Shown here: piece after piece, positions 1 through 64,000 of the stretch | How positions within the stretch are numbered: position 1 is the stretch's first letter | How the letters are laid out: every line of letters begins with the position of its first letter | Sequence record: NC_019526.1 | Length of the DNA: 64,000 bases | Strand: one strand, 5' to 3' | Notes under the pieces: generated by a model | What the model was told of the DNA's origin: nothing | What the model saw: only the letters and a program-made list of their open reading frames with translations | Database searches by the model: none | Translations under genes and position numbers: made by a program

Positions 1-32
1 CCTAATAATTAGAAAAGTATCAGGTGTGATTT

Positions 33-617
33 ATGTTAAGTACTTTTAAGCGAGTTTATTTAAGAAACAACAAAATGCAAGTTCGTTTACACAAAGACGA
101 AGCTGATTCGTTTATGGCTAAAGCTATTGTTAAATCTGAATTGTACAAACGCCTTTCACCAAAAGAAAGCTCGCCATATGGATTTAATCACCCACACAGC
201 CATTATGTTGGATTGGTGTGTGAACACGCTGCTTATGTGTTGTTCACGGAACTGGAAGAAATGACTGGCATCAAATACGATATCGATCCAGCATTCCAGA
301 ATAGTAAAAGAGATGGTGAATGTGATTTAATTGTTAACAATCTACGTATAGAAGTGAAGGGTATTAAGTACAAATCATGGACTAATTATGGTCCGTGTAT
401 CAGTACAAGACAATTGAAGAATATTGAGAAAAAAGCAGATATCATTCTGTGGGTTTTGTATAATGAAAAACGTCATGAATTTTCGTTTGAAGGTTTTAAT
501 TATGTAAAAGATGTACATACTGTACCAGTTAAAATTACTGGTGCTAAAGGTAAACCACAAATTAAAAATCATCCAGTTATTGATATTATTAAACCATTAC
601 AGGAATTACCAATATGA
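33..617 (+). CDS. PD-(D/E)xK restriction-endonuclease-fold protein
   Basis: Motif GLVCEHAAY...DGECDLIVNNLRIEVKG; start may be ATG 75. Confidence 0.6.
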   Translation: MLSTFKRVYLRNNKMQVRLHKDEADSFMAKAIVKSELYKRLSPKESSPYGFNHPHSHYVGLVCEHAAYVLFTELEEMTGIKYDIDPAFQNSKRDGECDLIVNNLRIEVKGIKYKSWTNYGPCISTRQLKNIEKKADIILWVLYNEKRHEFSFEGFNYVKDVHTVPVKITGAKGKPQIKNHPVIDIIKPLQELPI

Positions 618-871
618 TCAAATGTAATATCGTAGTGTATAATTATGAGATTAATTCACGCGATGGAAGTGAAGAATTAGTGAATTCATATTTAGAATAT
701 GTAGTTAATTTTCCAGTACTGCCGGCGATTGGTTCTGAATTGAAAATTTATACATACAATGAAAAAGTATATGTAGTACTGGATATCGAATACAGAACAC
801 GTATTATGGACTGTCATAATGTTGACAATCCAAGTACCATGGAAATTAATATCATTGTTAAGGAAGTATAA
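614..871 (+). CDS. hypothetical protein, paralog of 871..1113
   Basis: Shares LP-x-x-G-(S)E-L-I ... (Y/F)-x-V-x-x-IE core with next ORF. Confidence 0.75.
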   Translation: MIKCNIVVYNYEINSRDGSEELVNSYLEYVVNFPVLPAIGSELKIYTYNEKVYVVLDIEYRTRIMDCHNVDNPSTMEINIIVKEV

Positions 872-1113
872 TGAACCAACAATACATGATTAAAGTGGTT
901 TTGTACAAAAATGATAGTCAGAGAACTAAAATCTGTTCTTCTTATGTTCAGTCATTACCAAGAACCGGAGAACTTATTACAGTACTTAATGATAAATTCA
1001 TTGTTGAACAGATTGAACACACACTGTATCCAATTAGTACAACCGATACTGTTTCGTGGAATATGAATCAACATTCTGAATCTGGTATTGCTATTATTTG
1101 TACAAAAACATAA
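871..1113 (+). CDS. hypothetical protein, paralog of 614..871
   Basis: Overlapping stop/start; shared core. Confidence 0.75.
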   Translation: MNQQYMIKVVLYKNDSQRTKICSSYVQSLPRTGELITVLNDKFIVEQIEHTLYPISTTDTVSWNMNQHSESGIAIICTKT

Positions 1114-1123
1114 GGTACCACAT

Positions 1124-1570
1124 ATGATGTATTTTATATTTCTGTACTTAATATGTCACCTTGTTATTGTTACTATTATGGACAGACATTCACACTTTGG
1201 ATATAGTTATAAAGTTGCTAAGATTTATGGTTTTAAATCTTATTTTGTTGCACTATTTTATAGTTATATACTCGATCCAAAGTATATGATATTGTCTCTT
1301 ATACTACAAAAAGAAGCAAACATTGATACTATTTCTAAAATAGAATTCGTATGTAGGCGATTTCTTAATTCAGATGATAAATGTTCAGTTAAATTTCATT
1401 CGGATAAAGTTATTTTTGTATATAACAATGTATTCACTTGTGGTATTGAATTAAATCAGGTATTAGGTATAGTTGATATTTCATGGAATCATAACGTCAT
1501 TATGCATCCAAGAACTATCAAGCTAATAGAAGCATGTAAAATAAAAGTTGACAGCGACACAAAGAGATGA
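1124..1570 (+). CDS. hypothetical membrane protein
   Basis: Hydrophobic N-terminal segments; ATG 1124 after AAGG. Confidence 0.7.
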   Translation: MMYFIFLYLICHLVIVTIMDRHSHFGYSYKVAKIYGFKSYFVALFYSYILDPKYMILSLILQKEANIDTISKIEFVCRRFLNSDDKCSVKFHSDKVIFVYNNVFTCGIELNQVLGIVDISWNHNVIMHPRTIKLIEACKIKVDSDTKR

Positions 1571-1598
1571 TATTATATAGAATAAACATATTAAAGAG

Positions 1599-2072
1599 GT
1601 GTATATGGATGCTTTAGCTACTCTATTCAAACTGAATACTTCAGAAAAAGAAGGTTATTTGAGTATCAGTGATCTTGAAAATACAAGTGAATATATTTTC
1701 AAAAATACAATCAAAATTAAAGCGAATAAGGATAAAAGCAATACACATTTCACAAAATGGATTGCTTATTGGGAGGGTGTTAATTTCGCAGTTGAAATGA
1801 CAGTTCTACCAAAAGTATTAAGTACCGGATTTGTTAAAGTTGTTATTATTGATAAAAATCTTCGACCAATTTCAGAAATTGGTGAATACCCAGTTAAGGG
1901 TACTAAAGTTTTTGGTACCATGATCAATAATAAGTTCATGATCGAAAAAACAAAAACTCAATACATCAATCAGGTTATTTCTGAATTCGAGAACAAACCT
2001 AAACCAAAAACTAAAACTGAAACCAATGAAGAATATGTTAATAAAATTAAAGAAGCATGGGGATTGAAATAA
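1599..2072 (+). CDS. hypothetical protein
   Basis: GAGG SD, GTG start (or ATG 1605). Confidence 0.75.
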   Translation: MYMDALATLFKLNTSEKEGYLSISDLENTSEYIFKNTIKIKANKDKSNTHFTKWIAYWEGVNFAVEMTVLPKVLSTGFVKVVIIDKNLRPISEIGEYPVKGTKVFGTMINNKFMIEKTKTQYINQVISEFENKPKPKTKTETNEEYVNKIKEAWGLK

Positions 2073-2521
2073 TGTTAACTTTAAAAAATCTAAAGTACTT
2101 AATTATGATTAGTATTATCCTATTCATCTCCAATGTACCTATGGATATTTTTAAATTTGGTGACACACGATTGGGTGCATTCATTGGTGTATATAGTTTA
2201 ATATTCTGCATCATAACATTTGTGGTTGCGTTTGTTATGTTCATTGAAGATATGTATGATGATAAAGACTTTTATTTCGAATTTCTCGGAAAAGATAGTT
2301 ATTCATTTATCTGGACATTCTCTATTTTACCAGCATTAATTTATGCATTCTTTATCGCAGAGGGTGGTATCGCCTATGGAGTTATGGGTATCTTCTTATT
2401 TCTTTTCTGGGAAAGAATCAGAACTATTCAAAACCGATATGCTCAAGAATATCGTGATGAAGAACTAAAAAATGAAGCAATGCGTAAGAATTATCCACCA
2501 GAAGAGGTAGAAATTAAATGA
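2072..2521 (+). CDS. hypothetical multi-pass membrane protein
   Basis: About 4 hydrophobic segments; coupled start. Confidence 0.75.
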   Translation: MLTLKNLKYLIMISIILFISNVPMDIFKFGDTRLGAFIGVYSLIFCIITFVVAFVMFIEDMYDDKDFYFEFLGKDSYSFIWTFSILPALIYAFFIAEGGIAYGVMGIFLFLFWERIRTIQNRYAQEYRDEELKNEAMRKNYPPEEVEIK

Positions 2522-2946
2522 GTACTTATTTGAAAATAACACTATTTGCTTTTATTGTATTTCTTATTCAGTTATATGGTATTCTTGTACATAACTACAA
2601 TTTACCTTCATTTCTGAATGAATCTTGGTATATTGGTTCTTTTTGGGTTACTGGAGCATTGGGTGTACTTGGGGTAATTCTGTCAATTGCAATAATCATT
2701 ATTACAGCCGACGATGCAGACAAAGAAACTACTATTAAAATGTTCGGATTTGATGAACTTAGTCCGTGGATTTATAGTAGACCATTCCTTTTATTGGCTA
2801 TTGTATTTGTACAACTAGGTTCTCTATGGGTTGCTGCTTTCTGTTTTAGTGTGTGGTCTTACCAAACTCTTCAGATTAGTGAACACCGTGACTATTTGAT
2901 TGAAAAGCTAACAAAAGAGGCAGAAAAAGGCACCAAAAATCATTAA
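2518..2946 (+). CDS. hypothetical multi-pass membrane protein
   Basis: Hydrophobic segments, layout like previous ORF. Confidence 0.75.
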   Translation: MSTYLKITLFAFIVFLIQLYGILVHNYNLPSFLNESWYIGSFWVTGALGVLGVILSIAIIIITADDADKETTIKMFGFDELSPWIYSRPFLLLAIVFVQLGSLWVAAFCFSVWSYQTLQISEHRDYLIEKLTKEAEKGTKNH

Positions 2947-3016
2947 TCATTGACAAATGTTCTTCACATGAGGTAATATCATTACCTCATTTTAATTCAA
3001 AAGAAGGAATGCAACC

Positions 3017-3319
3017 ATGAAAGATATTCTCATTGCAGTTGATGGTAGTGCTAAAACAATATCAAAAGGTATGCGTCTCTCCGTAGCCAAAACCCTTAGT
3101 AATGTATGCCCTGATTCTAAAATTTTATTTTGTCAAATTACAGACAAAAATATTATAGAATTAGATATTGATTTATTCTTTAAGTATGATCATCTTTTGT
3201 GTGGCACAAAAGCAAATATTGATCTGATATATTTAATTGATGATTTTGATCATAAATTCCTTATCACAGATAACAGTAATATTGAAAGTTCTGAAAACTT
3301 CAATGTAGTACTTTACTAA
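3017..3319 (+). CDS. hypothetical protein with Usp/VWA-like N-terminus
   Basis: MKDILIAVDGS start resembles Usp-type beta-strand/DGS motif; rest not recognised. Confidence 0.4.
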   Translation: MKDILIAVDGSAKTISKGMRLSVAKTLSNVCPDSKILFCQITDKNIIELDIDLFFKYDHLLCGTKANIDLIYLIDDFDHKFLITDNSNIESSENFNVVLY

Positions 3320-3339
3320 CCAACTGGAGATGTATTATA

Positions 3340-3795
3340 ATGCAAAAACTCAATGCATGGGTAGAGAATACCAGAATTTATCCACCTTCTGAAATGTTTT
3401 ATCAGGCTGACTCAAAACAAGCAAAGGCCGAGAAACGCATTGTAAGCATCTGTGAAGAGCTTTATGTTTTTACCTGTACTACCCTAAGCGATATGAGAGC
3501 GGCCTACACAGAGCTTTCTATGGCGGTTAGAATGGGTATTTCGGATATGCGTCAGGTTTATGTAGAAGAAATTTGTGGAAAGACTGCATTTCATATTGAT
3601 AATGCAGTAAAAGCATTAGACACTATGCATAAGCGAGATCCACTTCTACAGGCTTATTATAAAGAATGGTCATGTAAATCAAAGGATTTAAAAGATGAAA
3701 TTAAATCTACACTGATCAATGCTTTTCCGGGTGTTGATAAATCCGTACTTTTATCAAACCTACAGTACTGGTACGATAAAGAGAGTGAAAAATGA
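3340..3795 (+). CDS. hypothetical protein
   Basis: GGAG SD; no family recognised. Confidence 0.75.
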   Translation: MQKLNAWVENTRIYPPSEMFYQADSKQAKAEKRIVSICEELYVFTCTTLSDMRAAYTELSMAVRMGISDMRQVYVEEICGKTAFHIDNAVKALDTMHKRDPLLQAYYKEWSCKSKDLKDEIKSTLINAFPGVDKSVLLSNLQYWYDKESEK

Positions 3796-4304
3796 CAACT
3801 GTTTACATCGATAAACGTTGTGGATTAGCAATGACAGATTCAAGAGTTACATCTACAATAGAACGTGCTTTTCTTGGTGTTTTTCCATTGCAATCAAAAA
3901 ATCAATACAGTAAAGTACTACAAAAATCAATGTACATACACGATCGATTATTTTTAAGTTGTGGTACAGTATCTGAGATTAACAAGGTACTAAGGTATTT
4001 GGTTGAACAAAAACCAATAGTACCAAGTAGAAAAGATGGATGCCACTGTCTTTTACTTGATAAAGAGTATTGTATTAATTTTGTAATTCACAATGGTGTA
4101 CTGAAAAAGTTTGTACAATTCATTGATAAAAATTATGTATTCAGTATGGGTAGTGGTTCTTCTCATATGAGAAATACCTTTAATGATATCGGTTCATTAA
4201 AATTAAATAATATGTCATTATCGGAATACGTTATTGATGAATTCAGTAAAGTATCAGAAAAAGATATATATACTGATAATAATATTAATTTATACAAAAT
4301 TTGA
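3792..4304 (+). CDS. Ntn-hydrolase / HslV-proteasome beta-like protein
   Basis: N-terminal MTT, AMTDSRVT and FSMGSG motifs. Confidence 0.6.
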   Translation: MTTVYIDKRCGLAMTDSRVTSTIERAFLGVFPLQSKNQYSKVLQKSMYIHDRLFLSCGTVSEINKVLRYLVEQKPIVPSRKDGCHCLLLDKEYCINFVIHNGVLKKFVQFIDKNYVFSMGSGSSHMRNTFNDIGSLKLNNMSLSEYVIDEFSKVSEKDIYTDNNINLYKI

Positions 4305-4311
4305 TTAATTT

Positions 4312-4339
4312 AAAGACCAAATTGAATTTGGTCTTTTTT
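4312..4339 (+). terminator. intrinsic terminator
   Basis: AAAGACCAAAT-tga-ATTTGGTCTTT followed by T run. Confidence 0.7.
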
Positions 4340-4367
4340 GTTTTATTACATATAAAAAGGATGAATA

Positions 4368-5264
4368 ATGAAAGAAGTTGATCTAAATGAACTAAGTGCT
4401 GAAATCATGGAAACATTATTTGATGAATCTGATATTGAGCAATCAAAAAATATTAAGAGTACAAAAGATAATATCAGTCTCAAACATCCAACTGGTGTTA
4501 CAAATGAAATGCTGTTAAATGAAATACATAATGGTATTAATGTAAAACAAAATCGTGAATTACTTATCCGTTATAATTATCCACTAGCAGTCAGTATTGC
4601 TAAACGTTGTAAATGTTATATTCCAGAAGAAGATAAAATTTCTTATGCAGTAGAGGGTCTTTTGAATTCAATTCATAATTTTGACCTTACAAAAGGTGTA
4701 TTATTCAGTACTTATGCCAGTGCTTCCATTTACATGACAGTGATGAACATGAGTAATGAACATAATAATTTAGTTTATATCCCCCGCCATGTAAGTGTAC
4801 ATAATGTTAATATTCGTAAATTTGCAAATGACTACGAAAAGAAACACGGCAAAAAATGCAAACCTGAACTTATTTCAAAAGAACTCGGAATTAATGTTGA
4901 TACTGTTGAGTTGTGTTTGTCTTTCCAGGAAACCACATCTCTTGATACTCCAACTTCTGACGATAGTACTGCACTAATTGATACCATTGCCAGTGATTGT
5001 AATGTAGAACAAAATGACGTTGATAGTATTGTTCTGGAATTGATGAATGAACTAGAACCAAAAGAAAAGGAAATCCTTTCCAGAATTTATGGTTTGAATG
5101 GATATGCACCAGAAACCTATGATAGCTTGATTAGTACTGGATTTTATGATAAAAAGGGTAAACGTATCACTGTTCGCGGAACTTTACATTACAAATTCAG
5201 TACTGCACTTGAGAAACTAAAGCGTTTGGTTCGTCTAAAAGGATTAACTGCCAAAGATGTTTAA
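4368..5264 (+). CDS. RNA polymerase sigma-70 family factor
   Basis: Region 2 (NRELLIRYNYPLAVSIAK; EGLLNSIHNFDLTKGVLFSTYA), region 3 (VYIPRH...SLDTP), region 4.1 (LEPKEKEILSRIYGL). Confidence 0.9.
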   Translation: MKEVDLNELSAEIMETLFDESDIEQSKNIKSTKDNISLKHPTGVTNEMLLNEIHNGINVKQNRELLIRYNYPLAVSIAKRCKCYIPEEDKISYAVEGLLNSIHNFDLTKGVLFSTYASASIYMTVMNMSNEHNNLVYIPRHVSVHNVNIRKFANDYEKKHGKKCKPELISKELGINVDTVELCLSFQETTSLDTPTSDDSTALIDTIASDCNVEQNDVDSIVLELMNELEPKEKEILSRIYGLNGYAPETYDSLISTGFYDKKGKRITVRGTLHYKFSTALEKLKRLVRLKGLTAKDV

Positions 5265-5290
5265 ATTGATATTTTTTCTTTATTAAATAC

Positions 5291-5319
5291 TTGAACAAAA
5301 TTTTTTACAGTGATATAAT
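5291..5319 (+). promoter_or_regulatory. sigma70 promoter feeding an ORF-less region
   Basis: TTGAAC-17-TATAAT with extended -10 TG. Confidence 0.75.
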
Positions 5320-5325
5320 GTTTGT

Positions 5326-5940
5326 AATACATGGATGTTGGACATTCTTTTTGAAAAGAACGTATGGATAAAAACCCGATTAGCCGAAAATGTAACGCTA
5401 CGGATGAGTATAACCAACATATACGAGATGCAGAGGATACCCGAAAGGCGAGACGGCATCTAAAAGGATAGGAAATAGCACTGCCTATCCCAAGCTTACA
5501 TTAGGCTTGATAGATCGCAAATCTGGTTGAGTCCAGACAAATAAAGAGTGTAAGGGAGATTATTTTCTTTTAGATATTTTGGAAATAATCACAGTATTGA
5601 ATTGCTTGAATAGTTCGGTACTGAAGTGCAAGTATGTTTAAACTTGTGACCGTTGCATGTGACTGCGATAGGACGAAACAGGGCAACCCGCGTTCGTGTA
5701 CCAAAAGGTATAATTCGCAATTCAAGGAATTTCGACAGCTACGAGCTTCAAGGCTTAGCTTTTTATTTCTCTTCCCCTCCCTGTGGGGGGATGAAAATAT
5801 CTCGTGCAAACGCCTTCAAGTATTGAAATTCACGAAGTGAATTGAAATTACTTGTTCTGTAGTCGAACGACAGTGAGACGTGAGAACAAGTAATTTCTGC
5901 ATGTATCAACGAAGTGACAACGAGTTGATACATAGCACTT
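5326..5940 (+). ncRNA. candidate large structured ncRNA / structured DNA element
   Basis: About 600 nt, no credible ORF, raised GC, many hairpins and long-range pairings (5598-5606/5717-5725; 5845-5859/5883-5897). Confidence 0.5.
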
Positions 5941-6008
5941 TAAAACATTATTGAATTCAATAATTAATATTATTATGGTTATTGAAGAAATCAAATCGGA
6001 GTACTGAA

Positions 6009-6209
6009 ATGAACACTATTATTTTTTTGATTATACTGAGTACTGGAACAACTACTACAGTAATTAAAGAAATGCCTTCTTTAGTACAATGCAAAGTAAT
6101 TATGAATTCTGTTTATAAACAACAAAAAGAAAAACAAAAAGAAACAAGTAAAACAGATTACTATTGTTTGAATTCAACAACTAACACTGAGTACTACCCA
6201 GATGAATGA
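6009..6209 (+). CDS. small secreted/membrane protein
   Basis: GGAG SD, hydrophobic N-terminus, two Cys. Confidence 0.7.
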   Translation: MNTIIFLIILSTGTTTTVIKEMPSLVQCKVIMNSVYKQQKEKQKETSKTDYYCLNSTTNTEYYPDE

Positions 6210-6384
6210 ATTCACATTTCTTTGTACTTATTATTATTATACTTCTGCTAATTCAAAGAAGTATGTAAAGGAAGAAATAAACGTATATACCAGTTCAGTA
6301 CAAAAAGCTATTTGTGAGGTACATTTGTACTTAGTTTGTTGTGAAGTAATTGATATAGAATATATACATACTATACAGGAATAA
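6202..6384 (+). CDS. hypothetical protein
   Basis: Packed + strand ORF. Confidence 0.65.
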   Translation: MNEFTFLCTYYYYTSANSKKYVKEEINVYTSSVQKAICEVHLYLVCCEVIDIEYIHTIQE

Positions 6385-6389
6385 ATCCA

Positions 6390-7280
6390 ATGACTTTAAG
6401 ACTTATTACTGAAGTAGATAAATCAGTAAGTGAATTAACAAATGAAGAATTGAATAAATTGGACTGGAGTTCAGTACCAAAATCACAACTTCCTTCTATT
6501 TCAGATGATCGTTTAATGAAATGTCCCATCGACATTTTAACTCAAAGTTTTTCTTGTGATAACTATAGCAATGATTTGTGTTTATATATACTCACTTCTA
6601 AAATAAAGAAGTGTAAAGATTTTCGAAATGGTTATGCATTATATCATTTATTAAGTAATTTTTTTAATCCAGATTTTATCAAGAATAATAAAAAAGAAAT
6701 TCTTGAAATGTTAAAACGACATGAAGAGATTCATAGTACTGTTACGTTTCCATCAGTTATTCAATACCTGATGAAACATGGAATCATTTCATTTTTTGAT
6801 TTAAATATGACATTTGAAACAATCAATGACACATGGGACGCACTGGAATCAAATATTCCACAAGAAGATTGGATTAAATTAATCACACGTACAAATTACC
6901 TGTATTCAACACTCACTGAACACCATTCAATACAGAATAATGTAATACCATTAAGCACTGAAAACTTATGGAAATGTGGGATTAAAATTAATCCAGTTGT
7001 TGATCTGTCGTGGGTTAAAAATGGCACAGATGAATGTGATGATGATTATGTAGAAATTTTACTGGAAGATTTAATAGAACAATTAAATTGTACTTCAATC
7101 ACATGGGATGAAGTACTAGAAAAGTTCAACACATATAAACTTGATAGGGATAACAATCCCCCTTATGGTGTTAATTTTATCAGTACTGTATGGGAACATC
7201 ACATAATTGACACAAAGTTTGAATTGAACAGAGATGATTTTTTCAAGAAAAATTTACATCTTTACAAAACTATTGGATAA
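6390..7280 (+). CDS. hypothetical protein
   Basis: 296 aa ORF; no family recognised. Confidence 0.85.
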   Translation: MTLRLITEVDKSVSELTNEELNKLDWSSVPKSQLPSISDDRLMKCPIDILTQSFSCDNYSNDLCLYILTSKIKKCKDFRNGYALYHLLSNFFNPDFIKNNKKEILEMLKRHEEIHSTVTFPSVIQYLMKHGIISFFDLNMTFETINDTWDALESNIPQEDWIKLITRTNYLYSTLTEHHSIQNNVIPLSTENLWKCGIKINPVVDLSWVKNGTDECDDDYVEILLEDLIEQLNCTSITWDEVLEKFNTYKLDRDNNPPYGVNFISTVWEHHIIDTKFELNRDDFFKKNLHLYKTIG

Positions 7281-7345
7281 AAGTCTTGACATGGAGTACT
7301 ATTTGAGTAATAATACTCCTATCTTAATTTAATGAGGAAACACTG

Positions 7346-7510
7346 ATGAAAACTCTATTACTTATTGTAGTCGTGGCTTTTGGTGCATGGTGGTTTTCTG
7401 AAAATTTTAGTATAACTTCAAAAAATGAACCACAACCTGTTCCACAAGAAGTACATACAGATTCTATTGGAACTAAGGTTGATAAAATAATTAAAGTAAT
7501 TACGGAATAA
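7346..7510 (+). CDS. small membrane-anchored protein (54 aa)
   Basis: Own TTGACA/TAATAC promoter, GAGG SD; below ORF-track cutoff. Confidence 0.65.
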   Translation: MKTLLLIVVVAFGAWWFSENFSITSKNEPQPVPQEVHTDSIGTKVDKIIKVITE

Positions 7511-7515
7511 ATGTT

Positions 7516-7908
7516 ATGGGATTAGATGTAACTGAAGCTCAAACACTATTAGAAAACCTTAGAGAAATTAATTCAAAATTTGAACGTAATAATCTCTGTA
7601 CTGAATGGGATAAAAAACTACCCAATAGATTTAGTGAAATCACCAATGAAATTTTATTCAGTACTGGTTTAGTTTGGATTGAACATACTTCTCTGTATAA
7701 TGTTACATATCGCCATGAAGGTTATGTTGTTGAATACAATGAATATCTAGATCAGGGCATGAAAGTACTCAAAATGTGGAGTACTGTTTATAACGAGCTA
7801 GTAATTATCTGGATTAATGACAGTAATGGTGTTGACTTTGGTGATTTAGAAGAAAGCACTACTAAGGTAGCACCAATTTTTATTGGTTTGTCTGATAATA
7901 CTATGTAA
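7516..7908 (+). CDS. hypothetical protein
   Basis: Packed + strand ORF. Confidence 0.75.
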   Translation: MGLDVTEAQTLLENLREINSKFERNNLCTEWDKKLPNRFSEITNEILFSTGLVWIEHTSLYNVTYRHEGYVVEYNEYLDQGMKVLKMWSTVYNELVIIWINDSNGVDFGDLEESTTKVAPIFIGLSDNTM

Positions 7909-7929
7909 GTATCAAAGAAAGGTTTTGTT

Positions 7930-8136
7930 ATGAATGAAAAATTGGCTTTAATTTGGAAAAGTGGTTATGACTTTAAAGTAACACCAAAGGAACTTAGAGT
8001 ATTTCGTACTGAATACTGTGAGTATCTTGATTTAGACCAGTATAATACCATTGTTCGTATTGAACACGATGGCGATGTTGAAGGTCATATCAGTGAAGTA
8101 CTTGATAAAGCTATTTCAATTATTGAGGCAAAATGA
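7930..8136 (+). CDS. hypothetical protein
   Basis: AAGG SD. Confidence 0.7.
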   Translation: MNEKLALIWKSGYDFKVTPKELRVFRTEYCEYLDLDQYNTIVRIEHDGDVEGHISEVLDKAISIIEAK

Positions 8137-8333
8137 TGATTAGTTTTTATTTGGCAGTGATACTTATTAATGGTAATATCGAAAGAACACTAGGAAATGG
8201 GTTTTATAAAACCCCCGAAGAATGCTATACGACGACAAATTGGCCTCGTGATAGTGAAACTCGTGAAGAATTCAAATGCATCAAGGCTACTGGTGATTTT
8301 GTAAATTTCAAAGTTATTGAGGTACAAAAATGA
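8133..8333 (+). CDS. small secreted/membrane protein
   Basis: Hydrophobic N-terminus, two Cys. Confidence 0.7.
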   Translation: MMISFYLAVILINGNIERTLGNGFYKTPEECYTTTNWPRDSETREEFKCIKATGDFVNFKVIEVQK

Positions 8334-8611
8334 TTCTTTCAAAAGAAGAACGTGATATTGTATTACACGCTTTATATTTTCTTGAGAATGAAAGTATGCA
8401 TACGGATGCTTCTATGGCGTTGATTGAACGTCTTCAGAAAGAAGAAATGCCAAAGATTTATCGTATCCGTTATCTTGATGGGGCTGGTGGTGATCGTATT
8501 GCCATTGCTGAATCAAGAGAAGAAGCAGAACAAATCTTCACTGATAATTATTTGAATCCTTTTTTGATGGAAGAAGTTTGTGAAGTGAAAAATGGCACTT
8601 TTATTGGTTGA
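8330..8611 (+). CDS. hypothetical protein
   Basis: MILSKEE N-terminus shared with 9245..9490. Confidence 0.75.
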   Translation: MILSKEERDIVLHALYFLENESMHTDASMALIERLQKEEMPKIYRIRYLDGAGGDRIAIAESREEAEQIFTDNYLNPFLMEEVCEVKNGTFIG

Positions 8612-8641
8612 CAGATAATAAAAATACAGTATAATGTTTAT

Positions 8642-8742
8642 ATCAAGACAAGTAGTAGCTTAATATGTTCAAGAGCAGCGAGCAAACACAGCATAATGGT
8701 ACTCGTCTGTACAGGTTGCATTCCTGTTTACTTGTCTTTGAT
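8642..8742 (+). ncRNA. tRNA-like RNA with extended acceptor stem and 19-nt anticodon loop
   Basis: D arm GCTT/GAGC, anticodon stem GCGAG/CTCGT, T arm ACAGG-TTGCATT-CCTGT; no CCA; directly after TTGACA-16-TATAAT (8608-8635). Confidence 0.6.
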
Positions 8743-8768
8743 TTCTTTTAATTCAACGAGGTTATAAT

Positions 8769-8972
8769 ATGTTTACACCAAACACATCAAATGTAGGTAA
8801 GCGTGTAGTACTGTTAGAAGATGTATCAACACTTCGTGGCACTTTCAGTAAAGGCCATGAAATGACTATCATCGGTGAAACATCTCGCGGTTGGGATCTC
8901 GAAGATGATGATGGTAATCGCATTTTAGAAGCTGGGATGTTTGGTCATAAAGAATTTAAACTTCTTGACTAA
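8769..8972 (+). CDS. hypothetical protein
   Basis: GAGG SD. Confidence 0.75.
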   Translation: MFTPNTSNVGKRVVLLEDVSTLRGTFSKGHEMTIIGETSRGWDLEDDDGNRILEAGMFGHKEFKLLD

Positions 8973-8999
8973 ATGATTACGTGCTGCTAATATAAGAAC

Positions 9000-9067
9000 A
9001 AGACGGGGTGATAAATTAACATTAACCTTAATCGATCAACAGGTGGCTGCGGTTATCATCCCGTCTT
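9000..9067 (+). ncRNA. leader hairpin / small RNA
   Basis: 15-bp stem 9000-9014/9053-9067 directly after a TTGACT-17-TAATAT promoter. Confidence 0.4.
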
Positions 9068-9091
9068 TCCTTTTTAACAATGAGGTTTATC

Positions 9092-9232
9092 ATGAGTAAA
9101 GATGTTCACGTTCCAGTACAAAATGGTATGTCAGCATGTGGTAAACGAGTGGATTTAACTGGTTGGGTACGTTCAATGATCACTTGTAAAAAATGCAAAA
9201 AAACCAAAGAGTATTTTGATTTGGAAAAATAA
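9092..9232 (+). CDS. small putative Zn-binding protein (46 aa)
   Basis: GAGG SD; H...C...CKKC. Confidence 0.6.
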   Translation: MSKDVHVPVQNGMSACGKRVDLTGWVRSMITCKKCKKTKEYFDLEK

Positions 9233-9244
9233 CAAGGATTTATT

Positions 9245-9490
9245 ATGATACTATCTAAAGAAGAACAACAAATTGTTGCACAAGCAATGAGTCTTTTGCA
9301 CTTAACCACTGACAAAGAAAAAGATTTATTCAATCGTCTTAAAACTGGGGTTGATACAGTTCAACGTATAAAAGAGAGTAATGAACGTAAAATGAAATTC
9401 CATGCATCACTCATAGCTATGTATGGTCCAAATGCACATTTACATTATAATGATTATTATCAATACTGTGAAAAAAATGGTTTTTGGTGA
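9245..9490 (+). CDS. hypothetical protein
   Basis: MILSKEE N-terminus shared with 8330..8611. Confidence 0.75.
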   Translation: MILSKEEQQIVAQAMSLLHLTTDKEKDLFNRLKTGVDTVQRIKESNERKMKFHASLIAMYGPNAHLHYNDYYQYCEKNGFW

Positions 9491-9534
9491 AATAAAAGAT
9501 TGACAAATAACATTAGTACTGTATAATGTTTACA

Positions 9535-9621
9535 ATCAAGACAAGATTAGTTCAGTAGGTAGGAACCGTTCTATGTGTATCTAAGAATAAGTTGTGGTTC
9601 GATTCCCTATCTTGTCTTGAT
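9535..9621 (+). ncRNA. tRNA-like RNA with 12-bp acceptor stem and 11-nt anticodon loop
   Basis: ATCAAGACAAGA/TCTTGTCTTGAT stem, D arm GTTC-AGTAGGTAG-GAAC, T loop GG-TTCGATT-CC; directly after TTGACA-16-TATAAT (9500-9527). Confidence 0.65.
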
Positions 9622-9625
9622 TTCA

Positions 9626-9815
9626 GTGGTGAGCTTTAGTGATACATCTATTGACGATGCGGGTGTGAGGGTGGCTACCTCAGCAGTGGCGAATTATGTA
9701 GCAACTGTGCTGAAAGATGCTAAGACAGTTCGATTCTGTCCACCCGCCGCACTAAAGGTAGGGTACTAAGTACCAGAAACTAACACGAGGCAGTCGGAAT
9801 ATACGCCTACACCAC
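9626..9815 (+). ncRNA. about 190-nt RNA with an embedded tRNA-like domain (9659-9747)
   Basis: Acceptor GCGGGTG/CACCCGC, perfect T arm GACAG-TTCGATT-CTGTC, enclosed by CTTTAGTG/CACTAAAG and GTGGTG/CACCAC stems. Confidence 0.6.
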
Positions 9816-9846
9816 AATTACTTTTAATTTAATTGAGGAACAAAAC

Positions 9847-10194
9847 ATGTCAGAATCACTTGTAAATAAAAACTCTCAAGGATTTGTAATTGCAAATAAA
9901 AACCCTCAAGGGTTTGTAATTATTGATCTGAATCTTAGCAGCGGGAGAATGTTCCAAAGTACTGATGCATGTATGCAATTTGACTTCCTCGGTTATGAAA
10001 TTAGTGTTAGTACAGGTGGTTCAGTACTACAAGGTGGTTTTCTTCAGGAAATTTTAGTTACTGATCCAGAAGAACGTCCTCACTTCATTCAGGGGTCGGT
10101 GCAAGATGCTATTATGTTTGTTATTCAGCGTGAACAAAATAGAAACTTTAATGAATTTACTAATGCAATGAGTAATAAGATTGAAGAAGTTTAA
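9847..10194 (+). CDS. hypothetical protein
   Basis: GAGG SD; 10-aa tandem duplication at N-terminus. Confidence 0.75.
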   Translation: MSESLVNKNSQGFVIANKNPQGFVIIDLNLSSGRMFQSTDACMQFDFLGYEISVSTGGSVLQGGFLQEILVTDPEERPHFIQGSVQDAIMFVIQREQNRNFNEFTNAMSNKIEEV

Positions 10195-10438
10195 AGTTAA
10201 TGTTAAGTACTTCACATTCTATAGTTTAGATCCAAATGATTGTCATCCAGGATTTTTTGAATGCACCCTAATCAGGGAGAATGAATGTGAAGTACTATAC
10301 TTTATATATAAAATGTATAACAAAATAGTTGTTTATGATTATAGAAAAAGAAATCCATATCCAGGAGAAACCTTATATTTCAATCAAACAATTATTGACT
10401 CATACAGTATAATTTGTACTGGTGAATATGATGAATAA
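10181..10438 (+). CDS. hypothetical protein
   Basis: Packed + strand ORF. Confidence 0.7.
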   Translation: MKKFKVNVKYFTFYSLDPNDCHPGFFECTLIRENECEVLYFIYKMYNKIVVYDYRKRNPYPGETLYFNQTIIDSYSIICTGEYDE

Positions 10439-10622
10439 TAAGTATTATAATTTTGAATTGAAATATATACTTCGCATATCAGACGATGATACAGAATGTG
10501 TCGCACATATACAAACTTTGGCATGTAATCCGACAGACGCAGTAATTAAAATAATAGAAGCTAATATTTTACCATGTAAAAAATCAAATTTTATATTAAT
10601 AACATCAATTAGATTAACTTAA
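10428..10622 (+). CDS. small protein, paralog of 10836..11018
   Basis: Shared YxFxLKYI...NPxxAxxKII...FxLITSI pattern. Confidence 0.75.
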   Translation: MMNNKYYNFELKYILRISDDDTECVAHIQTLACNPTDAVIKIIEANILPCKKSNFILITSIRLT

Positions 10623-10626
10623 AAAA

Positions 10627-10833
10627 ATGTCAGATTGTAAAAAATATAGTATATCTGGAACATATTCAATAAATTTCAAAGGTCTAAAAGAACAACAACA
10701 AAGAACATTCAAAGTCGTATTTTGTTCAACTAATCCTATTCAAGCATTGAATCAATTAATTACGCAATACTATCTATACAGTACTCCATTTTATATATAT
10801 ATTATTGAATCTTATAAAATTGTGGAAATATAA
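10627..10833 (+). CDS. small protein, probable member of same tandem family
   Basis: STNPIQALNQLI resembles NP-x-x-A motif. Confidence 0.7.
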   Translation: MSDCKKYSISGTYSINFKGLKEQQQRTFKVVFCSTNPIQALNQLITQYYLYSTPFYIYIIESYKIVEI

Positions 10834-10835
10834 AA

Positions 10836-11018
10836 ATGAATTATTATACTTTTGCATTGAAATATATTTCAGCATATTCACCTAATGTGGAAGGTAAATG
10901 TGTTATAAAAGCACAAGGAAATAATCCAATTGAAGCCATTATGAAAATAATATCTACTAATTCATTCCCTGATAAAAATTCAACGTTTGTACTAATTACT
11001 TCAATTGTCATTCAATGA
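10836..11018 (+). CDS. small protein, paralog of 10428..10622
   Basis: Shared pattern. Confidence 0.75.
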   Translation: MNYYTFALKYISAYSPNVEGKCVIKAQGNNPIEAIMKIISTNSFPDKNSTFVLITSIVIQ

Positions 11019-11033
11019 TAATTTGGATATAGT

Positions 11034-11297
11034 ATGAATATATATACAGTAACTGGAATTCATATGGCTCAATTTACAGGAACATTTCCAATGATTGGTG
11101 GTGTTCCTGTAAATACAATTCCTAAAAAATTTAAATTCCGAATTTCAGCAGATAATGAAGTACATGCGTATTATAAAGTTATAGAAAAATATAATGTTTA
11201 TAATACCTGCAATTATTTTTATATAATTTATGATGTTAAAGTTGACATTCATTATACCCCATATAGTAAGAATAACCTCATTAATATCTTAATCTAA
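11034..11297 (+). CDS. hypothetical protein
   Basis: Packed + strand ORF. Confidence 0.7.
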   Translation: MNIYTVTGIHMAQFTGTFPMIGGVPVNTIPKKFKFRISADNEVHAYYKVIEKYNVYNTCNYFYIIYDVKVDIHYTPYSKNNLINILI

Positions 11298-11310
11298 CAG
11301 AGAAAATAAA

Positions 11311-11979
11311 ATGCTTGCTAATCTGAAATACATGATCAGTACTGAAGCACGTGATGAAAAAGGTTGCTACATTAAATCCGAAACCAAAACATTTGATGAT
11401 CTTGGTATGAGTGGTGTTTTTCATGAATGTCATTTCGATCCATATCACCCATTTTGGTCTAAACATCAGGAACCAGAGAAAGTACAAAATACTCGAATTT
11501 TTTGTGCATTACAAACAAATACACCTGGCATCATCGCGGCGTATAATGCGGATGATGTAATCGACCACATGACGAATTATGAAGTAATCGATGAGCACCC
11601 AATGATTAGTCCAAGGGGTGAAGTTTATACACATCAAGATTTCCATTCAATGTTTAATGAAATGGAGAGGATCATTCTTCCCAGTGGTAAACAACGACCT
11701 GAATATATGAACTTGGTTGGTTCTTATGGTGTAGCAGATAACATTGAACAAATTCTTCGTAAGTATAAATCATTGTTAAATAGTCCAGATGAAGTTGTAT
11801 TAACTATCCATCCTGTACTGAAAAAGGATCAACCAGAAAGTGGTGGTTGGCGTTGGCATAAATGGGGGTCATATATCGGCAATCACAAGATTAAGTGTGA
11901 ATATTTGTATGATGAAGTTGGTATTGATAAAGTTTTGTGTTATAATTGGATCTACGTAAAACCCAAAAAAGGAATCTAA
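11311..11979 (+). CDS. phage protein of the GWRWHKWGxYIG family
   Basis: C-terminal domain YGVADNIEQ...GGWRWHKWGSYIG; paralog at 23646..24233. Confidence 0.8.
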   Translation: MLANLKYMISTEARDEKGCYIKSETKTFDDLGMSGVFHECHFDPYHPFWSKHQEPEKVQNTRIFCALQTNTPGIIAAYNADDVIDHMTNYEVIDEHPMISPRGEVYTHQDFHSMFNEMERIILPSGKQRPEYMNLVGSYGVADNIEQILRKYKSLLNSPDEVVLTIHPVLKKDQPESGGWRWHKWGSYIGNHKIKCEYLYDEVGIDKVLCYNWIYVKPKKGI

Positions 11980-11981
11980 AA

Positions 11982-12251
11982 ATGATTAATGTATTAGCAT
12001 TGGTACTTATTTTGCTCTTTATTATGTTACCAACACTTATTTCTGTTACACGCAATACAGTAGAAACTTCACTACGTGTATTTTTACTTAACTTTATGTT
12101 ATTGGTTATTTCAATCATCGTTCCTTACAGTGAATCACTTATTGATGGTATCAGTAACATTTTACTTGTTTGGTCTTATTTGATTATGTTATCTTATATT
12201 CCAGACGAATCAGATCCAAAAGATTTAAGAAATGTTGTAAGATACGTGTGA
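11982..12251 (+). CDS. hypothetical membrane protein
   Basis: Three hydrophobic segments. Confidence 0.7.
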   Translation: MINVLALVLILLFIMLPTLISVTRNTVETSLRVFLLNFMLLVISIIVPYSESLIDGISNILLVWSYLIMLSYIPDESDPKDLRNVVRYV

Positions 12252-12264
12252 TTAAGGATTAATT

Positions 12265-12525
12265 GTGGCAAGTGGGTTTGTTGATGATGATTGTGTAAAC
12301 AATACCATAGAAAGCACAGTACTTAATGCTATTGATTTTGCAAGAAGTAATCTATATTCAGGTGAATCATTTAAGTACTGTACTGACTGCGGTGATGAAA
12401 TACCAGAAAAACGTCGGGCAGTTCTTAGTGGTGTAAAACGTTGTGTGAAATGTCAATCTAAGGTAGACAATTCATATAAAGAGTATTATAATAGACGTGG
12501 ATCAAAAGATTCACAATTACGTTAA
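12265..12525 (+). CDS. ybiI: DksA/TraR C4 zinc-finger protein, YbiI-like
   Basis: MASGFVDDD start, CTDC/CVKC finger, terminal YNRRGSKDSQLR matching enterobacterial YbiI as recalled. Confidence 0.9.
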   Translation: MASGFVDDDCVNNTIESTVLNAIDFARSNLYSGESFKYCTDCGDEIPEKRRAVLSGVKRCVKCQSKVDNSYKEYYNRRGSKDSQLR

Positions 12526-12536
12526 AAGGAAACAAA

Positions 12537-12860
12537 ATGATTGGATTAATTTCGGTTGTACTTACTATCCCATATATTATTATTGTGTGGGCGATGGTTT
12601 GCAGTTTGTTACAGGAAAATGGTTCACTGAAGGGTAGTAGATTTAATTATAAAGAAGATTTTCTATTAAATTCTAATACAGTGTCCTTACTATACAAAAT
12701 CGTTTGGATTTGGTTAGCAGCTACAGTACTGAACTTCTTTTTCCCTGTATTTGGAATTGTACTATATATTGTTAATATTGTTATTATTCTGGTATCATTG
12801 TATTGGTTGTACGAATGTTACAAATCTGGAAAATTCAAAGTTTGGTTTAATAAAAAATAA
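12537..12860 (+). CDS. hypothetical membrane protein
   Basis: Three hydrophobic segments. Confidence 0.75.
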   Translation: MIGLISVVLTIPYIIIVWAMVCSLLQENGSLKGSRFNYKEDFLLNSNTVSLLYKIVWIWLAATVLNFFFPVFGIVLYIVNIVIILVSLYWLYECYKSGKFKVWFNKK

Positions 12861-12926
12861 AAATTATAAATTATAAATACCTTTGTATACTACCTACAAA
12901 GGTATTTTCTTTTTAGAGGATTTATT

Positions 12927-13262
12927 ATGCATATATTACTAAGTTTAGTACTTAGTACTATTTTGCTATCCTTTCTACCTGCCAGTGTATCAGCTAACAA
13001 TGGTTCATTGTGCTTGTCTAATGATGGTGAATGGTACGAAGTACGTTCCGATCCTGATAATCCAAATAACCTCACTATTGATGGTGAAGTCTTTTACATC
13101 CTACAGCAACAAACCCACCTTAATAAAAAAGTCTTGACATTTAAAAGTACCAGTGGTACACTGGCATTGTTAGTTTTGGTTGGTAATCCAGAAACTAAAA
13201 AGGTTTCAATTGACATGTTCCTCACATCTGAGATAAAATCAGTTAAAATTCAATGTAAATAG
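12927..13262 (+). CDS. secreted/periplasmic protein
   Basis: Signal peptide ending VSA; C-x-SNDGE motif shared with 13639..14001. Confidence 0.75.
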   Translation: MHILLSLVLSTILLSFLPASVSANNGSLCLSNDGEWYEVRSDPDNPNNLTIDGEVFYILQQQTHLNKKVLTFKSTSGTLALLVLVGNPETKKVSIDMFLTSEIKSVKIQCK

Positions 13263-13271
13263 GGTATAACA

Positions 13272-13628
13272 ATGCTAGACAAAATTTTTGATATTTTGTT
13301 TTTAATTCCAGTTGTATCAACTGCTATTGTAGTTTTTACAATGCTTAGTTCAGTACTGATTGGTATCCTTTGTCTGGTAATGGGTAGTGATTCTGTATTG
13401 AGATTCAGTTCTAAATATTTTGTTTGGGGAGACGTGCCAGCATTTAATGCTACATTCGTCTCCTTTTTTCTTTTTATTTGTTCTCTCATGTTACATGAAT
13501 TTGAATTGCTGAGTTCGATTTATATCGTAAGCTTCTATTCAATTTTTAGTATGTGTTGTCTGTGGTACATGATCTACAGTATTGATGTTTGGTATACAAA
13601 TTATGTTGAATATAAACACAAAAAATGA
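13272..13628 (+). CDS. hypothetical membrane protein
   Basis: Hydrophobic segments. Confidence 0.75.
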   Translation: MLDKIFDILFLIPVVSTAIVVFTMLSSVLIGILCLVMGSDSVLRFSSKYFVWGDVPAFNATFVSFFLFICSLMLHEFELLSSIYIVSFYSIFSMCCLWYMIYSIDVWYTNYVEYKHKK

Positions 13629-13638
13629 GAATAAAAAT

Positions 13639-14001
13639 ATGAAAACTATTATCTTCTTTGTATTAATGATGATTTGTAGTATCAGTGCACGTGCAGAACT
13701 TATTGTTGATATGGTATGTGTTAGTAATGATGGGGAATCTCATACTTATAAGGTAGACAGAGATAACTTATTAACAATATTAATTGATAACATTCCATAT
13801 GATTATGAAAAAAATACAACTATTGGTGATACTGATATTTCGAAATACGCAAATACAAATAATAAATCCGAATTGGCTTATATTTCAGTTGATGTATATG
13901 AAGATATGCGTACTAAACAACAATTTCCAGAAATTAAATTAGTACTAATGGAAAATGGTGCTAAAGTTGCTAAATTCGGAGGATTATGTCATGATAATTA
14001 A
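13639..14001 (+). CDS. secreted/periplasmic protein
   Basis: Signal peptide ending ARA; C-x-SNDGE motif. Confidence 0.75.
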   Translation: MKTIIFFVLMMICSISARAELIVDMVCVSNDGESHTYKVDRDNLLTILIDNIPYDYEKNTTIGDTDISKYANTNNKSELAYISVDVYEDMRTKQQFPEIKLVLMENGAKVAKFGGLCHDN

Positions 14002-14266
14002 TTTATCAATTAATTATGATTCTTTTTGTTTAAGAGATAATACTGAGAGTATTTTTTATTCTGGTGCCACTCATTTATTTTTTGAAGATTATAAAATACC
14101 ATATGAATTGATTGAAATTAATAATATTGATTATATTCAATATCATGAAAATGATAATATTGTTTGTGTTGAAATTGATAAATTGGAAGAATTAATTAAA
14201 TTTATGAAAAAATATAATTGTAATATTGAATTAAAATCTGATTATGGTATAATTCATTTCAAGTGA
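13991..14266 (+). CDS. hypothetical protein
   Basis: Packed + strand ORF. Confidence 0.7.
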   Translation: MIINLSINYDSFCLRDNTESIFYSGATHLFFEDYKIPYELIEINNIDYIQYHENDNIVCVEIDKLEELIKFMKKYNCNIELKSDYGIIHFK

Positions 14267-14805
14267 GATCCAAAATGAAGCACTGGTCATATAAAAAAAG
14301 ATTAAAGAGAAATAAATGGTATCCAAGATATTATTACATACCATGGATATCGAGTTTTGCAAGATTATCTGCTTTATCTAAAAAATGTACTATTAATAAA
14401 TTTCAAGTAAGTGATATAAGCACTAAAGGTGTATATAAAGTAAAAGTTAACCCAAATGATGAAATTGGTATTTGTTTATTGAATTATAATGAATTTAGTA
14501 TTAACTATATATCTTCTGCTGTGAAATATTTAAATATACTAAGTACTAATTATGAATTTTCAGATTTTTTTACTGGAGACCGCCGACGTATAATTTGCAC
14601 TAAATCTTACGAAAAGATTTCTAATGATATAGATTTTTCAAATTTAACTGAAGAGGAATATTTTCAGTACAGTACGTTATATGATAATCTTGATGATTTA
14701 GTTAAACTTAATACATTGTTTAAATGTATTGAAGAAAAAACCAAAGACAAATTTACATTAATGAATTTTCTACGTGGAATTCAGAAATTTGAGGCTGAAC
14801 AATGA
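14263..14805 (+). CDS. hypothetical protein with EEExFQxST motif
   Basis: LTEEEYFQYSTL. Confidence 0.75.
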   Translation: MRSKMKHWSYKKRLKRNKWYPRYYYIPWISSFARLSALSKKCTINKFQVSDISTKGVYKVKVNPNDEIGICLLNYNEFSINYISSAVKYLNILSTNYEFSDFFTGDRRRIICTKSYEKISNDIDFSNLTEEEYFQYSTLYDNLDDLVKLNTLFKCIEEKTKDKFTLMNFLRGIQKFEAEQ

Positions 14806-15209
14806 AAACGGTACTCGTTTATCGAGTTGAACTGTGTTTTACTGCTATCAGTATTAGTGGTATGAATTATGCTCAACAAGGACCATATACTACATATGAT
14901 GCATGGATGAGCAAAGACAATGGATATAAACCGTGTTTAGTTTCATACGATCCAATTAATCAGCCTGAACCTGAAAATGATGGATTAGAACATACATTTG
15001 CAGTAATTTATGGATTTCGTGATAAAAACCAAATGTTTGATTGGTTTTGTTGTGATATCGTCTCTTTACATTATGCTGGATTTGTGTTAAGCGTATATGA
15101 AGTACCAATTGAAGATGTAAATTATGGTAGAAAACAGTTGAATTTTTATCCAAATGAGAGTAGACTTATCTCTGTAGAATCGTTGTTGGACATTGCAGAG
15201 GATTATTAA
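14802..15209 (+). CDS. hypothetical phage protein
   Basis: Packed + strand ORF. Confidence 0.75.
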   Translation: MKTVLVYRVELCFTAISISGMNYAQQGPYTTYDAWMSKDNGYKPCLVSYDPINQPEPENDGLEHTFAVIYGFRDKNQMFDWFCCDIVSLHYAGFVLSVYEVPIEDVNYGRKQLNFYPNESRLISVESLLDIAEDY

Positions 15210-15493
15210 TGAAAACTGTGACAATCAAAGAAATCCAAAATAATTGGCAAGATTTAATTGAATTTAAATATAATTTTGAAGAATACAAGAAAGATACAGC
15301 GGCAAGAAATGCTTTAAATTCTGCATTTGGCTGTAAGTTAAAAGCAGCATTCTGTACTGTATATCCTGCTGTGACAGTTGATAAAACAGGCATCGATTTT
15401 GGTGCAGCACGTATTATTTTCATTACAGAGAAAGGTGATGTAAGAATGATCTCTTCTTCTGAATGGGGTGGTATCAGTACTAAATTAAATTAA
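15209..15493 (+). CDS. hypothetical protein
   Basis: Coupled start. Confidence 0.75.
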   Translation: MKTVTIKEIQNNWQDLIEFKYNFEEYKKDTAARNALNSAFGCKLKAAFCTVYPAVTVDKTGIDFGAARIIFITEKGDVRMISSSEWGGISTKLN

Positions 15494-15505
15494 AGGTATA
15501 TTTCC

Positions 15506-15994
15506 ATGAAACCAAATAATGTTATTGTTAATGTTCCTGAATTCCATAATGTCGTTGTGCAAGGAAAGGATTATATGACATTGGGATGTTGTGGATATGA
15601 ATTGTTTACAGTACTAAAATACCATAAACAAGATGATCGTCATCATGTTATTGTACAAAATACTGGATATCTTTGTACTATTGATAATAGTCCAAATATG
15701 CTCGCAGAGAATCCAACAACAATTCAAAAATACTTAATTGAAAATCACGGTAATGACGCTGGTTTATTCTCTTTCAGTGACATGACAGAAGAGGAAGCAA
15801 ATAGTTTTATTCCCATTGATCAAAATAAAAATGCACCTGTAGTATTTTTATACGAAGATGATGCATTCATTTATCGTGACAAACTTTGTATTCTCATCAA
15901 TGGAGAAGAAAAGTCTTTTCATGAAATCAGTGCGGATAAGAAATATATTTTTACTGTAGTACTCAATCGCATTACTGAAGTACTGATGGATTGA
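15506..15994 (+). CDS. hypothetical protein
   Basis: AAGG SD. Confidence 0.75.
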   Translation: MKPNNVIVNVPEFHNVVVQGKDYMTLGCCGYELFTVLKYHKQDDRHHVIVQNTGYLCTIDNSPNMLAENPTTIQKYLIENHGNDAGLFSFSDMTEEEANSFIPIDQNKNAPVVFLYEDDAFIYRDKLCILINGEEKSFHEISADKKYIFTVVLNRITEVLMD

Positions 15995-15999
15995 TATTA

Positions 16000-16036
16000 A
16001 AAATGGTTGACTTTATGTCAACCATTTTGTTATTAT
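16000..16036 (+). promoter_or_regulatory. fused terminator-promoter stem-loop (first of about 17 copies)
   Basis: AAAATGGTTGAC-ttat-GTCAACCATTTT hairpin containing -35 TTGACT; -10 TATTAT 17 bp later. Confidence 0.8.
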
Positions 16037-16069
16037 ACGCATATATTAAGTCAATAAGGATTTATTTTA

Positions 16070-16372
16070 ATGAAAAATAAATTAGTGCTTACTATCATTT
16101 TTTTAATTCCATCAATCCCTTCATATGCAGGTAAATTGAGTGAGCCAGTTTGTGAAGTACGAGTATGTAATAAAATTTCTCGTTTTTCTTTAGATATTAT
16201 GTCACATATTAAAGATAAAATGGGTGAGAAATGTGATACTGTATTATTACCCAAATCAGAATCATATGTTGGTAATGTATTATCATCAGAAAGTCGTTGG
16301 TATCAAGGTAGTTCTATCAATCCAACAAAGAAATCAGTGACGAAAGTTGTAGAAGTACTTGAATGTCAATGA
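16070..16372 (+). CDS. secreted Cys-containing protein
   Basis: Signal peptide ending SYA; four Cys. Confidence 0.75.
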   Translation: MKNKLVLTIIFLIPSIPSYAGKLSEPVCEVRVCNKISRFSLDIMSHIKDKMGEKCDTVLLPKSESYVGNVLSSESRWYQGSSINPTKKSVTKVVEVLECQ

Positions 16373-16464
16373 TTAATAATTTAAAGCCAACAAAAGGTTG
16401 ACTTCGGTCAGCCTTTTTTCTATTGGTAAATATTCATGATAACAAAGAATCAAGGATGATTTTT

Positions 16465-17652
16465 ATGGCAAGCGGAATAAGATTAACCCAAGAAGAAGCA
16501 GAAATATTAGTTCAAGAACAATGTATTAAAAATAATTATACGTATAAACCATTTACATATATTAATGCAAAAACTATTTTAATATTGAAGTGTGATGATG
16601 CCGAACATGAAGAATGGAAATGTAAATTTGGTAAATTCATTTATAATGGAACTGGCTGCCCTGAATGTAAAGGAAGAAATTCGTTAAAAGAAAAAACTGC
16701 AAGAAAAAGAGTACATGATATATGTACTTCCAAAGGATATACTTATGATCCGTCATTTACATTCAATGGTTCTATTAAAACCATAATTACGGTTTATTGT
16801 AATGTTAATGGACATAAACCATATAAAATAACCTATAATGCATTAGTAAATCAGAAATATGGATGTATTGAATGTGGTGGTAGATTGAAACTATCACAGC
16901 AAAAAGCTGAATCAAATGTGATTAAACGATGTTCTGAAGTTGGCTATACTTATAGACCATTTGAATATAAAAATAATAATACTAAGATTTTATTAAATTG
17001 TTCAATTACAGAACATGAAGAATTTTATATAAGTTATTATAATTTTATTAGTAACAAAAATGGTTGTCCTGTCTGTAGTAAGTTACGTGTTTCAGAAAAG
17101 CTTAGACTTTCACAAGAGGAAGCAGAATTTCGATTGAATGAAATATGTTTATTGAATGGATATTCATATGAACCATTTGTGTATATTAATTCATCAACTG
17201 TTATAGATATGAAATGTTCAGTTCCTGAACATCCTTCTTGGAAATCTAGTTTTCAAAATACTGTACAAAAAAGACGAGGGTGTCCGTGTTGTTTTATTGG
17301 TGGTTATGATCCAAACAAACCAGGTTATTTGTATATACACAGAATACATGGAGATGATAAAACATATTATAAGTTTGGTATAACAAATAATTATGAAGAT
17401 AGATTCAAACAATATAATAATAATGCATTCAAAACTGAAAAATTTAAAACATATTATAGTACTGATGGTTTATTAATAAAGGATATAGAATATTATATTA
17501 AATATAAATCTAATATTGAACGATGTGTTTTATCGAAAGAAAATTACAAGGATGGATATACTGAAACCATAAATGAATCGTCATATGAGCAGTTAATACA
17601 TATAATAGAACAATATAACGTAGAATCTATTGACGTAAATGCAATTAAGTAG
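16465..17652 (+). CDS. free-standing homing endonuclease (Zn-ribbon repeats + GIY-YIG/T5orf172-like domain)
   Basis: Four C...H...GCPxC repeats and C-terminal GYLYI...YYKFGITNN...RF. Confidence 0.75.
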   Translation: MASGIRLTQEEAEILVQEQCIKNNYTYKPFTYINAKTILILKCDDAEHEEWKCKFGKFIYNGTGCPECKGRNSLKEKTARKRVHDICTSKGYTYDPSFTFNGSIKTIITVYCNVNGHKPYKITYNALVNQKYGCIECGGRLKLSQQKAESNVIKRCSEVGYTYRPFEYKNNNTKILLNCSITEHEEFYISYYNFISNKNGCPVCSKLRVSEKLRLSQEEAEFRLNEICLLNGYSYEPFVYINSSTVIDMKCSVPEHPSWKSSFQNTVQKRRGCPCCFIGGYDPNKPGYLYIHRIHGDDKTYYKFGITNNYEDRFKQYNNNAFKTEKFKTYYSTDGLLIKDIEYYIKYKSNIERCVLSKENYKDGYTETINESSYEQLIHIIEQYNVESIDVNAIK

Positions 17653-17695
17653 TAAAATAAATAATAGTATATTTTAAGTTAAAGGAGGGCATACA

Positions 17696-19393
17696 ATGCC
17701 TGGTGATTATAATAATGGCGACATGAAGCACAGAAATGGTGCAATTGTACAACATTCAAAACGCAAGTCGGAGTACCGCCCTGCTGGTAACTATGTTGGT
17801 GGTAGTAAAATGAGCAGGAATCAGTCCACTGGAAAACAAGGTGCTGAGAACGCAAAACCCGGTGAAGTTACTGACACTTCCAAAATGAATCAAGAAGAAA
17901 AGTTGCGTTATTTTAATAAACTTGGACTTCTTAATCCAACACAAAAACAGCAACTTGCTGATATTGATGCTAAAAAATCACAATCCAGTACTGCAAATGT
18001 TGAACCAGTACAGAAACCTAGTACTGAACAACCTAAACCAGATGTTAATCCAGTAAAAGAATTATCTGATAAATTAGGTAAAATTTTCGCTAATAAACCA
18101 CAATTAATTCAAGGTATCGTGAAAGCATTACAATCTGTGCCAAAAGAACAATTAAAAGATAAAGCACAAGCTGTACTGAAAGCTATGAATAACAACACCA
18201 GTACTGAACCAACTGAAGTATTCAGTACTGTAATGCAAGCAATTGAAGGTTCTCCTGAAAAGGATGAAGATGATATTGATTTCGATGAAAAAGAACCAGT
18301 TAAATCTGAACCAGAAGAAGGTTCTATTGACTGGATTCGTAAAATACATAAGTTTGTTTTTGATAAGTATTTTAATCAAGATTTTGATAGTTATAAATCT
18401 TATAGGGATTTACTTAAAAATAAACACGATGCTAATATTTTTCAGGATTATCTTGAAAAAATGGAAAAAAATCCAAAAATCAAACCATTGTATGATCTAG
18501 CTATGCATAAATTAAATGACTTCGATCCAGAAGAAGGTGAAGATTCTAAATTCATTAACATTGGTGACGCAGTATTCAGTATCATCAAAGATGGTGAAAA
18601 TGTACAACAAAGTTCTGGTGCTGAAGAAAGTGATAAGTACGCTCAAGATTATGAAAGAGAAGAAGAAAAAAGTCGTGATCTAGAACGTCAGTACAGTACT
18701 ATGTCAGAGAATGATTTTAGAAAAGATTTTCATTTCTTAGATAGTAAAGATGTAGAAGCATTAATTAAACAAGCTAAGCAATTCAAAAATTATCAATCAG
18801 CACTATCAGCTATTGCTTCGGGTGTTGATAATAGCACAGATGGTGATAACAATGAAATTCTTTCTTCCATGTATGCTATCGCTGATGATTTAGGTAGTAT
18901 GGGATTTGAATTGAAAGATAACGATAACAGTACTTCAGATAATAATGAATATGGTTTTGTTATGTCTCCAGAAGAATTATCATCTACTGGAAAACATAGT
19001 TATAATAATGATCCAGAAGTATATCAACAGCCAACATTGGATGATGCCTTAGTACTTGCACGTAAACATGCAGCGGCTGCACGTAAAGAAGATTTTGATA
19101 AATTCTTGAAATATGTAGCTGATGGTATGAAAGAACAGGGTACTAAACCAGCAATTATTAACAGAACTCTTAGTCATTATATGCATGAACTAAAAAATAA
19201 TGGTTTTAAATTTCAATCTGCACTAAATTCTATGGTAGATAATGCCGAGGCTTATGATCCAGATGATGATTATGGTACTGAATTTGACCACAACATAGCT
19301 TCATTTGAAAGTGGGATGGAAAACTACGATAAAGATCAATCAAAATATGAAGATCAAATAATTCACGTTTACAATCAATTACACGGAAAATAA
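17696..19393 (+). CDS. large acidic hypothetical protein, possibly late/virion-internal
   Basis: 565 aa, D/E-rich; TAAATA at 17658-17663 upstream, strong GGAGG SD. Confidence 0.85.
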   Translation: MPGDYNNGDMKHRNGAIVQHSKRKSEYRPAGNYVGGSKMSRNQSTGKQGAENAKPGEVTDTSKMNQEEKLRYFNKLGLLNPTQKQQLADIDAKKSQSSTANVEPVQKPSTEQPKPDVNPVKELSDKLGKIFANKPQLIQGIVKALQSVPKEQLKDKAQAVLKAMNNNTSTEPTEVFSTVMQAIEGSPEKDEDDIDFDEKEPVKSEPEEGSIDWIRKIHKFVFDKYFNQDFDSYKSYRDLLKNKHDANIFQDYLEKMEKNPKIKPLYDLAMHKLNDFDPEEGEDSKFINIGDAVFSIIKDGENVQQSSGAEESDKYAQDYEREEEKSRDLERQYSTMSENDFRKDFHFLDSKDVEALIKQAKQFKNYQSALSAIASGVDNSTDGDNNEILSSMYAIADDLGSMGFELKDNDNSTSDNNEYGFVMSPEELSSTGKHSYNNDPEVYQQPTLDDALVLARKHAAAARKEDFDKFLKYVADGMKEQGTKPAIINRTLSHYMHELKNNGFKFQSALNSMVDNAEAYDPDDDYGTEFDHNIASFESGMENYDKDQSKYEDQIIHVYNQLHGK

Positions 19394-19395
19394 TA

Positions 19396-19432
19396 AAAAG
19401 GGTTGACTTCGGTCAGCCCTTTTGTTATTATA
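19396..19432 (+). promoter_or_regulatory. fused terminator-promoter stem-loop
   Basis: AAAAGGGTTGAC-ttcg-GTCAGCCCTTTT, then TATTAT. Confidence 0.8.
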
Positions 19433-19462
19433 TATACATCCAAACAAAATAGGAATACTACA

Positions 19463-19855
19463 ATGCCTTTAATTAAATTGGAAACTCATATCGCTGCTAT
19501 CGAATCCATGATGAAACAACTGGATGTTCTTGAACTGACAACTGATAGTCCAGTACTGAATCATTGTCTCAGTCTTGAAGATATGGGTGAATTGGGTAAT
19601 GGTATTGAAGCAATTCGCCGTAATCTGAATAATGCTAAAGCATGGGCTGTTGAGCAATATAATACACAAGTGTTGCAATTATCGTACACTACCAACAAAG
19701 GTGATTTTGCTCGTTTTCATGGTACTAAAGATGAACTTCGTAAATTCTGGAATTCATCAAAAGATAATATGAAGTACGTTGAAATCTATTACAATTATTC
19801 TCGTGCTCCAATATGTGGTGATAAAGCTGTTGGAATATTTTTATCCACAAATTAA
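19463..19855 (+). CDS. hypothetical protein
   Basis: AGGA SD; the track start lies inside the promoter. Confidence 0.75.
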   Translation: MPLIKLETHIAAIESMMKQLDVLELTTDSPVLNHCLSLEDMGELGNGIEAIRRNLNNAKAWAVEQYNTQVLQLSYTTNKGDFARFHGTKDELRKFWNSSKDNMKYVEIYYNYSRAPICGDKAVGIFLSTN

Positions 19856-19939
19856 TTAAAAAGGGTTGATTTCGGTCAGCCCTTTTGTTATCATATCAGT
19901 ACTTAATATATAATTTTAATTTAAAAGGATATCTTACTC

Positions 19940-20176
19940 ATGATGGTATCAGTACAACCGTATGTAAATGGTACTTTTGTCCTTAAAATCGAAAGTGGTT
20001 ACAGGACTGGTTTATTCGTTAGTAAACCAAAGCTCAATGATACTGATATAGAATTTCCAGAAACATTCAGTACTGAAACAGATGCATTAAATTGGGCAAT
20101 TGAAAATGGATATCAAAAAATTAAAATAAACAGCACGATTGAATTAAATTATGGAGTTCGTATAAATGCAAAATGA
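19940..20176 (+). CDS. hypothetical protein
   Basis: AAGGA SD. Confidence 0.7.
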   Translation: MMVSVQPYVNGTFVLKIESGYRTGLFVSKPKLNDTDIEFPETFSTETDALNWAIENGYQKIKINSTIELNYGVRINAK

Positions 20177-20528
20177 ACAAGAGAATCAAGAAAAGAAAAA
20201 ACTAGATACTAATGATTATAAAATCTTACATATCGCCTTACAAAAAATCATGGAAGGCGAACGTAATGAAGATTATGGCATTTGTTATAATCTACAATCT
20301 AAAGTACTAAACTATATTGAAAAACGATTCATTTATCAATTCCTTCAGGAATCACTAAAAAGTATTCTTGGTGGTAAATGTGGTCAATATCCAATTGAAG
20401 GGTCGTATGAAGATTTCAAACGAAACAATGAAAAATGGAATACATTTACTGAATTCGGATTTAAGCGTTTAAATCTACTCAAATCAATGATTGAACGTAC
20501 TGAAAAACTTTCTTTGGGAGAAAAATAA
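20166..20528 (+). CDS. hypothetical protein, paralog of 24717..25148
   Basis: Shared GICxNL...YPIEGS...KW...RLNLLxSMI. Confidence 0.8.
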   Translation: MQNEQENQEKKKLDTNDYKILHIALQKIMEGERNEDYGICYNLQSKVLNYIEKRFIYQFLQESLKSILGGKCGQYPIEGSYEDFKRNNEKWNTFTEFGFKRLNLLKSMIERTEKLSLGEK

Positions 20529-20950
20529 TGTCCAACTGCCCACATTGCAATAAAGAATTAAAAATTGACTCCTGTGTATATAATAATGTTGAGACTTATG
20601 GTAAATCCGCATTAGCAACATCTAAATGTTGTGGGCGTGCTGTGGTGGTTTCTCGTGTAGTCAACTTTGGTATCAGTGCTTATAATGGTGAACGAACTGA
20701 AGATGATTGGGGTAACAGTATTCTACCAAAATCTAATGTACCACAAAGCAATATCAATGATGAACTTGCTATCAATGTTGTTGAACTTCTAAAATCAGAT
20801 AGACGATATGAAGCACTTGAAGTTATTCGCAGCATCAAAAATCCACTGACTGCTGGTTGGCTTGTACAAGAAGTATTAAATGAATTAAATGTTCCGAGTC
20901 GTACACAAACAAAAAACTGGCTAATTAATGCTCTTTATAATGGTAAATGA
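20528..20950 (+). CDS. Zn-ribbon-containing hypothetical protein
   Basis: CPHC ... CCG. Confidence 0.7.
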   Translation: MSNCPHCNKELKIDSCVYNNVETYGKSALATSKCCGRAVVVSRVVNFGISAYNGERTEDDWGNSILPKSNVPQSNINDELAINVVELLKSDRRYEALEVIRSIKNPLTAGWLVQEVLNELNVPSRTQTKNWLINALYNGK

Positions 20951-21270
20951 TTATGTTTGAATTATACAGATTCGCTGGAATTGCTATTGTTTTATTGGGA
21001 TTTATGTATATTTTAATTTGCCTTTTGTTGAAATTTTTCAAATACAATACATTATTGAATAAAATTTTTCCAAAAGGAATTGATGACATAGACAGAGACT
21101 GTTGTTTAATTGCTTTTTCTATATTTGGATTATGTTCGTTGTTTTTTGATATATCGGTACCAACGGCGTGCGTAAGTGCATTTCTTTCTTCTATAATTTT
21201 GTTTGTATTAATTGTATGTTTAGCAATTAATGTGCTAATTTCATTTCATAAAAAATTACCAGAAAGGTAA
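20947..21270 (+). CDS. 3-TM membrane protein related to the 32.6-35.4 kb array
   Basis: Same layout, ends FHKKLPER. Confidence 0.7.
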   Translation: MIMFELYRFAGIAIVLLGFMYILICLLLKFFKYNTLLNKIFPKGIDDIDRDCCLIAFSIFGLCSLFFDISVPTACVSAFLSSIILFVLIVCLAINVLISFHKKLPER

Positions 21271-21298
21271 TATTGTAGTACTAAAAAAAATAAAAACC

Positions 21299-21329
21299 AA
21301 AAGACCATTTTAATATAAGTGGTCTTTTC
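21299..21329 (+). terminator. intrinsic terminator
   Basis: AAAGACCA...TGGTCTTT then T run. Confidence 0.55.
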
Positions 21330-21347
21330 ATATTATAAGGGATAATT

Positions 21348-21722
21348 ATGTTGATCAAAGAAACTGGTAGTAAAATTAATTTTATTGATGTAAACGATGT
21401 ATACGTAGGATATGATATTAGCCAGTCCTGTTGTGAACACGCTGGTTGGTTTATTCATCCAATGCAATGTGAATCACCATATATTGAGGAATATGGTGAT
21501 TCATACAGTGGTATTGTTAATAAAGAATTTGATTTAAATGGATTTGTATTTGATACTAAGTTTGTTGAATACTCAACCAAAGATACAGATTCTGGTGCAA
21601 TGGTTATTTTCCGCATGGTTAAAGGTAATAATCAATTGTTTTTGCATCTATTCAATGTCCATAACGGATACTATGGTCATGGTTTTGATACCAATCTTCC
21701 ATGTGGGAATGGTTGTTTGTAA
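21348..21722 (+). CDS. hypothetical phage protein
   Basis: SQSCCE...HNGYYGHG motifs. Confidence 0.75.
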   Translation: MLIKETGSKINFIDVNDVYVGYDISQSCCEHAGWFIHPMQCESPYIEEYGDSYSGIVNKEFDLNGFVFDTKFVEYSTKDTDSGAMVIFRMVKGNNQLFLHLFNVHNGYYGHGFDTNLPCGNGCL

Positions 21723-21799
21723 GAAATTAATATTAAGGTTGACTTCGGTCAACCTTTTTGCTATTATGTAATTACAATTGTATACCGAGGATATTTAAT

Positions 21800-22054
21800 A
21801 TGTTCGCATTGCAAAATAAAAATACTAAACAGATAATGAAAGTATCTTATTATTTCACGAATAGTGATGCAGGGGTAGAATTTGATTCACAGGGTGATTA
21901 TTTTTATTTAGAAAATGATCGTGAAGAACTGGAAAAACTACTTGAATTCTATCGTGAAGAAGGTAAAATAACACAGTTTGATGATTATCCAGAATGTGGG
22001 GTAGGAGAGTTGGATGGTTACGAAATAGTTGAAATTGAATTGGTAGTTAAATGA
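21800..22054 (+). CDS. acidic hypothetical protein
   Basis: GAGG SD after stem-loop promoter. Confidence 0.75.
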   Translation: MFALQNKNTKQIMKVSYYFTNSDAGVEFDSQGDYFYLENDREELEKLLEFYREEGKITQFDDYPECGVGELDGYEIVEIELVVK

Positions 22055-22075
22055 AAACACATTAGGAATTATATC

Positions 22076-22258
22076 ATGAAAAACATCATCAAAAAAGATT
22101 CAGGCGGTTATTCTGTAGTACTGAACGGTATTATTATCGGTGACGCAACAACTATGAAAGAAGCACGCAATATGATTGCTCAATACAAACGTAAACTTAA
22201 ATACTCAAATTTAGTTCATAAGTATACTAAATTTTCCAACGATTTTAAGTCGAAATAA
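22076..22258 (+). CDS. hypothetical protein
   Basis: AGGA SD. Confidence 0.7.
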   Translation: MKNIIKKDSGGYSVVLNGIIIGDATTMKEARNMIAQYKRKLKYSNLVHKYTKFSNDFKSK

Positions 22259-22262
22259 AAAT

Positions 22263-22646
22263 ATGAAAATTCAATTAAGTACTACACTACAAGACACAGA
22301 AAACAAAGATAATATTGAGGTACAAATTTTAGTTGATGTATCAAAACATGACACAGTACTGATTAATATTGATGGTAAAACTTTTAAGTTAACAGATATT
22401 GAACGTATCATTGATTGTGCTGATAAATTAGTTAATTTAAGTACCGAATTCAAAGAAGAATATAGTGAAGAAGTATCTGATTTAAAATATTTTGATATTG
22501 ATTTCTTTAATCAACAGGGTGAACACAATAAAGTAACGCTTTTAGCAAAAGATCCTGCTCAAGCTGTGGTATCTTTCTATGGTTCTGCTCATGCGGAACT
22601 CCACCCAAACTCTACAATTGTCAGCGTAATGCTGAAAAAATATTGA
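22263..22646 (+). CDS. hypothetical protein
   Basis: Packed + strand ORF. Confidence 0.75.
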   Translation: MKIQLSTTLQDTENKDNIEVQILVDVSKHDTVLINIDGKTFKLTDIERIIDCADKLVNLSTEFKEEYSEEVSDLKYFDIDFFNQQGEHNKVTLLAKDPAQAVVSFYGSAHAELHPNSTIVSVMLKKY

Positions 22647-22703
22647 CAGTATGGTTTTCTTTTGATATTATGTATACATGTTGAGTGTACTGAGGATTTA
22701 ATC

Positions 22704-22976
22704 ATGCATGGTGTATTGACTTCACAAAGTATGAAAGTTGTATTCAAAGGTGAAGATGAAATCAGTTTAGAATCTGAGATTGTTCAAGAATGTCGCAGCT
22801 TTTCTGAGTTTAAAGACTTAGATATTCATACACACGGTGATTATTTTCATCACTATACAATCCAGTACAGTACTAATAGTATTGAACCGAAAAACTTTGC
22901 ACCACAAATTATGAAAGCAGCACTGCTATTGATTTCAATTGCAACAAAACGTGGATTAGTACTAGTTAATTTATAA
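22704..22976 (+). CDS. hypothetical protein
   Basis: GAGGA SD after TTGACA/TATTAT promoter. Confidence 0.7.
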   Translation: MHGVLTSQSMKVVFKGEDEISLESEIVQECRSFSEFKDLDIHTHGDYFHHYTIQYSTNSIEPKNFAPQIMKAALLLISIATKRGLVLVNL

Positions 22977-23056
22977 TAGTGTTTGACAAATCTTAATGAC
23001 TGCGGTACTATATCTATGTACCGCAAAACAACAAATTTTAATCTAAGGATATAAAC

Positions 23057-23644
23057 ATGAACGTTACTTTCCATAAAACTGCTAACCACAAACATGAAAT
23101 TCACATCAATGGTTTTAAAGCTGGTCTTATTCAACTTCTATCACATCATCCTGATCATAAAGTTAATGATGAACAGCGTATGGATTGGCGTGTATTCTTT
23201 TGGGGAAAATATCAACAATTCCAAATGGATTATCGTGCAGTAGGTATCTGGCCTCAGACTCGCGGTTGCAATAGTGATATCTCTCTGAATAAAATGAAAA
23301 AAGATTTGGAATTTCTTTTGCAAAATAATATCGATATTGTTCTTCCTAAAAAGTATTTTGAAGATAAAGGATATGTATTCGCCCATTTCAATGACGGCGA
23401 TATCTATACTATTGATACTGAATATCAAGATAAATGGACAGAATATTTCCATATCGGAGGAAAACATCATCTGTTTGCATCTGAACACGAACTGACTGAA
23501 CGCGTACAAAAACTGTTTGATTATGAAAAACGTAATTACGCTGGTAAACCCCACTTATTGAGTGAAAATAAAATCCTGGATATTGAATATCGTATGGTAA
23601 ATGCAATGTTCGATACTTCTTATTATAATAGCATTAAGGATTAA
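23057..23644 (+). CDS. hypothetical protein
   Basis: Own promoter and AAGGA SD. Confidence 0.8.
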   Translation: MNVTFHKTANHKHEIHINGFKAGLIQLLSHHPDHKVNDEQRMDWRVFFWGKYQQFQMDYRAVGIWPQTRGCNSDISLNKMKKDLEFLLQNNIDIVLPKKYFEDKGYVFAHFNDGDIYTIDTEYQDKWTEYFHIGGKHHLFASEHELTERVQKLFDYEKRNYAGKPHLLSENKILDIEYRMVNAMFDTSYYNSIKD

Positions 23645-23645
23645 C

Positions 23646-24233
23646 ATGTTAGTTAAACTACATTTTGATTTAGAAAAAATGAATGCTGAAGGTGCCAGAA
23701 ATGGCACCTCGTATGAAGTAATCGATCATGATGGAAAGTATGCTCATATTGTGAAAGTAGATTATTCTCATTCATTGTGGAATGGTTTTGGTGCAGAAGG
23801 TGTTCATGATATTGATTTCTTAATTGAACATCAACCTGGTGTATATGAAACTCTAAGTGCAAACTTTCATTTAGAGATCGAAGAAACACAAATGAAAATT
23901 TGTGATAAGGATAACATTACCACAAACGGTGAAGTACTTGGATACGATGAATATGAACCGTATAGTACTGAATTCTTACCAAGTTATGGTGTATGTGATA
24001 ACATCGAACAAGTATTAGAACTCTATAAACCTTGTATTGTCCATAGTACTAATAAATTTGTTATTTCATTGACACCGATATATAAAAATACACAACCAGA
24101 ATTACATGGCTGGCGTTGGCATAAATGGGGTGAGTATATTGGTACTCAAGAAATTACAACCGAATACATTGCTGATGAACCACTAATTGAAATGGTATAT
24201 TGCTTCCATATCTATTGTGTAGAAGAAAAATAA
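23646..24233 (+). CDS. phage protein of the GWRWHKWGxYIG family
   Basis: YGVCDNIEQ...HGWRWHKWGEYIG; paralog of 11311..11979. Confidence 0.8.
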   Translation: MLVKLHFDLEKMNAEGARNGTSYEVIDHDGKYAHIVKVDYSHSLWNGFGAEGVHDIDFLIEHQPGVYETLSANFHLEIEETQMKICDKDNITTNGEVLGYDEYEPYSTEFLPSYGVCDNIEQVLELYKPCIVHSTNKFVISLTPIYKNTQPELHGWRWHKWGEYIGTQEITTEYIADEPLIEMVYCFHIYCVEEK

Positions 24234-24304
24234 TAAAAAGGGTTGACATAAGTCAACCCTTTTTGCTATAATAAAATCACATTAATTAAAAGTGATAATC
24301 AATT

Positions 24305-24703
24305 ATGTCAAAATATCGTTCAGTACTTAAAGTAAAGAAAGAAGAAATTAAACCAGAAATGTTTGAAAATAAGAAAAGTTATGAATACTTTATGACTTTG
24401 TATTATGAATTTCGTTGGTTGGAATTATTACGTAAACAAGGTGCAATCATCTTTATGGATGGTGAACCTATGGATAAAAAAGAATTTTTCTCTTTCGGTA
24501 TTGATGATGATGGAACTATGCCACGTCTTGGAACCAGTACTACTAATAATAGTATGACTGTGTATTGTGGTTTTACTTATGGTAACAAACCAAATACAGT
24601 ATTCGTTTATAAGAAAGAGATCAATGAAGCATTGAAAAATATCACTTACGTAGAAAAGAAAGATATTAAAAAATTCACTACTCAAAAATATTCATTTCAA
24701 TAA
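24305..24703 (+). CDS. hypothetical protein
   Basis: Follows stem-loop promoter. Confidence 0.75.
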   Translation: MSKYRSVLKVKKEEIKPEMFENKKSYEYFMTLYYEFRWLELLRKQGAIIFMDGEPMDKKEFFSFGIDDDGTMPRLGTSTTNNSMTVYCGFTYGNKPNTVFVYKKEINEALKNITYVEKKDIKKFTTQKYSFQ

Positions 24704-24716
24704 AGGAATATAAAAT

Positions 24717-25148
24717 ATGTTCCAAAAAGAAACAGTACTTAAAAAAATAGATGAATGTATTGATACTCTTCAATATCATATTTCTGAATCGAACAGTAGT
24801 ACTGAAATTTTAGATCATACTTCAATACTTAATAAAAAAAAGAAAAAGAATTATAAATTGATTCTTTCTGCTCTTGAAGAAATTAAAAGTGGGAACAGAA
24901 ATGAACTTCATGGTATTTGTAACAACTTGTACTTCAAAATGGACAATACCGATATGGTAGAGGAATTTATTAAGTATTCTTTTGATAGAATTTATGGAAG
25001 TAATCATGATTATCCAATTGAGGGTTCTAGATTTCACTATCAAATGAATAAAAACAAATGGGACGAATCAACAATACACGGTAAAAATCGATTAAATCTT
25101 TTGGACTCGATGATTCAGTACTGTAAATGTCGATTGCTTTCTATTTAA
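24717..25148 (+). CDS. hypothetical protein, paralog of 20166..20528
   Basis: Shared motifs. Confidence 0.8.
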   Translation: MFQKETVLKKIDECIDTLQYHISESNSSTEILDHTSILNKKKKKNYKLILSALEEIKSGNRNELHGICNNLYFKMDNTDMVEEFIKYSFDRIYGSNHDYPIEGSRFHYQMNKNKWDESTIHGKNRLNLLDSMIQYCKCRLLSI

Positions 25149-25162
25149 AAATATTAAAATAT

Positions 25163-25206
25163 ATGTATCCTCTTTAAATTCTAAATATATTAAAAAGGGG
25201 ATACAT
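25163..25206 (+). promoter_or_regulatory. RBS-sequestering hairpin with late-type promoter in the loop
   Basis: 13-bp stem 25163-25175/25194-25206 covering SD GGGGA; TAAATA at 25182-25187. Confidence 0.6.
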
Positions 25207-25209
25207 TAA

Positions 25210-25890
25210 ATGGTTAAATTATTAAAAACATTAGTTCTTATTACAATATTTTATATTCCATTTGCATTTGGTGATAATAATTGTAATGATAAGTTTCTTA
25301 ATTCAACTCTACCTGATGTTAAATACAATCAACAAATTTGTTATACTAAATTTGTAGTACTATACAATTACAATTATAAAATCCCAATGGTAAGTGCTGA
25401 ATACTTAACGCCAGATGATATCAACGCATCAAGTAAATTGAATAGAAAAGATGCATTCCATTCAGATAAATCCATTCCACCAGAATTTAATCAAACCGTA
25501 GCTATGTATAAAGGCACTGGATATGATAAAGGACATATGACACCAGCAGGTGATATGGATAATGCATTTGATCAATCAGAAAGTTTTAGTTTAGCAAATA
25601 TGACTCCCCAGACTAAAAAGTTAAATGAAATAGTATGGAGAGGAATCGAAGAAAAAGTACGAAATTCTATATTATCTGATGGTGCTGCCTATGTTATTAC
25701 TGGTAGTATAGTTCAGAATGGTTCAAATAGACTTAATACTATTGTCATACCAGATTATATCTATAAAGCAGTATACTTTGTTAATACAAAAAAATCCATT
25801 GTATATGTAGCAAAAAATGATAATTCAGGTGGAGAAGAGGAATTATCAGAAAAAGATTTTGAAGTGAAATATAAAATTAAACTTTTTTAA
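25210..25890 (+). CDS. DNA/RNA non-specific endonuclease (NucA/Serratia family) with signal peptide
   Basis: YDKGHMTPAGD, ESFSLANMTPQ, LNEIVWRGIE motifs; signal peptide ending FAFG. Confidence 0.9.
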   Translation: MVKLLKTLVLITIFYIPFAFGDNNCNDKFLNSTLPDVKYNQQICYTKFVVLYNYNYKIPMVSAEYLTPDDINASSKLNRKDAFHSDKSIPPEFNQTVAMYKGTGYDKGHMTPAGDMDNAFDQSESFSLANMTPQTKKLNEIVWRGIEEKVRNSILSDGAAYVITGSIVQNGSNRLNTIVIPDYIYKAVYFVNTKKSIVYVAKNDNSGGEEELSEKDFEVKYKIKLF

Positions 25891-25956
25891 TAAAAGGGGT
25901 TGACTTAGGTCATCCCTTTTTGCTATAATCAATGAATCAATTAAAGGAGATACACA

Positions 25957-26400
25957 ATGACTCGTATTAATTTAGTACATGTTAAAGAACTTGCAGATCA
26001 ACATTTGATGGCTGAATACAGAGAGCTTCCACGTGTGTTTGGGGCAGTTCGTAAACATGTACAAGATGGTAAGCGAGTTTCTGATTTCAAAATCAACCGT
26101 ACTTACATCTTAGGTACAGGACATGTGACATTCTTCTATAACAAATTATTGTACTTGCAGAAGCGTCACATTGATATTGTAAATGAATGTTTACGCCGTG
26201 GAATGAAGATTCAAAACACCGACATAAACGACCTCAGTGGTATTCCTACAGCTTTCTGTAATGATTATAACCCATTACCTCATGAGATCGATGTATCTCG
26301 TTCCAGATTGATTGAGAAGATTCAGATGAAGCCTACCTGGTATAAGTTTACCAATGTGGAGTTTCCATCTTATTATATTACTATGTTGGATAAGTACTAA
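25957..26400 (+). CDS. denV: pyrimidine-dimer DNA glycosylase / endonuclease V
   Basis: MTRINL...[17 protein letters not shown]...[13 protein letters not shown], as in T4 DenV. Confidence 0.95.
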
Positions 26401-26440
26401 TATAGTGTTTGAATAAAATAAATTAGGTGGTTTTTATACT

Positions 26441-26674
26441 ATGAAATTTAAAAAATTTAATGGTACTGTCTATTCGTGTGACGATATATACTGTAATCCG
26501 TCTTATCATGATGGATTTTTCATCAAAACAAAAGATCATGAAGTACTGAAAGTTTCCTTACAGTGGGAAGAGGGTAGAACAAATAACTATAGATTTGTTC
26601 GAGGTGATAAATTTTCATACACTCCAAAAGATATAATTTGGCCGGATAGTGTAGTTGAAATAGAAATTAAATAA
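26441..26674 (+). CDS. hypothetical protein
   Basis: Packed + strand ORF. Confidence 0.7.
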   Translation: MKFKKFNGTVYSCDDIYCNPSYHDGFFIKTKDHEVLKVSLQWEEGRTNNYRFVRGDKFSYTPKDIIWPDSVVEIEIK

Positions 26675-26675
26675 G

Positions 26676-26957
26676 GTGGAAATTATTATGCCATTTCTCT
26701 TTATGATACTGTACTATTTGATTATTTTTCCATCTTATACTATTGGTGATTTAGTAGAATCAAAATTTGGTAATAAAGTTGGTACCGAGATTAAATGGAT
26801 AGTTGTGCATCTTATTGTTCATTTAATAATCTTTGCGTTATTCATCGCATTACCATTATGGTTGTTTGGTGTAAAAATATTAATAATTGCAATTATTTTT
26901 TTAGTTCTGGAAGTAATATGTTTCTATCTTATTCATAAACATAATTCGAAAAAATGA
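26676..26957 (+). CDS. hypothetical membrane protein
   Basis: Three hydrophobic segments. Confidence 0.7.
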   Translation: MEIIMPFLFMILYYLIIFPSYTIGDLVESKFGNKVGTEIKWIVVHLIVHLIIFALFIALPLWLFGVKILIIAIIFLVLEVICFYLIHKHNSKK

Positions 26958-27028
26958 AAAAAAGGGTTGACTTCGGTCAGCCCTTTTGTTATTATATATA
27001 CATCCAAACGAAACAGGAATTTAATTTA

Positions 27029-27475
27029 ATGAAACTTCAATTCGACGCAATCAGTGCTGGTTCTAAAACAATCACAATCAACTGTGGTTCTATGACTCGT
27101 GAGTTTCTTGAAGAACATAATATCCCATATAAGATGCATTATGACGATATCAAACTTGATATCAATGCAGAAGCAGACGTAGATATCCGTTCCTTTGAAG
27201 ATATCAAGCACTTCTGTAAAAAGTATTGTGCAAACATTACATTCGGTAATGGTACACCTGAAATTGAATTCTACAGCCTCCATGAAGAAGATTTACCATT
27301 ACATTGTTCATGGGATTACAAAGATATACCAGTACAACAATTGCGTGCAATGTATGCATCTTTTATCCAAGAATGTAGTGAAATCAACGGTAGTACCGAA
27401 ATGAATGAAGATGAAAAAGAACAAATGAAACTCTTCGAGGAAACCATCGAATGGGTAAAAGGCCGAAATAAATGA
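27029..27475 (+). CDS. hypothetical protein
   Basis: AGGA SD; the track start lies inside the promoter. Confidence 0.75.
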   Translation: MKLQFDAISAGSKTITINCGSMTREFLEEHNIPYKMHYDDIKLDINAEADVDIRSFEDIKHFCKKYCANITFGNGTPEIEFYSLHEEDLPLHCSWDYKDIPVQQLRAMYASFIQECSEINGSTEMNEDEKEQMKLFEETIEWVKGRNK

Positions 27476-27666
27476 AAGATTCAGTACTGAAATGTTCAGA
27501 CGGTGCTGATTGGTTAGTTGACAGGCTACCAAATGAAGCGTATAATGCAATGAAATCTGAGATTGAATTGTGCGTTCATACTATCTTCCAGAAATATGGA
27601 TATGGTAAAGAATTGCAAGATGCATTCAATGAATCTATTCCAGTTAAATTAGAAAGAAGGAAATAA
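27472..27666 (+). CDS. hypothetical protein
   Basis: Coupled start. Confidence 0.7.
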   Translation: MKDSVLKCSDGADWLVDRLPNEAYNAMKSEIELCVHTIFQKYGYGKELQDAFNESIPVKLERRK

Positions 27667-27668
27667 CA

Positions 27669-27848
27669 ATGAATAAGGCACAAGAACTGAAACTCTGTAT
27701 TCAACAACTTTGTACACTTCGTTGTGAAAACCTTCGTGCTATCTATGAAGGGGATGTAATTGAAGTGCAGCGTTGTGAAACTGCAATCGAAGCAAAAGAA
27801 TTTGAAGTCAACCGCTTAATTGATGAACTTTGTGGAGAAAAGAAATGA
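27669..27848 (+). CDS. hypothetical protein (59 aa)
   Basis: AAGGA SD; fills gap; below track cutoff. Confidence 0.65.
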   Translation: MNKAQELKLCIQQLCTLRCENLRAIYEGDVIEVQRCETAIEAKEFEVNRLIDELCGEKK

Positions 27849-28138
27849 ACGTATTTAAGTTAAAATTCTATGCAAACGATACCCGCCCATTCGGAAAGAA
27901 ATTAGATTATGATCTGTACTTTAATAGTACTGAACTGGCATTAGAGTACCTCAATACTAAAATGCCAGGACATAAAGAAATCACAGAAGAAGTTGTTAAG
28001 CCGTGGTTCACTAATTACAATACTCGCACTTTTACATGGGAAGGTAAACGTTATGATGAAAATGGTGAATGGGATTATCCTGTGGAGTTCACGGTTGAAC
28101 TCGACCAAATTGAAGTAATTCAATCACTAGAGAAATAA
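27845..28138 (+). CDS. hypothetical protein
   Basis: GGAG SD, ATGA overlap. Confidence 0.75.
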   Translation: MNVFKLKFYANDTRPFGKKLDYDLYFNSTELALEYLNTKMPGHKEITEEVVKPWFTNYNTRTFTWEGKRYDENGEWDYPVEFTVELDQIEVIQSLEK

Positions 28139-28141
28139 TAT

Positions 28142-28387
28142 ATGCCATTACTACTTTGTCCAGTACTTTTAATATTACTAACAGTTTATTATTTCAATCC
28201 ATTACTAGCTGGTACATTATTTTTATTTTTATTCTGTGCAACAATATATAATATGTTGTTGGTACTATTGTGGTTGATTGGTACTTATATTGTACCACAA
28301 AAATACGAAAACCATTTTGCTGTGGTGATGATTGTTTTATTTGTAGTACTGAATGGTGCATGGATCTGGGCTATCTGGTTTCAATAA
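28142..28387 (+). CDS. hypothetical membrane protein
   Basis: Highly hydrophobic. Confidence 0.7.
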   Translation: MPLLLCPVLLILLTVYYFNPLLAGTLFLFLFCATIYNMLLVLLWLIGTYIVPQKYENHFAVVMIVLFVVLNGAWIWAIWFQ

Positions 28388-28485
28388 AAAAGTTCAGTTA
28401 AGAAATTACTTATCAAAGATAAGAAGAATATTTCTATCCAGATGTGTAAATTTTTTTTACTATATGACATAGGATAATATATAAA

Positions 28486-28680
28486 ATGTATGTTACTGTT
28501 CAAACTAATGATAGAACTCAAGTGTATACTAAAGAGTTTTTAAATAAAGTGGGAATTGTTGAACTAACTCGTCTAGCTTTTGAGCATTATAATGCACAAG
28601 AACAATATGATAATGTTCCACAAAATTATAAGAAAAAAAACAATCTCTTTACTGGTCTTGTAGTAGGTGAAATAGTATGA
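28486..28680 (+). CDS. hypothetical protein
   Basis: Packed + strand ORF. Confidence 0.6.
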   Translation: MYVTVQTNDRTQVYTKEFLNKVGIVELTRLAFEHYNAQEQYDNVPQNYKKKNNLFTGLVVGEIV

Positions 28681-28892
28681 AAGGAATCAAAGCTAAAAAT
28701 AGTGTCTTATTTTCTTTGATTGATGGAAAATATACATATGAAGTAATGTATGGAACTACTAGATCTGTAGTATTATATATTGATGATGTATTATCATTAT
28801 CAATGAATAAAACTACTATGAATTGTATGACAAATCGTGCTGTTCCATTTTCAGTACTGGAACGTATGCAATCATTTGTCAATAACGTATAG
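28677..28892 (+). CDS. hypothetical protein
   Basis: ATGA overlap. Confidence 0.65.
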   Translation: MKGIKAKNSVLFSLIDGKYTYEVMYGTTRSVVLYIDDVLSLSMNKTTMNCMTNRAVPFSVLERMQSFVNNV

Positions 28893-29038
28893 TCTATTCT
28901 ATTACATTAATATTTCTATTATGGAATTATAAATGTGGTGGTTACACCAGAAAAAGAACTGAAAAAAGGGTTGACGAAAGTCAGCCTTTTTGTTAATATA
29001 ATAATCATCTGAAAAACCATTTTAATTTGAGGTATATT

Positions 29039-29197
29039 ATGTCACGTAAAGTTCTTATCAATCGTTTAGCTGAAGCCCTGAATTGCAAACCGCATGAGAT
29101 TCCCCATGTTAATGAACTGACCAGTAATCAAATATACTGGATGATTCAACATGAACGTATGCATAAACGCTATGGTGATTTATATCGTTCAAAATGA
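29039..29197 (+). CDS. hypothetical protein (52 aa)
   Basis: Stem-loop promoter + GAGG SD. Confidence 0.65.
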   Translation: MSRKVLINRLAEALNCKPHEIPHVNELTSNQIYWMIQHERMHKRYGDLYRSK

Positions 29198-29373
29198 TCA
29201 TATAAAAGATATAATAATTAATCCAGTACTGACTATTGTGTTATCATATTTGTAGTATTCGAATTGATATATTTTGTGATAAACTCCGTTAAAAAAATAA
29301 ATTATATAAAAGGGTTGACTTATGTCAGCCCTTTTGTTATTATAGTTGTACAACAAATTATTTGGATACTGTT

Positions 29374-29961
29374 ATGAAAGTTATTAAATTAAAGAAACGA
29401 AAATTCATTAAACAATATAAACGTGATTCGGTTGTATTTCATGTATACTTGTCTGATGGTGTTCCTGGTAGTTTATTGACAAAACAGTATTTTACCGCAG
29501 TACACAATGCTGATGTACGTTATATGGATATAGACAAAAATATTCTCAAATTAAGAGATGATATCAACAACAGTACTGATAAAAAAGTACAAAGAATTGA
29601 AGTAACGATTAATAATAATTTAGGTTACTTCCGTTTGTATCATTTGATTGGGGATAAATTTATTCCTCACCGAGAACTAATGATTCACTGGAATTCGAAA
29701 GGTTTCAATTGTAGATCTCATATGATACAGTACAGGGATAATTGTATTCATCCTATATCTGGAAAACCATATTGTGTATTGTGGTATAAAGATATTATTG
29801 CATATGATTATTATCGTATTTCTGAATCAAGGAGAACCATCGATAATAGTATCCATAAATTTGAATTATTATTGAATGACATTGAATCAGGTAAGTTTAA
29901 TAAACCAACAAAGAACATTAGTTATACTGCACATTGTTTAGATGTTTTTCTTAAAGATTAA
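29374..29961 (+). CDS. hypothetical protein
   Basis: Follows stem-loop promoter. Confidence 0.75.
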   Translation: MKVIKLKKRKFIKQYKRDSVVFHVYLSDGVPGSLLTKQYFTAVHNADVRYMDIDKNILKLRDDINNSTDKKVQRIEVTINNNLGYFRLYHLIGDKFIPHRELMIHWNSKGFNCRSHMIQYRDNCIHPISGKPYCVLWYKDIIAYDYYRISESRRTIDNSIHKFELLLNDIESGKFNKPTKNISYTAHCLDVFLKD

Positions 29962-30034
29962 CAAAGAAAGGGGTTGACTTTGGTCAGCCCTTTTGTTATT
30001 ATATTTGTATATTAAGTCAATGAGGCGTTGTATT

Positions 30035-30307
30035 ATGATTCGTTATGCTCTGCGTCATAGAATTTCCAAACAGTACGTTGGATTTCGTACTGTGCAATGG
30101 GAATTCGGTACTGATATTCATTTGGATTTCGATGATGATTATATTTGGTTGAAAGAAGATCGCACATTAATGGATACACTTATTGAAAATAGAAAGTCAA
30201 GTGATGCATCGTTACAATTGAGTGATTCAGTACTGAAGGCGTTAAAAGATTATAAATTAGAAGTGATGGAAATTAATTTCCCAGATACTGATTGGTGGGA
30301 TGATTAA
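30035..30307 (+). CDS. hypothetical protein
   Basis: GAGG SD after stem-loop promoter. Confidence 0.75.
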   Translation: MIRYALRHRISKQYVGFRTVQWEFGTDIHLDFDDDYIWLKEDRTLMDTLIENRKSSDASLQLSDSVLKALKDYKLEVMEINFPDTDWWDD

Positions 30308-30362
30308 TGATTGTGAAAATACAATTTTAATTTCATAAACTAAATTATCTAAAGGTGAAATA

Positions 30363-30509
30363 ATGCAATACTCTATCTATGCTCGTATGGGAGTTGATTA
30401 TGAATGGAACAGACTTCGTACAGTGTACAATGAAGAGAAAGCAATTGAACTGAAAGAGTATTACGAACAAACATGGCGTATCGTTGAAATTCGTAATGAA
30501 AGCAAATAA
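30363..30509 (+). CDS. hypothetical protein (48 aa)
   Basis: AAGGT SD. Confidence 0.6.
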   Translation: MQYSIYARMGVDYEWNRLRTVYNEEKAIELKEYYEQTWRIVEIRNESK

Positions 30510-30574
30510 GCGTTGACAACATACATCAGTACTGTATAATATATACAATCTTAATCGAAAAGGTAAAAACATAA

Positions 30575-30916
30575 ATGAAAGTTACTCTGACTGGTAGTAC
30601 AATCAATGTAGCAACAATCAAATCAGTACTGGAAAACAATAGCCGAGTATATATTTCACTTCCAATTAATGATGTTTGTGAAATTTTAGTAACTCGTTTG
30701 GAATCGCATTTTAACGGGTATATTAAACAAGATAGTATTGAAGTTAAATACGCCGAACGAGATTGTGGTGAAATCCAGTGTATGGCAACAGAATACTTCA
30801 ACATCAATATGATGGAAAAAGCCGCAATGTCTGCCGTTGAGCGATATAATTCAGAAGATCCATGTGAATTTTCTAATTATTCAGTGGCATTTGAAAATAC
30901 ATTTATTAAAGAATAA
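30575..30916 (+). CDS. hypothetical protein
   Basis: Own TTGACA/TATAAT promoter. Confidence 0.75.
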   Translation: MKVTLTGSTINVATIKSVLENNSRVYISLPINDVCEILVTRLESHFNGYIKQDSIEVKYAERDCGEIQCMATEYFNINMMEKAAMSAVERYNSEDPCEFSNYSVAFENTFIKE

Positions 30917-30973
30917 CAAAATGAAGTCATACCTTTTCCTATAATATAGTATTACTAAAATAGAGAATATTGT

Positions 30974-31324
30974 ATGAAACTTGATTATGCATTAATAAGC
31001 AAAACGTTTAAATTAATATATTTTATTTTTGGTTATAGTAAAAATTCTAATTTTTTTCCAATATTATTTGACCTTGATGAAAATGATATTCACCAAGAAT
31101 ACAATAAAATATTGAATAGAGAGTTACATTTATCAATTAAAGAATTAGTAATTAATAAGTATATTCATTATAAAAATAAAAATTTTGATGGATATTTGCG
31201 AATTATTGGATATGATTTTGATACATCGAACTTAATAGTAAATGCACCTAATAATACAGGAATTTTCCAAATAACTTGGGTGAATTTAAAAATTTTTGAC
31301 AGTATACCATCAAAAAAGGGTTGA
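30974..31324 (+). CDS. hypothetical protein
   Basis: Packed + strand ORF. Confidence 0.65.
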   Translation: MKLDYALISKTFKLIYFIFGYSKNSNFFPILFDLDENDIHQEYNKILNRELHLSIKELVINKYIHYKNKNFDGYLRIIGYDFDTSNLIVNAPNNTGIFQITWVNLKIFDSIPSKKG

Positions 31325-31377
31325 CGAAAGTCAGCCTTTTTTGTTATAATGTGTTTATTAAGAAAGGAGAAATAAAA

Positions 31378-32148
31378 ATGCATCCTCGTTTAGTTAGAAG
31401 TCAGAAAATCCAGAAAAACTTCGATTCAATGCTCGCAGTACTGGAAAGTATGCTTAAACCAAATAGCCCTATTAATAGCATGATTGTAAGTGGTGCTCCG
31501 GGTATTGGTAAAACATACTCACTCTCTAACCGACTCAATAAAGCACATTCTAATGCTGAATGTAATGTAACTACCGTTAGCGGTAAAATGACTACCCTAG
31601 CACTCTTCGAAGTACTGTACAAAAACCGGTTCAGTACTAATATCATTGTACTTGATGATATGGACAGTATTTTTGATTCAGAAGATGGTATGAATCTGCT
31701 CAAAGCAGTACTTGATACTTCAAAACGTACAGTATCATATATGTCATCTTCTAAGTACTTAAAAGATAATGGTATCCCAAGTACTTTTGATTTTTTTGGT
31801 AAAATTGTATTCATTACAAATAAAGATTTAACACGTATTGCTGCATCTAAAAGCAAACAAGCACCACATTGTCAAGCATTGATTTCTCGTTCAGTGTATA
31901 TTGATCTTGAAATTCAAAGCAAAGAAGATATCATGATTCATATCGAAAATGTTATGCTCAGTACTAACATTCTAGAAAAATACAATGTGAATCAAAATGG
32001 TAGTAACATGATTCTTAATTGGATGCTGAAACACCAGGAACGTCTACAGTCTCCATCATTACGTACACCTGTACTTATTAGTGCTCTGTATAATTCCAAT
32101 CCATATGATTGGGAAGAAATTTGCGAAAATGTTTATCTGGAGAAATAA
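31378..32148 (+). CDS. AAA-family P-loop ATPase
   Basis: Walker A GAPGIGKT, Walker B IIVLDD; AGGAG SD. Confidence 0.85.
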   Translation: MHPRLVRSQKIQKNFDSMLAVLESMLKPNSPINSMIVSGAPGIGKTYSLSNRLNKAHSNAECNVTTVSGKMTTLALFEVLYKNRFSTNIIVLDDMDSIFDSEDGMNLLKAVLDTSKRTVSYMSSSKYLKDNGIPSTFDFFGKIVFITNKDLTRIAASKSKQAPHCQALISRSVYIDLEIQSKEDIMIHIENVMLSTNILEKYNVNQNGSNMILNWMLKHQERLQSPSLRTPVLISALYNSNPYDWEEICENVYLEK

Positions 32149-32462
32149 TGAAATACAAATGTACGGTGTATAAAGAAGGAATTGTATTCATTGAAGTCTA
32201 TGTAGATGATGATATTTGGTTTGAAGTTGATGAATGTTTTGATACAAATGTATACGTATCAAAAAATGGATATATCTATGAATATAATTTAAATAACGAT
32301 TTTGGTTCAATGCAAGATGATGAATTATTTCAATTGAGTACTGTAAGTCCGATTCCTTTTGACTTAAAAATCATTAGAGAAGCCCATAAACAATTCAGTA
32401 CTATTATAAAAGAAAATTCATCATTATTGTATCATTATATATTAGTAACAGAGGACGAATAA
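32148..32462 (+). CDS. hypothetical protein with FQLST motif
   Basis: MQDDELFQLSTV. Confidence 0.75.
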   Translation: MKYKCTVYKEGIVFIEVYVDDDIWFEVDECFDTNVYVSKNGYIYEYNLNNDFGSMQDDELFQLSTVSPIPFDLKIIREAHKQFSTIIKENSSLLYHYILVTEDE

Positions 32463-32590
32463 TGAAACCAGAACAATGGATCATCGATGATATGCGTGCT
32501 ATGCGTAAGATTGAAAATAAATCATACGAAGAACAAGCATACTTAGATCTTCTTCAATGGTATGTTAAAGTAATCCAATCAAAGGAATAA
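32462..32590 (+). CDS. hypothetical protein (42 aa)
   Basis: GAGGA SD; fills gap. Confidence 0.55.
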   Translation: MKPEQWIIDDMRAMRKIENKSYEEQAYLDLLQWYVKVIQSKE

Positions 32591-32592
32591 TT

Positions 32593-32940
32593 ATGTTAGA
32601 CTTTATGCTAAAAAGTGAACTATCTCATACTATTGGATATAGTATTGCAGTACTGATCGTATTCAGCTTTCTGTTTGAAAAAATCAATTGGCTATTCAAA
32701 ACCAATATCTATAAAAAGTATTATAAAGTTAAAAGTTTTGACAGACAATTCTTTTTGGGTGTAATGTATACATTAACATTATATTGTAGTGTATTTGAAA
32801 TTGGATTTGTACTGGCTGATTCACCATTAACATTATATCTTTCATTGTATACACTTTTTGTTATACCATTTTCTTTGTATATTTTTTGTACTAAAGTGTT
32901 CGATAAAATTATTGAATTCCGAAATAAACTACCAGACTGA
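32593..32940 (+). CDS. 3-TM membrane protein, tandem array member 1
   Basis: Ends EFRNKLPD; clear paralog of next ORF. Confidence 0.8.
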   Translation: MLDFMLKSELSHTIGYSIAVLIVFSFLFEKINWLFKTNIYKKYYKVKSFDRQFFLGVMYTLTLYCSVFEIGFVLADSPLTLYLSLYTLFVIPFSLYIFCTKVFDKIIEFRNKLPD

Positions 32941-32955
32941 TATGGAGTAATATAA

Positions 32956-33303
32956 ATGATTGAGTTTATATTCAAAAGTGATTTCGCATATAGCGTTGGG
33001 TATTGTATCTTTATTGCTATTATTTTTAATTACTTATTTGAGAAAATTAACCATTATTTTAAGACAAATATTTACAAAAAGTATTATACAAACAAGAGCA
33101 GTAAAAGAAAAAACATTGAATTCACTCTGTATATTAGTACTATATACCTGGTAACAATTGAACTTCCTTCAGTACTAACTGATAAAAATGTAACAATGCT
33201 ATTTTGTGTATATAGTGCAGTGATTATCTTCTTTTGGGTATATTATTCAATCCAGGCATTGAATCGAAAATTAACTGAATTCCATAATAAACTACCGGAT
33301 TAA
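32956..33303 (+). CDS. 3-TM membrane protein, array member 2
   Basis: FEKINxxFKTNIYKKYY shared; ends EFHNKLPD. Confidence 0.8.
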   Translation: MIEFIFKSDFAYSVGYCIFIAIIFNYLFEKINHYFKTNIYKKYYTNKSSKRKNIEFTLYISTIYLVTIELPSVLTDKNVTMLFCVYSAVIIFFWVYYSIQALNRKLTEFHNKLPD

Positions 33304-33309
33304 TTAAAA

Positions 33310-33654
33310 ATGAATGAATTTCTACGAAGTGAACTATTGTGTTCAGTACTACAATGCTTTTTGTTGTTATTCATTGTGTACCATTTGTATATTTTAGTAC
33401 TATGGTACTTTAAACGTAAATCGTATTTGACATTATGGCAAAACAATAAGTTAGCAGTTCCATTTCTTACTACTACAACAATAGCTTATGCTCTTTCCGG
33501 GATTTTCCTGTTTCCGGTAGATGATCCTGTAATGCAAGAAAGTGGGATAGCAATTGCAAATCTTATTAGATCATTGTTCATTAGTGCATGGTTTTTCTTT
33601 GTATTAATCAGGTACTTAGTGCGTTTACGTACTAAAATCGAAGGGGCATTCTAA
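33310..33654 (+). CDS. 3-TM membrane protein, array member 3
   Basis: Same size/layout; LWYFKRK. Confidence 0.75.
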   Translation: MNEFLRSELLCSVLQCFLLLFIVYHLYILVLWYFKRKSYLTLWQNNKLAVPFLTTTTIAYALSGIFLFPVDDPVMQESGIAIANLIRSLFISAWFFFVLIRYLVRLRTKIEGAF

Positions 33655-33655
33655 A

Positions 33656-33991
33656 ATGATGGAGTACATTAATCTGTTTGATACATCATTTGTTATAGTT
33701 AGTACTTATTATATTTGTAGTACTATATTCTACTTTCTGATGTGGTTCTTTAAACGTAAACTGGATAACTTCATTAAGCAATATTCGTTACAACTGGTAT
33801 TACAATTGTATTACTGGATTGGATTTGGTTTAATGTATTTGCATTACTATTTTGTATTATATAATATCCGTGAAAATAATACATTTATGCTTTATATGCT
33901 ACAAATTATCGGTACTACAATCTATGTAGGTTATCTAATGTCGATTGTACTGTCAAAATTAAGAAACAAAATCCCTGATATGAGGAATTAA
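33656..33991 (+). CDS. 3-TM membrane protein, array member 4
   Basis: MWFFKRK; ends LRNKIPD. Confidence 0.75.
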   Translation: MMEYINLFDTSFVIVSTYYICSTIFYFLMWFFKRKLDNFIKQYSLQLVLQLYYWIGFGLMYLHYYFVLYNIRENNTFMLYMLQIIGTTIYVGYLMSIVLSKLRNKIPDMRN

Positions 33992-33994
33992 AAA

Positions 33995-34300
33995 ATGACA
34001 TATATTTTTATTGCATTAGCAATGTATTACTGGATTTCGTGGACTGGATATCTCTTTGCATTAAAATCTTTTGATTATTTCAGTGCTTCATGTAAAGAAA
34101 TTGGGGGATGGCATGTAATGGCAACTTCGTCAGTAACATACTGTGCTTATGAAAGTATTACTGATAAAACATTCAATGATTTGGTATTGAGTACAGTACT
34201 GATGTATTTGTGGGGTTTTGCATTCATTGTTCATATTTCACCTTTAATTAGAGATAAAATTGTAAAATTTCATAATAAACAAAAGGAAAAGCGTACATGA
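33995..34300 (+). CDS. 3-TM membrane protein, array member 5
   Basis: Ends IVKFHNKQ. Confidence 0.75.
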   Translation: MTYIFIALAMYYWISWTGYLFALKSFDYFSASCKEIGGWHVMATSSVTYCAYESITDKTFNDLVLSTVLMYLWGFAFIVHISPLIRDKIVKFHNKQKEKRT

Positions 34301-34650
34301 TCATTACATTAAATTTACTGACATTTTTTAGTGTATTAACGTGTTTAATCTTTATTGGAAAATTCTTTTGTGTTAAAATAGCAGAAAAGATTTATGATTC
34401 ATGGGAAAACGAAATGTCTTTATGGGTTCCTATATTCTGGACTGTTAGTAATGTATTTTTAATTCCAGCCTGGATTGGTGCAACAAAGGAAATCTTCCCA
34501 CTTTTTTTATTCAGTGCAATGTTCAGTGCTGGTTTTTGTTTTATGTATATGGCATTTGAATTGATTGTTGTACTAAATGCTGTATTAGTACCTGCATTAA
34601 AGAATGTGCATGTAAAAATTAAACTCAAGAAATCACAGGGCAAATTATGA
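34297..34650 (+). CDS. 3-TM membrane protein, array member 6
   Basis: Same size/layout. Confidence 0.75.
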   Translation: MIITLNLLTFFSVLTCLIFIGKFFCVKIAEKIYDSWENEMSLWVPIFWTVSNVFLIPAWIGATKEIFPLFLFSAMFSAGFCFMYMAFELIVVLNAVLVPALKNVHVKIKLKKSQGKL

Positions 34651-35036
34651 CTTACAGAGATTATTTTTGTATATTCGAAGTACTGGTTTTCACTTCAGGT
34701 AGTTTAGTATTGTTATTGCATTATTTTTGTGTTGAGCCTTTTTACAAATTATTAAAACCAAAAACCGAAATGGGTGTATTTTGTTTATTTCAGTTTTTGT
34801 ATTACTATTTTCTGTCTATTCTTTCTGTTGTTGTAGAAGTAATTTTCGGAGGATTTGTTAATGCAGACAAAATGCCGTCATACGAGTTGTTTACAATCTT
34901 CAATGTACTTATGATTGCTTTAATTGTGTTCGTATCAATCCTTGCTGGAATTTACAAATTTTTTGTATTCCTTGGCAACAAACACAATGATATAGTACTA
35001 AAACGAAAAGGAACACTGACAGATGAACGTAATTGA
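34647..35036 (+). CDS. 3-TM membrane protein, array member 7
   Basis: Same size/layout. Confidence 0.75.
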   Translation: MTYRDYFCIFEVLVFTSGSLVLLLHYFCVEPFYKLLKPKTEMGVFCLFQFLYYYFLSILSVVVEVIFGGFVNADKMPSYELFTIFNVLMIALIVFVSILAGIYKFFVFLGNKHNDIVLKRKGTLTDERN

Positions 35037-35367
35037 AATAATTGTAGTTGCATACCATATTTTAGCAGTACTTCTTATTTTATCTGTTCTCGTGGATTAT
35101 GCATTAGGATTTGATAAACTTAAATTTATCTATCAGTACTTTGATGATAATTTCGACAGTGATAATCCAGTACACGTATTTCTTGGATTAGAATTTATGT
35201 GCTTAATTCTTGTACTGTTTATTCCCATTATCGGTACTGGAACATCTCTTTTCTTCATTACTGCAATTACATTATTGTACTTCGTAGTAATAGTTCTTAT
35301 TTTAGTACTATATTCTGTTGCATATGGAATAGAAAAAATTAGAAATAAACGCCTAACAAAAAAATAA
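35023..35367 (+). CDS. 3-TM membrane protein, array member 8
   Basis: Ends IEKIRNKRL. Confidence 0.75.
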   Translation: MNVIEIIVVAYHILAVLLILSVLVDYALGFDKLKFIYQYFDDNFDSDNPVHVFLGLEFMCLILVLFIPIIGTGTSLFFITAITLLYFVVIVLILVLYSVAYGIEKIRNKRLTKK

Positions 35368-35439
35368 AAAATAGTTCCTGAACTTGACAATGCTGGATTT
35401 TTTATATATAATAACATAATAAAATAATAGAGGCACAAA

Positions 35440-36036
35440 ATGAAACGCATAACTCGCATAACTCGCAGCAAAAATGTGATCAGGGATAGATTTCGCAAGG
35501 TAAACATTATTAAGTACAGTACTATTGCATTAGCATTAAGTACTACATTTGTACTCACTGCATGTGATGAACCAACAAATGTAGACGTATACAAATCATT
35601 AGAACAATGTAAAACTTCTGGAAAAAATCCAGCACAATGCGAAGAAGATTACAAAAATGCACTAAAGCAAAGTGTCAGTACTGCACCGCATTACAAATCA
35701 CAAAGCGAATGCTACGCAGACTTTGATACAGTATGCCAGGAAGGTCATTACAGTACTGGTGGTATGTTCTTCTATCCTATGATGACAGGATTCCATAGTT
35801 CAGGACAAGGATATCATTCACAACCTTTATATAGTCATAAAGGTAATTACGTTGATGCTGGTGGAAATAATTACGGATCAACTTACAGTACCACTACTAA
35901 CAGAACTGTACCAAGATCCGGTCTGACACAAAAAGCACCAACCAGTACTATAACCAGAAGTGGATTTGGTAGTACTGTTTCAAGTCGTAGCTTTTCAAGT
36001 TCTCATAGTTCATCAAGCCATTCATTTGGTGGTTAA
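35440..36036 (+). CDS. DUF1190 (YgiB/YjfM-like) lipoprotein
   Basis: Lipobox LTAC; Y...QC...C..DY..A...AP.Y.SQ.EC.A.F; C-terminal TITRSGFG. Confidence 0.85.
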   Translation: MKRITRITRSKNVIRDRFRKVNIIKYSTIALALSTTFVLTACDEPTNVDVYKSLEQCKTSGKNPAQCEEDYKNALKQSVSTAPHYKSQSECYADFDTVCQEGHYSTGGMFFYPMMTGFHSSGQGYHSQPLYSHKGNYVDAGGNNYGSTYSTTTNRTVPRSGLTQKAPTSTITRSGFGSTVSSRSFSSSHSSSSHSFGG

Positions 36037-36053
36037 ACAACAAAGGAAAATAA

Positions 36054-36686
36054 ATGAAATATTCTAGCCTGAATCTTTATAATAATCCAGCAGTCGCTAC
36101 TCATGCAATCACTGGTACTATCAATGATTCTTCTTATAAAGAATTCCGTGAGTTCATCAAGGCAGTACTGGAAAATAATCAGAAAATCTCCGACGAAGAA
36201 CGTATTCATAAAGAAAAGGAAGAATTTAATAAAATTCATAACCCAGAAGCTAAACCAGAATTCTTTAGCCCTAAAACTAAAGTACAACGTATTAATCTTA
36301 TCGTAGATTCATATGGTGGTCAATGTTCTTCTATGACCAGTATTGTTGCACTAATGAATAGTTCTCCTATTCCTATTGATACATATTGCTTCGGTGCTGC
36401 TATGTCAGCAGGATTTATGATTTTTATTCATGGAAAAAATCGTTATGTAGGTAATGCAGCAGACCTTATGATGCATAGTTTAAGTACTGGTGTATATGAT
36501 CACGCACCTGGTATTAAATCAAAAGCCGAACACCTTCTGAAAATTAATACAGTCTATCAACAAATGGTAGCAAATAAAACTGGTCTTACAATGGAATGGC
36601 TTAAAGAGCACGAAGAAAAGGATATGCACTTCCTTGCAGATGATTGTATTGAATACAAAATTGCAGATGCAATCATTGAGGAATAA
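36054..36686 (+). CDS. clpP: ClpP-family (S14) protease
   Basis: LIVDSYGG, GAAMSAG (catalytic Ser), LMMH (His). Confidence 0.8.
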   Translation: MKYSSLNLYNNPAVATHAITGTINDSSYKEFREFIKAVLENNQKISDEERIHKEKEEFNKIHNPEAKPEFFSPKTKVQRINLIVDSYGGQCSSMTSIVALMNSSPIPIDTYCFGAAMSAGFMIFIHGKNRYVGNAADLMMHSLSTGVYDHAPGIKSKAEHLLKINTVYQQMVANKTGLTMEWLKEHEEKDMHFLADDCIEYKIADAIIEE

Positions 36687-36689
36687 TAT

Positions 36690-36896
36690 ATGACAATATT
36701 ATTCAGTACTAAAGATCCGGTAGGCGATTCTAGTAATGTAGTTAGTAACTTCTACAATCATGTTCGTCGTAAGACACATCATGGTTCATGGGGTGCTGAT
36801 AAACATGCACGTAAGCTATTCCCGAGGGGAAAGGCGTATGATCGTCTGTTTGAATTACAATTGGATTGTTGGAAAAACCGCTACGATTATTTCTAA
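36690..36896 (+). CDS. hypothetical protein
   Basis: GAGGA SD. Confidence 0.7.
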   Translation: MTILFSTKDPVGDSSNVVSNFYNHVRRKTHHGSWGADKHARKLFPRGKAYDRLFELQLDCWKNRYDYF

Positions 36897-36905
36897 GAGA
36901 ATACT

Positions 36906-37349
36906 ATGACTCCAGACCAATCACGTGAGGTGGAAGAAGCCAGTACATTGTTTAGTCAATCCAGTAGTGATATCACATCACCATATACTGGCCTCGCCAA
37001 ACATTATATGCGAGGTTTAGAATCTATTCATCGCATTTATAATGAGCGGGACTGGTTTGATTCTGCTTCAATTGATGATGTTGAATACATTAAAAACATG
37101 TGCAAGTACTATGAAGATAACAAAGAGTTTTATGATAATATTGGTTATCACGACCACGATTATAATACAGTATTTGAGATTGTCGATATTCATAACTTAG
37201 CACATAAAAACGCAATTAAAAGTATGATGAACGTTTACAAAATGGCATACAATGAGTTTCATCGCACACACTATCCAAACGAACCCGATGTGATATACGC
37301 CGGAACCGTTCTCAAGAAAATGGAAGAAATATTTCCAGAACTATTCTAA
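36906..37349 (+). CDS. hypothetical protein
   Basis: Packed + strand ORF. Confidence 0.75.
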   Translation: MTPDQSREVEEASTLFSQSSSDITSPYTGLAKHYMRGLESIHRIYNERDWFDSASIDDVEYIKNMCKYYEDNKEFYDNIGYHDHDYNTVFEIVDIHNLAHKNAIKSMMNVYKMAYNEFHRTHYPNEPDVIYAGTVLKKMEEIFPELF

Positions 37350-37417
37350 AATAAAGGGTTGACTTCGGTCAACCTTTTTGCTATTATAACAGTACTATAT
37401 CAAAGAGGTAATTAATA

Positions 37418-38020
37418 ATGAAAAAAGTCAAAAAATTATACAAAGATTGGTACAACAAAATTAAACAACAACATTTAACAGAAAAACGTAACCCACAATA
37501 TACCTATGTGTTTAACTGGACTTTCAAATCTTCTGATAGTATGAAAAAGATTAAACCAGGTGATACATTCAAAACTGCTAAAGTACTAAAAGTATTTCTC
37601 AGAGCCAATAATATCTATCTCAATGAAGTAGGATGGAATAATAGAGGAAAAATTACCTGTACTAATAAAATTAAATCAGCTACCTTTGATGTATATATTA
37701 AAGATATTCCGTGCTCAATTATGATTAGTAAATTTTTTGGGGTATCTATAATCACCAATTATCATAAACATAAAAAAAATAATACATTAGAAAATTGCAT
37801 TGCATATAATGCACTGAATGATATCTTTGTACAGGATCGTCAAAAACATAAAGAATTAAACATCGATTACAATAACTTAACAGAAGAAGAAATATTTCAA
37901 CTAAGTACAGTACTTGATATCGATTTCTATAAAACCATCAAAAATATAGGAACAGAACTGTACAACACACAAAACCTAAACTGCAATAAACTCGTAGCAG
38001 TACTAAACAAATACAAATAA
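37418..38020 (+). CDS. hypothetical protein with EEExFQxST motif
   Basis: LTEEEIFQLSTV. Confidence 0.8.
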   Translation: MKKVKKLYKDWYNKIKQQHLTEKRNPQYTYVFNWTFKSSDSMKKIKPGDTFKTAKVLKVFLRANNIYLNEVGWNNRGKITCTNKIKSATFDVYIKDIPCSIMISKFFGVSIITNYHKHKKNNTLENCIAYNALNDIFVQDRQKHKELNIDYNNLTEEEIFQLSTVLDIDFYKTIKNIGTELYNTQNLNCNKLVAVLNKYK

Positions 38021-38042
38021 AACCAATGAAGGATTTAAGTAA

Positions 38043-38600
38043 ATGATCATCCAAATCAATAGTTATAAAACAAAAGAAGAACTGACCACCCTTATCATTA
38101 AAGCTATTCAAAAAGGGGAAAGTTATATCAAAATTCCATTAGATAAAACAAGCAATCGTAATATTGTTATTTCTCAAATTGATAAAGATTTTGATATCAA
38201 TATATGCTATATGGAAGAAACCAGTACTGATATCATTTACTCAGGTACTGAATCATTTAAACCAGACCAAATCATTACAGCAGTGTATAATTGCGTCCAA
38301 CGTTATTTCAGTACTGAACCAAATAAAACAATCAGAGAACAACAAAAATACAATACACGAAATATGCAAGAAGTAGAAAAACATAGTAAAAACTTCCCCT
38401 GTGGTATGACCGTCAAAGAATTAAAAGAATTAATTAAAGATTGGCCTGAAACCAATCAGTACGGAGAAGATACTTTAGTCTATATCAGTACTGAATCAGA
38501 TACGGATTGTACTGTACATTCTTCGTGGTGTTCATCAGTAAGAACTAATGATAATGGTACACTTGTATATGACTTAACTCTTGATACAGAACAAAGATAA
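38043..38600 (+). CDS. hypothetical protein
   Basis: AAGGA SD. Confidence 0.75.
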   Translation: MIIQINSYKTKEELTTLIIKAIQKGESYIKIPLDKTSNRNIVISQIDKDFDINICYMEETSTDIIYSGTESFKPDQIITAVYNCVQRYFSTEPNKTIREQQKYNTRNMQEVEKHSKNFPCGMTVKELKELIKDWPETNQYGEDTLVYISTESDTDCTVHSSWCSSVRTNDNGTLVYDLTLDTEQR

Positions 38601-38608
38601 TTAAAAAG

Positions 38609-38648
38609 ACTCCCCGTAAAACTCGATCAAACGGATTCTACGGGGAGT
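38609..38648. terminator. GC-rich hairpin bounding the gene run
   Basis: ACTCCCCGTA/TACGGGGAGT stem; A tract on left. Confidence 0.5.
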
Positions 38649-39074
38649 ATACTATATTGGACGATATGGTCATTATAGTAGACAATTTAATGGATATGGG
38701 TGATTCAGTACTGATAATAATGAATAGGAATTGATAAGAATAGTATAGTACTATTCAGTACTATTCAGAGTGAATCAGTACTATTAAGAATGATTAAGTA
38801 CTGATATGCCACTAAGTCCGTTTATAAAGTCGCACCCAGTGGGCTACATTTGTAACTATTCAGTACTTAATAATTCAACTCATCAATTATTACAAACCTA
38901 ACTATTTCAAATCTAATTACCCCATTAACTAAATCCCCAAATTATATATTAGCAAAAATCCCAGTACTAAATCAAGAAAAATCTGGATTGTCGATGAGAA
39001 AAAATCTGGATTTTAAAAATTTTGAAATGTCGTTCATAGTTCAGGAAAAAAATGAAATCATAACAAGAAAAGTG

Positions 39075-39103
39075 TTGACACGGACATACTGCCATTATAT
39101 AAT
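39075..39103 (+). promoter_or_regulatory. perfect consensus sigma70 promoter
   Basis: TTGACA-17-TATAAT. Confidence 0.85.
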
Positions 39104-39109
39104 GTAATC

Positions 39110-39590
39110 CTCAAGACGAGAGAATGTTCTCTCACAGAAAATGCGAAGAAGCCGAGTTTATCTGTCCCTGCGTTAGTGGGCTAACATTTGAATAGGACAA
39201 TACGTAGATGAGTGAAAAAGGTTCAAAGGGAAATATTTGATTCCCTGTAGTATAGTTAATGAGTTAGTACTGATTTAGATATAATCATTGAGTAGTACTA
39301 CTGTCGCAAAGGGAAACCTTTGGCTTCCATGGGGAGTGATGACAGAAGGGCATTATCCTCCATATAGAGTTACTGCGAATAACTCCGTAAGTTGGGTTGT
39401 GGCAAACCTCCTAAAATAGTGAATCTACAGTACTACTGATTGGTAGTACTGCTTTTAATTTAAAGTGTTTCTTTCCATAGAGAAAAGGTGCATGTAACTT
39501 GAACATGTGAACTACGGGAACAGTACTGAACAATTCCAGTACTGATTCCTCTCCAAATTTTGGATACAATAATGCTAGGCTTCAGTTAGT
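39110..39590 (+). ncRNA. candidate long structured ncRNA
   Basis: No ORF; many hairpins (CAAAGG-gaaa-CCTTTG, GAGTTA/TAACTC, CAGTACTAC/GTAGTACTG). Confidence 0.5.
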
Positions 39591-39596
39591 ACTGAG

Positions 39597-39715
39597 TGAG
39601 AATGATAATGATTCTCATTTGAATTGGATGAGAACGATTCTCATTTACTATTGCAAATGATAATAGATTGCATTTACGAATGGTTCTCATTCGCAGATGA
39701 TAATGATTCTTATTC
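39597..39715. promoter_or_regulatory. cluster of Fur-box-like sites
   Basis: GAGAATGATAATGATTCTC (16/19 to GATAATGATAATCATTATC) at 39598; 7-1-7 sites at 39629 and 39698; two weaker sites between. Confidence 0.75.
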
Positions 39716-39847
39716 AAAATTGATTTTTCCGATTTTTTCCATTAGTCACCCTTCAGCGTAGGGTTAATTTTTCCCCTGCCGAATCGGTTTTATATTTTCA
39801 AAATCTGGATTAATCATATCAGTACTAACCCAGATAAACAATACCCT

Positions 39848-39862
39848 TTTACAAATCTTTAC
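39848..39862. promoter_or_regulatory. CpxR-consensus direct repeat
   Basis: TTTAC-AAATC-TTTAC (GTAAA-N5-GTAAA on - strand); identical at 40220, 40833, 41067, 48856. Confidence 0.5.
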
Positions 39863-39889
39863 AAAAAGATTCTAAATGCGAATACAAAT

Positions 39890-39908
39890 GATAATGATTC
39901 TCATTTAC
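39890..39908. promoter_or_regulatory. Fur-box-like site
   Basis: GATAATGATTCTCATTTAC, 15/19. Confidence 0.7.
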
Positions 39909-40115
39909 AGTACTGAATACTTTTCCCCACGCCCTGGCGTCTCCGGTTCCTCCCGTCTATATAAACATTATACAGTACTGAAATATTAAGTCAATACTAT
40001 TTTTTCAAAAAGATTAAAATAAAATACTTGCAATCCTGATATTATTATATTATAATGTTTACAGTACTGAGAAAGTGCTTTTGCCAGCTAGGGTGCGGGG
40101 GAGTATGCGTTAAAT

Positions 40116-40134
40116 GAGAATGATAATCATTTAC
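40116..40134. promoter_or_regulatory. Fur-box-like site between convergent promoters
   Basis: GAGAATGATAATCATTTAC, 16/19. Confidence 0.75.
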
Positions 40135-40328
40135 AGTACTGGACGGATTTTCCCACCCTCGGGGGTCTCTTTTTGTCTATGTAGTAATTATACAGTACTG
40201 AGATACTATATCAAGTCTCTTTACAAATCTTTACAAATCACCCGGGGAGATTTTTCTTTACAATAAAAGTACTTGCATAATTCTTTCAGTACTGCTATTA
40301 TATATTCATACCAAACAGGAGAACTACC

Positions 40329-40499
40329 ATGAAATACGCATACTCTTATTTTATTGTGAACGGTGAACGTTTGACCATCGGCCAGGCAGCGGTAAAGCAT
40401 GAAATCATTTGCGATGATCTGGCGAAGATGCTACCAGGTGAAACGCAAGAGTTTTACAAAGGCTTTCAGAAAGTCACTGTGACCCGCTGCGAAGATTGA
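40329..40499 (+). CDS. hypothetical protein (56 aa)
   Basis: Own promoter, AGGAG SD. Confidence 0.7.
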   Translation: MKYAYSYFIVNGERLTIGQAAVKHEIICDDLAKMLPGETQEFYKGFQKVTVTRCED

Positions 40500-40562
40500 T
40501 CCAGTACTGGGGCAGCAATGCCCCTAAAACGTCCTGTAACGCATTGTAAGAGGTTTTAGAAT

Positions 40563-40790
40563 ATGGCTAGAGAAGTTAACGCAGGTGATATAAAGGCGGC
40601 TGTACTGCGTACACTGAAAGCATACGGCAGAAAGTTGAATGATCGCAACGTTCCCTATTATTTCCTTGCTGCTACTCATAAAATGGCAATCGCTGAGGCT
40701 CGCGGGTGGCTGAATGATCGCAGTACTGTAAAGAGTACCAGAACAAGAAACGCAATTGAGCGATGGATAAAAGAATTAAATCATTTCTAA
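40563..40790 (+). CDS. hypothetical basic protein
   Basis: GAGG SD. Confidence 0.65.
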   Translation: MAREVNAGDIKAAVLRTLKAYGRKLNDRNVPYYFLAATHKMAIAEARGWLNDRSTVKSTRTRNAIERWIKELNHF

Positions 40791-40949
40791 TAGTTCAGTA
40801 CTGAAATTATAAGGGGAGTTAATTAATTCCCCTTTACAAATCTTTACAAAAGAATTGTTGACATAGTATCCCAGTACTGGTATTATGTATTCATAGACAG
40901 AACAAGTCTTTGGCCCACCGGGTGCGGGGGAGTATCTATTAGATTGAAT

Positions 40950-40974
40950 GAGAATGATAATGATTCTCATTTAC
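40950..40974. promoter_or_regulatory. overlapping Fur-box-like sites between convergent promoters
   Basis: GAGAATGATAATGATTCTCATTTAC (16/19 and 15/19 registers). Confidence 0.75.
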
Positions 40975-41178
40975 TGTACTGAATATATTTCCGCACCCTT
41001 TTGGGCTTTTCGATTACTTTCTACTTGTTAATAAGTATACCATAATCAGTACTGAATGCAATGGTCTTTACAAATCTTTACAAAAGAAAATAATTATAAA
41101 AAGTACTGAAAAAGTACTTGACGTAATAATGTAGTACTGGCATAATACATCCATACCAAACAGAACGGAGTAACTATA

Positions 41179-41466
41179 ATGTTTAATGAAAATGATCATA
41201 TTGTTAAAGAGTTTTCTTTCAGTAAGCCTATCCATTTAGAAAACGGTGAAACGCTGGACAATAAATTTTATGGTAGTATTATTAAGCGTTATACATCGCG
41301 GAGTAGTACTGGAATTTTGTGGGAAGTGAATAAACAGTACAATGGTAATTCGCTGGTTGTCAATGAGTGGGAAAGTTATGCAGTAGCTGAAATGGATTTT
41401 TCTAACTTTATTACTGAATCTTTGAACGATGATATTTTTTACAAGTTCACGGCGGAAAGGGTTTAA
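41179..41466 (+). CDS. hypothetical protein
   Basis: Own promoter, GGAG SD. Confidence 0.75.
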   Translation: MFNENDHIVKEFSFSKPIHLENGETLDNKFYGSIIKRYTSRSSTGILWEVNKQYNGNSLVVNEWESYAVAEMDFSNFITESLNDDIFYKFTAERV

Positions 41467-41582
41467 AAAGTTTTAAAGAGTACTTGACAACATAAACCAG
41501 TACTGTATAATGTATTGCATAGAAAGGAGATTCCAGAATAATGGAATCTCCGATAAAACAAACTAATCAGGAGTTAATTACC

Positions 41583-42191
41583 ATGAACGTTATCGATACC
41601 ATCTATTCTAAATCTTTTATCGAACTGAATGAAGAGCAGAAAGAAAAAGCAATTGATATTATGCGGGAAATTGAAAATCAGGACACTACCCCTTATTGGT
41701 CAATTGATCTTGTTAACCAGATGAAAGAAAAATTAGTACAATATGGAATTGATGATTCTGAAATTTTGTGGTCTGGATTTTGTTCACAGGGAGACGGTGC
41801 AAGTATCAGCACTGAATCAATTAATGCTGAGATGTTTTTACGTAAGGTAAAAGCGTGGTCTAAATTTAAAGGCTTGCGTAAATTCATCTCCGAAGAAACT
41901 ATTTCTTTGAGTGTTCGCCGGGTGAGCCATCATTACTATCATGAATATTGTGTTAGTGGTAATGTTGAAATTGCTTATTGTGAAGATGTTACCGCCAAAC
42001 AAGAACAATTAGTGGACGATTTGCAAACTTTGATCACAAGTACTATTCGTGATTTGTCTCGTGAATTGTATAAAGATTTAGGGAATGAAAACGATTATCA
42101 AAATAGTGATGAAGCATTGATTGAATTGATTAATGCAAATGATTATAATTTCAAAGTTAATAGTACTGGTAACGTATTGGGGTTAGCGTAA
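41583..42191 (+). CDS. conserved acidic protein of the SGFxSQGDGA family
   Basis: F-x-EL...KEKAI, WSGFCSQGDGAS, HYYHEY, LYKDL..E.DY..SDEA; function unproven; track ATG 41541 lies in a 5' hairpin. Confidence 0.7.
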   Translation: MNVIDTIYSKSFIELNEEQKEKAIDIMREIENQDTTPYWSIDLVNQMKEKLVQYGIDDSEILWSGFCSQGDGASISTESINAEMFLRKVKAWSKFKGLRKFISEETISLSVRRVSHHYYHEYCVSGNVEIAYCEDVTAKQEQLVDDLQTLITSTIRDLSRELYKDLGNENDYQNSDEALIELINANDYNFKVNSTGNVLGLA

Positions 42192-42476
42192 TGACTAAAT
42201 TATATATTCGTTTCTGTTTTGCCTGGTACTTGTATAATCTGCAAAATGGTTATACAGTGAAATAATGCACTGATATACTGTAAAACGTCCTGTAAACGAT
42301 TATGGGACGTTTTAAGGAATATTAGTACAATGTTAGTACTGAATGATTTAAACGCCTTACAGTGGCTTACCGAGCGTTTAAAAAGTAATTGACGTAATAA
42401 TGTAGTACTGGCATAATTCATCTATACCAAACAACAAAGGGAATCAGTACTGATTCCCCTGTAAGGAGTAACCAAA

Positions 42477-42791
42477 ATGAGTACTAAAGAACTGAATGTA
42501 ACTACCAACACTTATAAGACGTTATGCGGTCGGTTGTTACGTGATTATTACACTGTAGAGATTGAAGAACGCGAATTACCCGAAGATAAACACTATTGGG
42601 AAAGTGGTGTTAGTCCTCTGCTACGGGTAACAACGTCTAAGCATGTTTTCTTTACTTCCCGCATTCATGTTAATAAGCGTGTTGAATTGACTTTCTCTTT
42701 CAGTGGTAGTTATAAAGATCATGAGATCTTGAATGATCGTATCGTTATTAATAAATTTATTCAAATGTATGGTGCGGATTCTTTACTTTAA
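42477..42791 (+). CDS. hypothetical protein
   Basis: Promoter-hairpin-AGGAG cassette. Confidence 0.75.
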   Translation: MSTKELNVTTNTYKTLCGRLLRDYYTVEIEERELPEDKHYWESGVSPLLRVTTSKHVFFTSRIHVNKRVELTFSFSGSYKDHEILNDRIVINKFIQMYGADSLL

Positions 42792-42877
42792 GTACTTGAC
42801 AATTCGATCCAGTACTGTATAATGTATTACATCAAAGGGGATACATAGTGTATCCCTGATATAAAGGAGTAGCGACT

Positions 42878-43237
42878 ATGCGAGCTTTTAACGTTTATAA
42901 GAATGACAAGAAAATTGATGTTGTTTATTATTCCGAAGTAATGACGGCAAAAGAAGTAACCGATTTGCTGAATAGCCGTGGTGAATACAACGGCGAAGTA
43001 AAAGCATTTCGGTCATTGAATAGTGCGAATATTCGCACAGTACTGAAAAATGCTAAAACTGTTTTATTCAATGATGACGAATATTTTAATAAAGATGTTA
43101 CGGGTATTAAAAACCTGGAAGATCTGAAAAGCCTTATTGGTATTAAAGGCAACGTATACAAAGTGGGGGAAGTCGGATCCCGCCATGAATATAAATTAGC
43201 CAATAGTGATTATAAATTTTCAATCCTGGTAATGTAA
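42878..43237 (+). CDS. hypothetical protein
   Basis: Promoter-hairpin-AGGAG cassette. Confidence 0.75.
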   Translation: MRAFNVYKNDKKIDVVYYSEVMTAKEVTDLLNSRGEYNGEVKAFRSLNSANIRTVLKNAKTVLFNDDEYFNKDVTGIKNLEDLKSLIGIKGNVYKVGEVGSRHEYKLANSDYKFSILVM

Positions 43238-43238
43238 T

Positions 43239-43442
43239 ATGAAAGTTTATATTTTGGAAGTGGAAGAATGTAATTCATATTCTTACAGTGGTACACTATC
43301 ACGCGTGGAGGCGGTATTTGCCAGCGAGAAAGAAGCCCACGCCGCTGGGGTTCAAAAAGTAAAAGAAGGCTATGAAGGTTATAGCGTCGATGCTTATGAT
43401 ATTCAGGGCGATCTTTCAGCACTTTTAAAGGAATTAAAATAA
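43239..43442 (+). CDS. hypothetical protein
   Basis: Packed + strand ORF. Confidence 0.7.
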   Translation: MKVYILEVEECNSYSYSGTLSRVEAVFASEKEAHAAGVQKVKEGYEGYSVDAYDIQGDLSALLKELK

Positions 43443-43657
43443 TGGAATATGAATTAATATATCACACTCGGTTATATGTTATTTTCTTTGAAATAACGTT
43501 ATGGGGAGTAAAGGCAACGATTTATAATAAAGACGTTGTCGACGATCAAGAATGGATCGTTGTTGCAGAAGATAAAACGCCTCATGATTCGTTAAGTACT
43601 GATTTTAAATTATGCCGTGAATTATTAAAGAGAATAAGAAAAGAGAATAATATATAA
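43442..43657 (+). CDS. hypothetical protein
   Basis: AAGGA SD, coupled. Confidence 0.7.
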   Translation: MEYELIYHTRLYVIFFEITLWGVKATIYNKDVVDDQEWIVVAEDKTPHDSLSTDFKLCRELLKRIRKENNI

Positions 43658-43690
43658 AACAAAGGGGATCGATTGATCCCCTTTGTTGTT
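43658..43690. terminator. bidirectional intrinsic terminator
   Basis: AACAAAGGGGATC-gatt-GATCCCCTTTGTT. Confidence 0.75.
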
Positions 43691-43849
43691 TCAGTACTGA
43701 ATTAATAATAGATACACTACGGCACCCTATGGGTTAGTGCCTTGTGTCCGGCTTATGTGGTTATTATGCCAGTACTGCGAACATAAGTCAATAGTTGATT
43801 TGTAAAGAAGTGTAAATGCACAGGAAGCATTGTAAGGCGTTAATCTGTT

Positions 43850-43857
43850 GCTGGTGG
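43850..43857 (+). other. Chi site (first of seven co-oriented)
   Basis: GCTGGTGG; also 45898, 50843, 52476, 54780, 56040, 57570. Confidence 0.85.
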
Positions 43858-44164
43858 CTGATAGTATAGAGTAGTGTTTTAGATTGATTGTAGGCCGTTG
43901 TAGGCGTTTATAGATAGTAAAGTACTGATAATGTTTAATGATCCTGGTATGTGCAAATTATTTTAATTTTTTTCGTATTGGGTATTGACGGATTATGTCA
44001 GTACTGGCATAATGTATCACATGAAGCGGCGAGATAGAAAATCATCTCAGTAGCTGGCCAGTAAAGCATACGAAGTCCTGGTGTCGCCTCAAACGGTTTT
44101 AGGTATCAAATAACACGTAACATCTAAACGTTGATGATACTGAAAACTAAAAAGAAAAAAGTAG

Positions 44165-44202
44165 TTGACAAGTACTAACGAGAATGAGATAATCTCTCTC
44201 GT
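44165..44202 (+). promoter_or_regulatory. promoter with operator-like palindrome over -10
   Basis: TTGACA-17-GATAAT; AACGAGA...TCTCGTT inverted repeat. Confidence 0.65.
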
Positions 44203-44246
44203 TGAAACAAACAAACAATCTTAATCAAAACTTAAAGGTGAATAAA

Positions 44247-44747
44247 ATGGCTAAACTGAATTCTGTGATCGTTGCTCTGCTGGCTGGTGATGTTGCTGCT
44301 CTGAATACTTCTTTCGCGTCGGTATCGATGGAAGATATGAAAACTGTTCGTAATAACTTTAACGAGTTTTACTCCAAGTTTAAAGCTGCTAATGAAGCTG
44401 CTGAAGCGGCGGCGAAAGAGCGTAAAGTACAGATCGAAACCGAAACGAAAGAACTGGTAGACGCCCTGGTAACTGCTGGCCTGGATCTGGAAATGGCCGC
44501 CGAAGTCGCCAGCCAGAAAATGGCGGTGAAATATCCCGAACTGGCTCCGAAGTCTGCAACTGGTAAAACCTGGTCGTTTGAAACCGTATTCGTTAACGTT
44601 GACGGTGAAAAACTGGAAATTGGCACCAAAGGCAACAAAGGCAGTATGAAAGCACTGGCGGCGGCACGCGAAGCAATTGCCGCAGGCAAATACAAAGATC
44701 GTGCTGAATGGATCGCCGCTCACGCCTGGACTGAAACCGAAGCGTAA
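44247..44747 (+). CDS. H-NS/StpA-like nucleoid-associated protein (divergent)
   Basis: SMEDM...EAAEAAAKERK...LVTAGLD matches the H-NS oligomerisation-domain pattern; strongly host-optimal, GC-rich codons. Confidence 0.55.
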   Translation: MAKLNSVIVALLAGDVAALNTSFASVSMEDMKTVRNNFNEFYSKFKAANEAAEAAAKERKVQIETETKELVDALVTAGLDLEMAAEVASQKMAVKYPELAPKSATGKTWSFETVFVNVDGEKLEIGTKGNKGSMKALAAAREAIAAGKYKDRAEWIAAHAWTETEA

Positions 44748-44768
44748 TAATTCAGTACTGTAATAATT

Positions 44769-44795
44769 AGCCTCCTGTAATTAGGAGGCTTTTTA
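44769..44795 (+). terminator. intrinsic terminator
   Basis: AGCCTCCT-gtaatt-AGGAGGCT then T run. Confidence 0.8.
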
Positions 44796-44826
44796 TTTTG
44801 TTCAAAAAAATATTTTAATTTATTTT

Positions 44827-45001
44827 TTGAACGGACTTCAAAAATCGGATATAATAATAAAGGGTGTTAATTACAGAGACCCCCATAGTGTTCGCTACGC
44901 TCACATAATGATCTTACTCGTTGCACTCGTAAGATCATTATCCAATCGGCCTTCGGCGATTTCTTTTTGATTTCCTACGGAAACCAAACGAAACCACCAG
45001 C
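44827..45001. other. promoter plus cluster of GNA-triloop hairpins (origin/pas-like)
   Basis: TTGAAC-17-TATAAT; - strand GC[GTA]GC, GT[GCA]AC, CC[GAA]GG, TTTCC[GTA]GGAAA; reverse Chi at 44994. Confidence 0.4.
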
Positions 45002-45397
45002 AAAGGCAGATCCCATTATTTGATTTAGTTAGTACTGCGATTAATTAGTAATTCATTGCACTACATAGCAATCAATTCCTTTTGTAATAGCTCACAGGAC
45101 GCAATAAGACGCGTTTAAATGACTTCCCTATGTAATGCCATTCCTTTTTAATAAGTCCTCTTAAAACGCGTTACAGTGCGTTATATGGCGTTTTTATAAT
45201 ACTCATCATTTCTTTTTCAAAAAGTACTTGCATTAATGATCCAGTACTGCAATAATGTACTCACTGAAACGCAGTAAGCGAAGTAAGTAAATGCAAATAA
45301 GTACTTGACAAAGTGTTGTAGTACTGGCATAATGAATACATCAAAACGAAATAGCAAAGGGATTCAGTACTGAATCCCTGTTAAGGAGAAAAACCAA

Positions 45398-45871
45398 ATG
45401 TTAAAACTTCATAAAGTACTTGATAACGCAGTTGTAACCGACTTTTTCCTGTCTCTTAACAACGAACCGAAAACAGCGAAGGAAATTGTTTTGAGTGGTT
45501 ACATCGCCAGCAAGTCAGAGATCGCACATTTGGAAAGTGCTTTCAAGTCCGGTGATGCATTATACAAAAAAATGCAAAATACCATCGAAGATTTGCAATA
45601 TATCAATTTACGTGATATTGTAGACAATAAATTGGATATTTCAGAAGAAGCACGCGAGAAGCTGGTAAGTAAATTATGTTACCGCTGCCGAACTGCAAAA
45701 TGGAATCGCATTCGTAGTATTATTACTTACGATTTAAGTAATATCGATTCCAAATCAATTCTTGAACGTATGTTATTAAATTTACAAAGCAATGAGTGGT
45801 TTTATACCGCCGCTCAATCTCATAGCGAAGAAATTGCATATATTCGTGATTATGTAATTTACAGCAAGTAA
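45398..45871 (+). CDS. hypothetical protein
   Basis: Promoter-hairpin-AGGAG cassette. Confidence 0.8.
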   Translation: MLKLHKVLDNAVVTDFFLSLNNEPKTAKEIVLSGYIASKSEIAHLESAFKSGDALYKKMQNTIEDLQYINLRDIVDNKLDISEEAREKLVSKLCYRCRTAKWNRIRSIITYDLSNIDSKSILERMLLNLQSNEWFYTAAQSHSEEIAYIRDYVIYSK

Positions 45872-45944
45872 TTAATAATTGATTAGCCATCATTAAAGCT
45901 GGTGGCTAATAGAATATTAATAACCTGTTAGGAGAATAATCTTT

Positions 45945-46214
45945 ATGAAAGGTATTAGTACTTTAATTGATAAAAACACTCATGTAAGACGTTCAATGAT
46001 TGCCGTATCACTGGCTAAAGTTGTTGCAAGTGGTTATCTGGTTTTTGTTGTAGATGGTAAATTGCAAGAGCGTTCAATTGCATTTAGTACTAAAGAAAAT
46101 TGCCGTTATATTGTATACAAGAAAGAAGCATACAAGATAGATTTACCAGCGAAACCGATCTCCGGTGGTTACAATGTTGAAAGTCTATATGAAAGGCCAC
46201 CGTATACTGCGTAG
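45945..46214 (+). CDS. hypothetical protein
   Basis: AGGAG SD. Confidence 0.75.
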   Translation: MKGISTLIDKNTHVRRSMIAVSLAKVVASGYLVFVVDGKLQERSIAFSTKENCRYIVYKKEAYKIDLPAKPISGGYNVESLYERPPYTA

Positions 46215-46291
46215 AATCGATTTTGAGCGGCTTTAATGAAATATAGGGTATCAGTACTGATACCCGTTTAAAACAGTGTAGGAGTGATTCT

Positions 46292-46462
46292 GTGAAGCGT
46301 GAACAAGCTTTATTGACGCCTGAAGAGGCAAGACGCTATGAAATGTTTTCAAACCAGGAAACGATCAAAGCGGCACAATATAACCCGGTTGCTTGTACAG
46401 TACAAAGAAAGAATTTTGTACTAAATGAAGTAGAAAGTATTATCAAATCAAATAAGGAGTAA
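46292..46462 (+). CDS. hypothetical protein (56 aa)
   Basis: AGGAG SD, GTG start. Confidence 0.5.
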   Translation: MKREQALLTPEEARRYEMFSNQETIKAAQYNPVACTVQRKNFVLNEVESIIKSNKE

Positions 46463-46468
46463 CAAGCT

Positions 46469-46741
46469 ATGCAAAATAACCGTCCAATGATCCGCAACAT
46501 GCTTTTCGTATTCCAGAAAAAAGTTAATGTAACTTCGGTAAATGGTGAACGTAAATTAAATGCAGCATTCGCCAAATATACCCAAAGCAAAAACATCCAT
46601 TACTTTTATCTTACTCTGAATGAGTTTAATGATCTGGTAAAAGAAATGTTTGTCAGTACTGAAATTGTTGCACCTGTAAGTACTGACACCATTTTGAAAG
46701 AGTGGGAAAGTTTTTACAAAAGTTCTGTTGTAATCGCTTGA
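46469..46741 (+). CDS. hypothetical protein
   Basis: AGGAG SD. Confidence 0.75.
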   Translation: MQNNRPMIRNMLFVFQKKVNVTSVNGERKLNAAFAKYTQSKNIHYFYLTLNEFNDLVKEMFVSTEIVAPVSTDTILKEWESFYKSSVVIA

Positions 46742-46795
46742 CAACATAATCCAGTACTGGCATAATAACTACATAGACCACAAAGGAGAAACATA

Positions 46796-46975
46796 ATGGA
46801 AACTGTAATTGCTACTACCAAAATCAATGGACTGGATAATGAAGTTTCATTGATCCATGACGGTAACGAATATGTTGTGTCATATGGTATCTATAAAACC
46901 TATCATGACGCTATCAATGAAGCTTTTGAGGATTATATGAAAGCAATTGAAATTGCTTATGATGATTATCGTTGA
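46796..46975 (+). CDS. small acidic protein (59 aa)
   Basis: Own promoter, AGGAG SD. Confidence 0.7.
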   Translation: METVIATTKINGLDNEVSLIHDGNEYVVSYGIYKTYHDAINEAFEDYMKAIEIAYDDYR

Positions 46976-47058
46976 AAGTACTTGCTTTAATCATTCAGTA
47001 CTGTATAATGTATTACATCAAAGGGAATGAATGATTCATTCCCACATAACCAGGAGTA

Positions 47059-47418
47059 ATGACTATGTTTGATAAAGTTTTATTTTCTGATAACACCTCT
47101 GAAACCGAGATCCCGGAAGCGGTAAAAGCTTTTGCTCAATTAGTTGCCCAGCGTCAAACTGATAATTACGACGGGCCTTATTCTTTTCTTACTGAGATTA
47201 GTAAAGGCAAAAAGTTTATTAAACTTATTCGCCGCGAGAAGTGGAAAGATAACGGACAATTAACAGGCGGATCGGTATTTGCCTTTATTGATCCCGATGG
47301 TAACATTTACAAATCAGCGACAGCTAAAGCACCAGCTAAAGGCATTCGCGGAAATGTTAACATCAACGGCGGCGGTGATGCAATCGGGCGTGATGGTTAT
47401 ATTCGTTACTTTCGTTAA
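47059..47418 (+). CDS. hypothetical phage protein
   Basis: GKKFIKL...SVFAFID...GNIYK.A..KAPAKG motif. Confidence 0.8.
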   Translation: MTMFDKVLFSDNTSETEIPEAVKAFAQLVAQRQTDNYDGPYSFLTEISKGKKFIKLIRREKWKDNGQLTGGSVFAFIDPDGNIYKSATAKAPAKGIRGNVNINGGGDAIGRDGYIRYFR

Positions 47419-47507
47419 TTGACAAATCTTTACAAATCCAGGGGTTGACTTCGGTCGCCCCTTTTGTTATTATATATTCATACCACAGAGCAAGTGGTTT
47501 AGCCCAC

Positions 47508-47625
47508 AGGGTGCCGAGATGTATCTATAGTTTAATGATTTTAAGTACTGAAAAATAATTATAAAAAGTACTTGCTAGACGTGAATTCTTTTAAGAATTC
47601 ACTTGTATTTGTGATTCAGTACTGC
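47508..47625 (+). repeat. 118-bp direct repeat, copy 1
   Basis: Identical to 57395-57513 except a 1-nt indel. Confidence 0.9.
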
Positions 47626-47661
47626 TATTATATATTCATACCAATTAAGGAGATTATCCAA

Positions 47662-47820
47662 ATGAATACACAATATGTGCCGGTGATGAATATCACTATA
47701 GGAAATGGAAAAGGTATGCATCGATTCAGTACTACAAAGAGTTATACTCAGCGTACATTAGAATCATGTGCAATTACTAAATGGCAAATCAAACATTACT
47801 TCACTACGGACAAGAAATAA
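47662..47820 (+). CDS. hypothetical protein (52 aa)
   Basis: AGGAG SD; the track start lies in the promoter. Confidence 0.65.
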   Translation: MNTQYVPVMNITIGNGKGMHRFSTTKSYTQRTLESCAITKWQIKHYFTTDKK

Positions 47821-47932
47821 TGATTGTAAAAGTATTGACAACGATAATTCAGTACTGTATTATAACTGGTGTAGCGTTCGTGTTAGCAGTTGCTATAGTG
47901 TTTAGTACTGTAATTGTATTGGGGAACATATC

Positions 47933-48238
47933 ATGATTAAAAATATTGAAGCATTCGATAAAGCATATCTTTACACCAGTACTTTTCGGAATAGCGATGG
48001 CGATCCGGTTGAATTTAAAAATGTAGTACTGATCCGGCCTGGTTTTGATATTATTCATATCTGGAATTCATGGAATCAAGCGGCGGGCAATCGCTATACT
48101 ATTGATAAAGAAATTTCAATAGAAGAAGCGTTAAAACTTCCATCATTGCCGGATCGTTTATCCCTGGCTAGTCGTGTGGAACTGGTGGGTGATACCGCAC
48201 AATATATCACGCATGAGTATGAATTTAAGTACTTATAA
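47933..48238 (+). CDS. hypothetical protein
   Basis: GGGG SD. Confidence 0.7.
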   Translation: MIKNIEAFDKAYLYTSTFRNSDGDPVEFKNVVLIRPGFDIIHIWNSWNQAAGNRYTIDKEISIEEALKLPSLPDRLSLASRVELVGDTAQYITHEYEFKYL

Positions 48239-48324
48239 GTGTTGACAACATAATTCAGTACTGTATAATGTATTACATCAAAGGGGATACATAGTGTATC
48301 CCTGAATTAACAGGAGTAACCCAT

Positions 48325-48573
48325 ATGTCTAGTATCGTTATCAATGAAACCTTATTATCTGTTACTTATGACAATGACAGTGTTTTTCCGGGTAAAGATT
48401 ATGGGGACGAAATTCCCGTAAAAGTTGAACTCGATCAAAGTGTCGGTAATGCCGACGATATTAAACGCACTATGGTGGTTAAAATTGGCGATATCACTTT
48501 ATTGCCCATTGATATTGATTATATCAAGTTTATGATTGATCGTGCAAATACCATTGCCGAAACCTTCAAATAA
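48325..48573 (+). CDS. hypothetical acidic protein
   Basis: Promoter-hairpin-AGGAG cassette. Confidence 0.75.
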   Translation: MSSIVINETLLSVTYDNDSVFPGKDYGDEIPVKVELDQSVGNADDIKRTMVVKIGDITLLPIDIDYIKFMIDRANTIAETFK

Positions 48574-48656
48574 GTACTTGACAACTGGTTTCAGTACTGT
48601 ATAATGTTTATCAAAGGGGATACATAGTGTATCCCTGATTTAAAGGAGATTCTAAA

Positions 48657-48845
48657 ATGGCAGTAGTATACGGTTATATCAGCAACTATGATTTGACTTT
48701 CCGGGAAGTCGGTACTGAATTAGGTGCAAAGAATGCAGCAACGCGAAACGGCTCGACCCGCGTAGGATATCGCAGTAGTATTAATAATATGTATATTGAA
48801 ACGCATATCCGCAACGATAAAAAGGGTAAATGGGAAAAAGTGTAA
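48657..48845 (+). CDS. hypothetical protein
   Basis: Promoter-hairpin-AGGAG cassette. Confidence 0.75.
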   Translation: MAVVYGYISNYDLTFREVGTELGAKNAATRNGSTRVGYRSSINNMYIETHIRNDKKGKWEKV

Positions 48846-49235
48846 TCTAATTCCATTTACAAATCTTTACAAAACCAGTACTTGATTTAATTATTGAGTA
48901 CTGGTATTATATATTCATTGGCAGATAAGCCGCAGCCCACAGGGTGCCGAGGTGTATCTATAGTTTATTGAATTGAAGTACAGAAAAATATTTCTTGCAT
49001 AATTCATTTCTTATGTTATAATAGTAATCACATAAATTAATTGGAGTGAACAAAAATGTTATTAGATTGGCTCAATACTTTATCCCCTGCTGCTGGCCGA
49101 CGCTGGGCTATCGGTTCGTCGGTTGCCATCGTTGTAGGCGTCATTGTACTTTTAGTGATGATTTTCTAAAAAGTACTTGCTTTAATGATCCAGTACTGTA
49201 TAATGTACTTATACCAAATAACAGGAGTAAAACCG

Positions 49236-49553
49236 ATGAAAGATGTAACTTTACCAGTAGTTCAAACTAACTTTGAAAACCAATTCCTGGCCGAAGTATT
49301 CAAGATTGATAATGGCGTTGTATCAATCAATTACGGTTTCAATAGCGGCGGTTATGAAAAATTCATTTATTTCGTTACTGCCGATGGTGGATGCCTGGCA
49401 ATTGATACGGTACTGAATGAATTCAGTAAAGTAGATTTTAATGATGATAATGATCCTCAGTGGTATATTGTCGGCTATGACGTGAACTATGAAGATGAAG
49501 ATCTTTATGATGATCATACTAATCAAAAAATTGAATCCGCTTATGGGGAATAA
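49236..49553 (+). CDS. acidic hypothetical phage protein
   Basis: AGGAG SD; DPQW...VNYED...IESAYG motif. Confidence 0.75.
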   Translation: MKDVTLPVVQTNFENQFLAEVFKIDNGVVSINYGFNSGGYEKFIYFVTADGGCLAIDTVLNEFSKVDFNDDNDPQWYIVGYDVNYEDEDLYDDHTNQKIESAYGE

Positions 49554-49853
49554 AAATGATCATCGTACTATCAGAGAAAGAAAAGAAATTAATTCTTTCA
49601 GTACTGAAAGAATATCCCAGAAATATGCGGGAGCCGTTTGAAACAAATGGTGAATTCGAAGAGCATTTAAACGATATCGATTTATTGATATCCAAGATTG
49701 AATCACAATAGTGATGTACTGTAAAACGTCCTGTAATCGATTATGGGACGTTTTAAGGAATAGCACTATGATTTATTCAGTACTGTAAAAAAACGCTTGA
49801 AAATTGATTCCAGTACTGTATAGCTGCATTACTGTTTAATGTGGGGTATTAAA

Positions 49854-50069
49854 ATGAAATATGTTATGGTAGATGAAATTACTAGCACGAAACCCAGTGA
49901 TGATTATAACAAATGGCTTGCCCGTAGCAATAAATGTATTATTCCGCACGATGACCGCGTATATCATTGTTATGAATGCGGGGAGATTATACCAAATGTA
50001 CTGGATCATTCAATCTTTACATATGATGATCTTAATTACGCTCATTCAAGATGCCTTGATAAAAAATAG
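49854..50069 (+). CDS. small Cys/His protein
   Basis: CYEC...HSRC. Confidence 0.65.
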   Translation: MKYVMVDEITSTKPSDDYNKWLARSNKCIIPHDDRVYHCYECGEIIPNVLDHSIFTYDDLNYAHSRCLDKK

Positions 50070-50144
50070 TTGACAGTATCATATCAGTACTGTATAATGC
50101 TTTACATAGGAAAATTATTCTCCCCATTATCAGGAGTAAAGAAT

Positions 50145-50372
50145 ATGTTTTACATCGGTACTGTTAAAAAAAATTCAAATGTAATTGAAGCATCATTGAT
50201 TTGTACTAACAATGAAGTGGCTGGCTATGATTATGCTCAAGAACGATTCATGAAACACTATACCGGTGATGATTCAGTGTCATTCGATTTTGAACGTATC
50301 GGTGATGGTGTTACAATTATGAAATTTGAAGATCTCCCTGAAATCGATTTTGATTTTGTCGTTACACTGTAA
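50145..50372 (+). CDS. small acidic protein
   Basis: AGGAG SD. Confidence 0.7.
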   Translation: MFYIGTVKKNSNVIEASLICTNNEVAGYDYAQERFMKHYTGDDSVSFDFERIGDGVTIMKFEDLPEIDFDFVVTL

Positions 50373-50471
50373 AAAAAGTACTTGCATAATTCTTTCAGTA
50401 CTGTATACTGTACTTATACCAAACAAAAGCAAATGGAATCAGTACTGATTCCCTGTAAAGGAGATAGACCA

Positions 50472-50723
50472 ATGTCAGATCGTATCACTCGCAAAATGGT
50501 AGCAGATAAAGTTGCTGGGCTGAATCTTGCTATTGACCGTCGTGGATTGCCTGAAAAATATCAGGTAGTACTGGAAGATGGCAAATTCAATATTGAATTA
50601 CAGCCGTCTCATGTTTATACTAAACCAACGACAGTACAAGGGAATTTAAGTACACGTGAAGCATATCTTTACCTCAAAGGTATGTTTGAGATCCTTCTCA
50701 ATAATGTACCATATAAAGATTAA
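50472..50723 (+). CDS. hypothetical protein
   Basis: Promoter-hairpin-AGGAG cassette. Confidence 0.75.
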   Translation: MSDRITRKMVADKVAGLNLAIDRRGLPEKYQVVLEDGKFNIELQPSHVYTKPTTVQGNLSTREAYLYLKGMFEILLNNVPYKD

Positions 50724-50726
50724 AGA

Positions 50727-50757
50727 AAAAGGGGAGACAATGAGTCTCCCTTTTTTG
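50727..50757. terminator. bidirectional intrinsic terminator
   Basis: GGGAGAC-aatga-GTCTCCC flanked by A and T runs. Confidence 0.75.
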
Positions 50758-50949
50758 TATTCAGTACTAAATTATATAGATACATTTATGCACCCTGTGG
50801 GTTAGTAGCTTGTTCTGCTTTATGTAGTAATTATATGATAAAGCTGGTGGCTTGTCAACACTTATTTTAAAATAAAAAGTACTGAATAGTACTTGCAAAA
50901 AGTATTCAGTACTGTATAATGTTTGTATTGAGATTAAGGAGTTCTTACT

Positions 50950-51507
50950 ATGTTAATCAAAATGTATCACGGTTCTAATAATTTTGATCATCGCTGGGGA
51001 TATCTGGGTGGAAAACCTGGCAATTTTCATATGGGTTTTGGACTATATCTAACTAACTCTTATCGCTGGGCTGATAATTATGGGCGACGTCATTATGAGT
51101 TAGATTTAGATATTTGTAGTACTGGTGCCGCACATAATGTATGGATTCCTACTAAACACTTTATGGAATTCATAAGAGTATATTGTACTAAAAAGTTTTA
51201 TACAATGTGCTGTAAAGAATTTAAAGACCGTGAATCTTTGAATGTAGAACGCGTTGAATTGCTTATTATCAATATGGAAAGGCACGTTACGAAAATCGCT
51301 AAACCATTTGCTGAATTCGTCGCTGCCTGGGGTTGTACGCATAGCATTGAAATATCCGGTAACTATGGTGGTGTTTGCGTGCGGCTTTATGATTTCAGTA
51401 TTATAAAGAATTGTATCATAAGCCAGGAAACGCAGGATTTTTATTATCCAGATGAATTGACAAGATATCCTCAAAAAACTTGTATTAATGATTCAGTACT
51501 GATATAA
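50950..51507 (+). CDS. ADP-ribosyltransferase-fold protein (H-Y type)
   Basis: MYHGS ... MGFGLYLT ... WADNYG. Confidence 0.55.
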   Translation: MLIKMYHGSNNFDHRWGYLGGKPGNFHMGFGLYLTNSYRWADNYGRRHYELDLDICSTGAAHNVWIPTKHFMEFIRVYCTKKFYTMCCKEFKDRESLNVERVELLIINMERHVTKIAKPFAEFVAAWGCTHSIEISGNYGGVCVRLYDFSIIKNCIISQETQDFYYPDELTRYPQKTCINDSVLI

Positions 51508-51752
51508 TGAATTAAATTAATCAGGAGGAATTATCTTAAATGAATAACCGTCAATTGATGATCGATGCATCTCGTTTTCGTTCAAAAGAAGAAAAGAGAA
51601 GTTGCATTAAATGGGTTTTGTCAACTTTCATTATTGGATTACTTATTGTTGCTTTTGTTTATAGTTAGTACTTGACAATATAATCCAGTACTGTATAATG
51701 TTTATCAAAGGGAATGAATTATTCATTCCCGATTAATCAAAGGAGTTTTGCC

Positions 51753-51977
51753 ATGATCTATATTATCAAAGTATCCCCGACCGTAGGTAAATCAGAAGTT
51801 GTAGCTGTTATCACTTCCCTGGAAGCGAAAGATCTTCATACCCCGTTTAATGTATGGGTGGAGGATAATTTCGGACAATTCAGTACTGCTGAATATATCG
51901 AACAATTCGCTGTCCCGGACACTGGTAAAATCAAAGTGGATCGTGTCCTGGATTTTGATAACAGTAATTACTTTTAA
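51753..51977 (+). CDS. hypothetical protein
   Basis: Promoter-hairpin-AGGAG cassette. Confidence 0.7.
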   Translation: MIYIIKVSPTVGKSEVVAVITSLEAKDLHTPFNVWVEDNFGQFSTAEYIEQFAVPDTGKIKVDRVLDFDNSNYF

Positions 51978-52063
51978 AAACGTTTGACAACTGATTTCAG
52001 TACTGTATAATGTTTATCAAAGGGAATGAATTATTCATTCCCGATTAATCAAAGGGGTTTATC

Positions 52064-52210
52064 ATGAAAGAGTATATCTTTGAAGTAACTTTCACATTTG
52101 GCCCGCACCAACTGATCCGGTCTTCTGGCTACAACCGCGAACAAGCATTCAGCAACCTTCGCCGTATGTACCCCAATGTCGTGACCTGGGTCAAGTGTGA
52201 AGAAGCTTAA
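52064..52210 (+). CDS. hypothetical protein (48 aa)
   Basis: Duplicate cassette, AGGGG SD. Confidence 0.65.
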   Translation: MKEYIFEVTFTFGPHQLIRSSGYNREQAFSNLRRMYPNVVTWVKCEEA

Positions 52211-52290
52211 AATAATTAGTCAGTACTATTGACAACGGGTGATAGTACTGCTATAATTATTTTAACTTATACGGAATGGAGTTAAAACAA

Positions 52291-52527
52291 ATGTTCAGTG
52301 TCAGCAAACAAGGCGACAAATTTCTGGTTCAATACCATCATTTTGATCTGGTATACACTCAGCCAGATTGTGTATTCAGTACTCAGGAAGGTGCCGAAAA
52401 GCACAAAAAAGCCTTGATCGAAAATAGCAACAGTGGTACATTAGATTTCATCCAACAGTACTGGAATGAATCTAAGCTGGTGGACGGTTATTCCAACACA
52501 GTTTATTATGTAGGTATCACTGATTAA
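52291..52527 (+). CDS. hypothetical protein
   Basis: GGAG SD. Confidence 0.7.
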   Translation: MFSVSKQGDKFLVQYHHFDLVYTQPDCVFSTQEGAEKHKKALIENSNSGTLDFIQQYWNESKLVDGYSNTVYYVGITD

Positions 52528-52629
52528 TCGGGAGTACTGTTAATGTATATGCCAATTATCATACCGTTAGCAGTACTGTTAATCGCCGCCGTTATCTGCG
52601 AACAATATCATTTGTTAGGAATGTAAACT

Positions 52630-52800
52630 ATGATTCAATGTGAATTGTCAGTACTGATCACGCTGTTCTATATGTTGGGGCAAAAGAAACAAGATATTTC
52701 TGGTGATAATGCATTATTGTATCAATCATTAGACCAATGGCAACGATCTGAATTAAGCAATGCATGGGCGAAAGGTTACAACGATAGTACTGCAAAATAA
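52630..52800 (+). CDS. hypothetical protein (56 aa)
   Basis: AGGA SD. Confidence 0.55.
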   Translation: MIQCELSVLITLFYMLGQKKQDISGDNALLYQSLDQWQRSELSNAWAKGYNDSTAK

Positions 52801-52987
52801 TTTAAAAAAGGGGTTGACTTACGCCAGCCCTTTTGTTATCATTAGTACATAGCAAGAACAATGCTCAAGCCCACAGGGTGCGGAGGTGTATCTATAGTTT
52901 ATGTTGGTCTGAATCATTAATTTTCTTGACAATTGGTTTAGTACTGGATATAATAGCCGCCATTGAATACAGGAGGATTTTAAAAAA

Positions 52988-53254
52988 ATGGCCTATCATA
53001 CACCACATAGACATTTCATTGATAAACGCGGTATGGCTTTTAAAGCAATGAGTGACAATCGTAACACACAAATGTACTTTAAAGATATGACGTTAGAAGA
53101 AGCTATTGAAGCTGTAAGGAATGATCGTAAGCTTTCCAAGAAAGTTGCATCAGTACTTAATGCTTTTTGGTTTGAACGTACTACCAACAAAGAATACAAA
53201 GAAAAGATGATTGCACTTGGTAAAGTAGTAAGAGAAGAAAAATTATATCTTTAA
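52988..53254 (+). CDS. hypothetical basic protein
   Basis: AGGAGG SD. Confidence 0.75.
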   Translation: MAYHTPHRHFIDKRGMAFKAMSDNRNTQMYFKDMTLEEAIEAVRNDRKLSKKVASVLNAFWFERTTNKEYKEKMIALGKVVREEKLYL

Positions 53255-53505
53255 GTACTTGACTATGTGATTCAGTACTGCTATTATATATTCATACCAA
53301 TTAAGGAGATAGACCAAATGAAACAAGCTAAATTTAATTCAGAAATTAAAGCAGCAAAAGCACACAAAGTACAGTTAGTAGTACTGGTTATTGTATCAAT
53401 CTTTTTGCTGTGCAACATCGGCTAAAATAATTATTACAGTACTATTGACAACCAACGATAGTACTGGTATAATTACTTTACCAAATAAAAAAGGAGTAAC
53501 CAAAA

Positions 53506-53781
53506 ATGCGGATTAAACTTACCAGTGATGAGATTCATTCAGTACTGACTACCAATATGCAGGACTGGAAAAAGTACGCTGATATCGAAGAAGTCCAGGA
53601 ACTCAATGATGATTTGAGTGTAGATGAAATTATCACTATTTGCTCATCTCAATTCTTTGATGATATCAATGATGAAGAGCAAGATGTATTTGATATCATG
53701 GAAAAACATTTTATTGCGTATGATGTTTTCCCGTATACTCGCCAGGCTTATATTCTTATTCACAACATTTATAACAAATAA
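53506..53781 (+). CDS. highly acidic small protein
   Basis: About 20 D/E vs 7 K/R in 91 aa; AGGAG SD. Confidence 0.75.
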   Translation: MRIKLTSDEIHSVLTTNMQDWKKYADIEEVQELNDDLSVDEIITICSSQFFDDINDEEQDVFDIMEKHFIAYDVFPYTRQAYILIHNIYNK

Positions 53782-53793
53782 GGAATAATAATC

Positions 53794-54159
53794 ATGGAAA
53801 AAGAATTTAAAATCAAATACAATATCAGTACCGATGGCGGTTTTGAAGTACCAGAAGAAGATCAAGAACGTCTTAATGATGTTATTATGATTGACATTTC
53901 AAATAAAATCATTCAAGGCTACCGCGAAGGTGAATTGTGTGAATCGTTGATGGATCAATTCGATGAAGTGGAAACGTTTTATCGTGGCTGGTGGAGTATC
54001 GAAGAAGTTCACAAAGTACACGAATACCGTGTATTCTGGATTAATGGCGTTAATGATATCGAAGATATCATTGTAAAAGAAAGTAGTGAATCCGCCGCCA
54101 TTCAGTACTTTAAAGATCACTACCCCAACAAACGTTATCACCATTTAGAAAAAATTTAA
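53794..54159 (+). CDS. acidic hypothetical protein
   Basis: AAGGA SD. Confidence 0.75.
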   Translation: MEKEFKIKYNISTDGGFEVPEEDQERLNDVIMIDISNKIIQGYREGELCESLMDQFDEVETFYRGWWSIEEVHKVHEYRVFWINGVNDIEDIIVKESSESAAIQYFKDHYPNKRYHHLEKI

Positions 54160-54246
54160 AAAGTAATTGACAACATAATCCAGTACTGATATATTAATAC
54201 GCATAGGGGCAAACAACTTGCCCCACTAAACAAAAGGAACTACCAA

Positions 54247-54603
54247 ATGATTACTAAATTCTACGCTACTCGTGAACAGGCTCGGATCGTCGCTCGTGAA
54301 GAAGGCGAAACCTTCAAAGATATGGGTAAAGATTCCCCTGCTGGTCAACGCTGGGCAGTACTGTTCCGCGAGGTCAAAGACCTGGTAGAAAACGCTAAAG
54401 CCGTTGAAATGAACGTTCCCACCAAAGAAGATAAAGAACTGACTGATGCCCTCGCTGCTGCATTCTCCGCGATGGATAAAGCCGCAGCGGTAGTACTGAA
54501 AGTACCGGAATTTGTTACCAGAAAAGTGCATTCAGTACTACAAAATAAATTCAACGGTAAACAGGTTCAAGTGTTTACTAAACGTAAAATTCCGGTCATG
54601 TAA
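54247..54603 (+). CDS. hypothetical phage protein with host-optimal codons
   Basis: FYATREQAR...KDMG...GQRWAV. Confidence 0.8.
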   Translation: MITKFYATREQARIVAREEGETFKDMGKDSPAGQRWAVLFREVKDLVENAKAVEMNVPTKEDKELTDALAAAFSAMDKAAAVVLKVPEFVTRKVHSVLQNKFNGKQVQVFTKRKIPVM

Positions 54604-54707
54604 AATCTGACTATTACAGTACTAACAAAGGGGCTTCAATGCCCCTTTAAACGTCCTGTAAGCCATTCTAAGAGGTTTTACATGAAAAGGTACAACTACA
54701 CAAAGGA

Positions 54708-54929
54708 GTGATGAAAGTTCATTATAATGCCCCGCAACGCATTATAGATAGAGCCATTGAACTAGCCAATCAATACCTAGCTGGTGGATTAACTCCCAGG
54801 AAGTTAAGCAACGGGAAGTTATATGTAATCAACGTTGATACTAATAATCGTATAGTAATCAAAGGTGAAAGCATATCACTGTATGAACATCAGCAGTATA
54901 ACAAGAAAGTAAAAAATATTAGTAGATAA
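54708..54929 (+). CDS. hypothetical protein (possible ParE/RelE-like small fold, unverified)
   Basis: AGGAG SD. Confidence 0.6.
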   Translation: MMKVHYNAPQRIIDRAIELANQYLAGGLTPRKLSNGKLYVINVDTNNRIVIKGESISLYEHQQYNKKVKNISR

Positions 54930-55008
54930 GTGTTGACAACTGATTTCAGTACTGCCATAATGTATACATACAAGGCAATACCGCCTAATAACATAGGAGT
55001 AACTGAAA

Positions 55009-55431
55009 ATGAAAAAATCCACTAAAATTATCTTAGGTGTATTTGTTGTTCCGGCAGTAGCCTTTTTTACTTGTGCTATGATTTTTGGTGATGCTTCTCG
55101 GGTTGCCGCAAAAATCGAAAAAGAAAAACAAGTCCAGGTGGAAGTCAAGAAAGAAGAAAAGAAAAATTATAACACTGTATGGGAAGCAATTTGCCATACC
55201 AGTAATGGTAAAAGGATCTCCATCCTTACAGCGATGAATAATGGAAAATCAATCGTCGGAAACGAATATATGGAAGTTACTTCCAGTACTGGTAAAGAAT
55301 TTGTAATGACGAACTATAATAACAATAACGTTGCAATTGTTACACAAGATTTTAAAGGTAATGCAGTACTTGAATATCATACGGAATATGAAGTAATATT
55401 TGCAAAATGCACATTTGAATGGGGTGCATAA
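55009..55431 (+). CDS. membrane-anchored/secreted protein
   Basis: N-terminal hydrophobic helix; two Cys in the C-terminal domain. Confidence 0.75.
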   Translation: MKKSTKIILGVFVVPAVAFFTCAMIFGDASRVAAKIEKEKQVQVEVKKEEKKNYNTVWEAICHTSNGKRISILTAMNNGKSIVGNEYMEVTSSTGKEFVMTNYNNNNVAIVTQDFKGNAVLEYHTEYEVIFAKCTFEWGA

Positions 55432-55614
55432 AAATAAACATAATAAACAAAAAAGGGGGTTGACACAGGTCAGCCCTTTTGCTATTATTAATATCAAGAA
55501 AACAAGCTAACCCACAGGGTGCATAAATGTATCTATAATTTATTAAAGAATTTTAGTACTTGACAACGTAGTACAGCAGTACTAAAATATCTACATACAA
55601 AGGAGATTACCAAA

Positions 55615-56199
55615 ATGAACAAACATCTTAAAGTACTGAATAAATGTAAATCCAATACCGAAATGTTACTGTACTGTTACAAAAATTTAATTAAACTCGG
55701 GAGAGGTTCATCCAGAACAGTATTTTTGTTAACAAAAAACAAAGTACTGAAAGTTGCTCATAACCATATTGGCAACCAACAGAATACAGCAGAAATCACT
55801 GCATGGTTGTATATTGATTATGACCGCTATTATAATAAACGCTTTTTCGCTAAAGTGTTCCCTGATATGTCGCATTTTAAAGATGTATACATAGTACAGG
55901 AGTACTGCGACAATATCAGTACTAAAGAAGCGAAGCCATACATTGAACATTACTTGACACCTAGCACTATTGAAAATGAGCGTGCTAAACGCTTCCACAC
56001 GGCGTTAAGAGATGTAGACAATACCCTTAACTATAAAACGCTGGTGGACTTAAACGTGGGCAATATAGGCCGTTCTGTAAGGGGTGCAATAAAACTCCGT
56101 GATTATGGATTATCTGAACATATTGCTAAACAGTATAGAGAAGCCCGCGACCAGTACCACCAACTCAAAAGTATTAGTAACATAAGTATTGATTTATAA
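55615..56199 (+). CDS. minimal protein kinase
   Basis: LGRGSSRTVF, VLKVA, QNTAE, IVQEYC, DLNVGNIG, IKLRDYGL. Confidence 0.8.
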   Translation: MNKHLKVLNKCKSNTEMLLYCYKNLIKLGRGSSRTVFLLTKNKVLKVAHNHIGNQQNTAEITAWLYIDYDRYYNKRFFAKVFPDMSHFKDVYIVQEYCDNISTKEAKPYIEHYLTPSTIENERAKRFHTALRDVDNTLNYKTLVDLNVGNIGRSVRGAIKLRDYGLSEHIAKQYREARDQYHQLKSISNISIDL

Positions 56200-56264
56200 T
56201 TTCAGTACTGCTATAGTACTTTCACAGGGGAGATAATCTCCCCAATCACAAAGGAGATTTTACC

Positions 56265-56627
56265 ATGAGTACTAAACCATTTGTAACCACTCGTTCTAAT
56301 CTGACTGAGATCTATGTACATGGTGGATATGAGGAAACGTATGTCACTGGTATTATGGTAGAATTCAATCAGGGTTATCGGTTTATGTTGGTAGATTCAG
56401 AAATCTATCATACACAACAAGATAAACATGGTTATGTCAATAAGTACTCCACCGATGAAGTACTGAAACGCCTGGATAACAAAATTAAACAAATTCAAAA
56501 ACATCTTGACAACGGCGGAAAACTTAATCATTTACTTTGGGATAGCTTAGATCCCTGCTACGGTTCCGATGCATATGGTAAAAGCCGTGACACTGCAATG
56601 AAAGTACTTAAAGATTATTTCTTTTAA
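56265..56627 (+). CDS. hypothetical protein
   Basis: Promoter-hairpin-AGGAG cassette. Confidence 0.75.
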   Translation: MSTKPFVTTRSNLTEIYVHGGYEETYVTGIMVEFNQGYRFMLVDSEIYHTQQDKHGYVNKYSTDEVLKRLDNKIKQIQKHLDNGGKLNHLLWDSLDPCYGSDAYGKSRDTAMKVLKDYFF

Positions 56628-56707
56628 GTATTGACAAGTAATTCCAGTACTGGCATAATGTATTTCAAGGAGGTAATAACACCTCCTACCTTCAAGGAGT
56701 AGTGACT

Positions 56708-56944
56708 ATGAATACTAAAGAAATGCTTTGTGAGTTCGCCAGTAACAATCTTGGCAACGCCGCGTTCATTGATGGTTTTAATTATGTAGCAACTCGTGAT
56801 CAAGAAGGTAAAGTATTCGTTAAAGATCGTATGGGCTTTTCTATCCAGGTTCAATCCGGTACTGCAAGCCATATCGACGGCATGAATGTATGGGCTGCTA
56901 CTATCCCCGGTGATGGAACATATCATTTCCGTATCGTAAAATAA
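56708..56944 (+). CDS. hypothetical protein
   Basis: Promoter-hairpin-AGGAG cassette. Confidence 0.75.
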   Translation: MNTKEMLCEFASNNLGNAAFIDGFNYVATRDQEGKVFVKDRMGFSIQVQSGTASHIDGMNVWAATIPGDGTYHFRIVK

Positions 56945-57033
56945 TTTAAAAAGTACTGGACAATACAATCCAGTACTGTATAATGTTTTGCATAGGGAGA
57001 GATAATCTCTCCCACTAAAGGAGAATACCGAAA

Positions 57034-57315
57034 ATGATTACTGGTCACATTACTAACTATGCAAAACGCCGCGATGTAGAAATAGAAGTACTGAAAGCAG
57101 GCGAAGTTGACGATGACGCTCAGGTATGGTTCTACACCGCAGACAATGATTGTGAACCAGTACTGATGTACCTGATTAATAATGATGGTTCTCTTACTTA
57201 TCGTAGCAAACTGATGAAGTCCCTGGAAGATATGCCAGCACATATCAATAATAAAGAAGTACTGAAACGCGTAATCTGCTACATCTCAGACCAGCACAAA
57301 GCGGATATGATGTAA
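57034..57315 (+). CDS. hypothetical protein
   Basis: Promoter-hairpin-AGGAG cassette. Confidence 0.75.
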   Translation: MITGHITNYAKRRDVEIEVLKAGEVDDDAQVWFYTADNDCEPVLMYLINNDGSLTYRSKLMKSLEDMPAHINNKEVLKRVICYISDQHKADMM

Positions 57316-57394
57316 TCTTTACAAATATGGGGGTTGACTAATGTCAGCCCTTTTGGTATTATATATTCAATCCAGCGAAATGGTCTAACCCTCA

Positions 57395-57513
57395 AGGGTG
57401 CCGAGATGTATCTATAGTTTAATGATTTTGAAGTACTGAAAAATAATTATAAAAAGTACTTGCTAGACGTGAATTCTTTTAAGAATTCACTTGTATTTGT
57501 GATTCAGTACTGC
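57395..57513 (+). repeat. 118-bp direct repeat, copy 2
   Basis: Matches 47508-47625. Confidence 0.9.
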
Positions 57514-57597
57514 CATAATATATCCATACAAGGGAAACATAGTGTTTCCCGATAATCCACAGCAATAGTGCTGGTGGATGAACCAGGAGTAATAACC

Positions 57598-57894
57598 ATG
57601 CAAGACAAATCAATTCATGTTCAAGTAGTTTCAAGCCGTGGCTATGACGATGTAGTACTGGATATCATGGTTAAAGATCTGCGGGACTATGCAATCATTG
57701 CACGTCATATCATGGTTAACTCCATTTGTATCAGTACTGGTGCTGATATGGAAGAAAACCGCTTACATATAGAAGAACATCTATACAAAGCACGCATGAA
57801 TGACAGCAGTGTATTCATCATTGAAGGTGCCGAGGGTAAAGAGTATACTGTATACCTTCGCCAGTACCAGGAAGTAGAAAAAGAAGAAGATTAA
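57598..57894 (+). CDS. acidic hypothetical protein
   Basis: AGGAG SD; the track start lies in a Chi-containing 5' hairpin. Confidence 0.75.
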   Translation: MQDKSIHVQVVSSRGYDDVVLDIMVKDLRDYAIIARHIMVNSICISTGADMEENRLHIEEHLYKARMNDSSVFIIEGAEGKEYTVYLRQYQEVEKEED

Positions 57895-57985
57895 TTTATA
57901 AAAAGTACTTGCTTTAATAGTTCAGTACTGTATACTGTTTATCAAGGGGAAGCAATAGTGCCTCCCCACTCATAGGAGATACACC

Positions 57986-58384
57986 ATGTTTACTATCACT
58001 TCTCGACAGGATGTTCTGTACGTTGCTAAAACTTTTGGTCTGGAAGCACTCGATCATATCATTCGCAACAGTACAATGAATGCTGATGCAAATGGGATTA
58101 TCATTGATACTCGGGCATGGGCCGCCAATGAAGTCATTGCCATCGAGCATGTTAACGATGGTAACAATGTCTATGAAGTGGATGCATGTTTCAATGCTGT
58201 TAATGTAGCAGGTATGTATATCACTGGTATTGATGATATCACTATCATCCGCTCCGGTATGGGTAACTTCTCCATGCCTTTACGTTCAGCAATGGAAAGA
58301 AAAGAGATCAGTACAGAACAATGTGCAAATATAATCAATGAGATTACCGCACGTAATGAAGCTGCTGCTATCCTTTACCCGTAG
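57986..58384 (+). CDS. hypothetical protein
   Basis: Promoter-hairpin-AGGAG cassette. Confidence 0.75.
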   Translation: MFTITSRQDVLYVAKTFGLEALDHIIRNSTMNADANGIIIDTRAWAANEVIAIEHVNDGNNVYEVDACFNAVNVAGMYITGIDDITIIRSGMGNFSMPLRSAMERKEISTEQCANIINEITARNEAAAILYP

Positions 58385-58404
58385 TAGTTCAGTACAGTAC
58401 TGTA

Positions 58405-58437
58405 AGCCCATAGGATAAACCCTGTGGGCTTTTTCTT
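58405..58437 (+). terminator. intrinsic terminator closing the early module
   Basis: AGCCCATAGG-ataaac-CCTGTGGGCT then T run. Confidence 0.75.
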
Positions 58438-58686
58438 TATGGGTAATATGATTGGGTAGGTTATGGTGTAAGTACTGTCAGAATTGATTACAGGAGGATA
58501 GCGTAAAAATTGATTAATTGATTTCAGTACTGAACTGTTATTGAGAAAAAATATTAGTCAAAAAATAATTGACTTAGAAAATATTTAAACCAATACCTTA
58601 TACTGTATGAAATAGTTTCGGACTGTGATTATATATTTGACTAAGTAAAGTGGTATTAGGCTTAGCACTTTTATATAGTATTACAG

Positions 58687-58787
58687 TACTGAACAATTTA
58701 TATCATTCTGTGCACTATTCTGTACTGGAACAATTTATATCATTCTGTGCACTATTCTGTACTGAACAATTTATACTATTCTGTACT
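58687..58787 (+). repeat. about 2.5 tandem copies of a 36-37 bp unit
   Basis: TACTG(G)AACAATTTATATCATTCTGTGCACTATTCTG. Confidence 0.85.
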
Positions 58788-59168
58788 ACACTAATTGAAA
58801 TTAATGGTTATAAAACCCTTGCCTCTTCAATAAAAGTGTGCTATGATGTAATTAATATGTGTGTTTCTATTATGTGAAATTATAGGTACAAAATGAAAAC
58901 CAGACCGTATCACACTGAAATAAAAGAAGCTTTTTATAATGGTAATCCATTAAGAAGTATTGAATTAGTTTTGCTTCGTAATTTAGGTACACCATCGCAA
59001 GAAGAGTGTGTTCAAGAATATATAAATCGTTTGATATAATGTAAAGTACAAAGCAAAAGGCATTTTTATCATTACTTAAATCGTAATACATAAAGAATTA
59101 GATGATATTTAATGCTGTACTAATATCTTGACTCTTTTTTTCTACAATTGTATATAACAGGAATAGTA

Positions 59169-59534
59169 ATGCAACCTAAATTAATAAATTTTAAAAAATT
59201 TGATTCAAGAGTTAGTAAATCATGTCAAGAGTATACAAAAAGATATTCAATTCAACCCAATACTGTTAGGGTAAAAGAAATCTATCTACTTCATGCACTG
59301 GATACTAATGTACAATACGGGTACTCATTGCAGTACATTGATGCATTAATGCAAGAAATAAAAAGAAAGTGTATATGCGTGTACATTACTGGTGTTAATT
59401 ACGAGAAGTTCAGATTTGCAGTAAAAGACTGGAACGATCCTGCTGTGGTACTGAAAGAATGTGAAACGATGGAAGAAGCCATGGCGTTTATCAAGACCAA
59501 CAATTATCTTTGTGTAGAAAATTTATCAATTTGA
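59169..59534 (+). CDS. hypothetical protein, distant paralog of 62813..63160
   Basis: Shared C-terminal F-x-V...C-E-(S/T)-x-E-x-A...K-x-NNY. Confidence 0.7.
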   Translation: MQPKLINFKKFDSRVSKSCQEYTKRYSIQPNTVRVKEIYLLHALDTNVQYGYSLQYIDALMQEIKRKCICVYITGVNYEKFRFAVKDWNDPAVVLKECETMEEAMAFIKTNNYLCVENLSI

Positions 59535-59632
59535 CTAACCTTTGTTTGCATTAAAAGTAGACAAAGGTTTTTCTTTTTGCTATGATATCAGTACTACATA
59601 ATTGTATCAACTCATTGGTGAGGAATCAAAAA

Positions 59633-60031
59633 ATGGCAAAGAAAAAGAAAAAGATTGACAGAACATTACGGCATCCTAAGTACAGAGTTCAATATCATGA
59701 TAGTGAACAGATAGAAGTAGATTTGGGCGGTGGAAGTAGGTTAAAATATGCTAACAATGCATATGTGAATAATAAATTTGTATTAACATTGTATAAAAAT
59801 TTCAAGTATCATTCAAGTAATGATCTTCTTGATTATACATTTATTAGTACTGAAGAAGAATTATTTCAGCATTCTTTGTTGTGTGCAGTTGATATTGATT
59901 TTTCGGTACTGGTACAGTTACAGAAAGCTTTAAAGCATCAAATGTATCAATATATTTTTCCAAATAAACTGGAAATGATTAATATGAAGAATAGATATGT
60001 TTTGGATATTACTGGTACTGAAATTGTTTAA
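59633..60031 (+). CDS. hypothetical protein with EEExFQxS motif
   Basis: STEEELFQHSL. Confidence 0.75.
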   Translation: MAKKKKKIDRTLRHPKYRVQYHDSEQIEVDLGGGSRLKYANNAYVNNKFVLTLYKNFKYHSSNDLLDYTFISTEEELFQHSLLCAVDIDFSVLVQLQKALKHQMYQYIFPNKLEMINMKNRYVLDITGTEIV

Positions 60032-60055
60032 TAACAATATAACTAATGAGCCAAA

Positions 60056-60583
60056 ATGAAAATTAATATCAAAGATGATAGTGAATTAAGTACATTAGTA
60101 CAAGATATATGTACTGTATACAATAAGATGAAATCTGTAACTAAAGATAAAGGAAGGATAGATGTATTACGCGGTGAATACAGATTTAATCATATATTGA
60201 GTAAAAATTCATCTGTACTGCAAACTTGCATTAGTAATGTTCAATACAATATCATTGAATACGGTTCTTTCTTTTCTGATTACTGCTATGATAATATGAT
60301 AAAGATTGATAGTACTGGTAATATTTTGGATGTTTATTTAGCACCGAGGGGTGCAGTATTAGAAATTATTAAAATTGGTGATATTAATAACACATTGGAA
60401 CACATTGAATTGCCTCCAAGGTCTACTGAGATGACAGAGGAATATGTATTTCAATTAAGTACAGTACATGAATATTTTTCTGCTATTATAATGATCACAG
60501 AGTTAAAGAAAAGAATTAATCGCAAGATGCGTGTTCATGTACCTGATTTCAGTACTGAATTGATCAAGTACATTGAGATATAA
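60056..60583 (+). CDS. hypothetical protein with FQLST motif
   Basis: MTEEYVFQLSTV. Confidence 0.8.
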   Translation: MKINIKDDSELSTLVQDICTVYNKMKSVTKDKGRIDVLRGEYRFNHILSKNSSVLQTCISNVQYNIIEYGSFFSDYCYDNMIKIDSTGNILDVYLAPRGAVLEIIKIGDINNTLEHIELPPRSTEMTEEYVFQLSTVHEYFSAIIMITELKKRINRKMRVHVPDFSTELIKYIEI

Positions 60584-60662
60584 AATGTCTTGACATTGGC
60601 TTTTCTTTTTGCTATTATAATTATAAACCCTTATTATACTTTACAAAGAGTAAGAAAATAAA

Positions 60663-61307
60663 ATGACTACAAGTGAATTATCTGAACTGTTTGGGATTTT
60701 ATCAGTACTGATGCCTAAGATTGAAAGTAATCCACATCATTTATTGAGTCCAAAAGCACAATCTATTTTTAGTATTGAAAAGCGAGTGGATCTGGAATAC
60801 CATGAATACCATGCTTATTTCAAAGCTATTGAAAATGGTGAGATCATACCAAAAGTATATCATGTTAGTATTAATGAATTGAGTTCTTACACTCGCTGCG
60901 AAGTTACTCGTCGTGGAAATTATTATAATACTACTTATACTTGTGAACGAGTATTAACAGTGAAAGAAAATTCACATGATTTTAATGTAATTAATCTTAC
61001 TGATGATGGTAAAGTGAAAGAAGTTATGTATCATCCTACATCAGAAGAAATTATGATCAACAAAGGTGGTGTTTGGGGAAGTCGACATAAAATTAAAATT
61101 CCTAATTACAAAGACTATGATGATGTTGATGCTTACATGTTTCAGTTAAGTACTGTAAAGGATTTTAGTACTGAAGAAGAAAATATTATGAAGTTCTTTA
61201 TGTTCTTACAGAAGTTTAAAAGTTCACGAAAGCGTTTGCCTAAATTTAGTACAAACATTGAACTGATTTCATTATCTAAACTGCTAGAGTTATATGACCA
61301 AAATTGA
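60663..61307 (+). CDS. hypothetical protein with FQLST motif
   Basis: DVDAYMFQLSTV. Confidence 0.8.
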   Translation: MTTSELSELFGILSVLMPKIESNPHHLLSPKAQSIFSIEKRVDLEYHEYHAYFKAIENGEIIPKVYHVSINELSSYTRCEVTRRGNYYNTTYTCERVLTVKENSHDFNVINLTDDGKVKEVMYHPTSEEIMINKGGVWGSRHKIKIPNYKDYDDVDAYMFQLSTVKDFSTEEENIMKFFMFLQKFKSSRKRLPKFSTNIELISLSKLLELYDQN

Positions 61308-61587
61308 ATACTATTCAGTACTGAATATTCAAGACTTATGTTATGATATGTATAATAATGCGAGTGTTTACAGAAAAGCAATGCGTTCAGTACTGAATAC
61401 CTTAGTCGAAGAATTCAATTCAAAATATAAAGGAACGCAGGTACTGATAAAAATTGATAATGGTGTTTATAAAACTGTAATTAAATATTATACTATATCA
61501 TATATCAATTGTGCATTCAAAACTGATATTGGATGGAGAAGATATTTTGATGAAACTACTATGATAGTCGGGAATAAAAATGACTAA
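61294..61587 (+). CDS. MTK-x-EY-x-SV family paralog 1
   Basis: Clear paralog of the next two ORFs. Confidence 0.8.
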   Translation: MTKIEYYSVLNIQDLCYDMYNNASVYRKAMRSVLNTLVEEFNSKYKGTQVLIKIDNGVYKTVIKYYTISYINCAFKTDIGWRRYFDETTMIVGNKND

Positions 61588-61864
61588 AGATGAATATTTT
61601 TCAGTACTGAATATACAGGAAGTATGTAATGAATTATACTTCACTCCTTATACAGAAGTATTGCGTTCTGTACTACAATCACTACAGAAGGAATTCAATG
61701 CAAAGTACAGAGGAACTCCAGTACGAACAAAAAACAATGAATTTGTCTATGAGACGGTAATTGATCATTATATTATATCGTTCATTGATTGTGTGTTCAA
61801 AACTGATATTGATATTGGATGGAACAGATATTTTGATGAAACCGTTATGATCATTGGGAAATAA
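61580..61864 (+). CDS. MTK-x-EY-x-SV family paralog 2
   Basis: FKTDI..GWxRYFDET shared. Confidence 0.8.
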   Translation: MTKDEYFSVLNIQEVCNELYFTPYTEVLRSVLQSLQKEFNAKYRGTPVRTKNNEFVYETVIDHYIISFIDCVFKTDIDIGWNRYFDETVMIIGK

Positions 61865-61869
61865 AAAAA

Positions 61870-62151
61870 ATGACTAAAGATGAATATAAATCTGTTTCTA
61901 TTATTCAAAAAATATGTGTTTCTATTTACAGAAATACAGAATACGGTACTGCTATGCGTTCAGTACTGAATATGTTATCAAAAGATTTTACTCATAAGTA
62001 TCATGGCCGAAAGATAAAAATTATTAATATTAATGGAGAATATTACACAAAAATTAAAAAGTACAAGATTACATTAGGTGAATGTGTATTTCGTACTAAA
62101 TCAGGAGTTAACGGTTTATTTTTTGGAAATTATACGATGCTATGTGATTAA
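61870..62151 (+). CDS. MTK-x-EY-x-SV family paralog 3
   Basis: AMRSVL shared. Confidence 0.8.
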   Translation: MTKDEYKSVSIIQKICVSIYRNTEYGTAMRSVLNMLSKDFTHKYHGRKIKIININGEYYTKIKKYKITLGECVFRTKSGVNGLFFGNYTMLCD

Positions 62152-62221
62152 AAATGGTTTTTTACTTACCATGTTAGTACATAGATAAAACAACCATGAT
62201 ATTTAATATAAAGGAAACGTT

Positions 62222-62476
62222 ATGAAACAATTTTTTAAAACCATCTGGAATTCACTGTTCAGTAAAAATACCAGTAATGTCGTTGATACTGTTGATAGTA
62301 CTGTTAGTACCAATACACAAAGTACATACATTCCGGTATACAGTGATGAAAATCCATTCTATACAGAAGAAGAGAAGAAACAATGGATTGAAGATGAAGT
62401 ACGTTTACGCAAAGAAGAAGCAGAGCGTATGAAACTTGAAAAAAGTAATAAGAAATGTAACCAATGCAACAAATAA
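62222..62476 (+). CDS. hypothetical protein
   Basis: AAGGA SD. Confidence 0.75.
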   Translation: MKQFFKTIWNSLFSKNTSNVVDTVDSTVSTNTQSTYIPVYSDENPFYTEEEKKQWIEDEVRLRKEEAERMKLEKSNKKCNQCNK

Positions 62477-62633
62477 ATTCTGACTATTATTACAGTACTG
62501 TACAGTACAATATGTATTTAAGTTCTTTTATGAATTTAAAAACGAGTTCAATAGACAAAGACGTGTATGAAAGTATATTGGGTTGTTTGAATCATAGTAT
62601 TCATAAATTATATAAATTAAAAGGTACGTTGGG

Positions 62634-62816
62634 ATGATTGATAATTACCAACAAATAAAAACACTATCTGAGTATTATAAAATTGATACTAATTATATAG
62701 TACGGATGCCTGTAGAGTTAGATGAATCTTTACATAAGTGGAGATATTTTTCAGTATTAAATAATTTGAATTTTGTCATTAATAGTTTATATGAATTACA
62801 AGGTAAATTACCATGA
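62634..62816 (+). CDS. small protein ending QGKLP
   Basis: Shared terminus with 63563..63781. Confidence 0.65.
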   Translation: MIDNYQQIKTLSEYYKIDTNYIVRMPVELDESLHKWRYFSVLNNLNFVINSLYELQGKLP

Positions 62817-63160
62817 AATATAAACGATGTGATGATGGATATCTGGCTGCCAGGTATTACAGTAAATTTGTATCTACAACTAATAAAGATGATCTGCTAT
62901 TACTTATGTTAGTAGGTACAATTAAACAAGAAATGGCGGCTGAAAGATATATCAACACGTTAATACATAAAATGGTACTTAAACACAGGCTGGTTAAAAT
63001 TAGAACTATTGGTGGTTATGAACCTTATAAGTTTGGTGTATTTTATCTTGACAATACTAATTTAGTTGCTTCTGATTCTATTATAATTTGTGAGTCCATT
63101 GAAAAAGCGGTTCAGTACTGTAAAAATAATAATTATAGATTGATTGGTACAGAGGTATGA
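62813..63160 (+). CDS. hypothetical protein
   Basis: ATGA overlap. Confidence 0.75.
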   Translation: MKYKRCDDGYLAARYYSKFVSTTNKDDLLLLMLVGTIKQEMAAERYINTLIHKMVLKHRLVKIRTIGGYEPYKFGVFYLDNTNLVASDSIIICESIEKAVQYCKNNNYRLIGTEV

Positions 63161-63163
63161 ATT

Positions 63164-63415
63164 ATGATGAGTTTAAAATTTTATGACCATTTACCAAAAA
63201 GTATTAAATTCAGTAATATACAATATTATACATTAGAAGATTGGGAAATGCATTATCGAAAGATACTCGGTTTTTCTTTGGGATTTGAAGAAACTGAGTA
63301 CCAGGAAATACATTATAATTATTATATTGAAATATTAAAATGTATGATACATAAAGATTATGAAATTTTAATTTCCAGATATATAGTGACGAGTAAAAAT
63401 GGATCAAGAAACTAA
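63164..63415 (+). CDS. hypothetical protein
   Basis: GAGG SD. Confidence 0.7.
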   Translation: MMSLKFYDHLPKSIKFSNIQYYTLEDWEMHYRKILGFSLGFEETEYQEIHYNYYIEILKCMIHKDYEILISRYIVTSKNGSRN

Positions 63416-63566
63416 GAAGAAGTTAACAGAACTTATTGAAGCATCTATTAATGCTGAGGGTGCTTTCTTTGAGCACTACGATAAGTACGATAAAAAAGGA
63501 CGAGTATTGTGGGAGAAGCGTAATAGTACCAGGAAGGAGTTGGATGAATTTATTTCTAAATTGTGA
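63399..63566 (+). CDS. hypothetical protein (55 aa)
   Basis: Fills gap, coupled to neighbours. Confidence 0.55.
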   Translation: MDQETKKKLTELIEASINAEGAFFEHYDKYDKKGRVLWEKRNSTRKELDEFISKL

Positions 63567-63781
63567 GGAAATTAGTGAATAGTCCAAATGGTCGTGCATC
63601 TATATCACAACTATATTTGTATAATCTTAAATTATCTTATATTATAAAATCAATAAAAACTAAAAATAACTTCATTGGTTTGCCTAATTATGTAAGAGAA
63701 ATGGAGATAGATTCATTTGTTAAGGATATGATAGAAATATATAAAATTCAAGGTAAGTTACCACCGTTTGATGAGTTGTAA
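63563..63781 (+). CDS. small protein with QGKLP motif
   Basis: GTGA overlap. Confidence 0.6.
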   Translation: MRKLVNSPNGRASISQLYLYNLKLSYIIKSIKTKNNFIGLPNYVREMEIDSFVKDMIEIYKIQGKLPPFDEL

Positions 63782-63882
63782 TACTATCCACTTCATACCC
63801 ACCGTGTGTCTTTTTAAACACTTGACTTCCAGTCAAATCTGTGTTATTGTTATTATTGTAATAATCAAAATGGTACAATATA

Positions 63883-64000
63883 ATGACCAAAAGTGAATAC
63901 TATTCTGTACTGAATATTCAGGAAGCGTGTAAAGGTTTATACTTTACTCCTTATATTGAAGTGATGCGTTCTGTATTTAAATTACTACAGAAGGAATTTT
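63883..64000 (+). CDS. MTK-x-EY-x-SV family paralog 4 (runs off window)
   Basis: MTKSEYYSVLNIQEACKGLYFTPYIEVMRSVF. Confidence 0.8.
   Translation, partial: MTKSEYYSVLNIQEACKGLYFTPYIEVMRSVFKLLQKEF

Follow-up and report, generated by a model that had tools for sequence, protein, structure and literature searches.

A cluster of very strong Fur-like boxes near the predicted terminal-repeat boundary of Klebsiella jumbo phage RaK2: probable host Fur operators with a possible role on the phage DNA

Bacterial promoters are the textbook setting of Fur boxes, and the locus described here raises the question of what a dense cluster of such boxes, none of them overlapping a promoter, might be doing on the DNA of a virulent phage. 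The window, which is the whole stretch of 64,000 nucleotides that was analysed, corresponds to positions 186,001-250,000 of record NC_019526.1, the genome of Klebsiella jumbo phage RaK2 (345,809 bp, GC 32%), and unless stated otherwise positions are those of the window. Between 39,594 and 40,972 it contains eight palindromes that resemble Fur boxes, six of them strong and two weaker. The first position of phage Muenster, whose terminal repeat measures 20,030 bp (PhageTerm), aligns to window position 38815, and from this homology the left boundary of a direct terminal repeat of about 20 kb is predicted for RaK2. The box array begins about 0.8 kb inside this predicted repeat and spans 0.8-2.2 kb from the repeat start.

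The features mapped in and around the array are given below, with the type of evidence in parentheses. Scores in bits refer to a matrix built only from 12 experimentally supported E. coli Fur sites, with centres according to PMC2189734 (Table 4), and each box is accompanied by the position at which it was scored.

38610..38647, plus strand: terminator hairpin (CTCCCCGTA...TACGGGGAG) closing the upstream gene block (ORF322, 38043-38600) (sequence, annotation)
38703..38805, no strand: direct repeats with AGTACT, just outside the predicted terminal-repeat start (repeat families D6 and D10)
38815, no strand: predicted left boundary of the ~20-kb direct terminal repeat (homology to Muenster position 1)
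39075..39451, plus strand: ORF-less unit of ~340 nt (promoter/terminator scan, ORF list)
39075-39103, plus strand: perfect sigma-70 consensus promoter of the ORF-less unit (promoter scan)
39428-39451, plus strand: terminator-like hairpin ending the ORF-less unit (terminator scan)
39594..39715, no strand: box cluster A, with five Fur-like boxes over 122 bp (consensus and matrix scans)
39594-39620, no strand: box of cluster A, 27.7 bits at 39600, double site with 39594
39626-39646, no strand: box of cluster A, 20.0 bits at 39626
39655-39675, no strand: weak box of cluster A, 19.0 bits at 39655
39672-39692, no strand: weak box of cluster A, 13.6 bits at 39672
39695-39715, no strand: box of cluster A, 21.8 bits at 39695
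39748..39764, plus strand: terminator-like hairpin 3' of cluster A (terminator scan)
39847..39868, minus strand: repeat CTTTACAAATCTTTACAAA (reverse complement GTAAAGATTTGTAAA), copy 1 (repeat families D4 and D8)
39880..39906, no strand: Fur-like box f (AAATGATAATGATTCTCATTT), 29.8 bits at 39886, then TTTACAGTACTG and a short hairpin (repeat family D1)
39967..39994, minus strand: early-type promoter TTGACT-16-TATAAT with CAGTACTG before it, directed toward box f (promoter scan)
40028..40056, plus strand: promoter TTGCAA-17-TATAAT, directed toward box g (promoter scan)
40112..40132, no strand: Fur-like box g (AAATGAGAATGATAATCATTT), 24.2 bits at 40112
40150..40165, plus strand: terminator-like hairpin 3' of box g (terminator scan)
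40187..40214, minus strand: early-type promoter TTGATA-16-TATAAT with CAGTACTG before it, directed toward box g (scan, inverted repeat I4)
40219..40240, minus strand: GTAAAGATTTGTAAA repeat, copy 2 (repeat scan)
40273..40790, plus strand: promoter and two small early genes (sequence, ORF list)
40273-40301, plus strand: promoter TTGCAT-17-TATTAT (sequence)
40329-40499, plus strand: small early gene, 56 aa
40563-40790, plus strand: small early gene, 75 aa
40811-40834, no strand: palindromic terminator (inverted repeat I23)
40832-40853, no strand: GTAAAGATTTGTAAA repeat, copy 3 (D8)
40858..40886, plus strand: strong promoter TTGACA-17-TATTAT with extended -10 TG, directed toward box h (promoter scan)
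40912..41007, plus strand: imperfect palindrome of ~95 nt (GGCCCA..GGGTGCGG ... CCGCACCC..TGGGC) (fold, repeats)
40946-40972, no strand: double Fur-like box h at the palindrome tip, 27.7 bits at 40952, double site with 40946
41066..41087, minus strand: GTAAAGATTTGTAAA repeat, copy 4 (repeat scan)
41118-41146, plus strand: next early promoter (promoter scan)
41179-41466, plus strand: next early gene, with which the terminal repeat's block of early genes goes on

Boxes f, g, and h each have a strong early-type promoter nearby, the box centre being ~58-66 bp away from its predicted start, and a hairpin follows each of them; box g is flanked by two converging promoters, whose predicted starts are at distances of 59 and 58 bp from the centre of the box. 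A consensus scan detected no sigma-70-like promoter overlapping any RaK2 box, in agreement with the initial annotation, and the overlap with -35 and -10 elements that is typical of Fur repression is absent, the boxes being positioned at about +50 to +77 relative to predicted start sites. The earlier description of the region as non-coding holds for its ORF-less promoter-to-terminator units but not for the two small early genes, which are located between boxes and for which no Pfam or PHROG family was found. Also, the ORF-less unit at 39075..39451 had no Rfam match.

Within the 64-kb window, 16/19 matches to the sequence GATAATGATAATCATTATC start only at 39598, 39890, 40116, 40950, and 40956, all of them in the array. 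When up to 3 mismatches to GATAATGATAATCATTATC were allowed, 5 matches were obtained versus 0.13 expected, a number that 0 of 100 dinucleotide shuffles reached, and the 7-1-7 form TGAKAATNATTMTCA was found 7 times with at most 1 mismatch versus 0.31 expected, 6 of these 7 falling within 39603-40969. Matches of 14/19 to GATAATGATAATCATTATC are common (25 in the window). A scan of the complete RaK2 genome with the E. coli-trained matrix placed its four best matches in the array; matches of at least 24 bits amount to 4, all within 1.4 kb, versus 0.125 expected from a first-order Markov simulation, and no second cluster of such boxes is present in the 345.8 kb. The matrix scores reproduced the earlier tally (six strong sites, two weaker ones).

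Analysed by leave-one-out, the 12 E. coli Fur sites score 18.5-28.3 bits, and with the same matrix the phage boxes mostly score 19.0-29.8 bits, at or above the level of verified host operators. Reciprocally, a matrix derived from the phage boxes was applied to 135 kb of E. coli DNA and 7 of the 10 top matches were located in six Fur-controlled promoter regions (fecI, fecA, fhuA, entC-fepB, fepA-fes, and fepD-entS), the centre base of each of these matches coinciding with that of the strongest site listed by Chen et al., 2007 (PMC2189734); no footprinted Fur operator in this DNA was missed. The 25-mer AATGAGAATGATAATGATTCTCATT contains two 9-1-9 dimer sites that overlap with a shift of 6 bp, and a dimer-unit model with overlapping 9-1-9 sites 6 bp apart has been described for Fur (PMC2189734). 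This exact 25-mer occurs at 70 bacterial loci; genes for FecCD, a TonB receptor, and heme- and siderophore-binding proteins are among those that follow it, and 7 or 8 of 10 sampled downstream genes were iron-related (FecCD twice, TonB receptor, Shp, Peripla_BP_2, FUR fusion, and imelysin). Half-sites vary independently, 152 boxes being asymmetric versus 98 symmetric, suggesting recognition by a protein rather than base pairing. No phage-encoded Fur was detected when E. coli Fur was used in tblastn searches of all RaK2 pieces, the T5 repeat, phiWec188, and K38. Judged from sequence, the boxes are probably operators of great strength for the host Fe2+-Fur, to which binding is predicted, and the earlier assignment to host Fur is borne out at this level by the independent E. 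coli matrix, the reciprocal matrix, the exact sequence upstream of bacterial iron genes, and an evolution by hexamer units.

Enterobacterial host Fur operators (fecI, fhuA, entC, ryhB, gpmA, and others) belong to the same sequence family and are built from the same 9-1-9 unit as the RaK2 boxes, but they mostly overlap promoters (303 of 363 operator clusters; PMC2189734), whereas the RaK2 boxes do not. Host and plasmid loci have one operator cluster each, whereas in RaK2 a segment of 1.4 kb within the terminal repeat, largely non-coding, carries eight boxes, and a search for Fur-box arrays on plasmids yielded single sites only. One inspected plasmid site is located upstream of a DAHP synthase gene and was uninformative.

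Conservation in relatives had been proposed as a check of the initial annotation, and boxes are indeed kept in five relatives (Alcyoneusvirus), but not in the sister jumbo phage CBB, whose homologous leader contains no box of at least 10 bits (phage-derived matrix, 12 kb). Among relatives the number of boxes varies and the boxes differ by GAGAAT/GATAAT swaps and by 6-bp indels, as expected of Fur hexamer arrays. The terminal repeat of CBB is verified (22 kb), and its non-coding layout and a hairpin without Fur box are homologous to those of RaK2; the absence of boxes suggests that whatever role they have is dispensable for the core functions that are shared. In Vibrio phage pVp-1 no box was found in the first 50 kb, its repeat region not having been located. 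Comparable arrays are present in the injection-stop repeats of T5, in Pectobacterium phage My1, in two Phapecoctavirus phages, and in dozens of metagenomic viral contigs, and about 40 T5-like phages and two Phapecoctavirus records contain the 28-mer of 40947-40974 with 96-100% identity. Viral contigs with boxes range in GC from 0.21 to 0.65, their arrays are located in ORF-free gaps of 153-1,608 bp, mostly >500 bp, and 15 of 41 arrays are near contig ends versus 17.5% expected.

In T5 the boxes are identical with the annotated copies of 'direct repeat C' and with palindromes E, G, and I at T5 positions 9,468-9,640, score 21.5-29.8 bits with the E. coli-trained matrix, straddle the calculated shear point of first-step transfer at 9,618, and adjoin the 7.9% nick. 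Boxes of T5, Kenya-K38, and My1 are located about 0.5 kb inside the inner repeat boundary. Repeat Region 3 of T5 (DRE/DRC direct repeats, palindromes E, G, and I) has boxes of one sequence family with those of RaK2, and in both phages the terminal repeat is long and has 4-8 boxes in an extended non-coding part, 0.5-2 kb from a repeat boundary. However, T5 possesses paired DnaA boxes and IRC/IRD inverted repeats whereas RaK2 has neither (no TT[AT]TNCACA in 38600-41600), and the RaK2 array, unlike that of T5, is interspersed with promoters, terminators, and small genes. A blastp comparison of 24 kb of RaK2 around the array (36001-60000) with the left 12 kb of T5 gave no match, including to the pre-early proteins A1/A2. 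The arrays of T5 and phiWec188 have no strong flanking promoters, suggesting that the promoter-box-terminator layout is specific to RaK2; promoters overlapping boxes in these two phages were weak 9/12 matches only, and in T5 no more numerous than in shuffled sequence. In the T5 literature consulted, these repeats have been attributed to DnaA or to unknown functions, and the most detailed recent analysis (2020) considers the function of the repeats impossible to guess and does not mention Fur or iron.

Position and timing slightly favour a role in cis, in which the array acts as a barrier or roadblock on the phage DNA, over a pure Fur sponge, and to the whole chain that leads to such a role we give a probability of about 0.35. 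According to this chain, the boxes would be very strong host Fe2+-Fur operators, the long ones consisting of two overlapping 9-1-9 sites, and abundant Fur would coat the array, which shares the non-coding leader of the terminal repeat with the first early promoters, once the DNA enters an iron-replete cell. In the next step, the weakest one, the chief effect would be exerted on the phage DNA, where Fur-coated boxes would function as roadblocks or as a boundary element, so that Fur might gate short units that code for no protein and shield the early region from transcription in its neighbourhood; this barrier would be lost only in severe iron starvation. As DNA copies rise, Fur might be titrated, which would be a by-product and not the selected function. 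Gating of short units is suggested by the isolated boxes, which have a strong early-type promoter ~60 bp on their 5' side and a hairpin or terminator directly after them. A cis role is suggested by an array that is the only one of its kind in the genome and begins 0.8 kb from the predicted boundary of the repeat, by the same boxes inside the inner repeat boundary of T5, Kenya-K38, and My1, and by viral-contig arrays in long ORF-free gaps with enrichment near contig ends. T5 degrades host DNA early and titration of host genes would therefore be pointless in that phage. The barrier is weakened as an explanation by the fact that a roadblock ahead of a terminator has no obvious downstream target, and sites stronger than almost all host sites would make a poor graded iron sensor. 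The lack of boxes in CBB and of strong flanking promoters at the T5 and phiWec188 arrays also counts against it. Between the two options offered in the initial annotation, the roadblock or switch fits the layout somewhat better than the sponge.

A doubtful but possible alternative is that the array, doubled by the repeat and replicated, acts in trans by soaking up Fe-Fur and derepressing the host Fur regulon, with iron uptake, RyhB, and Mn-dependent ribonucleotide reductase as targets, to the benefit of the phage. Box scores that exceed almost all verified host operators are consistent with such a sponge, as are the eight boxes (~12 dimer sites) in each of the two repeat copies per genome, the lack of promoter overlap, the occurrence as an accessory feature in Alcyoneusvirus and not in CBB, and the variation of box number among relatives; RaK2 also codes for iron-dependent NrdAB and NrdDG. 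In one viral contig (L029), 16 matrix matches represent 13 boxes in tandem 89-bp repeats, and this amplification looks like dosage selection, which favours a sink. Multicopy Fur sites titrate Fur in the Fur titration assay (PMC2189734), and the same principle should apply to the RaK2 boxes if they bind as predicted. A sponge could sit anywhere, yet unrelated phages have kept the position at the repeat boundary; T5, with the same array, destroys host DNA early, and the strong promoters that point at the boxes would tend to displace a protein bound there as to a decoy. Fur is present in thousands of molecules per cell. Against this number, a single infecting genome would offer only ~25 dimer sites, so that a sponge effect would come late, when host expression may already be shut down. 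The datA locus on the E. coli chromosome is a DnaA-box cluster that titrates DnaA and has been tested experimentally. It can serve as a model for a sponge, as a cluster of high-affinity sites that sequesters an abundant regulator and does not control a promoter, although the protein is different and the likeness is one of analogy only.

Another reading, which we consider unlikely, makes the Fur-loaded array a part of the terminal-repeat boundary machinery, with Fur as an architectural host factor in the pausing of DNA entry (the T5 injection stop), in the start or end of packaging, or in duplication of the repeat. The location of the T5 boxes at the shear point and beside the nick, the same relative position of the arrays in Kenya-K38 and My1, and the short distance of RaK2-like arrays from the predicted repeat start point in this direction, and so does the enrichment near contig ends, although the latter may be an assembly artefact of repeats. 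In phage lambda, one 20-bit Fur-like box is located 33 bp from the right cohesive end, and an identical one, which precedes nohA in the Qin prophage at ~35 bp from cosN, was gel-shifted by Fur (PMC2189734 Table 4, a study in which host sites were shifted at 150 nM). The cryptic lambdoid prophages Qin and DLP12 (upstream of nohA/nohB) and phage lambda share with RaK2 the presence of Fur boxes on phage DNA, there next to the genome end and the packaging site, but they have a single box, cohesive ends, and no terminal repeat, whereas in RaK2 an array is found inside a terminal repeat. Against a role at genome ends stands CBB, which has its verified terminal repeat and a homologous leader but no boxes. 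Furthermore, RaK2 lacks the DnaA boxes, the 24 kb compared gave no homologues of A1/A2, RaK2-like phages are not known to enter in two steps, and one may reason that a cytoplasmic protein binding DNA that has already entered cannot easily halt further entry. The idea of an end cap, with a box at the very terminus, was discarded as My1 has a box at 16-36 but T5 and Muenster have none.

It is very unlikely that the boxes are something other than Fur operators, namely sites for a phage DNA-binding protein, sRNA or terminator hairpins, or stretches of AT-rich DNA that resemble Fur boxes by chance. The copy at 40893-41012 forms a single long hairpin (-45.6 kcal/mol, z = -5.65) between a strong promoter and a U-tract, and a homologous hairpin element exists in CBB, but the CBB hairpin is without box, and the hairpin therefore does not need the box. 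Only 1 of 4 transcript models folded better than shuffled sequence, the variable position is mismatched in 152 boxes versus paired in 98, and the RNA hairpin was rejected as the selected feature; tRNA genes or Rfam families were not found, and neither fold nor covariation nor a known family marks the array as structured non-coding RNA or terminator. A binding protein could be sought among the small genes without assigned family between the boxes or the few small early proteins that RaK2 and phiWec188 have in common, but boxes are also present in T5-like phages with no detectable protein in common in the regions compared, and the lack of any blastp match between these regions of RaK2 and T5 speaks against a DNA-binding protein common to all box-carrying phages. 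The wide GC range of the viral contigs with boxes and the reciprocal, base-exact match to Fur operators likewise argue for Fur.

The organization of an iteron replication origin was not found in the array: cumulative GC skew rises across the window and is flat only at 36-40 kb, without a change of sign, DnaA boxes are absent, and the neighbouring genes have no known family. A repeat of the form GTAAA-N5-GTAAA may be of the CpxR type, and a crude pattern search for such a site near E. coli degP gave nothing usable. A functionless chance cluster of AT-rich near-matches, to which a genome of 32% GC with frequent 14/19 matches might give rise, can practically be dismissed, being refuted by the observed versus expected counts for GATAATGATAATCATTATC in the window and for the matrix in 346 kb, by conservation in five relatives, and by the near-identical 28-mer in unrelated phages.

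For dense promoter-less arrays of what are predicted to be very strong Fur-like boxes on virulent-phage DNA, no prior report was found in the literature. Stx1 prophages, in which a host Fur box at the Fur-repressed stx1 promoter links phage expression to iron, differ from RaK2 in that a single operator overlaps one promoter of one gene in a temperate phage. That Fe-Fur serves as a host factor at terminal-repeat boundaries in several unrelated families of virulent phages is quite improbable; if true, the array would belong to the injection stop signal that has long been sought in T5, or to an end-processing signal, RaK2-like phages would enter in two steps as T5 does, with the 20-kb terminal repeat going first, and the iron status of the host would gate genome entry or packaging. 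The same kind of array makes up the conserved repeats of the T5 injection-stop region, and the old question of how T5 halts the entry of its own DNA becomes concretely testable. The arrays suggest that binding sites for a host regulator are placed in the phage DNA that enters the cell first, where they may serve for iron sensing, for insulation of early genes, or for soaking up the regulator.

The stretch from 39,000 to 41,600 of the window is 100% identical to positions 225,000-227,600 of JQ513383 (Klebsiella phage vB_KleM_RaK2), so the window corresponds to record positions 186,001-250,000 of RaK2, a jumbo myovirus of 345.8 kb. The region that carries the array of Fur-like boxes is also present, at 94-96% identity, in the close relatives Muenster, K64-1, RCIP0023, KP13-7 and others. 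The Muenster record begins with DNA homologous to the array region, a terminal repeat of 20,030 bp was predicted by PhageTerm at its start, and its position 1 aligns with position 38,815 of the window; the array is therefore placed within the terminal repeat, 0.8-2.2 kb from its predicted left boundary. For the sister jumbo phage CBB, a terminal repeat of 22,456 bp has been described, with support from read depth and pulsed-field gels (PMC5259590). The array is hosted by a leader, ORF-free from 38,650 to 40,330, between an upstream gene block and small early genes with sigma-70-type promoters. Just outside the predicted repeat start (38815), direct repeats containing AGTACT, 20-50 bp apart, occur at 38703-38805 and are a candidate terminase or end-recognition site.

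In the initial annotation, a dense cluster of Fur boxes with no equally good site elsewhere in the window was described, and both statements held. Every 16/19 match to GATAATGATAATCATTATC in the window falls at 39,598-40,956; with up to 3 mismatches, 5 matches were observed in the window vs 0.13 expected, and for the 7-1-7 form (an inverted repeat of the TGA(T/G)AA(T/C)-N-ATTCT(C/T)A type) 7 vs 0.31 expected, 6 of them inside the cluster. When a phage-box matrix, built from 21 boxes of RaK2, T5 and phiWec188, was applied to the window and to the remaining six pieces of the RaK2 genome, all matches of at least 20 bits were confined to the 1.4-kb array. The RaK2 repeat unit is a 25-bp near-palindrome, AATGAGAAT-GATAATG-ATTCTCATT, with an alternative version one hexamer shorter, and is often followed by TTTAC(A/T)GTACTG and then a short hairpin (repeat family D1). 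Sites of about 20 bits at 42083-42103 and 42131-42151, within the coding sequence of ORF327 (41541-42191) and conserved in part in RCIP0023, may be chance matches in AT-rich DNA.

A host-site matrix of 21 nt was constructed from 12 E. coli sites that had been footprinted or gel-shifted, with centres taken from Table 4 of Chen et al. 2007 (PMC2189734) and without any phage information. Whereas the E. coli sites score 18.5-28.3 bits (mean 21.7) in a leave-one-out analysis, the RaK2 boxes score 29.8, 27.7, 27.7, 24.2, 21.8, 20.0 and 19.0 bits; the array holds the best four matches of the entire RaK2 genome, and 4 matches of at least 24 bits were observed vs 0.125 expected from Markov simulation. 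Conversely, when 135 kb of E. coli MG1655 were scanned with the phage-box matrix, the ten best matches included the fecI, fecA, fhuA, entC-fepB (two matches), fepA-fes and fepD-entS regions, that is 6/6 of the Fur-controlled promoter regions in the scanned loci, and in all six a match is centred on the exact base of the strongest site in PMC2189734. The top match in these 135 kb, AATTGAGAATCATTCTGAATT between map and rpsB (44581-44601 of the MG1655 sequence L008, ~189,580), is not among the examined sites of Chen et al. (PMC2189734). With G/T and C/A permitted at the two variable positions, the exact 25-mer occurs at 70 bacterial loci from several phyla, one copy per locus. Iron-related products, namely FecCD permeases, a TonB-dependent receptor, one heme-binding and one siderophore-binding protein, an imelysin and a FUR-domain fusion, are encoded by 7 or 8 of 10 sampled downstream genes.

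Conservation in relatives had been proposed as a check, and the boxes are indeed retained across the Alcyoneusvirus relatives, differing by GAGAAT/GATAAT exchanges, by a single C-to-T change that brings the site closer to the consensus, by a 6-bp indel and by two neighbouring hexamers that have traded places. Arrays that are read in hexamer register behave in this way. According to Chen et al. (PMC2189734), Fur sites consist of 9-1-9 dimer units overlapping at 6-bp offsets, and the long RaK2 box is made up of two 9-1-9 units.

Similar arrays were found in other cultured phages. About 40 T5-like phages and two Phapecoctavirus phages contain a 28-mer of the RaK2 box at 96-100% identity. In T5 (AY587007), the annotated copies 1-4 of 'direct repeat C' and the palindromes E, G and I are Fur-like boxes (9,468-9,640) that score up to 29.8 bits with the host-site matrix; they are contained in Repeat Region 3, discussed as an injection stop signal, straddle the calculated first-step-transfer shear point at 9,618 and adjoin the 7.9% nick at 9,661. 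These repeats are conserved across all T5-like phages, and their function was deemed impossible to guess (Davison 2020); the words 'Fur' and 'iron' do not occur in the text of that analysis. Arrays at the place equivalent to that of T5, within the left repeat and about 0.5 kb from its inner end, are also carried by phage Kenya-K38 and by My1, a Pectobacterium phage that is only distantly related. My1 also has a 22.6-bit Fur-like box at 16-36, 16 bp from its left end, and the Kenya-K38 record starts with a related short palindrome, GAGAATGAGTCTCATTACCGCC (1-23), whereas nothing comparable was seen at the ends of T5 and Muenster. The Phapecoctavirus phiWec188, which is unrelated to RaK2, has at least 7 boxes in a 900-bp non-coding gap. 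Its early region and the RaK2 DNA around and downstream of the array (window 36001-60000) have several small proteins in common (e.g. 50% identity over 68 aa), suggesting an exchange of early-gene modules in which the box array itself was possibly exchanged. Lambda (J02459) possesses one 20-bit Fur box at 48,449-48,469, 33 bp from the right cohesive end, identical to the strong Fur site upstream of nohA in the Qin prophage (~891-911 of locus L105). The Qin site lies about 35 bp from cosN and is gel-shifted by Fur (Chen et al. 2007, PMC2189734).

Scanning IMG/VR viral contigs for two near-perfect boxes within 31 bp yielded 81 loci. Many unrelated contigs (GC 0.21-0.65) contain 4-13 boxes in 150-600 bp, located in ORF-free gaps of 153-1,608 bp, mostly longer than 500 bp, and flanked by phage genes and not by iron genes. 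Of 41 complete contigs, 15 have the array at most 600 bp from a contig end vs 17.5% expected (KS p = 0.012). Up to 13 near-consensus boxes, often at contig ends, are present in unrelated contigs (L029, L060, L050, L077, L011 and others), some arrays have regular periods of 29 bp or 37 bp, and L029 shows recent tandem repeats of boxes in 89-bp units (10758-11325). Among the matched loci of plasmids and bacterial chromosomes, only single sites and no arrays were found.

By sequence, the array cannot be told apart from verified Fur operators and exceeds them in strength; it is the only one of its kind in the genome, is conserved across the genus, lies close to the repeat boundary and recurs in unrelated phages. 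We estimate a probability of roughly 85% that Fe-Fur binds the array in infected cells. As the initial annotation stated, no box overlaps a promoter, and among the typical sequence features of Fur operators this is the only one that the array lacks. The leader is built of modules, in which a hairpin or terminator-like element follows each box, and the early promoters have CAGTACTG immediately 5' of the -10 element.

Features of the RaK2 leader (window coordinates)
39,594-39,715: cluster A, five boxes in 122 bp, then a terminator-like hairpin at 39,748
39,994 to 39,967, minus strand: leftward promoter of the same design as the early promoters
box f: box centre and leftward promoter at 39,994 about 64 bp apart
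40,112-40,132: box g, centre 59 and 58 bp from the predicted start sites of two flanking converging promoters
40,214 to 40,187, minus strand: leftward promoter of the same design as the early promoters
box h: strong promoter at 40,858, with its start site about 66 bp from the box centre
39848, 40220, 40833 and 41067, minus strand: four identical copies of GTAAAGATTTGTAAA between modules

The motif GTAAA-N5-GTAAA has only 7 matches in the genome, 5 of them in the 5-kb bin containing the GTAAAGATTTGTAAA copies, and a similar TTTACATTTCTTTAC stands beside the box array of phiWec188 (~6270 of L004). We take this type of repeat to resemble a response-regulator direct repeat of the CpxR/OmpR type. 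The unit at 39075-39451 runs from a perfect consensus sigma-70 promoter (TTGACA-17-TATAAT) to a terminator-like hairpin of AGTACT repeats about 340 nt downstream; no convincing ORF and no Rfam match were found in this unit, which may encode an abundant early non-coding RNA. In the whole RaK2 genome, the palindromic octamer CAGTACTG, which also occurs by itself, has 247 copies vs 2.9 expected, and AGTACT has 937 vs 117 expected. The octamer is about three times denser over the predicted 20-kb terminal repeat, with a peak at record 220-245 kb (window ~34000-59000), and the CBB leader is likewise rich in AGTACT.

With respect to function, we tentatively favor a cis role of Fur-bound boxes on the phage DNA, as a barrier, roadblock or insulator. 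The position of the arrays is conserved, the non-coding gaps are long and the layout is one of promoter, box and terminator, all of which agrees with such a role, and an abundant protein could fully occupy one incoming genome at once; moreover, since T5 destroys host DNA early, acting on host genes would serve no purpose in this phage. That the array is a Fur sponge, as had been proposed, is more doubtful: the very high strength of the sites, their number and doubling through the terminal repeat, the variable box count, the tandem amplification in contig L029, and the box-free CBB would agree with it, but it fits poorly with timing and with positional conservation. That the boxes serve DNA entry or packaging where the repeats end would match T5, My1, lambda and the contig-end bias, but this reading conflicts with the box-free CBB, lacks a clear physical mechanism and appears unlikely.

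It is improbable that the boxes have an identity other than Fur sites. A box-recognizing phage protein common to the carriers was rejected: no protein common to RaK2 and T5 was found near the arrays (24 kb of RaK2 compared with the left 12 kb of T5), and tblastn revealed no Fur homologue in RaK2. The unit 40,893-41,012 folds as a single long hairpin with a box at its tip (-45.6 kcal/mol, z = -5.65), whereas the three remaining predicted transcripts fold no better than shuffled sequence. The variable position was compared across 253 distinct phage boxes and is mismatched (T/C or G/A) in 152 vs pairable in 98; pairing is therefore not under selection, and RNA or cruciform pairing was discarded as the selected feature. 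The GGGTGCGG...CCGCACCC hairpin, with a Fur-like box at its tip in RaK2 (40912-41007 and 40088-40165), is kept without any box in the distant relative CBB (L099), about 1 kb into the repeat; on this comparison the hairpin came first and the box was added to its tip in Alcyoneusvirus. A chance origin of the cluster is next to impossible.

In a full-text search with partial coverage of the literature, no paper was found that links Fur boxes, Fur titration or Fur binding to phages, jumbo phages, T5-like phages or Tequintavirus. Judged from sequence, the new aspect would be that operators of the known Fur type form arrays without promoters in the terminal repeats of virulent phages.

Follow-up and report, generated by a model that had tools for sequence, protein, structure and literature searches.

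Face-to-face early promoter cassettes and candidate Fur boxes near the inferred left genome end of Klebsiella jumbo phage RaK2

The early region of the Klebsiella jumbo phage RaK2, the source of the 64-kb stretch of DNA analyzed here (the window, to which all positions refer), contains a short zone in which six promoter-like cassettes are each directed at a sequence resembling the operator of the host regulator Fur and in which two pairs of cassettes face one another across such a box. Comparison of related phages shows, at the level of DNA, that these cassettes belong to an early regulatory module that RaK2-like jumbo phages carry in repeated copies and that the face-to-face pair is an old, conserved unit of the group. 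We propose, with a confidence that falls somewhat short of even, that to an ancestral convergent cassette pair, similar to the PeSL elements of T4-type phages, some lineages added an operator for host Fur at +55 to +69 of both transcripts, where it would probably gate elongation or interference by iron.

RESULTS

Genomic setting of the zone

The zone lies approximately 0.8 to 2.2 kb inside the inferred left end of a direct terminal repeat of approximately 20 kb, in the RaK2 early region. Base 1 of the phage Muenster record aligns to window position 38815; the Muenster terminal repeat (1-20030) was set by PhageTerm, and the RaK2 boundary was taken over by synteny.

38815, no strand: start of the ~20-kb direct terminal repeat (physical left genome end), inferred for RaK2 by synteny

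In records that begin at the physical end, a convergent unit is found 1.0 to 1.36 kb in, and the location within the terminal repeat means that the zone would be present twice per packaged genome. The genome ends of fEgEco12 have been confirmed via restriction digests (PMC13070987), and for the related phage PA5oct, early transcription of the terminal repeat by host polymerase is on record, with abundant noncoding RNAs from this region (PMC7318152). We found no transcriptome of a RaK2-like phage in the literature, the more distant PA5oct alone having one.

The zone is held within a 1.5-kb gap without credible genes. ORF323 (40114-40266), an annotated protein in RaK2 and Muenster, was rejected as a gene: it starts within Fur-like box A and crosses the leftward promoter and the TTTACAAA repeat, and the corresponding frame in KP13-7 stops after 10 codons. 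The 64-kb window contains no tRNA or tmRNA genes and no Rfam family at gathering scores, and no Rfam family was found at an E value of ≤1 within 38600-41600. Among the six ORFs downstream, Pfam identified DUF7300 for 42477-42788 and nothing else, so the regulated genes offer no functional clue.

Promoters and cassettes

The earlier note had described six cassettes that each point into a Fur box, and their positions and strands were confirmed; four are strong sigma-70 matches, and two are weak (8/12) and lie under the scan threshold. The promoters of the zone and its surroundings are as follows.

39075..39103, plus strand: perfect sigma-70 promoter (TTGACA-17-TATAAT, 12/12)
39748..39775, plus strand: hairpin with a T-run behind it, resembling a terminator of rightward transcripts; on the minus strand, inside the leader of the 39841 cassette
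39813..39841, minus strand: cassette D promoter, leftward, toward the cluster of boxes (TTGTTT-17-TATGAT, 8/12, weak)
39967..39994, minus strand: cassette C promoter, leftward (TTGACT-16-TATAAT, 11/12, CAGTACTG in spacer)
40028..40056, plus strand: unit A rightward promoter (TTGCAA-17-TATAAT, 10/12)
40187..40214, minus strand: unit A leftward promoter (TTGATA-16-TATAAT, 11/12, CAGTACTG in spacer, initial transcribed sequence ACTACATAGAC)
40219..40240, no strand: TTTACAAATCTTTACAAA repeat between divergent promoters (other copies at 39847, 40832, and 41066)
40273..40301, plus strand: ordinary ORF324 promoter (TTGCAT-17-TATTAT) that diverges from the unit A leftward promoter
40858..40886, plus strand: unit B rightward promoter (TTGACA-17-TATTAT, 11/12)
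41034..41061, minus strand: unit B leftward promoter (TTGCAT-16-TATACT, 8/12, weak or degenerate)
41118..41146, plus strand: ordinary promoter of ORF326 (promoter scan)

Promoter-likeness alone is not above chance in this AT-rich window (17 found versus 14.4 expected); it is the extended architecture shared by the cassettes, together with its conservation across phages, that provides evidence for their being real transcription units. The CAGTACTG spacer motif is common to the leftward promoters and to gene-driving promoters, and an initial transcribed sequence nearly identical to that of the unit A leftward promoter occurs at a gene-driving RaK2 promoter. The leader of the unit A rightward promoter is conserved in E. 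coli phages, and vB_Ec-M-J and Munch have a better promoter (TTGACA-17-GATAAT) at the position of the 39841 cassette. Within each cassette module, the TTTACAAA repeat is the upstream part and is followed by the sigma-70 promoter with its CAGTACTG spacer; the TTTACAAATCTTTACAAA repeat is also present in vB_Ec-M-J. Promoters occupy the position equivalent to 39075 in vB_Ec-M-J, Munch, and XbC2; the RaK2 copy has no ORF of ≥60 amino acids downstream, and its transcript would run rightward into the Fur-like cluster. The promoters at 40273-40301 and 41118-41146 are without GGGTG and are aimed at ORFs, not at boxes. On the minus strand, the fold at 39748..39775 has a z score of -3.8. The 19-nt pattern GTCTATGTAGTWATTATRC was discarded as a marker of relatives in viral contigs, as it is a generic promoter plus initial transcribed sequence that is present in unrelated contigs.

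A structured leader shared by the cassette family

The cassette family comprises 46 model hits at 10 loci and has a consistent layout, in which a sigma-70 promoter with the CAGTACTG spacer is followed by a leader with a covarying hairpin and then by a CCC-loop-GGGTGC element. The leader motifs of the zone and two leftward cassettes outside it are listed below.

39925..39934, minus strand: leader motif GGGCGTGGGG of cassette C (motif search)
40091..40103, plus strand: leader motif GGGTGCGGGGGAG, left arm of palindrome A (motif search and comparison)
40141..40158, minus strand: leader motif of the unit A leftward cassette, reading GGACGGATTTTCCCACCC on the plus strand and forming the right arm of palindrome A
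40920..40932, plus strand: GGGTGCGGGGGAG, left arm of palindrome B
40991..40998, minus strand: CCGCACCC, right arm of palindrome B
43718..43791, minus strand: leftward family cassette outside the zone, facing no Fur box and running ~95 nt into the two-way terminator 43661-43687
50786..50858, minus strand: second leftward family cassette, likewise outside the zone, with a 12/12 promoter; ends at the terminator 50730-50757

GGGTG (GGGCG in unit C) starts 24 to 34 nt ahead of each box (about 20 to 35 nt in the earlier note). The motif is part of a transcribed leader element that is carried by cassettes across the early region, and most copies have no box nearby. Outside the zone, no Fur box is faced by the family cassettes, whether the minus-strand copies at 43791 and 50858 or the five plus-strand copies. 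In the cassettes at ~47.45, 52.83, 55.47, and 57.35 kb, the -35 hexamer lies within a GGGG...CCCC hairpin that is followed by a T-run; this G/C stem-loop terminator is mostly missing from the Fur-zone cassettes.

Covariation supports the leader hairpin: 63 double-change cells were counted versus 24.9 ± 3.0 in shuffles (0/500), and the covariation score was 0.369 versus 0.077. The hairpin is seen by covariance model and pair counts only, in an alignment fitted to the model and hence favoring pairing; the low scores of slid controls (≤0.065) speak for a real signal. Within unit B, the leader model matched at 40890-40929 (rightward, 31.9 bits) and at 40989-41028 (leftward, 15.2 bits, E = 0.22); in unit A of RaK2, the leftward-side leader hairpin has been lost. 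When 47 leaders were analyzed with MAFFT and RNAalifold, only the invariant CCC/GGG hairpin was recovered, and in a single-sequence hairpin search against shuffles, 0/47 leaders reached a P value of ≤0.05. Leader antitermination elements (lambda nut and HK022 put) have conserved hairpins near the start of the transcript; the RaK2 leader has a covarying hairpin 1 and an invariant hairpin 2, and we treat a nut- or put-like antitermination role for the leader as a lead only.

Fur-like boxes

The window was scanned with the 19-bp Fur consensus GATAATGATAATCATTATC, an array of GATAAT-like hexamers. Five matches with ≤3 mismatches, each with three, were found in 64 kb (39598, 39890, 40116, 40950, and 40956), against 0.13 expected, and all of them fall inside 39598-40974; none of 100 shuffles reached five. 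When ≤5 mismatches were allowed, 9 of the 25 matches fell in the 1.4-kb zone.

39597..39717, no strand: four or five clustered Fur-like boxes (19-mer matches at 39598, 39604, 39630, and 39699)
39884..39908, no strand: Fur-like box C, formed by two 19-mers that overlap (3 and 5 mismatches)
40116..40134, no strand: Fur-like box A, occupying the unit A dyad (consensus scan and comparison with relatives)
40950..40974, no strand: Fur-like box B, formed by two 19-mers that overlap (each with 3 mismatches)

E. coli operators had 3 (fepD-entS), 3 (fur), 4 (fepB-entC), and 6 (fepA-fes) mismatches in the same scan; judged by consensus, the zone boxes are equal to these genuine operators or better. They agree with 16 to 17 of the 19 consensus positions in an F-F-x-R hexamer layout and have a 13-nt core, AATGATAATCATT, in common with the entC operator; the likeness to fepB-entC, fepD-entS, and fur extends from a consensus match at 3 to 4 mismatches to overlapping hexamer arrays and an entC-identical core. 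A 23-nt block around box A is identical in RaK2, KP13-7, and the Erwinia phage Hallingskeid, with diverging flanks, and Munch, KP13-7, and Hallingskeid each have a homologous Fur-like cluster; at the cluster position, vB_Ec-M-J and XbC2 have AGAYGGCTA iterons instead.

Classical Fur repression involves boxes that overlap the -35 and -10 hexamers and block initiation, as in E. coli Fur promoters, whereas the candidate boxes of RaK2 lie 55 to 69 nt downstream of both starts. Measured from the inferred starts, box centers are at ~+62/+55 in unit A, ~+69/+65 in unit B, and ~+64 in unit C, and the cluster box nearest the sixth cassette (39841) is at ~+98; there is thus no overlap with the -35 or -10 hexamer of the promoter concerned. 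From positions of +55 to +69, downstream of both promoters, a bound protein could not occlude the promoter, and any effect on transcription would be exerted on the elongating polymerase.

A search of 50,697 phage records found no phage-encoded Fur in a RaK2-like phage among the 30 matches listed, so any Fur acting here would be that of the host; the genera tallied for the 34 matching records are not hosts of RaK2-like phages, barring one 1.9-kb Salmonella fragment. Enterobacterial hosts, E. coli among them, encode Fur, and the protein should be available in the infected cell.

Convergent units in RaK2 and its relatives

The two convergent pairs of RaK2 had been described as mirror images, and a repeat search bore this out, with 91% complementarity between the arms at 40193-40214 and 40858-40879. 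The box-plus-arm repeat is 58 nt long and occurs in three copies; these are duplicates of one module, and the six cassettes therefore do not represent independent events.

Across nine related phages, we identified 14 face-to-face cassette pairs, with the inferred starts of facing modules approximately 115 to 135 bp apart. Every pair with a spacing of 67, 74, or 78 nt (10/10) has a Fur-like box with 2 to 5 mismatches at its dyad, and these 10 pairs belong to five phages of Klebsiella, Salmonella, and Erwinia; a design that converges on a box and recurs 10 times in five phages is evidently maintained and not accidental. In the E. coli phages and Xanthomonas phage XbC2, the same pair occurs without a box, at a spacing of 56 nt, and Fur would for this reason be a lineage-specific insert into an older device and not its core. 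Xanthomonas phage XaC1 has weaker Fur-like boxes. Fur-like sequence is also found after single leftward modules and as a cluster nearer the genome end. The facing-promoter architecture expected of a convergent interference switch is present and conserved in sequence, with one partner of unit B weak.

The whole of unit B folds with -46.7 kcal/mol (z = -5.25), and whole-unit folds have z scores of -4.2 to -5.8 for unit B and the units of related phages; RaK2 unit A, at z = -0.34, is no better than shuffles. Two inverted copies of one cassette would fold in this way in any case, and a long RNA hairpin selected across the whole unit is no more than a possibility. For the arm changes in XbC2-like contigs, concerted evolution is an equally possible explanation. 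The unit does not have the properties of an intrinsic two-way terminator: only the plus strand of unit A was flagged, weakly, with 5 pairs at 40150-40165, and the U-run is missing from the Hallingskeid and Munch units.

DISCUSSION

The closest known counterparts of the RaK2 cassettes are the PeSL elements of T4-type phages (PMC2839356, PMC4122927), which are likewise short repeated cassettes that combine a strong early promoter of the sigma-70 type with AT-rich sequence upstream and a terminator in the form of a G/C stem-loop. Each of the two families is found next to numerous small ORFs of unknown function, within the variable early region of a T4-related myovirus. The RaK2 cassettes have the consensus sigma-70 promoter and the AT-rich upstream region with its repeat, and the adjacent terminator is present outside the zone. 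Unlike PeSL, they have a transcribed leader with the covarying hairpin and CCC-loop-GGGTGC as well as the CAGTACTG motif in the promoter spacer, and they occur on both strands, with conserved face-to-face pairs that have no ORF between them. Host Spo0A sites affect both transcription and replication in the lytic Bacillus phages phi29 and Nf (PMC2731898), and RaK2 resembles these as a lytic phage with sites, candidate sites in its case, for a global regulator of the host. The regulator and host are different, and the candidate RaK2 sites lie downstream of two converging promoters. Face-to-face promoters with a short overlap, where collisions and antisense pairing set the output, are familiar from pR/pL of coliphage 186, Pe/Pc of P2, and prgQ/prgX of plasmid pCF10. 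Those switches control the choice between lysogeny and lysis or conjugation through dedicated repressors at the promoters, whereas RaK2 is a lytic phage in which the pair recurs several times per genome, with a candidate control site at the midpoint.

The boxes could also be operators or iterons of a phage-encoded DNA-binding protein that binds cluster and dyads and, for example, shuts off or times early transcription, their likeness to Fur sites being incidental. We consider this quite improbable. In its favor, vB_Ec-M-J and XbC2 have AGAYGGCTA at the cluster and another leftward-cassette motif at the dyad, which indicates that the motif can be swapped between lineages, and the cluster and units of each genome use the same motif type. 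The E. coli phages are without Fur boxes even though E. coli has Fur, and since these relatives, with the same host Fur, carry the convergent unit without a box and AGAYGGCTA in the place of the cluster, the boxes could be one of several interchangeable operators bound by phage proteins. Incidental likeness is hard to reconcile with a match of 16 to 17 of 19 positions, the F-F-x-R layout, and an exact 13-nt core common to the entC operator, or with the occurrence of Fur-like boxes in phages of Klebsiella, Salmonella, and Erwinia and, in weaker form, in XaC1. The Klebsiella, Salmonella, Erwinia, and Xanthomonas hosts share this Fur consensus, and no candidate phage protein was identified. A further possibility, to which we give a similarly low likelihood, is that the boxes act mainly as a sponge that titrates host Fur as genomes replicate, de-repressing host iron uptake and other Fur-repressed genes, and that their position between promoters is secondary. 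In the laboratory, multicopy boxes are well known to titrate Fur, an effect exploited in the Fur titration assay; the zone has at least nine Fur-like matches in 1.4 kb, some of them in a tandem cluster without close promoters on either side, and its terminal-repeat location provides two copies per packaged genome. Titration leaves unexplained why a box should sit at the dyad of a conserved pair with discrete spacings of 67, 74, and 78 nt and why boxes should be placed in first-transcribed DNA, and relatives manage without them.

It is very improbable, in our estimation, that the palindromic units are DNA elements for replication, such as a transcription-primed two-way origin, or a signal for genome-end processing or terminal-repeat packaging. 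T4 oriF and oriG use a promoter with an unwinding element downstream of it, and T7 requires polymerase pausing at its concatemer junction; the units are long imperfect palindromes adjoined by iteron-like clusters, and throughout the family they lie at a fixed distance from the physical end. Synteny of the left end as a whole suffices to explain that fixed distance, and similar units are found far from the end (7.4 kb in Munch, 3.5 kb in vB_Ec-M-J, and 2.1 kb for RaK2 unit B). A T4-type R-loop origin would use a middle-mode, MotA-dependent promoter with an unwinding element, whereas the promoters here are of the early sigma-70 type, with TTGACA-type -35 hexamers, and the R-loop primer or origin put forward in the earlier note finds no support. 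The reversed cassettes might, finally, be by-products of recombination among mobile promoter-terminator cassettes; their orientation would then have no function, and that all six point at a box would reflect duplication of one box-plus-cassette module. PeSL cassettes do recombine and shuffle (PMC2839356), the RaK2 family is repeated in both orientations through the early region, the box-plus-arm module is a three-copy repeat, and the leftward sides of units A and B are decayed. By-products would not be expected to keep the pair at the same place, 1.0 to 1.36 kb from the physical end, in phages of several genera despite flanks too diverged to align, to fall into discrete spacing classes, to preserve pairing in the leader hairpin of leftward copies by compensatory changes, or to end neatly at two-way terminators, and the probability of this account is very low.

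Under our preferred reading, in which host Fur was added to an older convergent pair, iron-loaded host Fur would bind the candidate boxes and act on elongating RNA polymerase and not on initiation, blocking or slowing polymerases that arrive from both sides. Rightward read-through into the first early genes, ORF324 and ORF326, would be altered, as would the levels of leftward noncoding RNA, of polymerase collision, and of sense/antisense pairing, and the first transcription events of infection would come to depend on host iron status. The sign of the iron effect is not readable from the sequence. The collision or roadblock device suggested in the earlier note retains its geometry, its consensus match, and the 10 box-bearing pairs in its favor, and the existence of the box-free convergent pair in the E. 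coli and Xanthomonas relatives counts against it. The weakness of two of the six promoters also speaks against a Fur-dependent device, as do the lost leftward leader hairpin and the unremarkable fold of RaK2 unit A. Fur is not, to our knowledge, an established roadblock. In its fullest form, which we regard as unlikely, the proposal holds that in RaK2-like phages of Klebsiella, Salmonella, and Erwinia, host Fur serves as an iron-sensing gate in first-transcribed DNA, where polymerases from two strong early promoters converge and collide, so that iron status sets the balance of sense read-through, antisense transcription, and collision and hence the pace or outcome of lytic jumbo-phage infection. 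If true, both a Fur elongation block at a dyad and phage decision-making of this kind would not have been described before; our full-text literature search found no paper that joins a jumbo phage and a Fur box.

Fur aside, the conserved structured leader, the face-to-face cassette unit, and the control map of the left end are features of RaK2-like jumbo phages that were not described in the literature that we found. Should host Fur bind the boxes, these phages would clearly exemplify how a giant phage with a strictly lytic life cycle can wire a nutrient sensor of its host into its first transcription, and the units would offer a natural test bed for protein roadblocks between converging promoters. 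Iron limitation is the normal state for Klebsiella and Salmonella in the animal host, and phage performance, including that in therapy, could then depend on iron.

Fur-like boxes and the cassettes that face them

Two convergent units lie in the Fur zone, each with a Fur-like box between its cassettes:
40028-40056, plus strand: unit A, rightward promoter
40116-40134: box A
40187-40214, minus strand: unit A, leftward promoter
40858-40886, plus strand: unit B, rightward promoter
40950-40974: box B
41034-41061, minus strand: unit B, leftward promoter

The Fur 19-mer consensus has 5 matches with at most 3 mismatches in the 64 kb, against 0.13 expected, all of them at 39598-40974; when as many as 5 mismatches are allowed, this 1.4-kb zone holds 9 of the 25 windows. 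The same scan, applied to Fur-controlled regions of E. coli, gave best matches with 3 mismatches at fepD-entS and at the fur promoter, 4 at fepB-entC and 6 at fepA-fes, so that as sequences the phage boxes are no further from the consensus than real operators are; the core AATGATAATCATT is common to box A and the entC operator. Any Fur acting at the boxes would be that of the host, since tblastn with E. coli Fur as query picked out 34 of 50,697 phage records, with no RaK2-like phage among the 30 matches listed; a genus tally of all 34 held no host of RaK2-like phages except for one 1.9-kb Salmonella fragment. Consensus matches are by themselves no proof of a Fur site: the best one (2 mismatches) in the first 3.6 kb scanned of phage Munch (sequence piece L024, 2343-2361) lies inside coding sequence, reads D-N-E-N-D-Y and is probably a chance match.

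The six cassettes that the earlier note had aimed at Fur boxes are found where it placed them, and repeat comparison bears out its description of both convergent pairs as mirror images. Its spacing of about 20-35 nt between GGGTG and box proved consistent and can be narrowed to 24-34 nt before each box; relative to the inferred start, the box center is at about +55 to +69 in five cassettes and at about +98 in the sixth. The six are not independent, because the module of box plus arm is a 58-nt repeat present in three copies. Four of the promoter sequences are strong sigma-70 matches (10-11/12) and two are weak (8/12; 41061-41034 and 39841-39813), and at 39841 the relatives have better promoters than RaK2. 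Ordinary promoters at 40273 and 41118, inside the zone, aim at ORFs and not at boxes, and plain promoter-likeness in the AT-rich window is not above chance (17 against 14.4 expected). A perfect consensus promoter, TTGACA-17-TATAAT, stands at 39075 without a downstream ORF; its transcript would cross AGTACT-rich DNA and then the Fur-like cluster, reach a hairpin resembling a terminator (39748-39775) and form a noncoding RNA of about 650 nt (39075-39780), and vB_Ec-M-J, Munch and XbC2 have promoters at the equivalent place.

Convergent pairs in related phages

Fourteen face-to-face cassette pairs were found in nine phages, one of them, in Munch, 7.4 kb inside the repeat, and their spacing, measured from GGGTG to the GGGTG of the opposite strand, falls into two groups.

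Spacing of face-to-face pairs and Fur match at the dyad
56 nt: vB_Ec-M-J (two pairs), XbC2, XbC2-like contig; 9-10 mismatches, no box
67, 74 or 78 nt: RaK2, Muenster, KP13-7, Munch, Hallingskeid (two pairs each); 2-5 mismatches

The 67-nt class has the Fur 19-mer centered at the dyad. RaK2, KP13-7 and the Erwinia phage Hallingskeid agree at every position of a 23-nt block with box A while their flanks differ, and in Muenster two substitutions exchange GAGAAT and GATAAT with the Fur match kept. Munch, KP13-7 and Hallingskeid have clusters corresponding to the Fur-like one at 39597-39717; in its place, vB_Ec-M-J and XbC2 carry AGAYGGCTA repeats. Judged by this comparison, the convergent unit is old and the Fur box is an insert. 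There are about 10 AGAYGGCTA-type repeats (L004 of the E. coli phage vB_Ec-M-J, 720-925; L007 of the Xanthomonas phage XbC2, 610-775), which resemble the reverse complement of the ATCCGTCTA-type box 3' of GGGTG in many cassettes, a likeness that hints at a phage DNA-binding protein. In Hallingskeid (L003, 3620-3881), a Fur-like box with 3 mismatches comes after a promoter and overlaps the start region of a small ORF with weak N-terminal likeness to RaK2 ORF324 (9/17 identical; E = 9e-5), and in both phages the ORF324-type gene family may have a link to Fur.

A cassette family with a structured leader

The cassette is not confined to the Fur zone. A motif scan (CCC plus 2-6 nt before GGGTG, 25-30 nt past a promoter) and inspection of its surroundings gave the following:
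40091, 40920, 47509, 48942, 52876, 55517, 57396, plus strand: GGGTG cassette copies
50795, 43727, 40998, 40158, minus strand: GGGTG cassette copies
39934, 39751, 38837, minus strand: variant GGGTG cassette copies
47519-47530, 48952-48963, 52886-52897, 55527-55538, 57406-57417: NTG TAT CTA TAG or TAA
39847-39868, 40219-40240, 40832-40853, 41066-41087: TTTACAAATCTTTACAAA direct repeat, 10-bp period
47440-47475, 52810-52845, 55450-55490, 57330-57365: compact terminator-promoter overlaps

A cassette, often with a TTTACAAATCTTTACAAA repeat upstream, has a sigma-70 promoter with CAGTACTG directly 5' of the -10 hexamer. An initial transcribed sequence of typical form comes next, then a small hairpin and CCC-loop-GGGTGC; a stretch rich in purines and a short downstream box of the TGTATCTATAG or ATCCGTCC type follow. 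AGTACT-spacer promoters scoring at least 10/12 number 30 on the plus strand and 7 on the minus strand. Outside the zone, plus-strand copies are followed by a second promoter about 50 nt on and then an ORF, and the minus-strand copies, at 43791 and 50858, reach the upstream gene's two-way terminator after about 95 nt and would thus give short noncoding RNAs. The unit A leftward promoter has an initial transcribed sequence nearly identical to one that precedes a real RaK2 gene.

The palindrome CAGTACTG occurs 102 times in window 1-64000 against 0.64 expected (e.g., 38706, 39908, 40134, 40872 and 41498), directly 5' of the -10 in most early promoters, often repeated as AGTAC fused to the -35, and also within ORFs and in dense arrays at 38700-38810 adjoining the inferred genome end; it looks like a site for binding or recognition by some factor. 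The TTTACAAATCTTTACAAA repeat sits behind cassettes, between back-to-back promoters, and also in vB_Ec-M-J (L023, 3450-3467); it may act as an UP-element-like sequence or as a site for a protein. Outside the Fur zone, most cassettes have the NTG TAT CTA TAG (or TAA) element 10 nt past GGGTG; it may be a mini-ORF of three codons with GGGTG as its SD-like sequence, a DNA box (variants ATCCGTCC and TTACGCCCAAAA) or a Y-1/G+1 pause; the consensus pause has Y-1/G+1, and the candidate position in the cassettes is 10 nt after GGG. In the terminator-promoter overlaps, the -35 TTGAC lies within a GGGG...CCCC hairpin, and the T-run of this hairpin continues directly into the -10 hexamer.

We collected 47 copies from RaK2, KP13-7, vB_Ec-M-J, Munch, Hallingskeid, XbC2, an XbC2-like contig, XaC1 and Kaldavass. 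The stems of hairpin 1 vary at one place (TGAG/CTCA, GTCA/TGAC, GGAA/TTCC, GCCG/CGGC, AGAC/GTCT), with purine-rich loops of 6-7 nt. A covariance model built on ten in-register leader copies gave 46 matches when run on 147 kb taken from 10 sources. In hairpin 1, each of the four pairs has changes on both sides; 89% of cells are paired, and double-change cells number 63 against 24.9 +/- 3.0 in shuffles (0/500). The covariation score was 0.369 against 0.077 on an alignment that was fitted to the model and so favors pairing, and the slid controls, which preserve relatedness, remained at or below 0.065. The CCC/GGG hairpin is invariant across copies and uninformative either way. By its covariation the leader is a selected structure, and this covariation, with the shared promoter architecture, is the best evidence that the cassette family represents real transcription units. 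Within the Fur zone, only the unit B rightward cassette matches the model well; its leftward partner has E = 0.22, and the other four gave no match. No Rfam family matched at gathering scores in the 64-kb window, or at E <= 1 in 38600-41600.

Position at the left genome end

The 2.5 kb around the finding are 100% identical to positions 225000-227500 of the Klebsiella phage vB_KleM_RaK2 record (345,809 bp; window position = record position minus 186000), and the close relatives K64-1, Muenster, RCIP0023 and KP13-7 match at 94-97%. The Fur zone lies in a stretch without credible genes, from the end of ORF322 (38600) to the start of ORF324 (40329). ORF323 (40114-40266), annotated in RaK2 and Muenster (CPT_Muenster_001), is very likely spurious, because its start lies within box A, a promoter and a repeat fall inside it, and its frame closes after 10 codons in KP13-7.

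The first base of the 20,030-bp direct terminal repeat of Muenster (PhageTerm) aligns to window 38815. Sensitive BLAST matched unit A in 54 phage records, and wherever a record begins at the physical end the homologue lies 1.0-1.36 kb inside (vB_Ec-M-J, 1233; fEgEco12, 1232; Munch, 1008; fENko-Kae01, 1007; XbC2, 1014; Muenster, 1075); restriction digests confirm the ends of fEgEco12 (PMC13070987). In the related phage PA5oct, host polymerase transcribes the terminal repeat early, and noncoding RNAs are abundant there (PMC7318152). From these aligned ends and the early transcription in PA5oct we infer, by synteny for RaK2, that the Fur zone, 0.8-2.2 kb from the left end, sits where the early region starts. 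A weak CCC-loop-GGGTGC copy (38828-38854, minus strand; L002 of Muenster, 14-40; 14.9 bits, E = 0.27) lies within 40 nt of the PhageTerm-set Muenster end and is absent from the other end-defined relatives.

Discussion

A full-text literature search for "jumbo phage" with "Fur box" returned no paper. The cassettes can be likened by architecture to the PeSLs of T4-type phages, repeated modules of early promoter and stem-loop around small ORFs, but go beyond them in their structured leader, spacer motif and conserved face-to-face pairs. Recombination has precedent among PeSL cassettes (PMC2839356, PMC4122927), and the orientations seen here could be its leftovers, an explanation that we consider improbable. 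About equally improbable is a role of the units in replication or end processing: the promoters are of the early type and similar units lie far from the end, and these observations also leave the R-loop primer or origin proposed in the earlier note without support. It is somewhat less doubtful, but still unlikely, that a phage protein rather than Fur binds the candidate boxes, as the swapping of motifs between lineages and the E. coli phages without Fur boxes might suggest; that the boxes act as a sponge for Fur is unlikely to a similar degree.

We tentatively favor a Fur-gated convergent pair, a model derived from sequence and plausible rather than probable. The boxes share the sequence definition of classical Fur operators but not their usual position; lying 55-69 nt downstream of both starts, they cannot block initiation and, if they act, would do so on elongating polymerase. 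The closest working precedent found for host-regulator sites in a phage is that of phi29 and Nf, in which host Spo0A sites affect phage transcription and replication (PMC2731898). At the sequence level, the convergent pair is an ancestral device of these phages, its output being set in this model by collisions and by pairing of the complementary leaders, and some lineages have placed a sequence of the host Fur operator type at its center. Bound Fur would then stop or slow polymerases arriving from both sides, and iron would thereby set both how much leftward RNA is made and how much transcription reads on into ORF324 and ORF326.

Follow-up and report, generated by a model that had tools for sequence, protein, structure and literature searches.

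A tandem 10-bp box upstream of ORF-less cassette promoters in Klebsiella jumbo phage RaK2, a putative operator for a host OmpR-family regulator

Seven immediate-early promoters of the Klebsiella jumbo phage vB_KleM_RaK2 (NC_019526.1), all of which drive ORF-less cassettes, carry a tandem TTTACAAA box at a fixed distance upstream of the -35 element, and each of the seven copies is near-invariant over 20 bases. The window analysed here is a stretch of 64,000 nucleotides, corresponding to bases 186001–250000 of the 346-kb genome. We tentatively favor an interpretation of the box as a putative operator for a host regulator of the OmpR family.

The five exact copies of TTTACAAATCTTTAC reported in the initial annotation were found again in a recount at 39848, 40220, 40833, 41067 and 48856, as were the one-mismatch copy at 47419 and GTAAAGAAGTGTAAA at 43802. 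The half-sites reported at 40257 and 57318 are both real, and each is located 11 bp before a -35 element. The box is matched seven times in the window (0.9 matches expected) and exact GTAAA-N5-GTAAA six times (0.66 expected), and shuffled sequences never reached either count. Genome-wide (346 kb, both strands), TTTAC-N5-TTTAC occurs eight times, and seven of these occurrences lie within positions 39848–48870 of the window, a single 9-kb stretch at the first-injected end of the genome. The N5 spacer is the same in six of the seven copies. Positions 16–18 of the box are also invariant (AAA), so the element is a 20-bp tandem of two 10-mers, TTTACAAATC and TTTACAAAWN. The boxes, the single half-sites and the promoters that adjoin the boxes are as follows:

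39848..39867, plus strand: box a, TTTACAAATC/TTTACAAAAA, inverted relative to the adjoining promoter.
39813..39841, minus strand: box a promoter, -35 TTGTTT (39841–39836), 17-bp spacer, TG-extended -10 TATGAT (39818–39813), 6 bp off the box; leads into a divergent cassette and Fur-like boxes.
40220..40239, plus strand: box b, perfect tandem TTTACAAATC/TTTACAAATC, inverted relative to the leftward promoter P40214.
40187..40214, minus strand: box b promoter, TTGATA-16-TATAAT, 5 bp off the box; produces a cassette-like RNA (CCCCGAGGGTGG) running into a Fur-like box.
40257..40266, plus strand: single half-site TTTACAATAA, 11 bp before the -35 TTGCAT (40273) of the ORF324 promoter.
40833..40852, plus strand: box c, TTTACAAATC/TTTACAAAAG, also downstream of the ORF325 terminator hairpin.
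40858..40886, plus strand: box c promoter, TTGACA-17-TATTAT, 5 bp past the 20-mer; drives a cassette with CCCACCGGGTGC at 40914.
41067..41086, plus strand: box d, TTTACAAATC/TTTACAAAAG, inverted relative to the leftward promoter P41061.
41034..41061, minus strand: box d promoter, TTGCAT-16-TATACT, 5 bp off the box; drives a cassette (CCAAAAGGGTGC at 41004) convergent with that of box c.
43797..43816, minus strand: box g, TTTACACTTC/TTTACAAATC on the minus strand.
43763..43791, minus strand: box g promoter, TTGACT-17-CATAAT, 5 bp past the 20-mer; drives a cassette (CCCATAGGGTGC at 43733).
47419..47438, plus strand: box e, TTGACAAATC/TTTACAAATC, one core mismatch.
47445..47473, plus strand: box e promoter, TTGACT-17-TATTAT, 6 bp past the 20-mer; the -35 lies within a terminator-like hairpin; drives a cassette (47503).
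48856..48875, plus strand: box f, TTTACAAATC/TTTACAAAAC.
48882..48910, plus strand: box f promoter, TTGATT-17-TATTAT, 6 bp past the 20-mer; drives a cassette (48936); Asteriusvirus phages also have this module.
57318..57327, plus strand: single half-site TTTACAAATA, 11 bp before the -35 TTGACT (57334) of a further cassette promoter.

The spacings given in the initial annotation (10–11 bp to a same-strand -35, 5–6 bp to a leftward one) were reproduced when recomputed: the gap is 10, 11, 11 and 10 bp for copies c, e, f and g, which precede TTGACA, TTGACT, TTGATT and TTGACT, respectively, and copies a, b and d are separated by 6, 5 and 5 bp from TTGTTT, TTGATA and TTGCAT. Measured from the promoter-near edge of the 20-mer, the distance to the sigma70 -35 element is 5–6 bp in all seven boxes and both half-sites, in either orientation, so the box spans about -60 to -41; random placement would satisfy this rule about 0.5% of the time. 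The earlier statement that most boxes serve ORF-less cassettes proved too cautious, as this is the case for all seven boxed promoters, and none of about 35 ORF promoters has a full box at that position. The -35 and -10 hexamers of the boxed promoters are near consensus, most with an extended -10, and the same-strand ones mostly belong to one subtype (TATTAT plus ATATTCAT). Early promoters of RaK2 are in general highly stereotyped. A stem-loop adjoins only boxes c and e, and boxes a–d flank Fur-like boxes.

Compared in pairs, the copies are 94% identical over the 15-mer and 75% identical over positions 16–20, whereas identity is about 30% in the flanks and in the linker between box and -35. In the sister phages K64-1, KP13-7, Muenster and RCIP0023, no substitutions were found at 360 orthologous 15-mer positions (2–4% in the flanks). 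Boxes a and b are absent from KP13-7, and the DNA upstream of its box f is unrelated to that of RaK2, with the box still attached to its promoter; this one homology breakpoint coincides with the left edge of the box. The E. coli phages Ec-M-J and 121Q (Asteriusvirus) also have an exact copy, placed 11 bp ahead of TTGACT, and the cross-genus alignments start with the first base of the box. Mimasvirus (GAP32, CBB), Munch-like and Hallingskeid phages retain the cassette family and do not contain the box, which among the phages compared is confined to Alcyoneusvirus and Asteriusvirus. A 17-mer scan of viral contigs matched 99 stretches; among the 80 listed, those other than 121Q were chance matches within genes or came from unrelated uncultured viruses. 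Among the matches listed for bacterial genomes, the 17-mer was scattered over unrelated phyla, and none marked a conserved locus in Klebsiella or E. coli.

The reading of GTAAA-N5-GTAAA as the CpxR consensus, put forward in the initial annotation, agrees with the literature (PMC3158067, PMC7083825), in which the spacer ranges from 4 to 8 bp. The box matches this consensus at 10/10 positions in six copies and at 9/10 in one. Similar to CpxR sites such as those of E. coli cpxP and Yersinia ppiA, it consists of two identical direct-repeat pentamers with a 5-bp spacer, upstream of a sigma70 promoter. In the proven site of cpxP, the sense strand also reads TTTAC-N5-TTTAC. Its end lies about 8 bp upstream of the inferred -35 and that of the phage 15-mer, which spans about -60 to -46, lies 10–11 bp upstream, a similar placement with an offset 2–3 bp larger and a different helical phase. 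Natural CpxR sites are usually imperfect (8/10 at fabA and fabB), with varied spacers and weak -35 boxes, whereas the phage box has a fixed spacer, adjoins near-consensus promoters and is found in the DNA of a virulent phage. We found no literature linking CpxR to phage early promoters, and promoters are nowhere mentioned in the RaK2 genome paper.

Two other members of the same family are matched as well. RstA binds head-to-tail tandem half-sites, and its box has been described in E. coli and K. pneumoniae as the classic TACA-N6-TACA, with the extended consensus TACATNTNGTTACA (PMC4117788). Read as an RstA site, the phage box (TACAAATCTTTACA) matches 8/8 core positions and 10/12 positions of the extended consensus, from which it differs at positions 5 and 9. 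According to the same authors, the classic RstA box is missing from the K. pneumoniae homologues of genes proposed as RstA targets in E. coli (PMC4117788). In the feo operon, RstA and OmpR sites are paired with Fur control, which resembles the arrangement of boxes a–d around Fur-like boxes. For OmpR (consensus GTTACA-N4-GTTACA; bioRxiv 10.1101/2020.05.11.089920), the box reads TTTACA-N4-TTTACA and matches at 10/12 positions, with the conserved AC in both halves. The OmpR sites C1–C3 of ompC and F1–F3 of ompF are likewise 20 bp long and composed of two 10-bp half-sites, many of which start with TTTAC (for example C1a and F1a, in the sites C1, TTTACATTTT..., and F1, TTTACTTTTG...), and, in the sense direction, the proximal site stops a few bp short of the -35. 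Unlike these promoters, which combine three or four adjacent sites with weak -35 boxes, the phage promoters have a single 20-mer each, with the leading G replaced by T and in both orientations; an array of three or more sites is absent, and a third half-site is found only in region b.

Sequence alone does not separate CpxR, RstA and OmpR as candidate binders. The earlier interpretation is partly supported: its OmpR-family alternative fits the repeat, the position, both orientations and the conservation, but CpxR in particular is not set apart, as RstA and OmpR also match; envelope-stress (Cpx) input to the cassettes may be hypothesized. A six-frame search of the RaK2 genome for the Trans_reg_C domain (PF00486, E ≤ 1) gave no matches, with 12 of 14 control genomes positive. 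RaK2 having no such domain, a regulator of the OmpR type would have to be that of the host.

The sequence data establish the motif with its geometry, its conservation and its confinement to cassette promoters; from these we infer protein binding to the box, the identity of the binder and the sign of its effect. In the proposed mechanism, the two head-to-tail 10-bp half-sites (TTTACAAATC and TTTACAAAWN) of a 20-bp operator would be occupied by a dimer of a host winged-helix response regulator of the OmpR/PhoB family, i.e. CpxR, RstA or OmpR. With the operator covering about -60 to -41 of the seven sigma70 immediate-early promoters in either orientation, the bound dimer would contact sigma region 4 or the alpha C-terminal domain of RNA polymerase and adjust how strongly some of the ORF-less cassette RNAs are transcribed; these RNAs would thereby be coupled to the envelope, osmotic or acid state of the host as the first DNA enters the cell. 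The direct repeat with a 10-bp period, the fixed position at -60 to -41, the occurrence in both orientations and the strict conservation would all fit a dimeric regulator of this type. Several observations speak against an operator. Since the boxed promoters are near consensus, mostly with an extended -10, an activator should be unneeded. The spacer identity in six of seven copies is not demanded by the CpxR consensus, the box-less Mimasvirus, Munch-like and Hallingskeid phages infect hosts with the same regulators, and an AT-rich 10-bp tandem repeat contains TTTAC with a chance of a few percent. The -10 subtype shared by most same-strand boxed promoters implies that co-duplication could explain part of the pattern. 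The public runs that contain this DNA are solely metagenomes and metatranscriptomes stored as contigs; four of them, compared over 6,000 bases, gave scattered contigs with no starts or ends, and such contigs cannot show expression.

The position of the box is also that of UP elements, and it could be an UP-like element whose 10-mer A-tracts dock the alpha C-terminal domains and make the promoters stronger with no regulator involved, which we consider unlikely. In line with such a role, the box is AT-rich and falls at -60 to -41, in agreement with the -59 to -38 window of the UP element (Estrem et al. 1998, cited in PMC5259590), and UP-like elements were predicted at RpoD-type promoters of related phages in the CBB paper (PMC5259590). 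Scored against the UP consensus (14 specified positions), the boxed promoters reach 7–10, above the background of 5.5, and the other early promoters reach a mean of 7.9; unboxed cassette promoters have A-tracts (TTTAAAAAGTAC, for example) in the corresponding position. However, the boxed promoters score no higher than these varied unboxed ones, and because the latter attain an equal UP-like score with varied sequences, the invariance of the box needs a further constraint. UP elements are degenerate A/T tracts, whereas the box is an invariant 17–18-mer with fixed C residues that is present at a subset of promoters, in both orientations with equal edge distance, and is preserved among the seven paralogues, in four sister phages and in a second genus. 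The box could also be functionless, either a passenger in a promoter/terminator module of the PeSL type, propagated through duplication and recombination, or a vestige of two T4-type -35 hexamers (TTTACW). Conserved promoter-terminator modules are indeed shuffled in T4-type phages, whose early promoters have the -35 consensus TTTACW (PMC4122927); RaK2 resembles them in its stereotyped early promoters beside stem-loops, its hyperplastic early region and the module boundary at the box edge in KP13-7, and the -10 subtype common to same-strand boxed promoters would also fit a passenger. Nevertheless, this explanation is very unlikely, as the flanks and linker are at background identity compared with 94% in the box, the 360 orthologous positions contain no changes, and the three inverted copies still hold the 5–6 bp edge distance. 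PeSL modules are defined by a promoter and a stem-loop, not by a tandem 10-mer 5–6 bp upstream of the -35, and the box lies outside the promoter core and is found in both orientations. When the box was considered as overlapping promoters, no consistent -10 was found 16–18 bp after either TTTACA (box c was inspected by eye), with weak candidates only at 41067 and 48866.

The box could instead be the site of a sequence-specific protein outside the OmpR host regulators, such as a phage protein made early or carried in the virion, or a different host factor, that turns the cassette promoters on or off in the course of infection. Conservation that reaches past the CpxR core into the spacer and positions 16–18 would favor such a protein, as would the limitation of the box to Alcyoneusvirus and Asteriusvirus, given that the host regulators are universal in enterobacteria; the genes around the boxes encode small uncharacterised early proteins. 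We regard this explanation as improbable, because immediate-early promoters fire ahead of phage protein synthesis, no candidate protein was found, the phage itself has no OmpR-type domain, and 10-bp repeats arranged head to tail are characteristic of response regulators, whereas palindromes are the usual targets of phage repressors. ORF325, for which the Muenster record notes HHpred sigma-factor hits, is an unlikely sigma-4-like binder: it has no Pfam or PDB sequence match, and its single-sequence AlphaFold model (pLDDT 79) is a predicted three-helix bundle without an HTH or sigma-4 match, with MIT-like best fold matches (E > 0.9). Its homologues are found only in Alcyoneusvirus and Yersinia phage JC221, and it is absent from Asteriusvirus. 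The consensus motifs of Fis, IHF, DnaA, PhoP, ArcA, PhoB and H-NS did not fit the box by eye.

Scanning the window for Rfam families and tRNAs gave no matches, and the consensus fold of the RNAs of 15 cassettes (-5 kcal/mol) lacks compensatory pairs within the invariant core. The early promoters of virulent phages are commonly regarded as constitutive, host-independent switches. If the putative operator did connect them to a host two-component regulator, the outcome of infection by RaK2, a therapeutic-class Klebsiella phage, would depend on the envelope, osmotic or acid state of the host. It is possible, although doubtful, that the putative sites for host stress regulators in this strictly lytic jumbo phage serve host signaling that chooses the immediate-early non-coding RNAs, or that phage DNA acts as a regulator decoy. 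In the former case, the perfect-consensus CpxR/RstA/OmpR-type box and the adjacent Fur-like boxes in the first 2–10 kb injected would let host envelope and iron signals decide which of these RNAs are made. In the latter, replicating phage DNA, with two copies of the terminal repeat per genome, would titrate regulators off host promoters. The presence of the box in E. coli Asteriusvirus phages makes the idea testable in K-12. If true, it would provide a handle on the function of the ORF-less cassettes, a conserved feature of Rak2-like jumbo phages, and a natural example of a phage exploiting or sequestering host stress regulators.

The first 15 bases of the box (TTTAC-N5-TTTAC, hereafter the 15-mer) occurred seven times in the window with up to two mismatches allowed (copies a–g; 0.9 expected), and exact GTAAA-N5-GTAAA occurred six times (0.66 expected); neither count was reached by any shuffle. 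Across the 346-kb genome of Klebsiella jumbo phage vB_KleM_RaK2 (NC_019526), whose bases 186001–250000 match the window at 100% identity, seven of the eight TTTAC-N5-TTTAC occurrences fell within window 39848–48870. All copies listed in the initial annotation were recovered where it had placed them. In the alignment of the seven copies, positions 1–18 are almost invariant, so the unit spans 20 bp and consists of two 10-mers in tandem, TTTACAAATC followed by TTTACAAAWN, with A or T at position 19 and, in copy b, two identical halves. Compared pairwise, the copies are 94% identical across the 15-mer and 75% identical across positions 16–20, and ∼30% identical outside the box (the 30 upstream bases, the 5-bp linker and further out). 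The box forms an island of identity amid flanks at background level; the pattern is real and sharper than originally described, and no published description of the element was found in the literature. The distances between box and promoter were recomputed for every copy.

Boxes and half-sites (single 10-mers) relative to predicted promoters (−35, spacer in bp, −10)
40833, copy c, same strand as promoter: 15-mer 10 bp from the −35; TTGACA-17-TATTAT
47419, copy e, same strand as promoter: 15-mer 11 bp from the −35; TTGACT-17-TATTAT
48856, copy f, same strand as promoter: 15-mer 11 bp from the −35; TTGATT-17-TATTAT
43802, minus strand, copy g, same strand as promoter: 15-mer 10 bp from the −35; TTGACT-17-CATAAT
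39848, copy a, inverted relative to promoter: gap to the −35 of 6 bp; leftward TTGTTT-17-TATGAT
40220, copy b, inverted relative to promoter: gap to the −35 of 5 bp; leftward TTGATA-16-TATAAT
41067, copy d, inverted relative to promoter: gap to the −35 of 5 bp; leftward TTGCAT-16-TATACT
40257 and 57318, half-sites: each 11 bp before a −35

The proposed fixed spacing thus held on recomputation, at 10–11 bp for same-strand copies and 5–6 bp for those facing leftward promoters. The 20-mers of the same-strand copies end 5–6 bp before the −35; the edge distance is the same in either orientation, and the 20-bp unit therefore occupies one stretch, approximately −60 to −41. With ∼45 promoters in 19 kb, the chance of a random placement having such a spacing is ∼0.5%. 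Boxes b and d also lie 36–39 bp upstream of rightward ORF promoters, a distance that is not constant, and none of the ∼35 ORF promoters carries a box at the cassette spacing.

ORF-less cassettes, which the initial annotation had assigned to most boxes, are predicted to start from all seven boxed promoters (7/7) and from the promoter of half-site 57318; ∼6 other cassette promoters have A-tracts instead of a box. Each cassette consists of a sigma70 promoter, a short hairpin with a stem that varies between copies (e.g. GAC/GTC, CCAC/GTGG, AGCA/TGCT), and an invariant core that reads CCCAYNGGGTGC, six bases, GTATCTAT, with divergent forms in the zone of Fur-like boxes. The family spans window 38843–57400 and, in matched sequences L006 and L007, positions 1111–20099 and 1003–20321, with ∼13 copies in RaK2 and ∼10 each in E. 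coli phage Ec-M-J and Salmonella phage Munch. The cassettes had no Rfam match, and their core showed no compensatory changes. Convergent cassette pairs (window 40028–40214 and 40858–41061; L006 3530/3598) would produce transcripts overlapping at their 3′ ends, which in RaK2 would cross a central Fur-like palindrome. At several cassette promoters (47440–47473, 52814–52842, 55460–55488, 57334–57362), the −35 lies within a GC-rich terminator-like hairpin, for example GGGG-TTGACTTCGGTC-GCCCC with TTTTG and then the −10 downstream, and thus one sequence would act as both terminator and promoter.

Orthologous 15-mers in the sister phages K64-1, KP13-7, Muenster and RCIP0023 contain no substitutions in 360 positions, whereas their flanks differ by 2–4%; positions 18–19 of copy b vary. 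Boxes a and b are absent from KP13-7, where the region corresponding to window 39600–40800 (12001–13600) carries different annotated genes and a 528-bp ORF not annotated in RaK2. Upstream of copy f, the KP13-7 sequence is unrelated right up to the edge of the box, so the box moves together with its promoter. The E. coli Asteriusvirus phages Ec-M-J and 121Q each have one exact box per terminal repeat, 11 bp before the TTGACT of the same cassette, and in ∼30 cross-genus alignments the opening base is base 1 of the box. No excess over a reversed-pattern control was found in Mimasvirus (GAP32, CBB), Munch or Erwinia phage Hallingskeid, although Munch, at least, retains the cassette family. Iteron-like arrays of 10–11-bp CTTTACAAA or GTAAAG repeats, which include the 17-mer of the box, occur in unrelated uncultured viral contigs (among the matches listed, L029, L031, L056, L059, L096 and L037).

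The box may be read without any dedicated regulator. In similarity to an UP element the box region scores 8.1/14, much as unboxed promoters do (7.9/14; background 5.5); an UP-type role leaves an invariant 17–18-mer in both orientations unexplained and is unlikely. That the box is a passenger in a PeSL-like module gains from the T4-type early −35, TTTACW (PMC4122927); this reading is weakened by flanks at background identity and by inverted copies that keep the same edge distance. Some other protein, from the phage or from the host, may also bind the box. The Muenster counterpart of ORF325 is annotated with HHpred hits to sigma factors; ORF325 was rejected as a sigma-like binder, its model being a plain three-helix bundle and the protein being absent from Asteriusvirus. 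Among other ORFs, ORF332 (44247–44744, plus strand) weakly matches the N-terminal domain of H-NS (PF22470) at E 1.7e-4, which falls short of the curated cut-off, and has a Muenster homologue annotated as a putative DNA-binding protein, ORF328 (42477–42788, plus strand) is a clear DUF7300 member (E 3e-27), and ORF330 weakly matches DUF7336.

The attribution to CpxR or another OmpR-family factor stood in part. The box matches the CpxR consensus GTAAA-N5-GTAAA (PMC3158067, PMC7083825) at 10/10 positions, and in the E. coli genome the CpxR site of cpxP, taken in the direction of that gene, has the sequence TTTACGTTGTTTTAC, with ∼8 bp between its end and the inferred −35. However, the 20-mer also contains the classic RstA box TACA-N6-TACA, matches the extended RstA consensus at 10/12 positions (PMC4117788) and fits OmpR GTTACA-N4-GTTACA at 10/12 (bioRxiv 10.1101/2020.05.11.089920); the OmpR half-sites C1a and F1a, read in the sense direction, begin with TTTAC like the phage box. 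CpxR therefore cannot be picked from sequence alone, and would be one of three candidates, with RstA and OmpR, that fit about equally well. Boxes a–d flank Fur-like palindromes: five matches to the Fur-box consensus GATAATGATAATCATTATC with at most three mismatches (0.13 expected) lie in window 39598–40974, between convergent cassette promoters, and in the feo operon Fur control is partnered by RstA and OmpR sites. RaK2 encodes no Trans_reg_C domain, so a regulator of the OmpR family would be the host's. Against an activator, the boxed promoters are already near consensus, and the box is missing in related phages though their hosts have the same regulators.

ORF322, the last late-type gene, ends at 38600 and is followed by a gene-poor stretch and then many closely packed small ORFs. 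This early region contains ∼45 strong, stereotyped sigma70-type promoters (AAAGTAC-TTGACA, ∼11 bases, CAGTACTG, TATAAT). AGTACT is present twice in this promoter form, in AAAGTAC-TTGACA and in CAGTACTG directly before the −10; the genome has 937 copies (∼118 expected from base composition), with a maximum of 52–69 per 10 kb in genome bins 220–250 kb (window 34000–64000), which include the early region. In Muenster, PhageTerm predicted a 20-kb direct terminal repeat whose start precedes the counterpart of window 39600 by ∼790 bp, and in a related Asteriusvirus repeats of ∼20 kb were confirmed by restriction digests (PMC13070987); the left physical end therefore probably lies ∼1–10 kb from the boxes. 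The box-bearing DNA would probably be the first to enter the cell and be read by host sigma70 polymerase. Here, we tentatively favour reading the box as a putative operator for a host OmpR-family regulator, which would act between −60 and −41 at some of the immediate-early promoters of non-coding RNAs.
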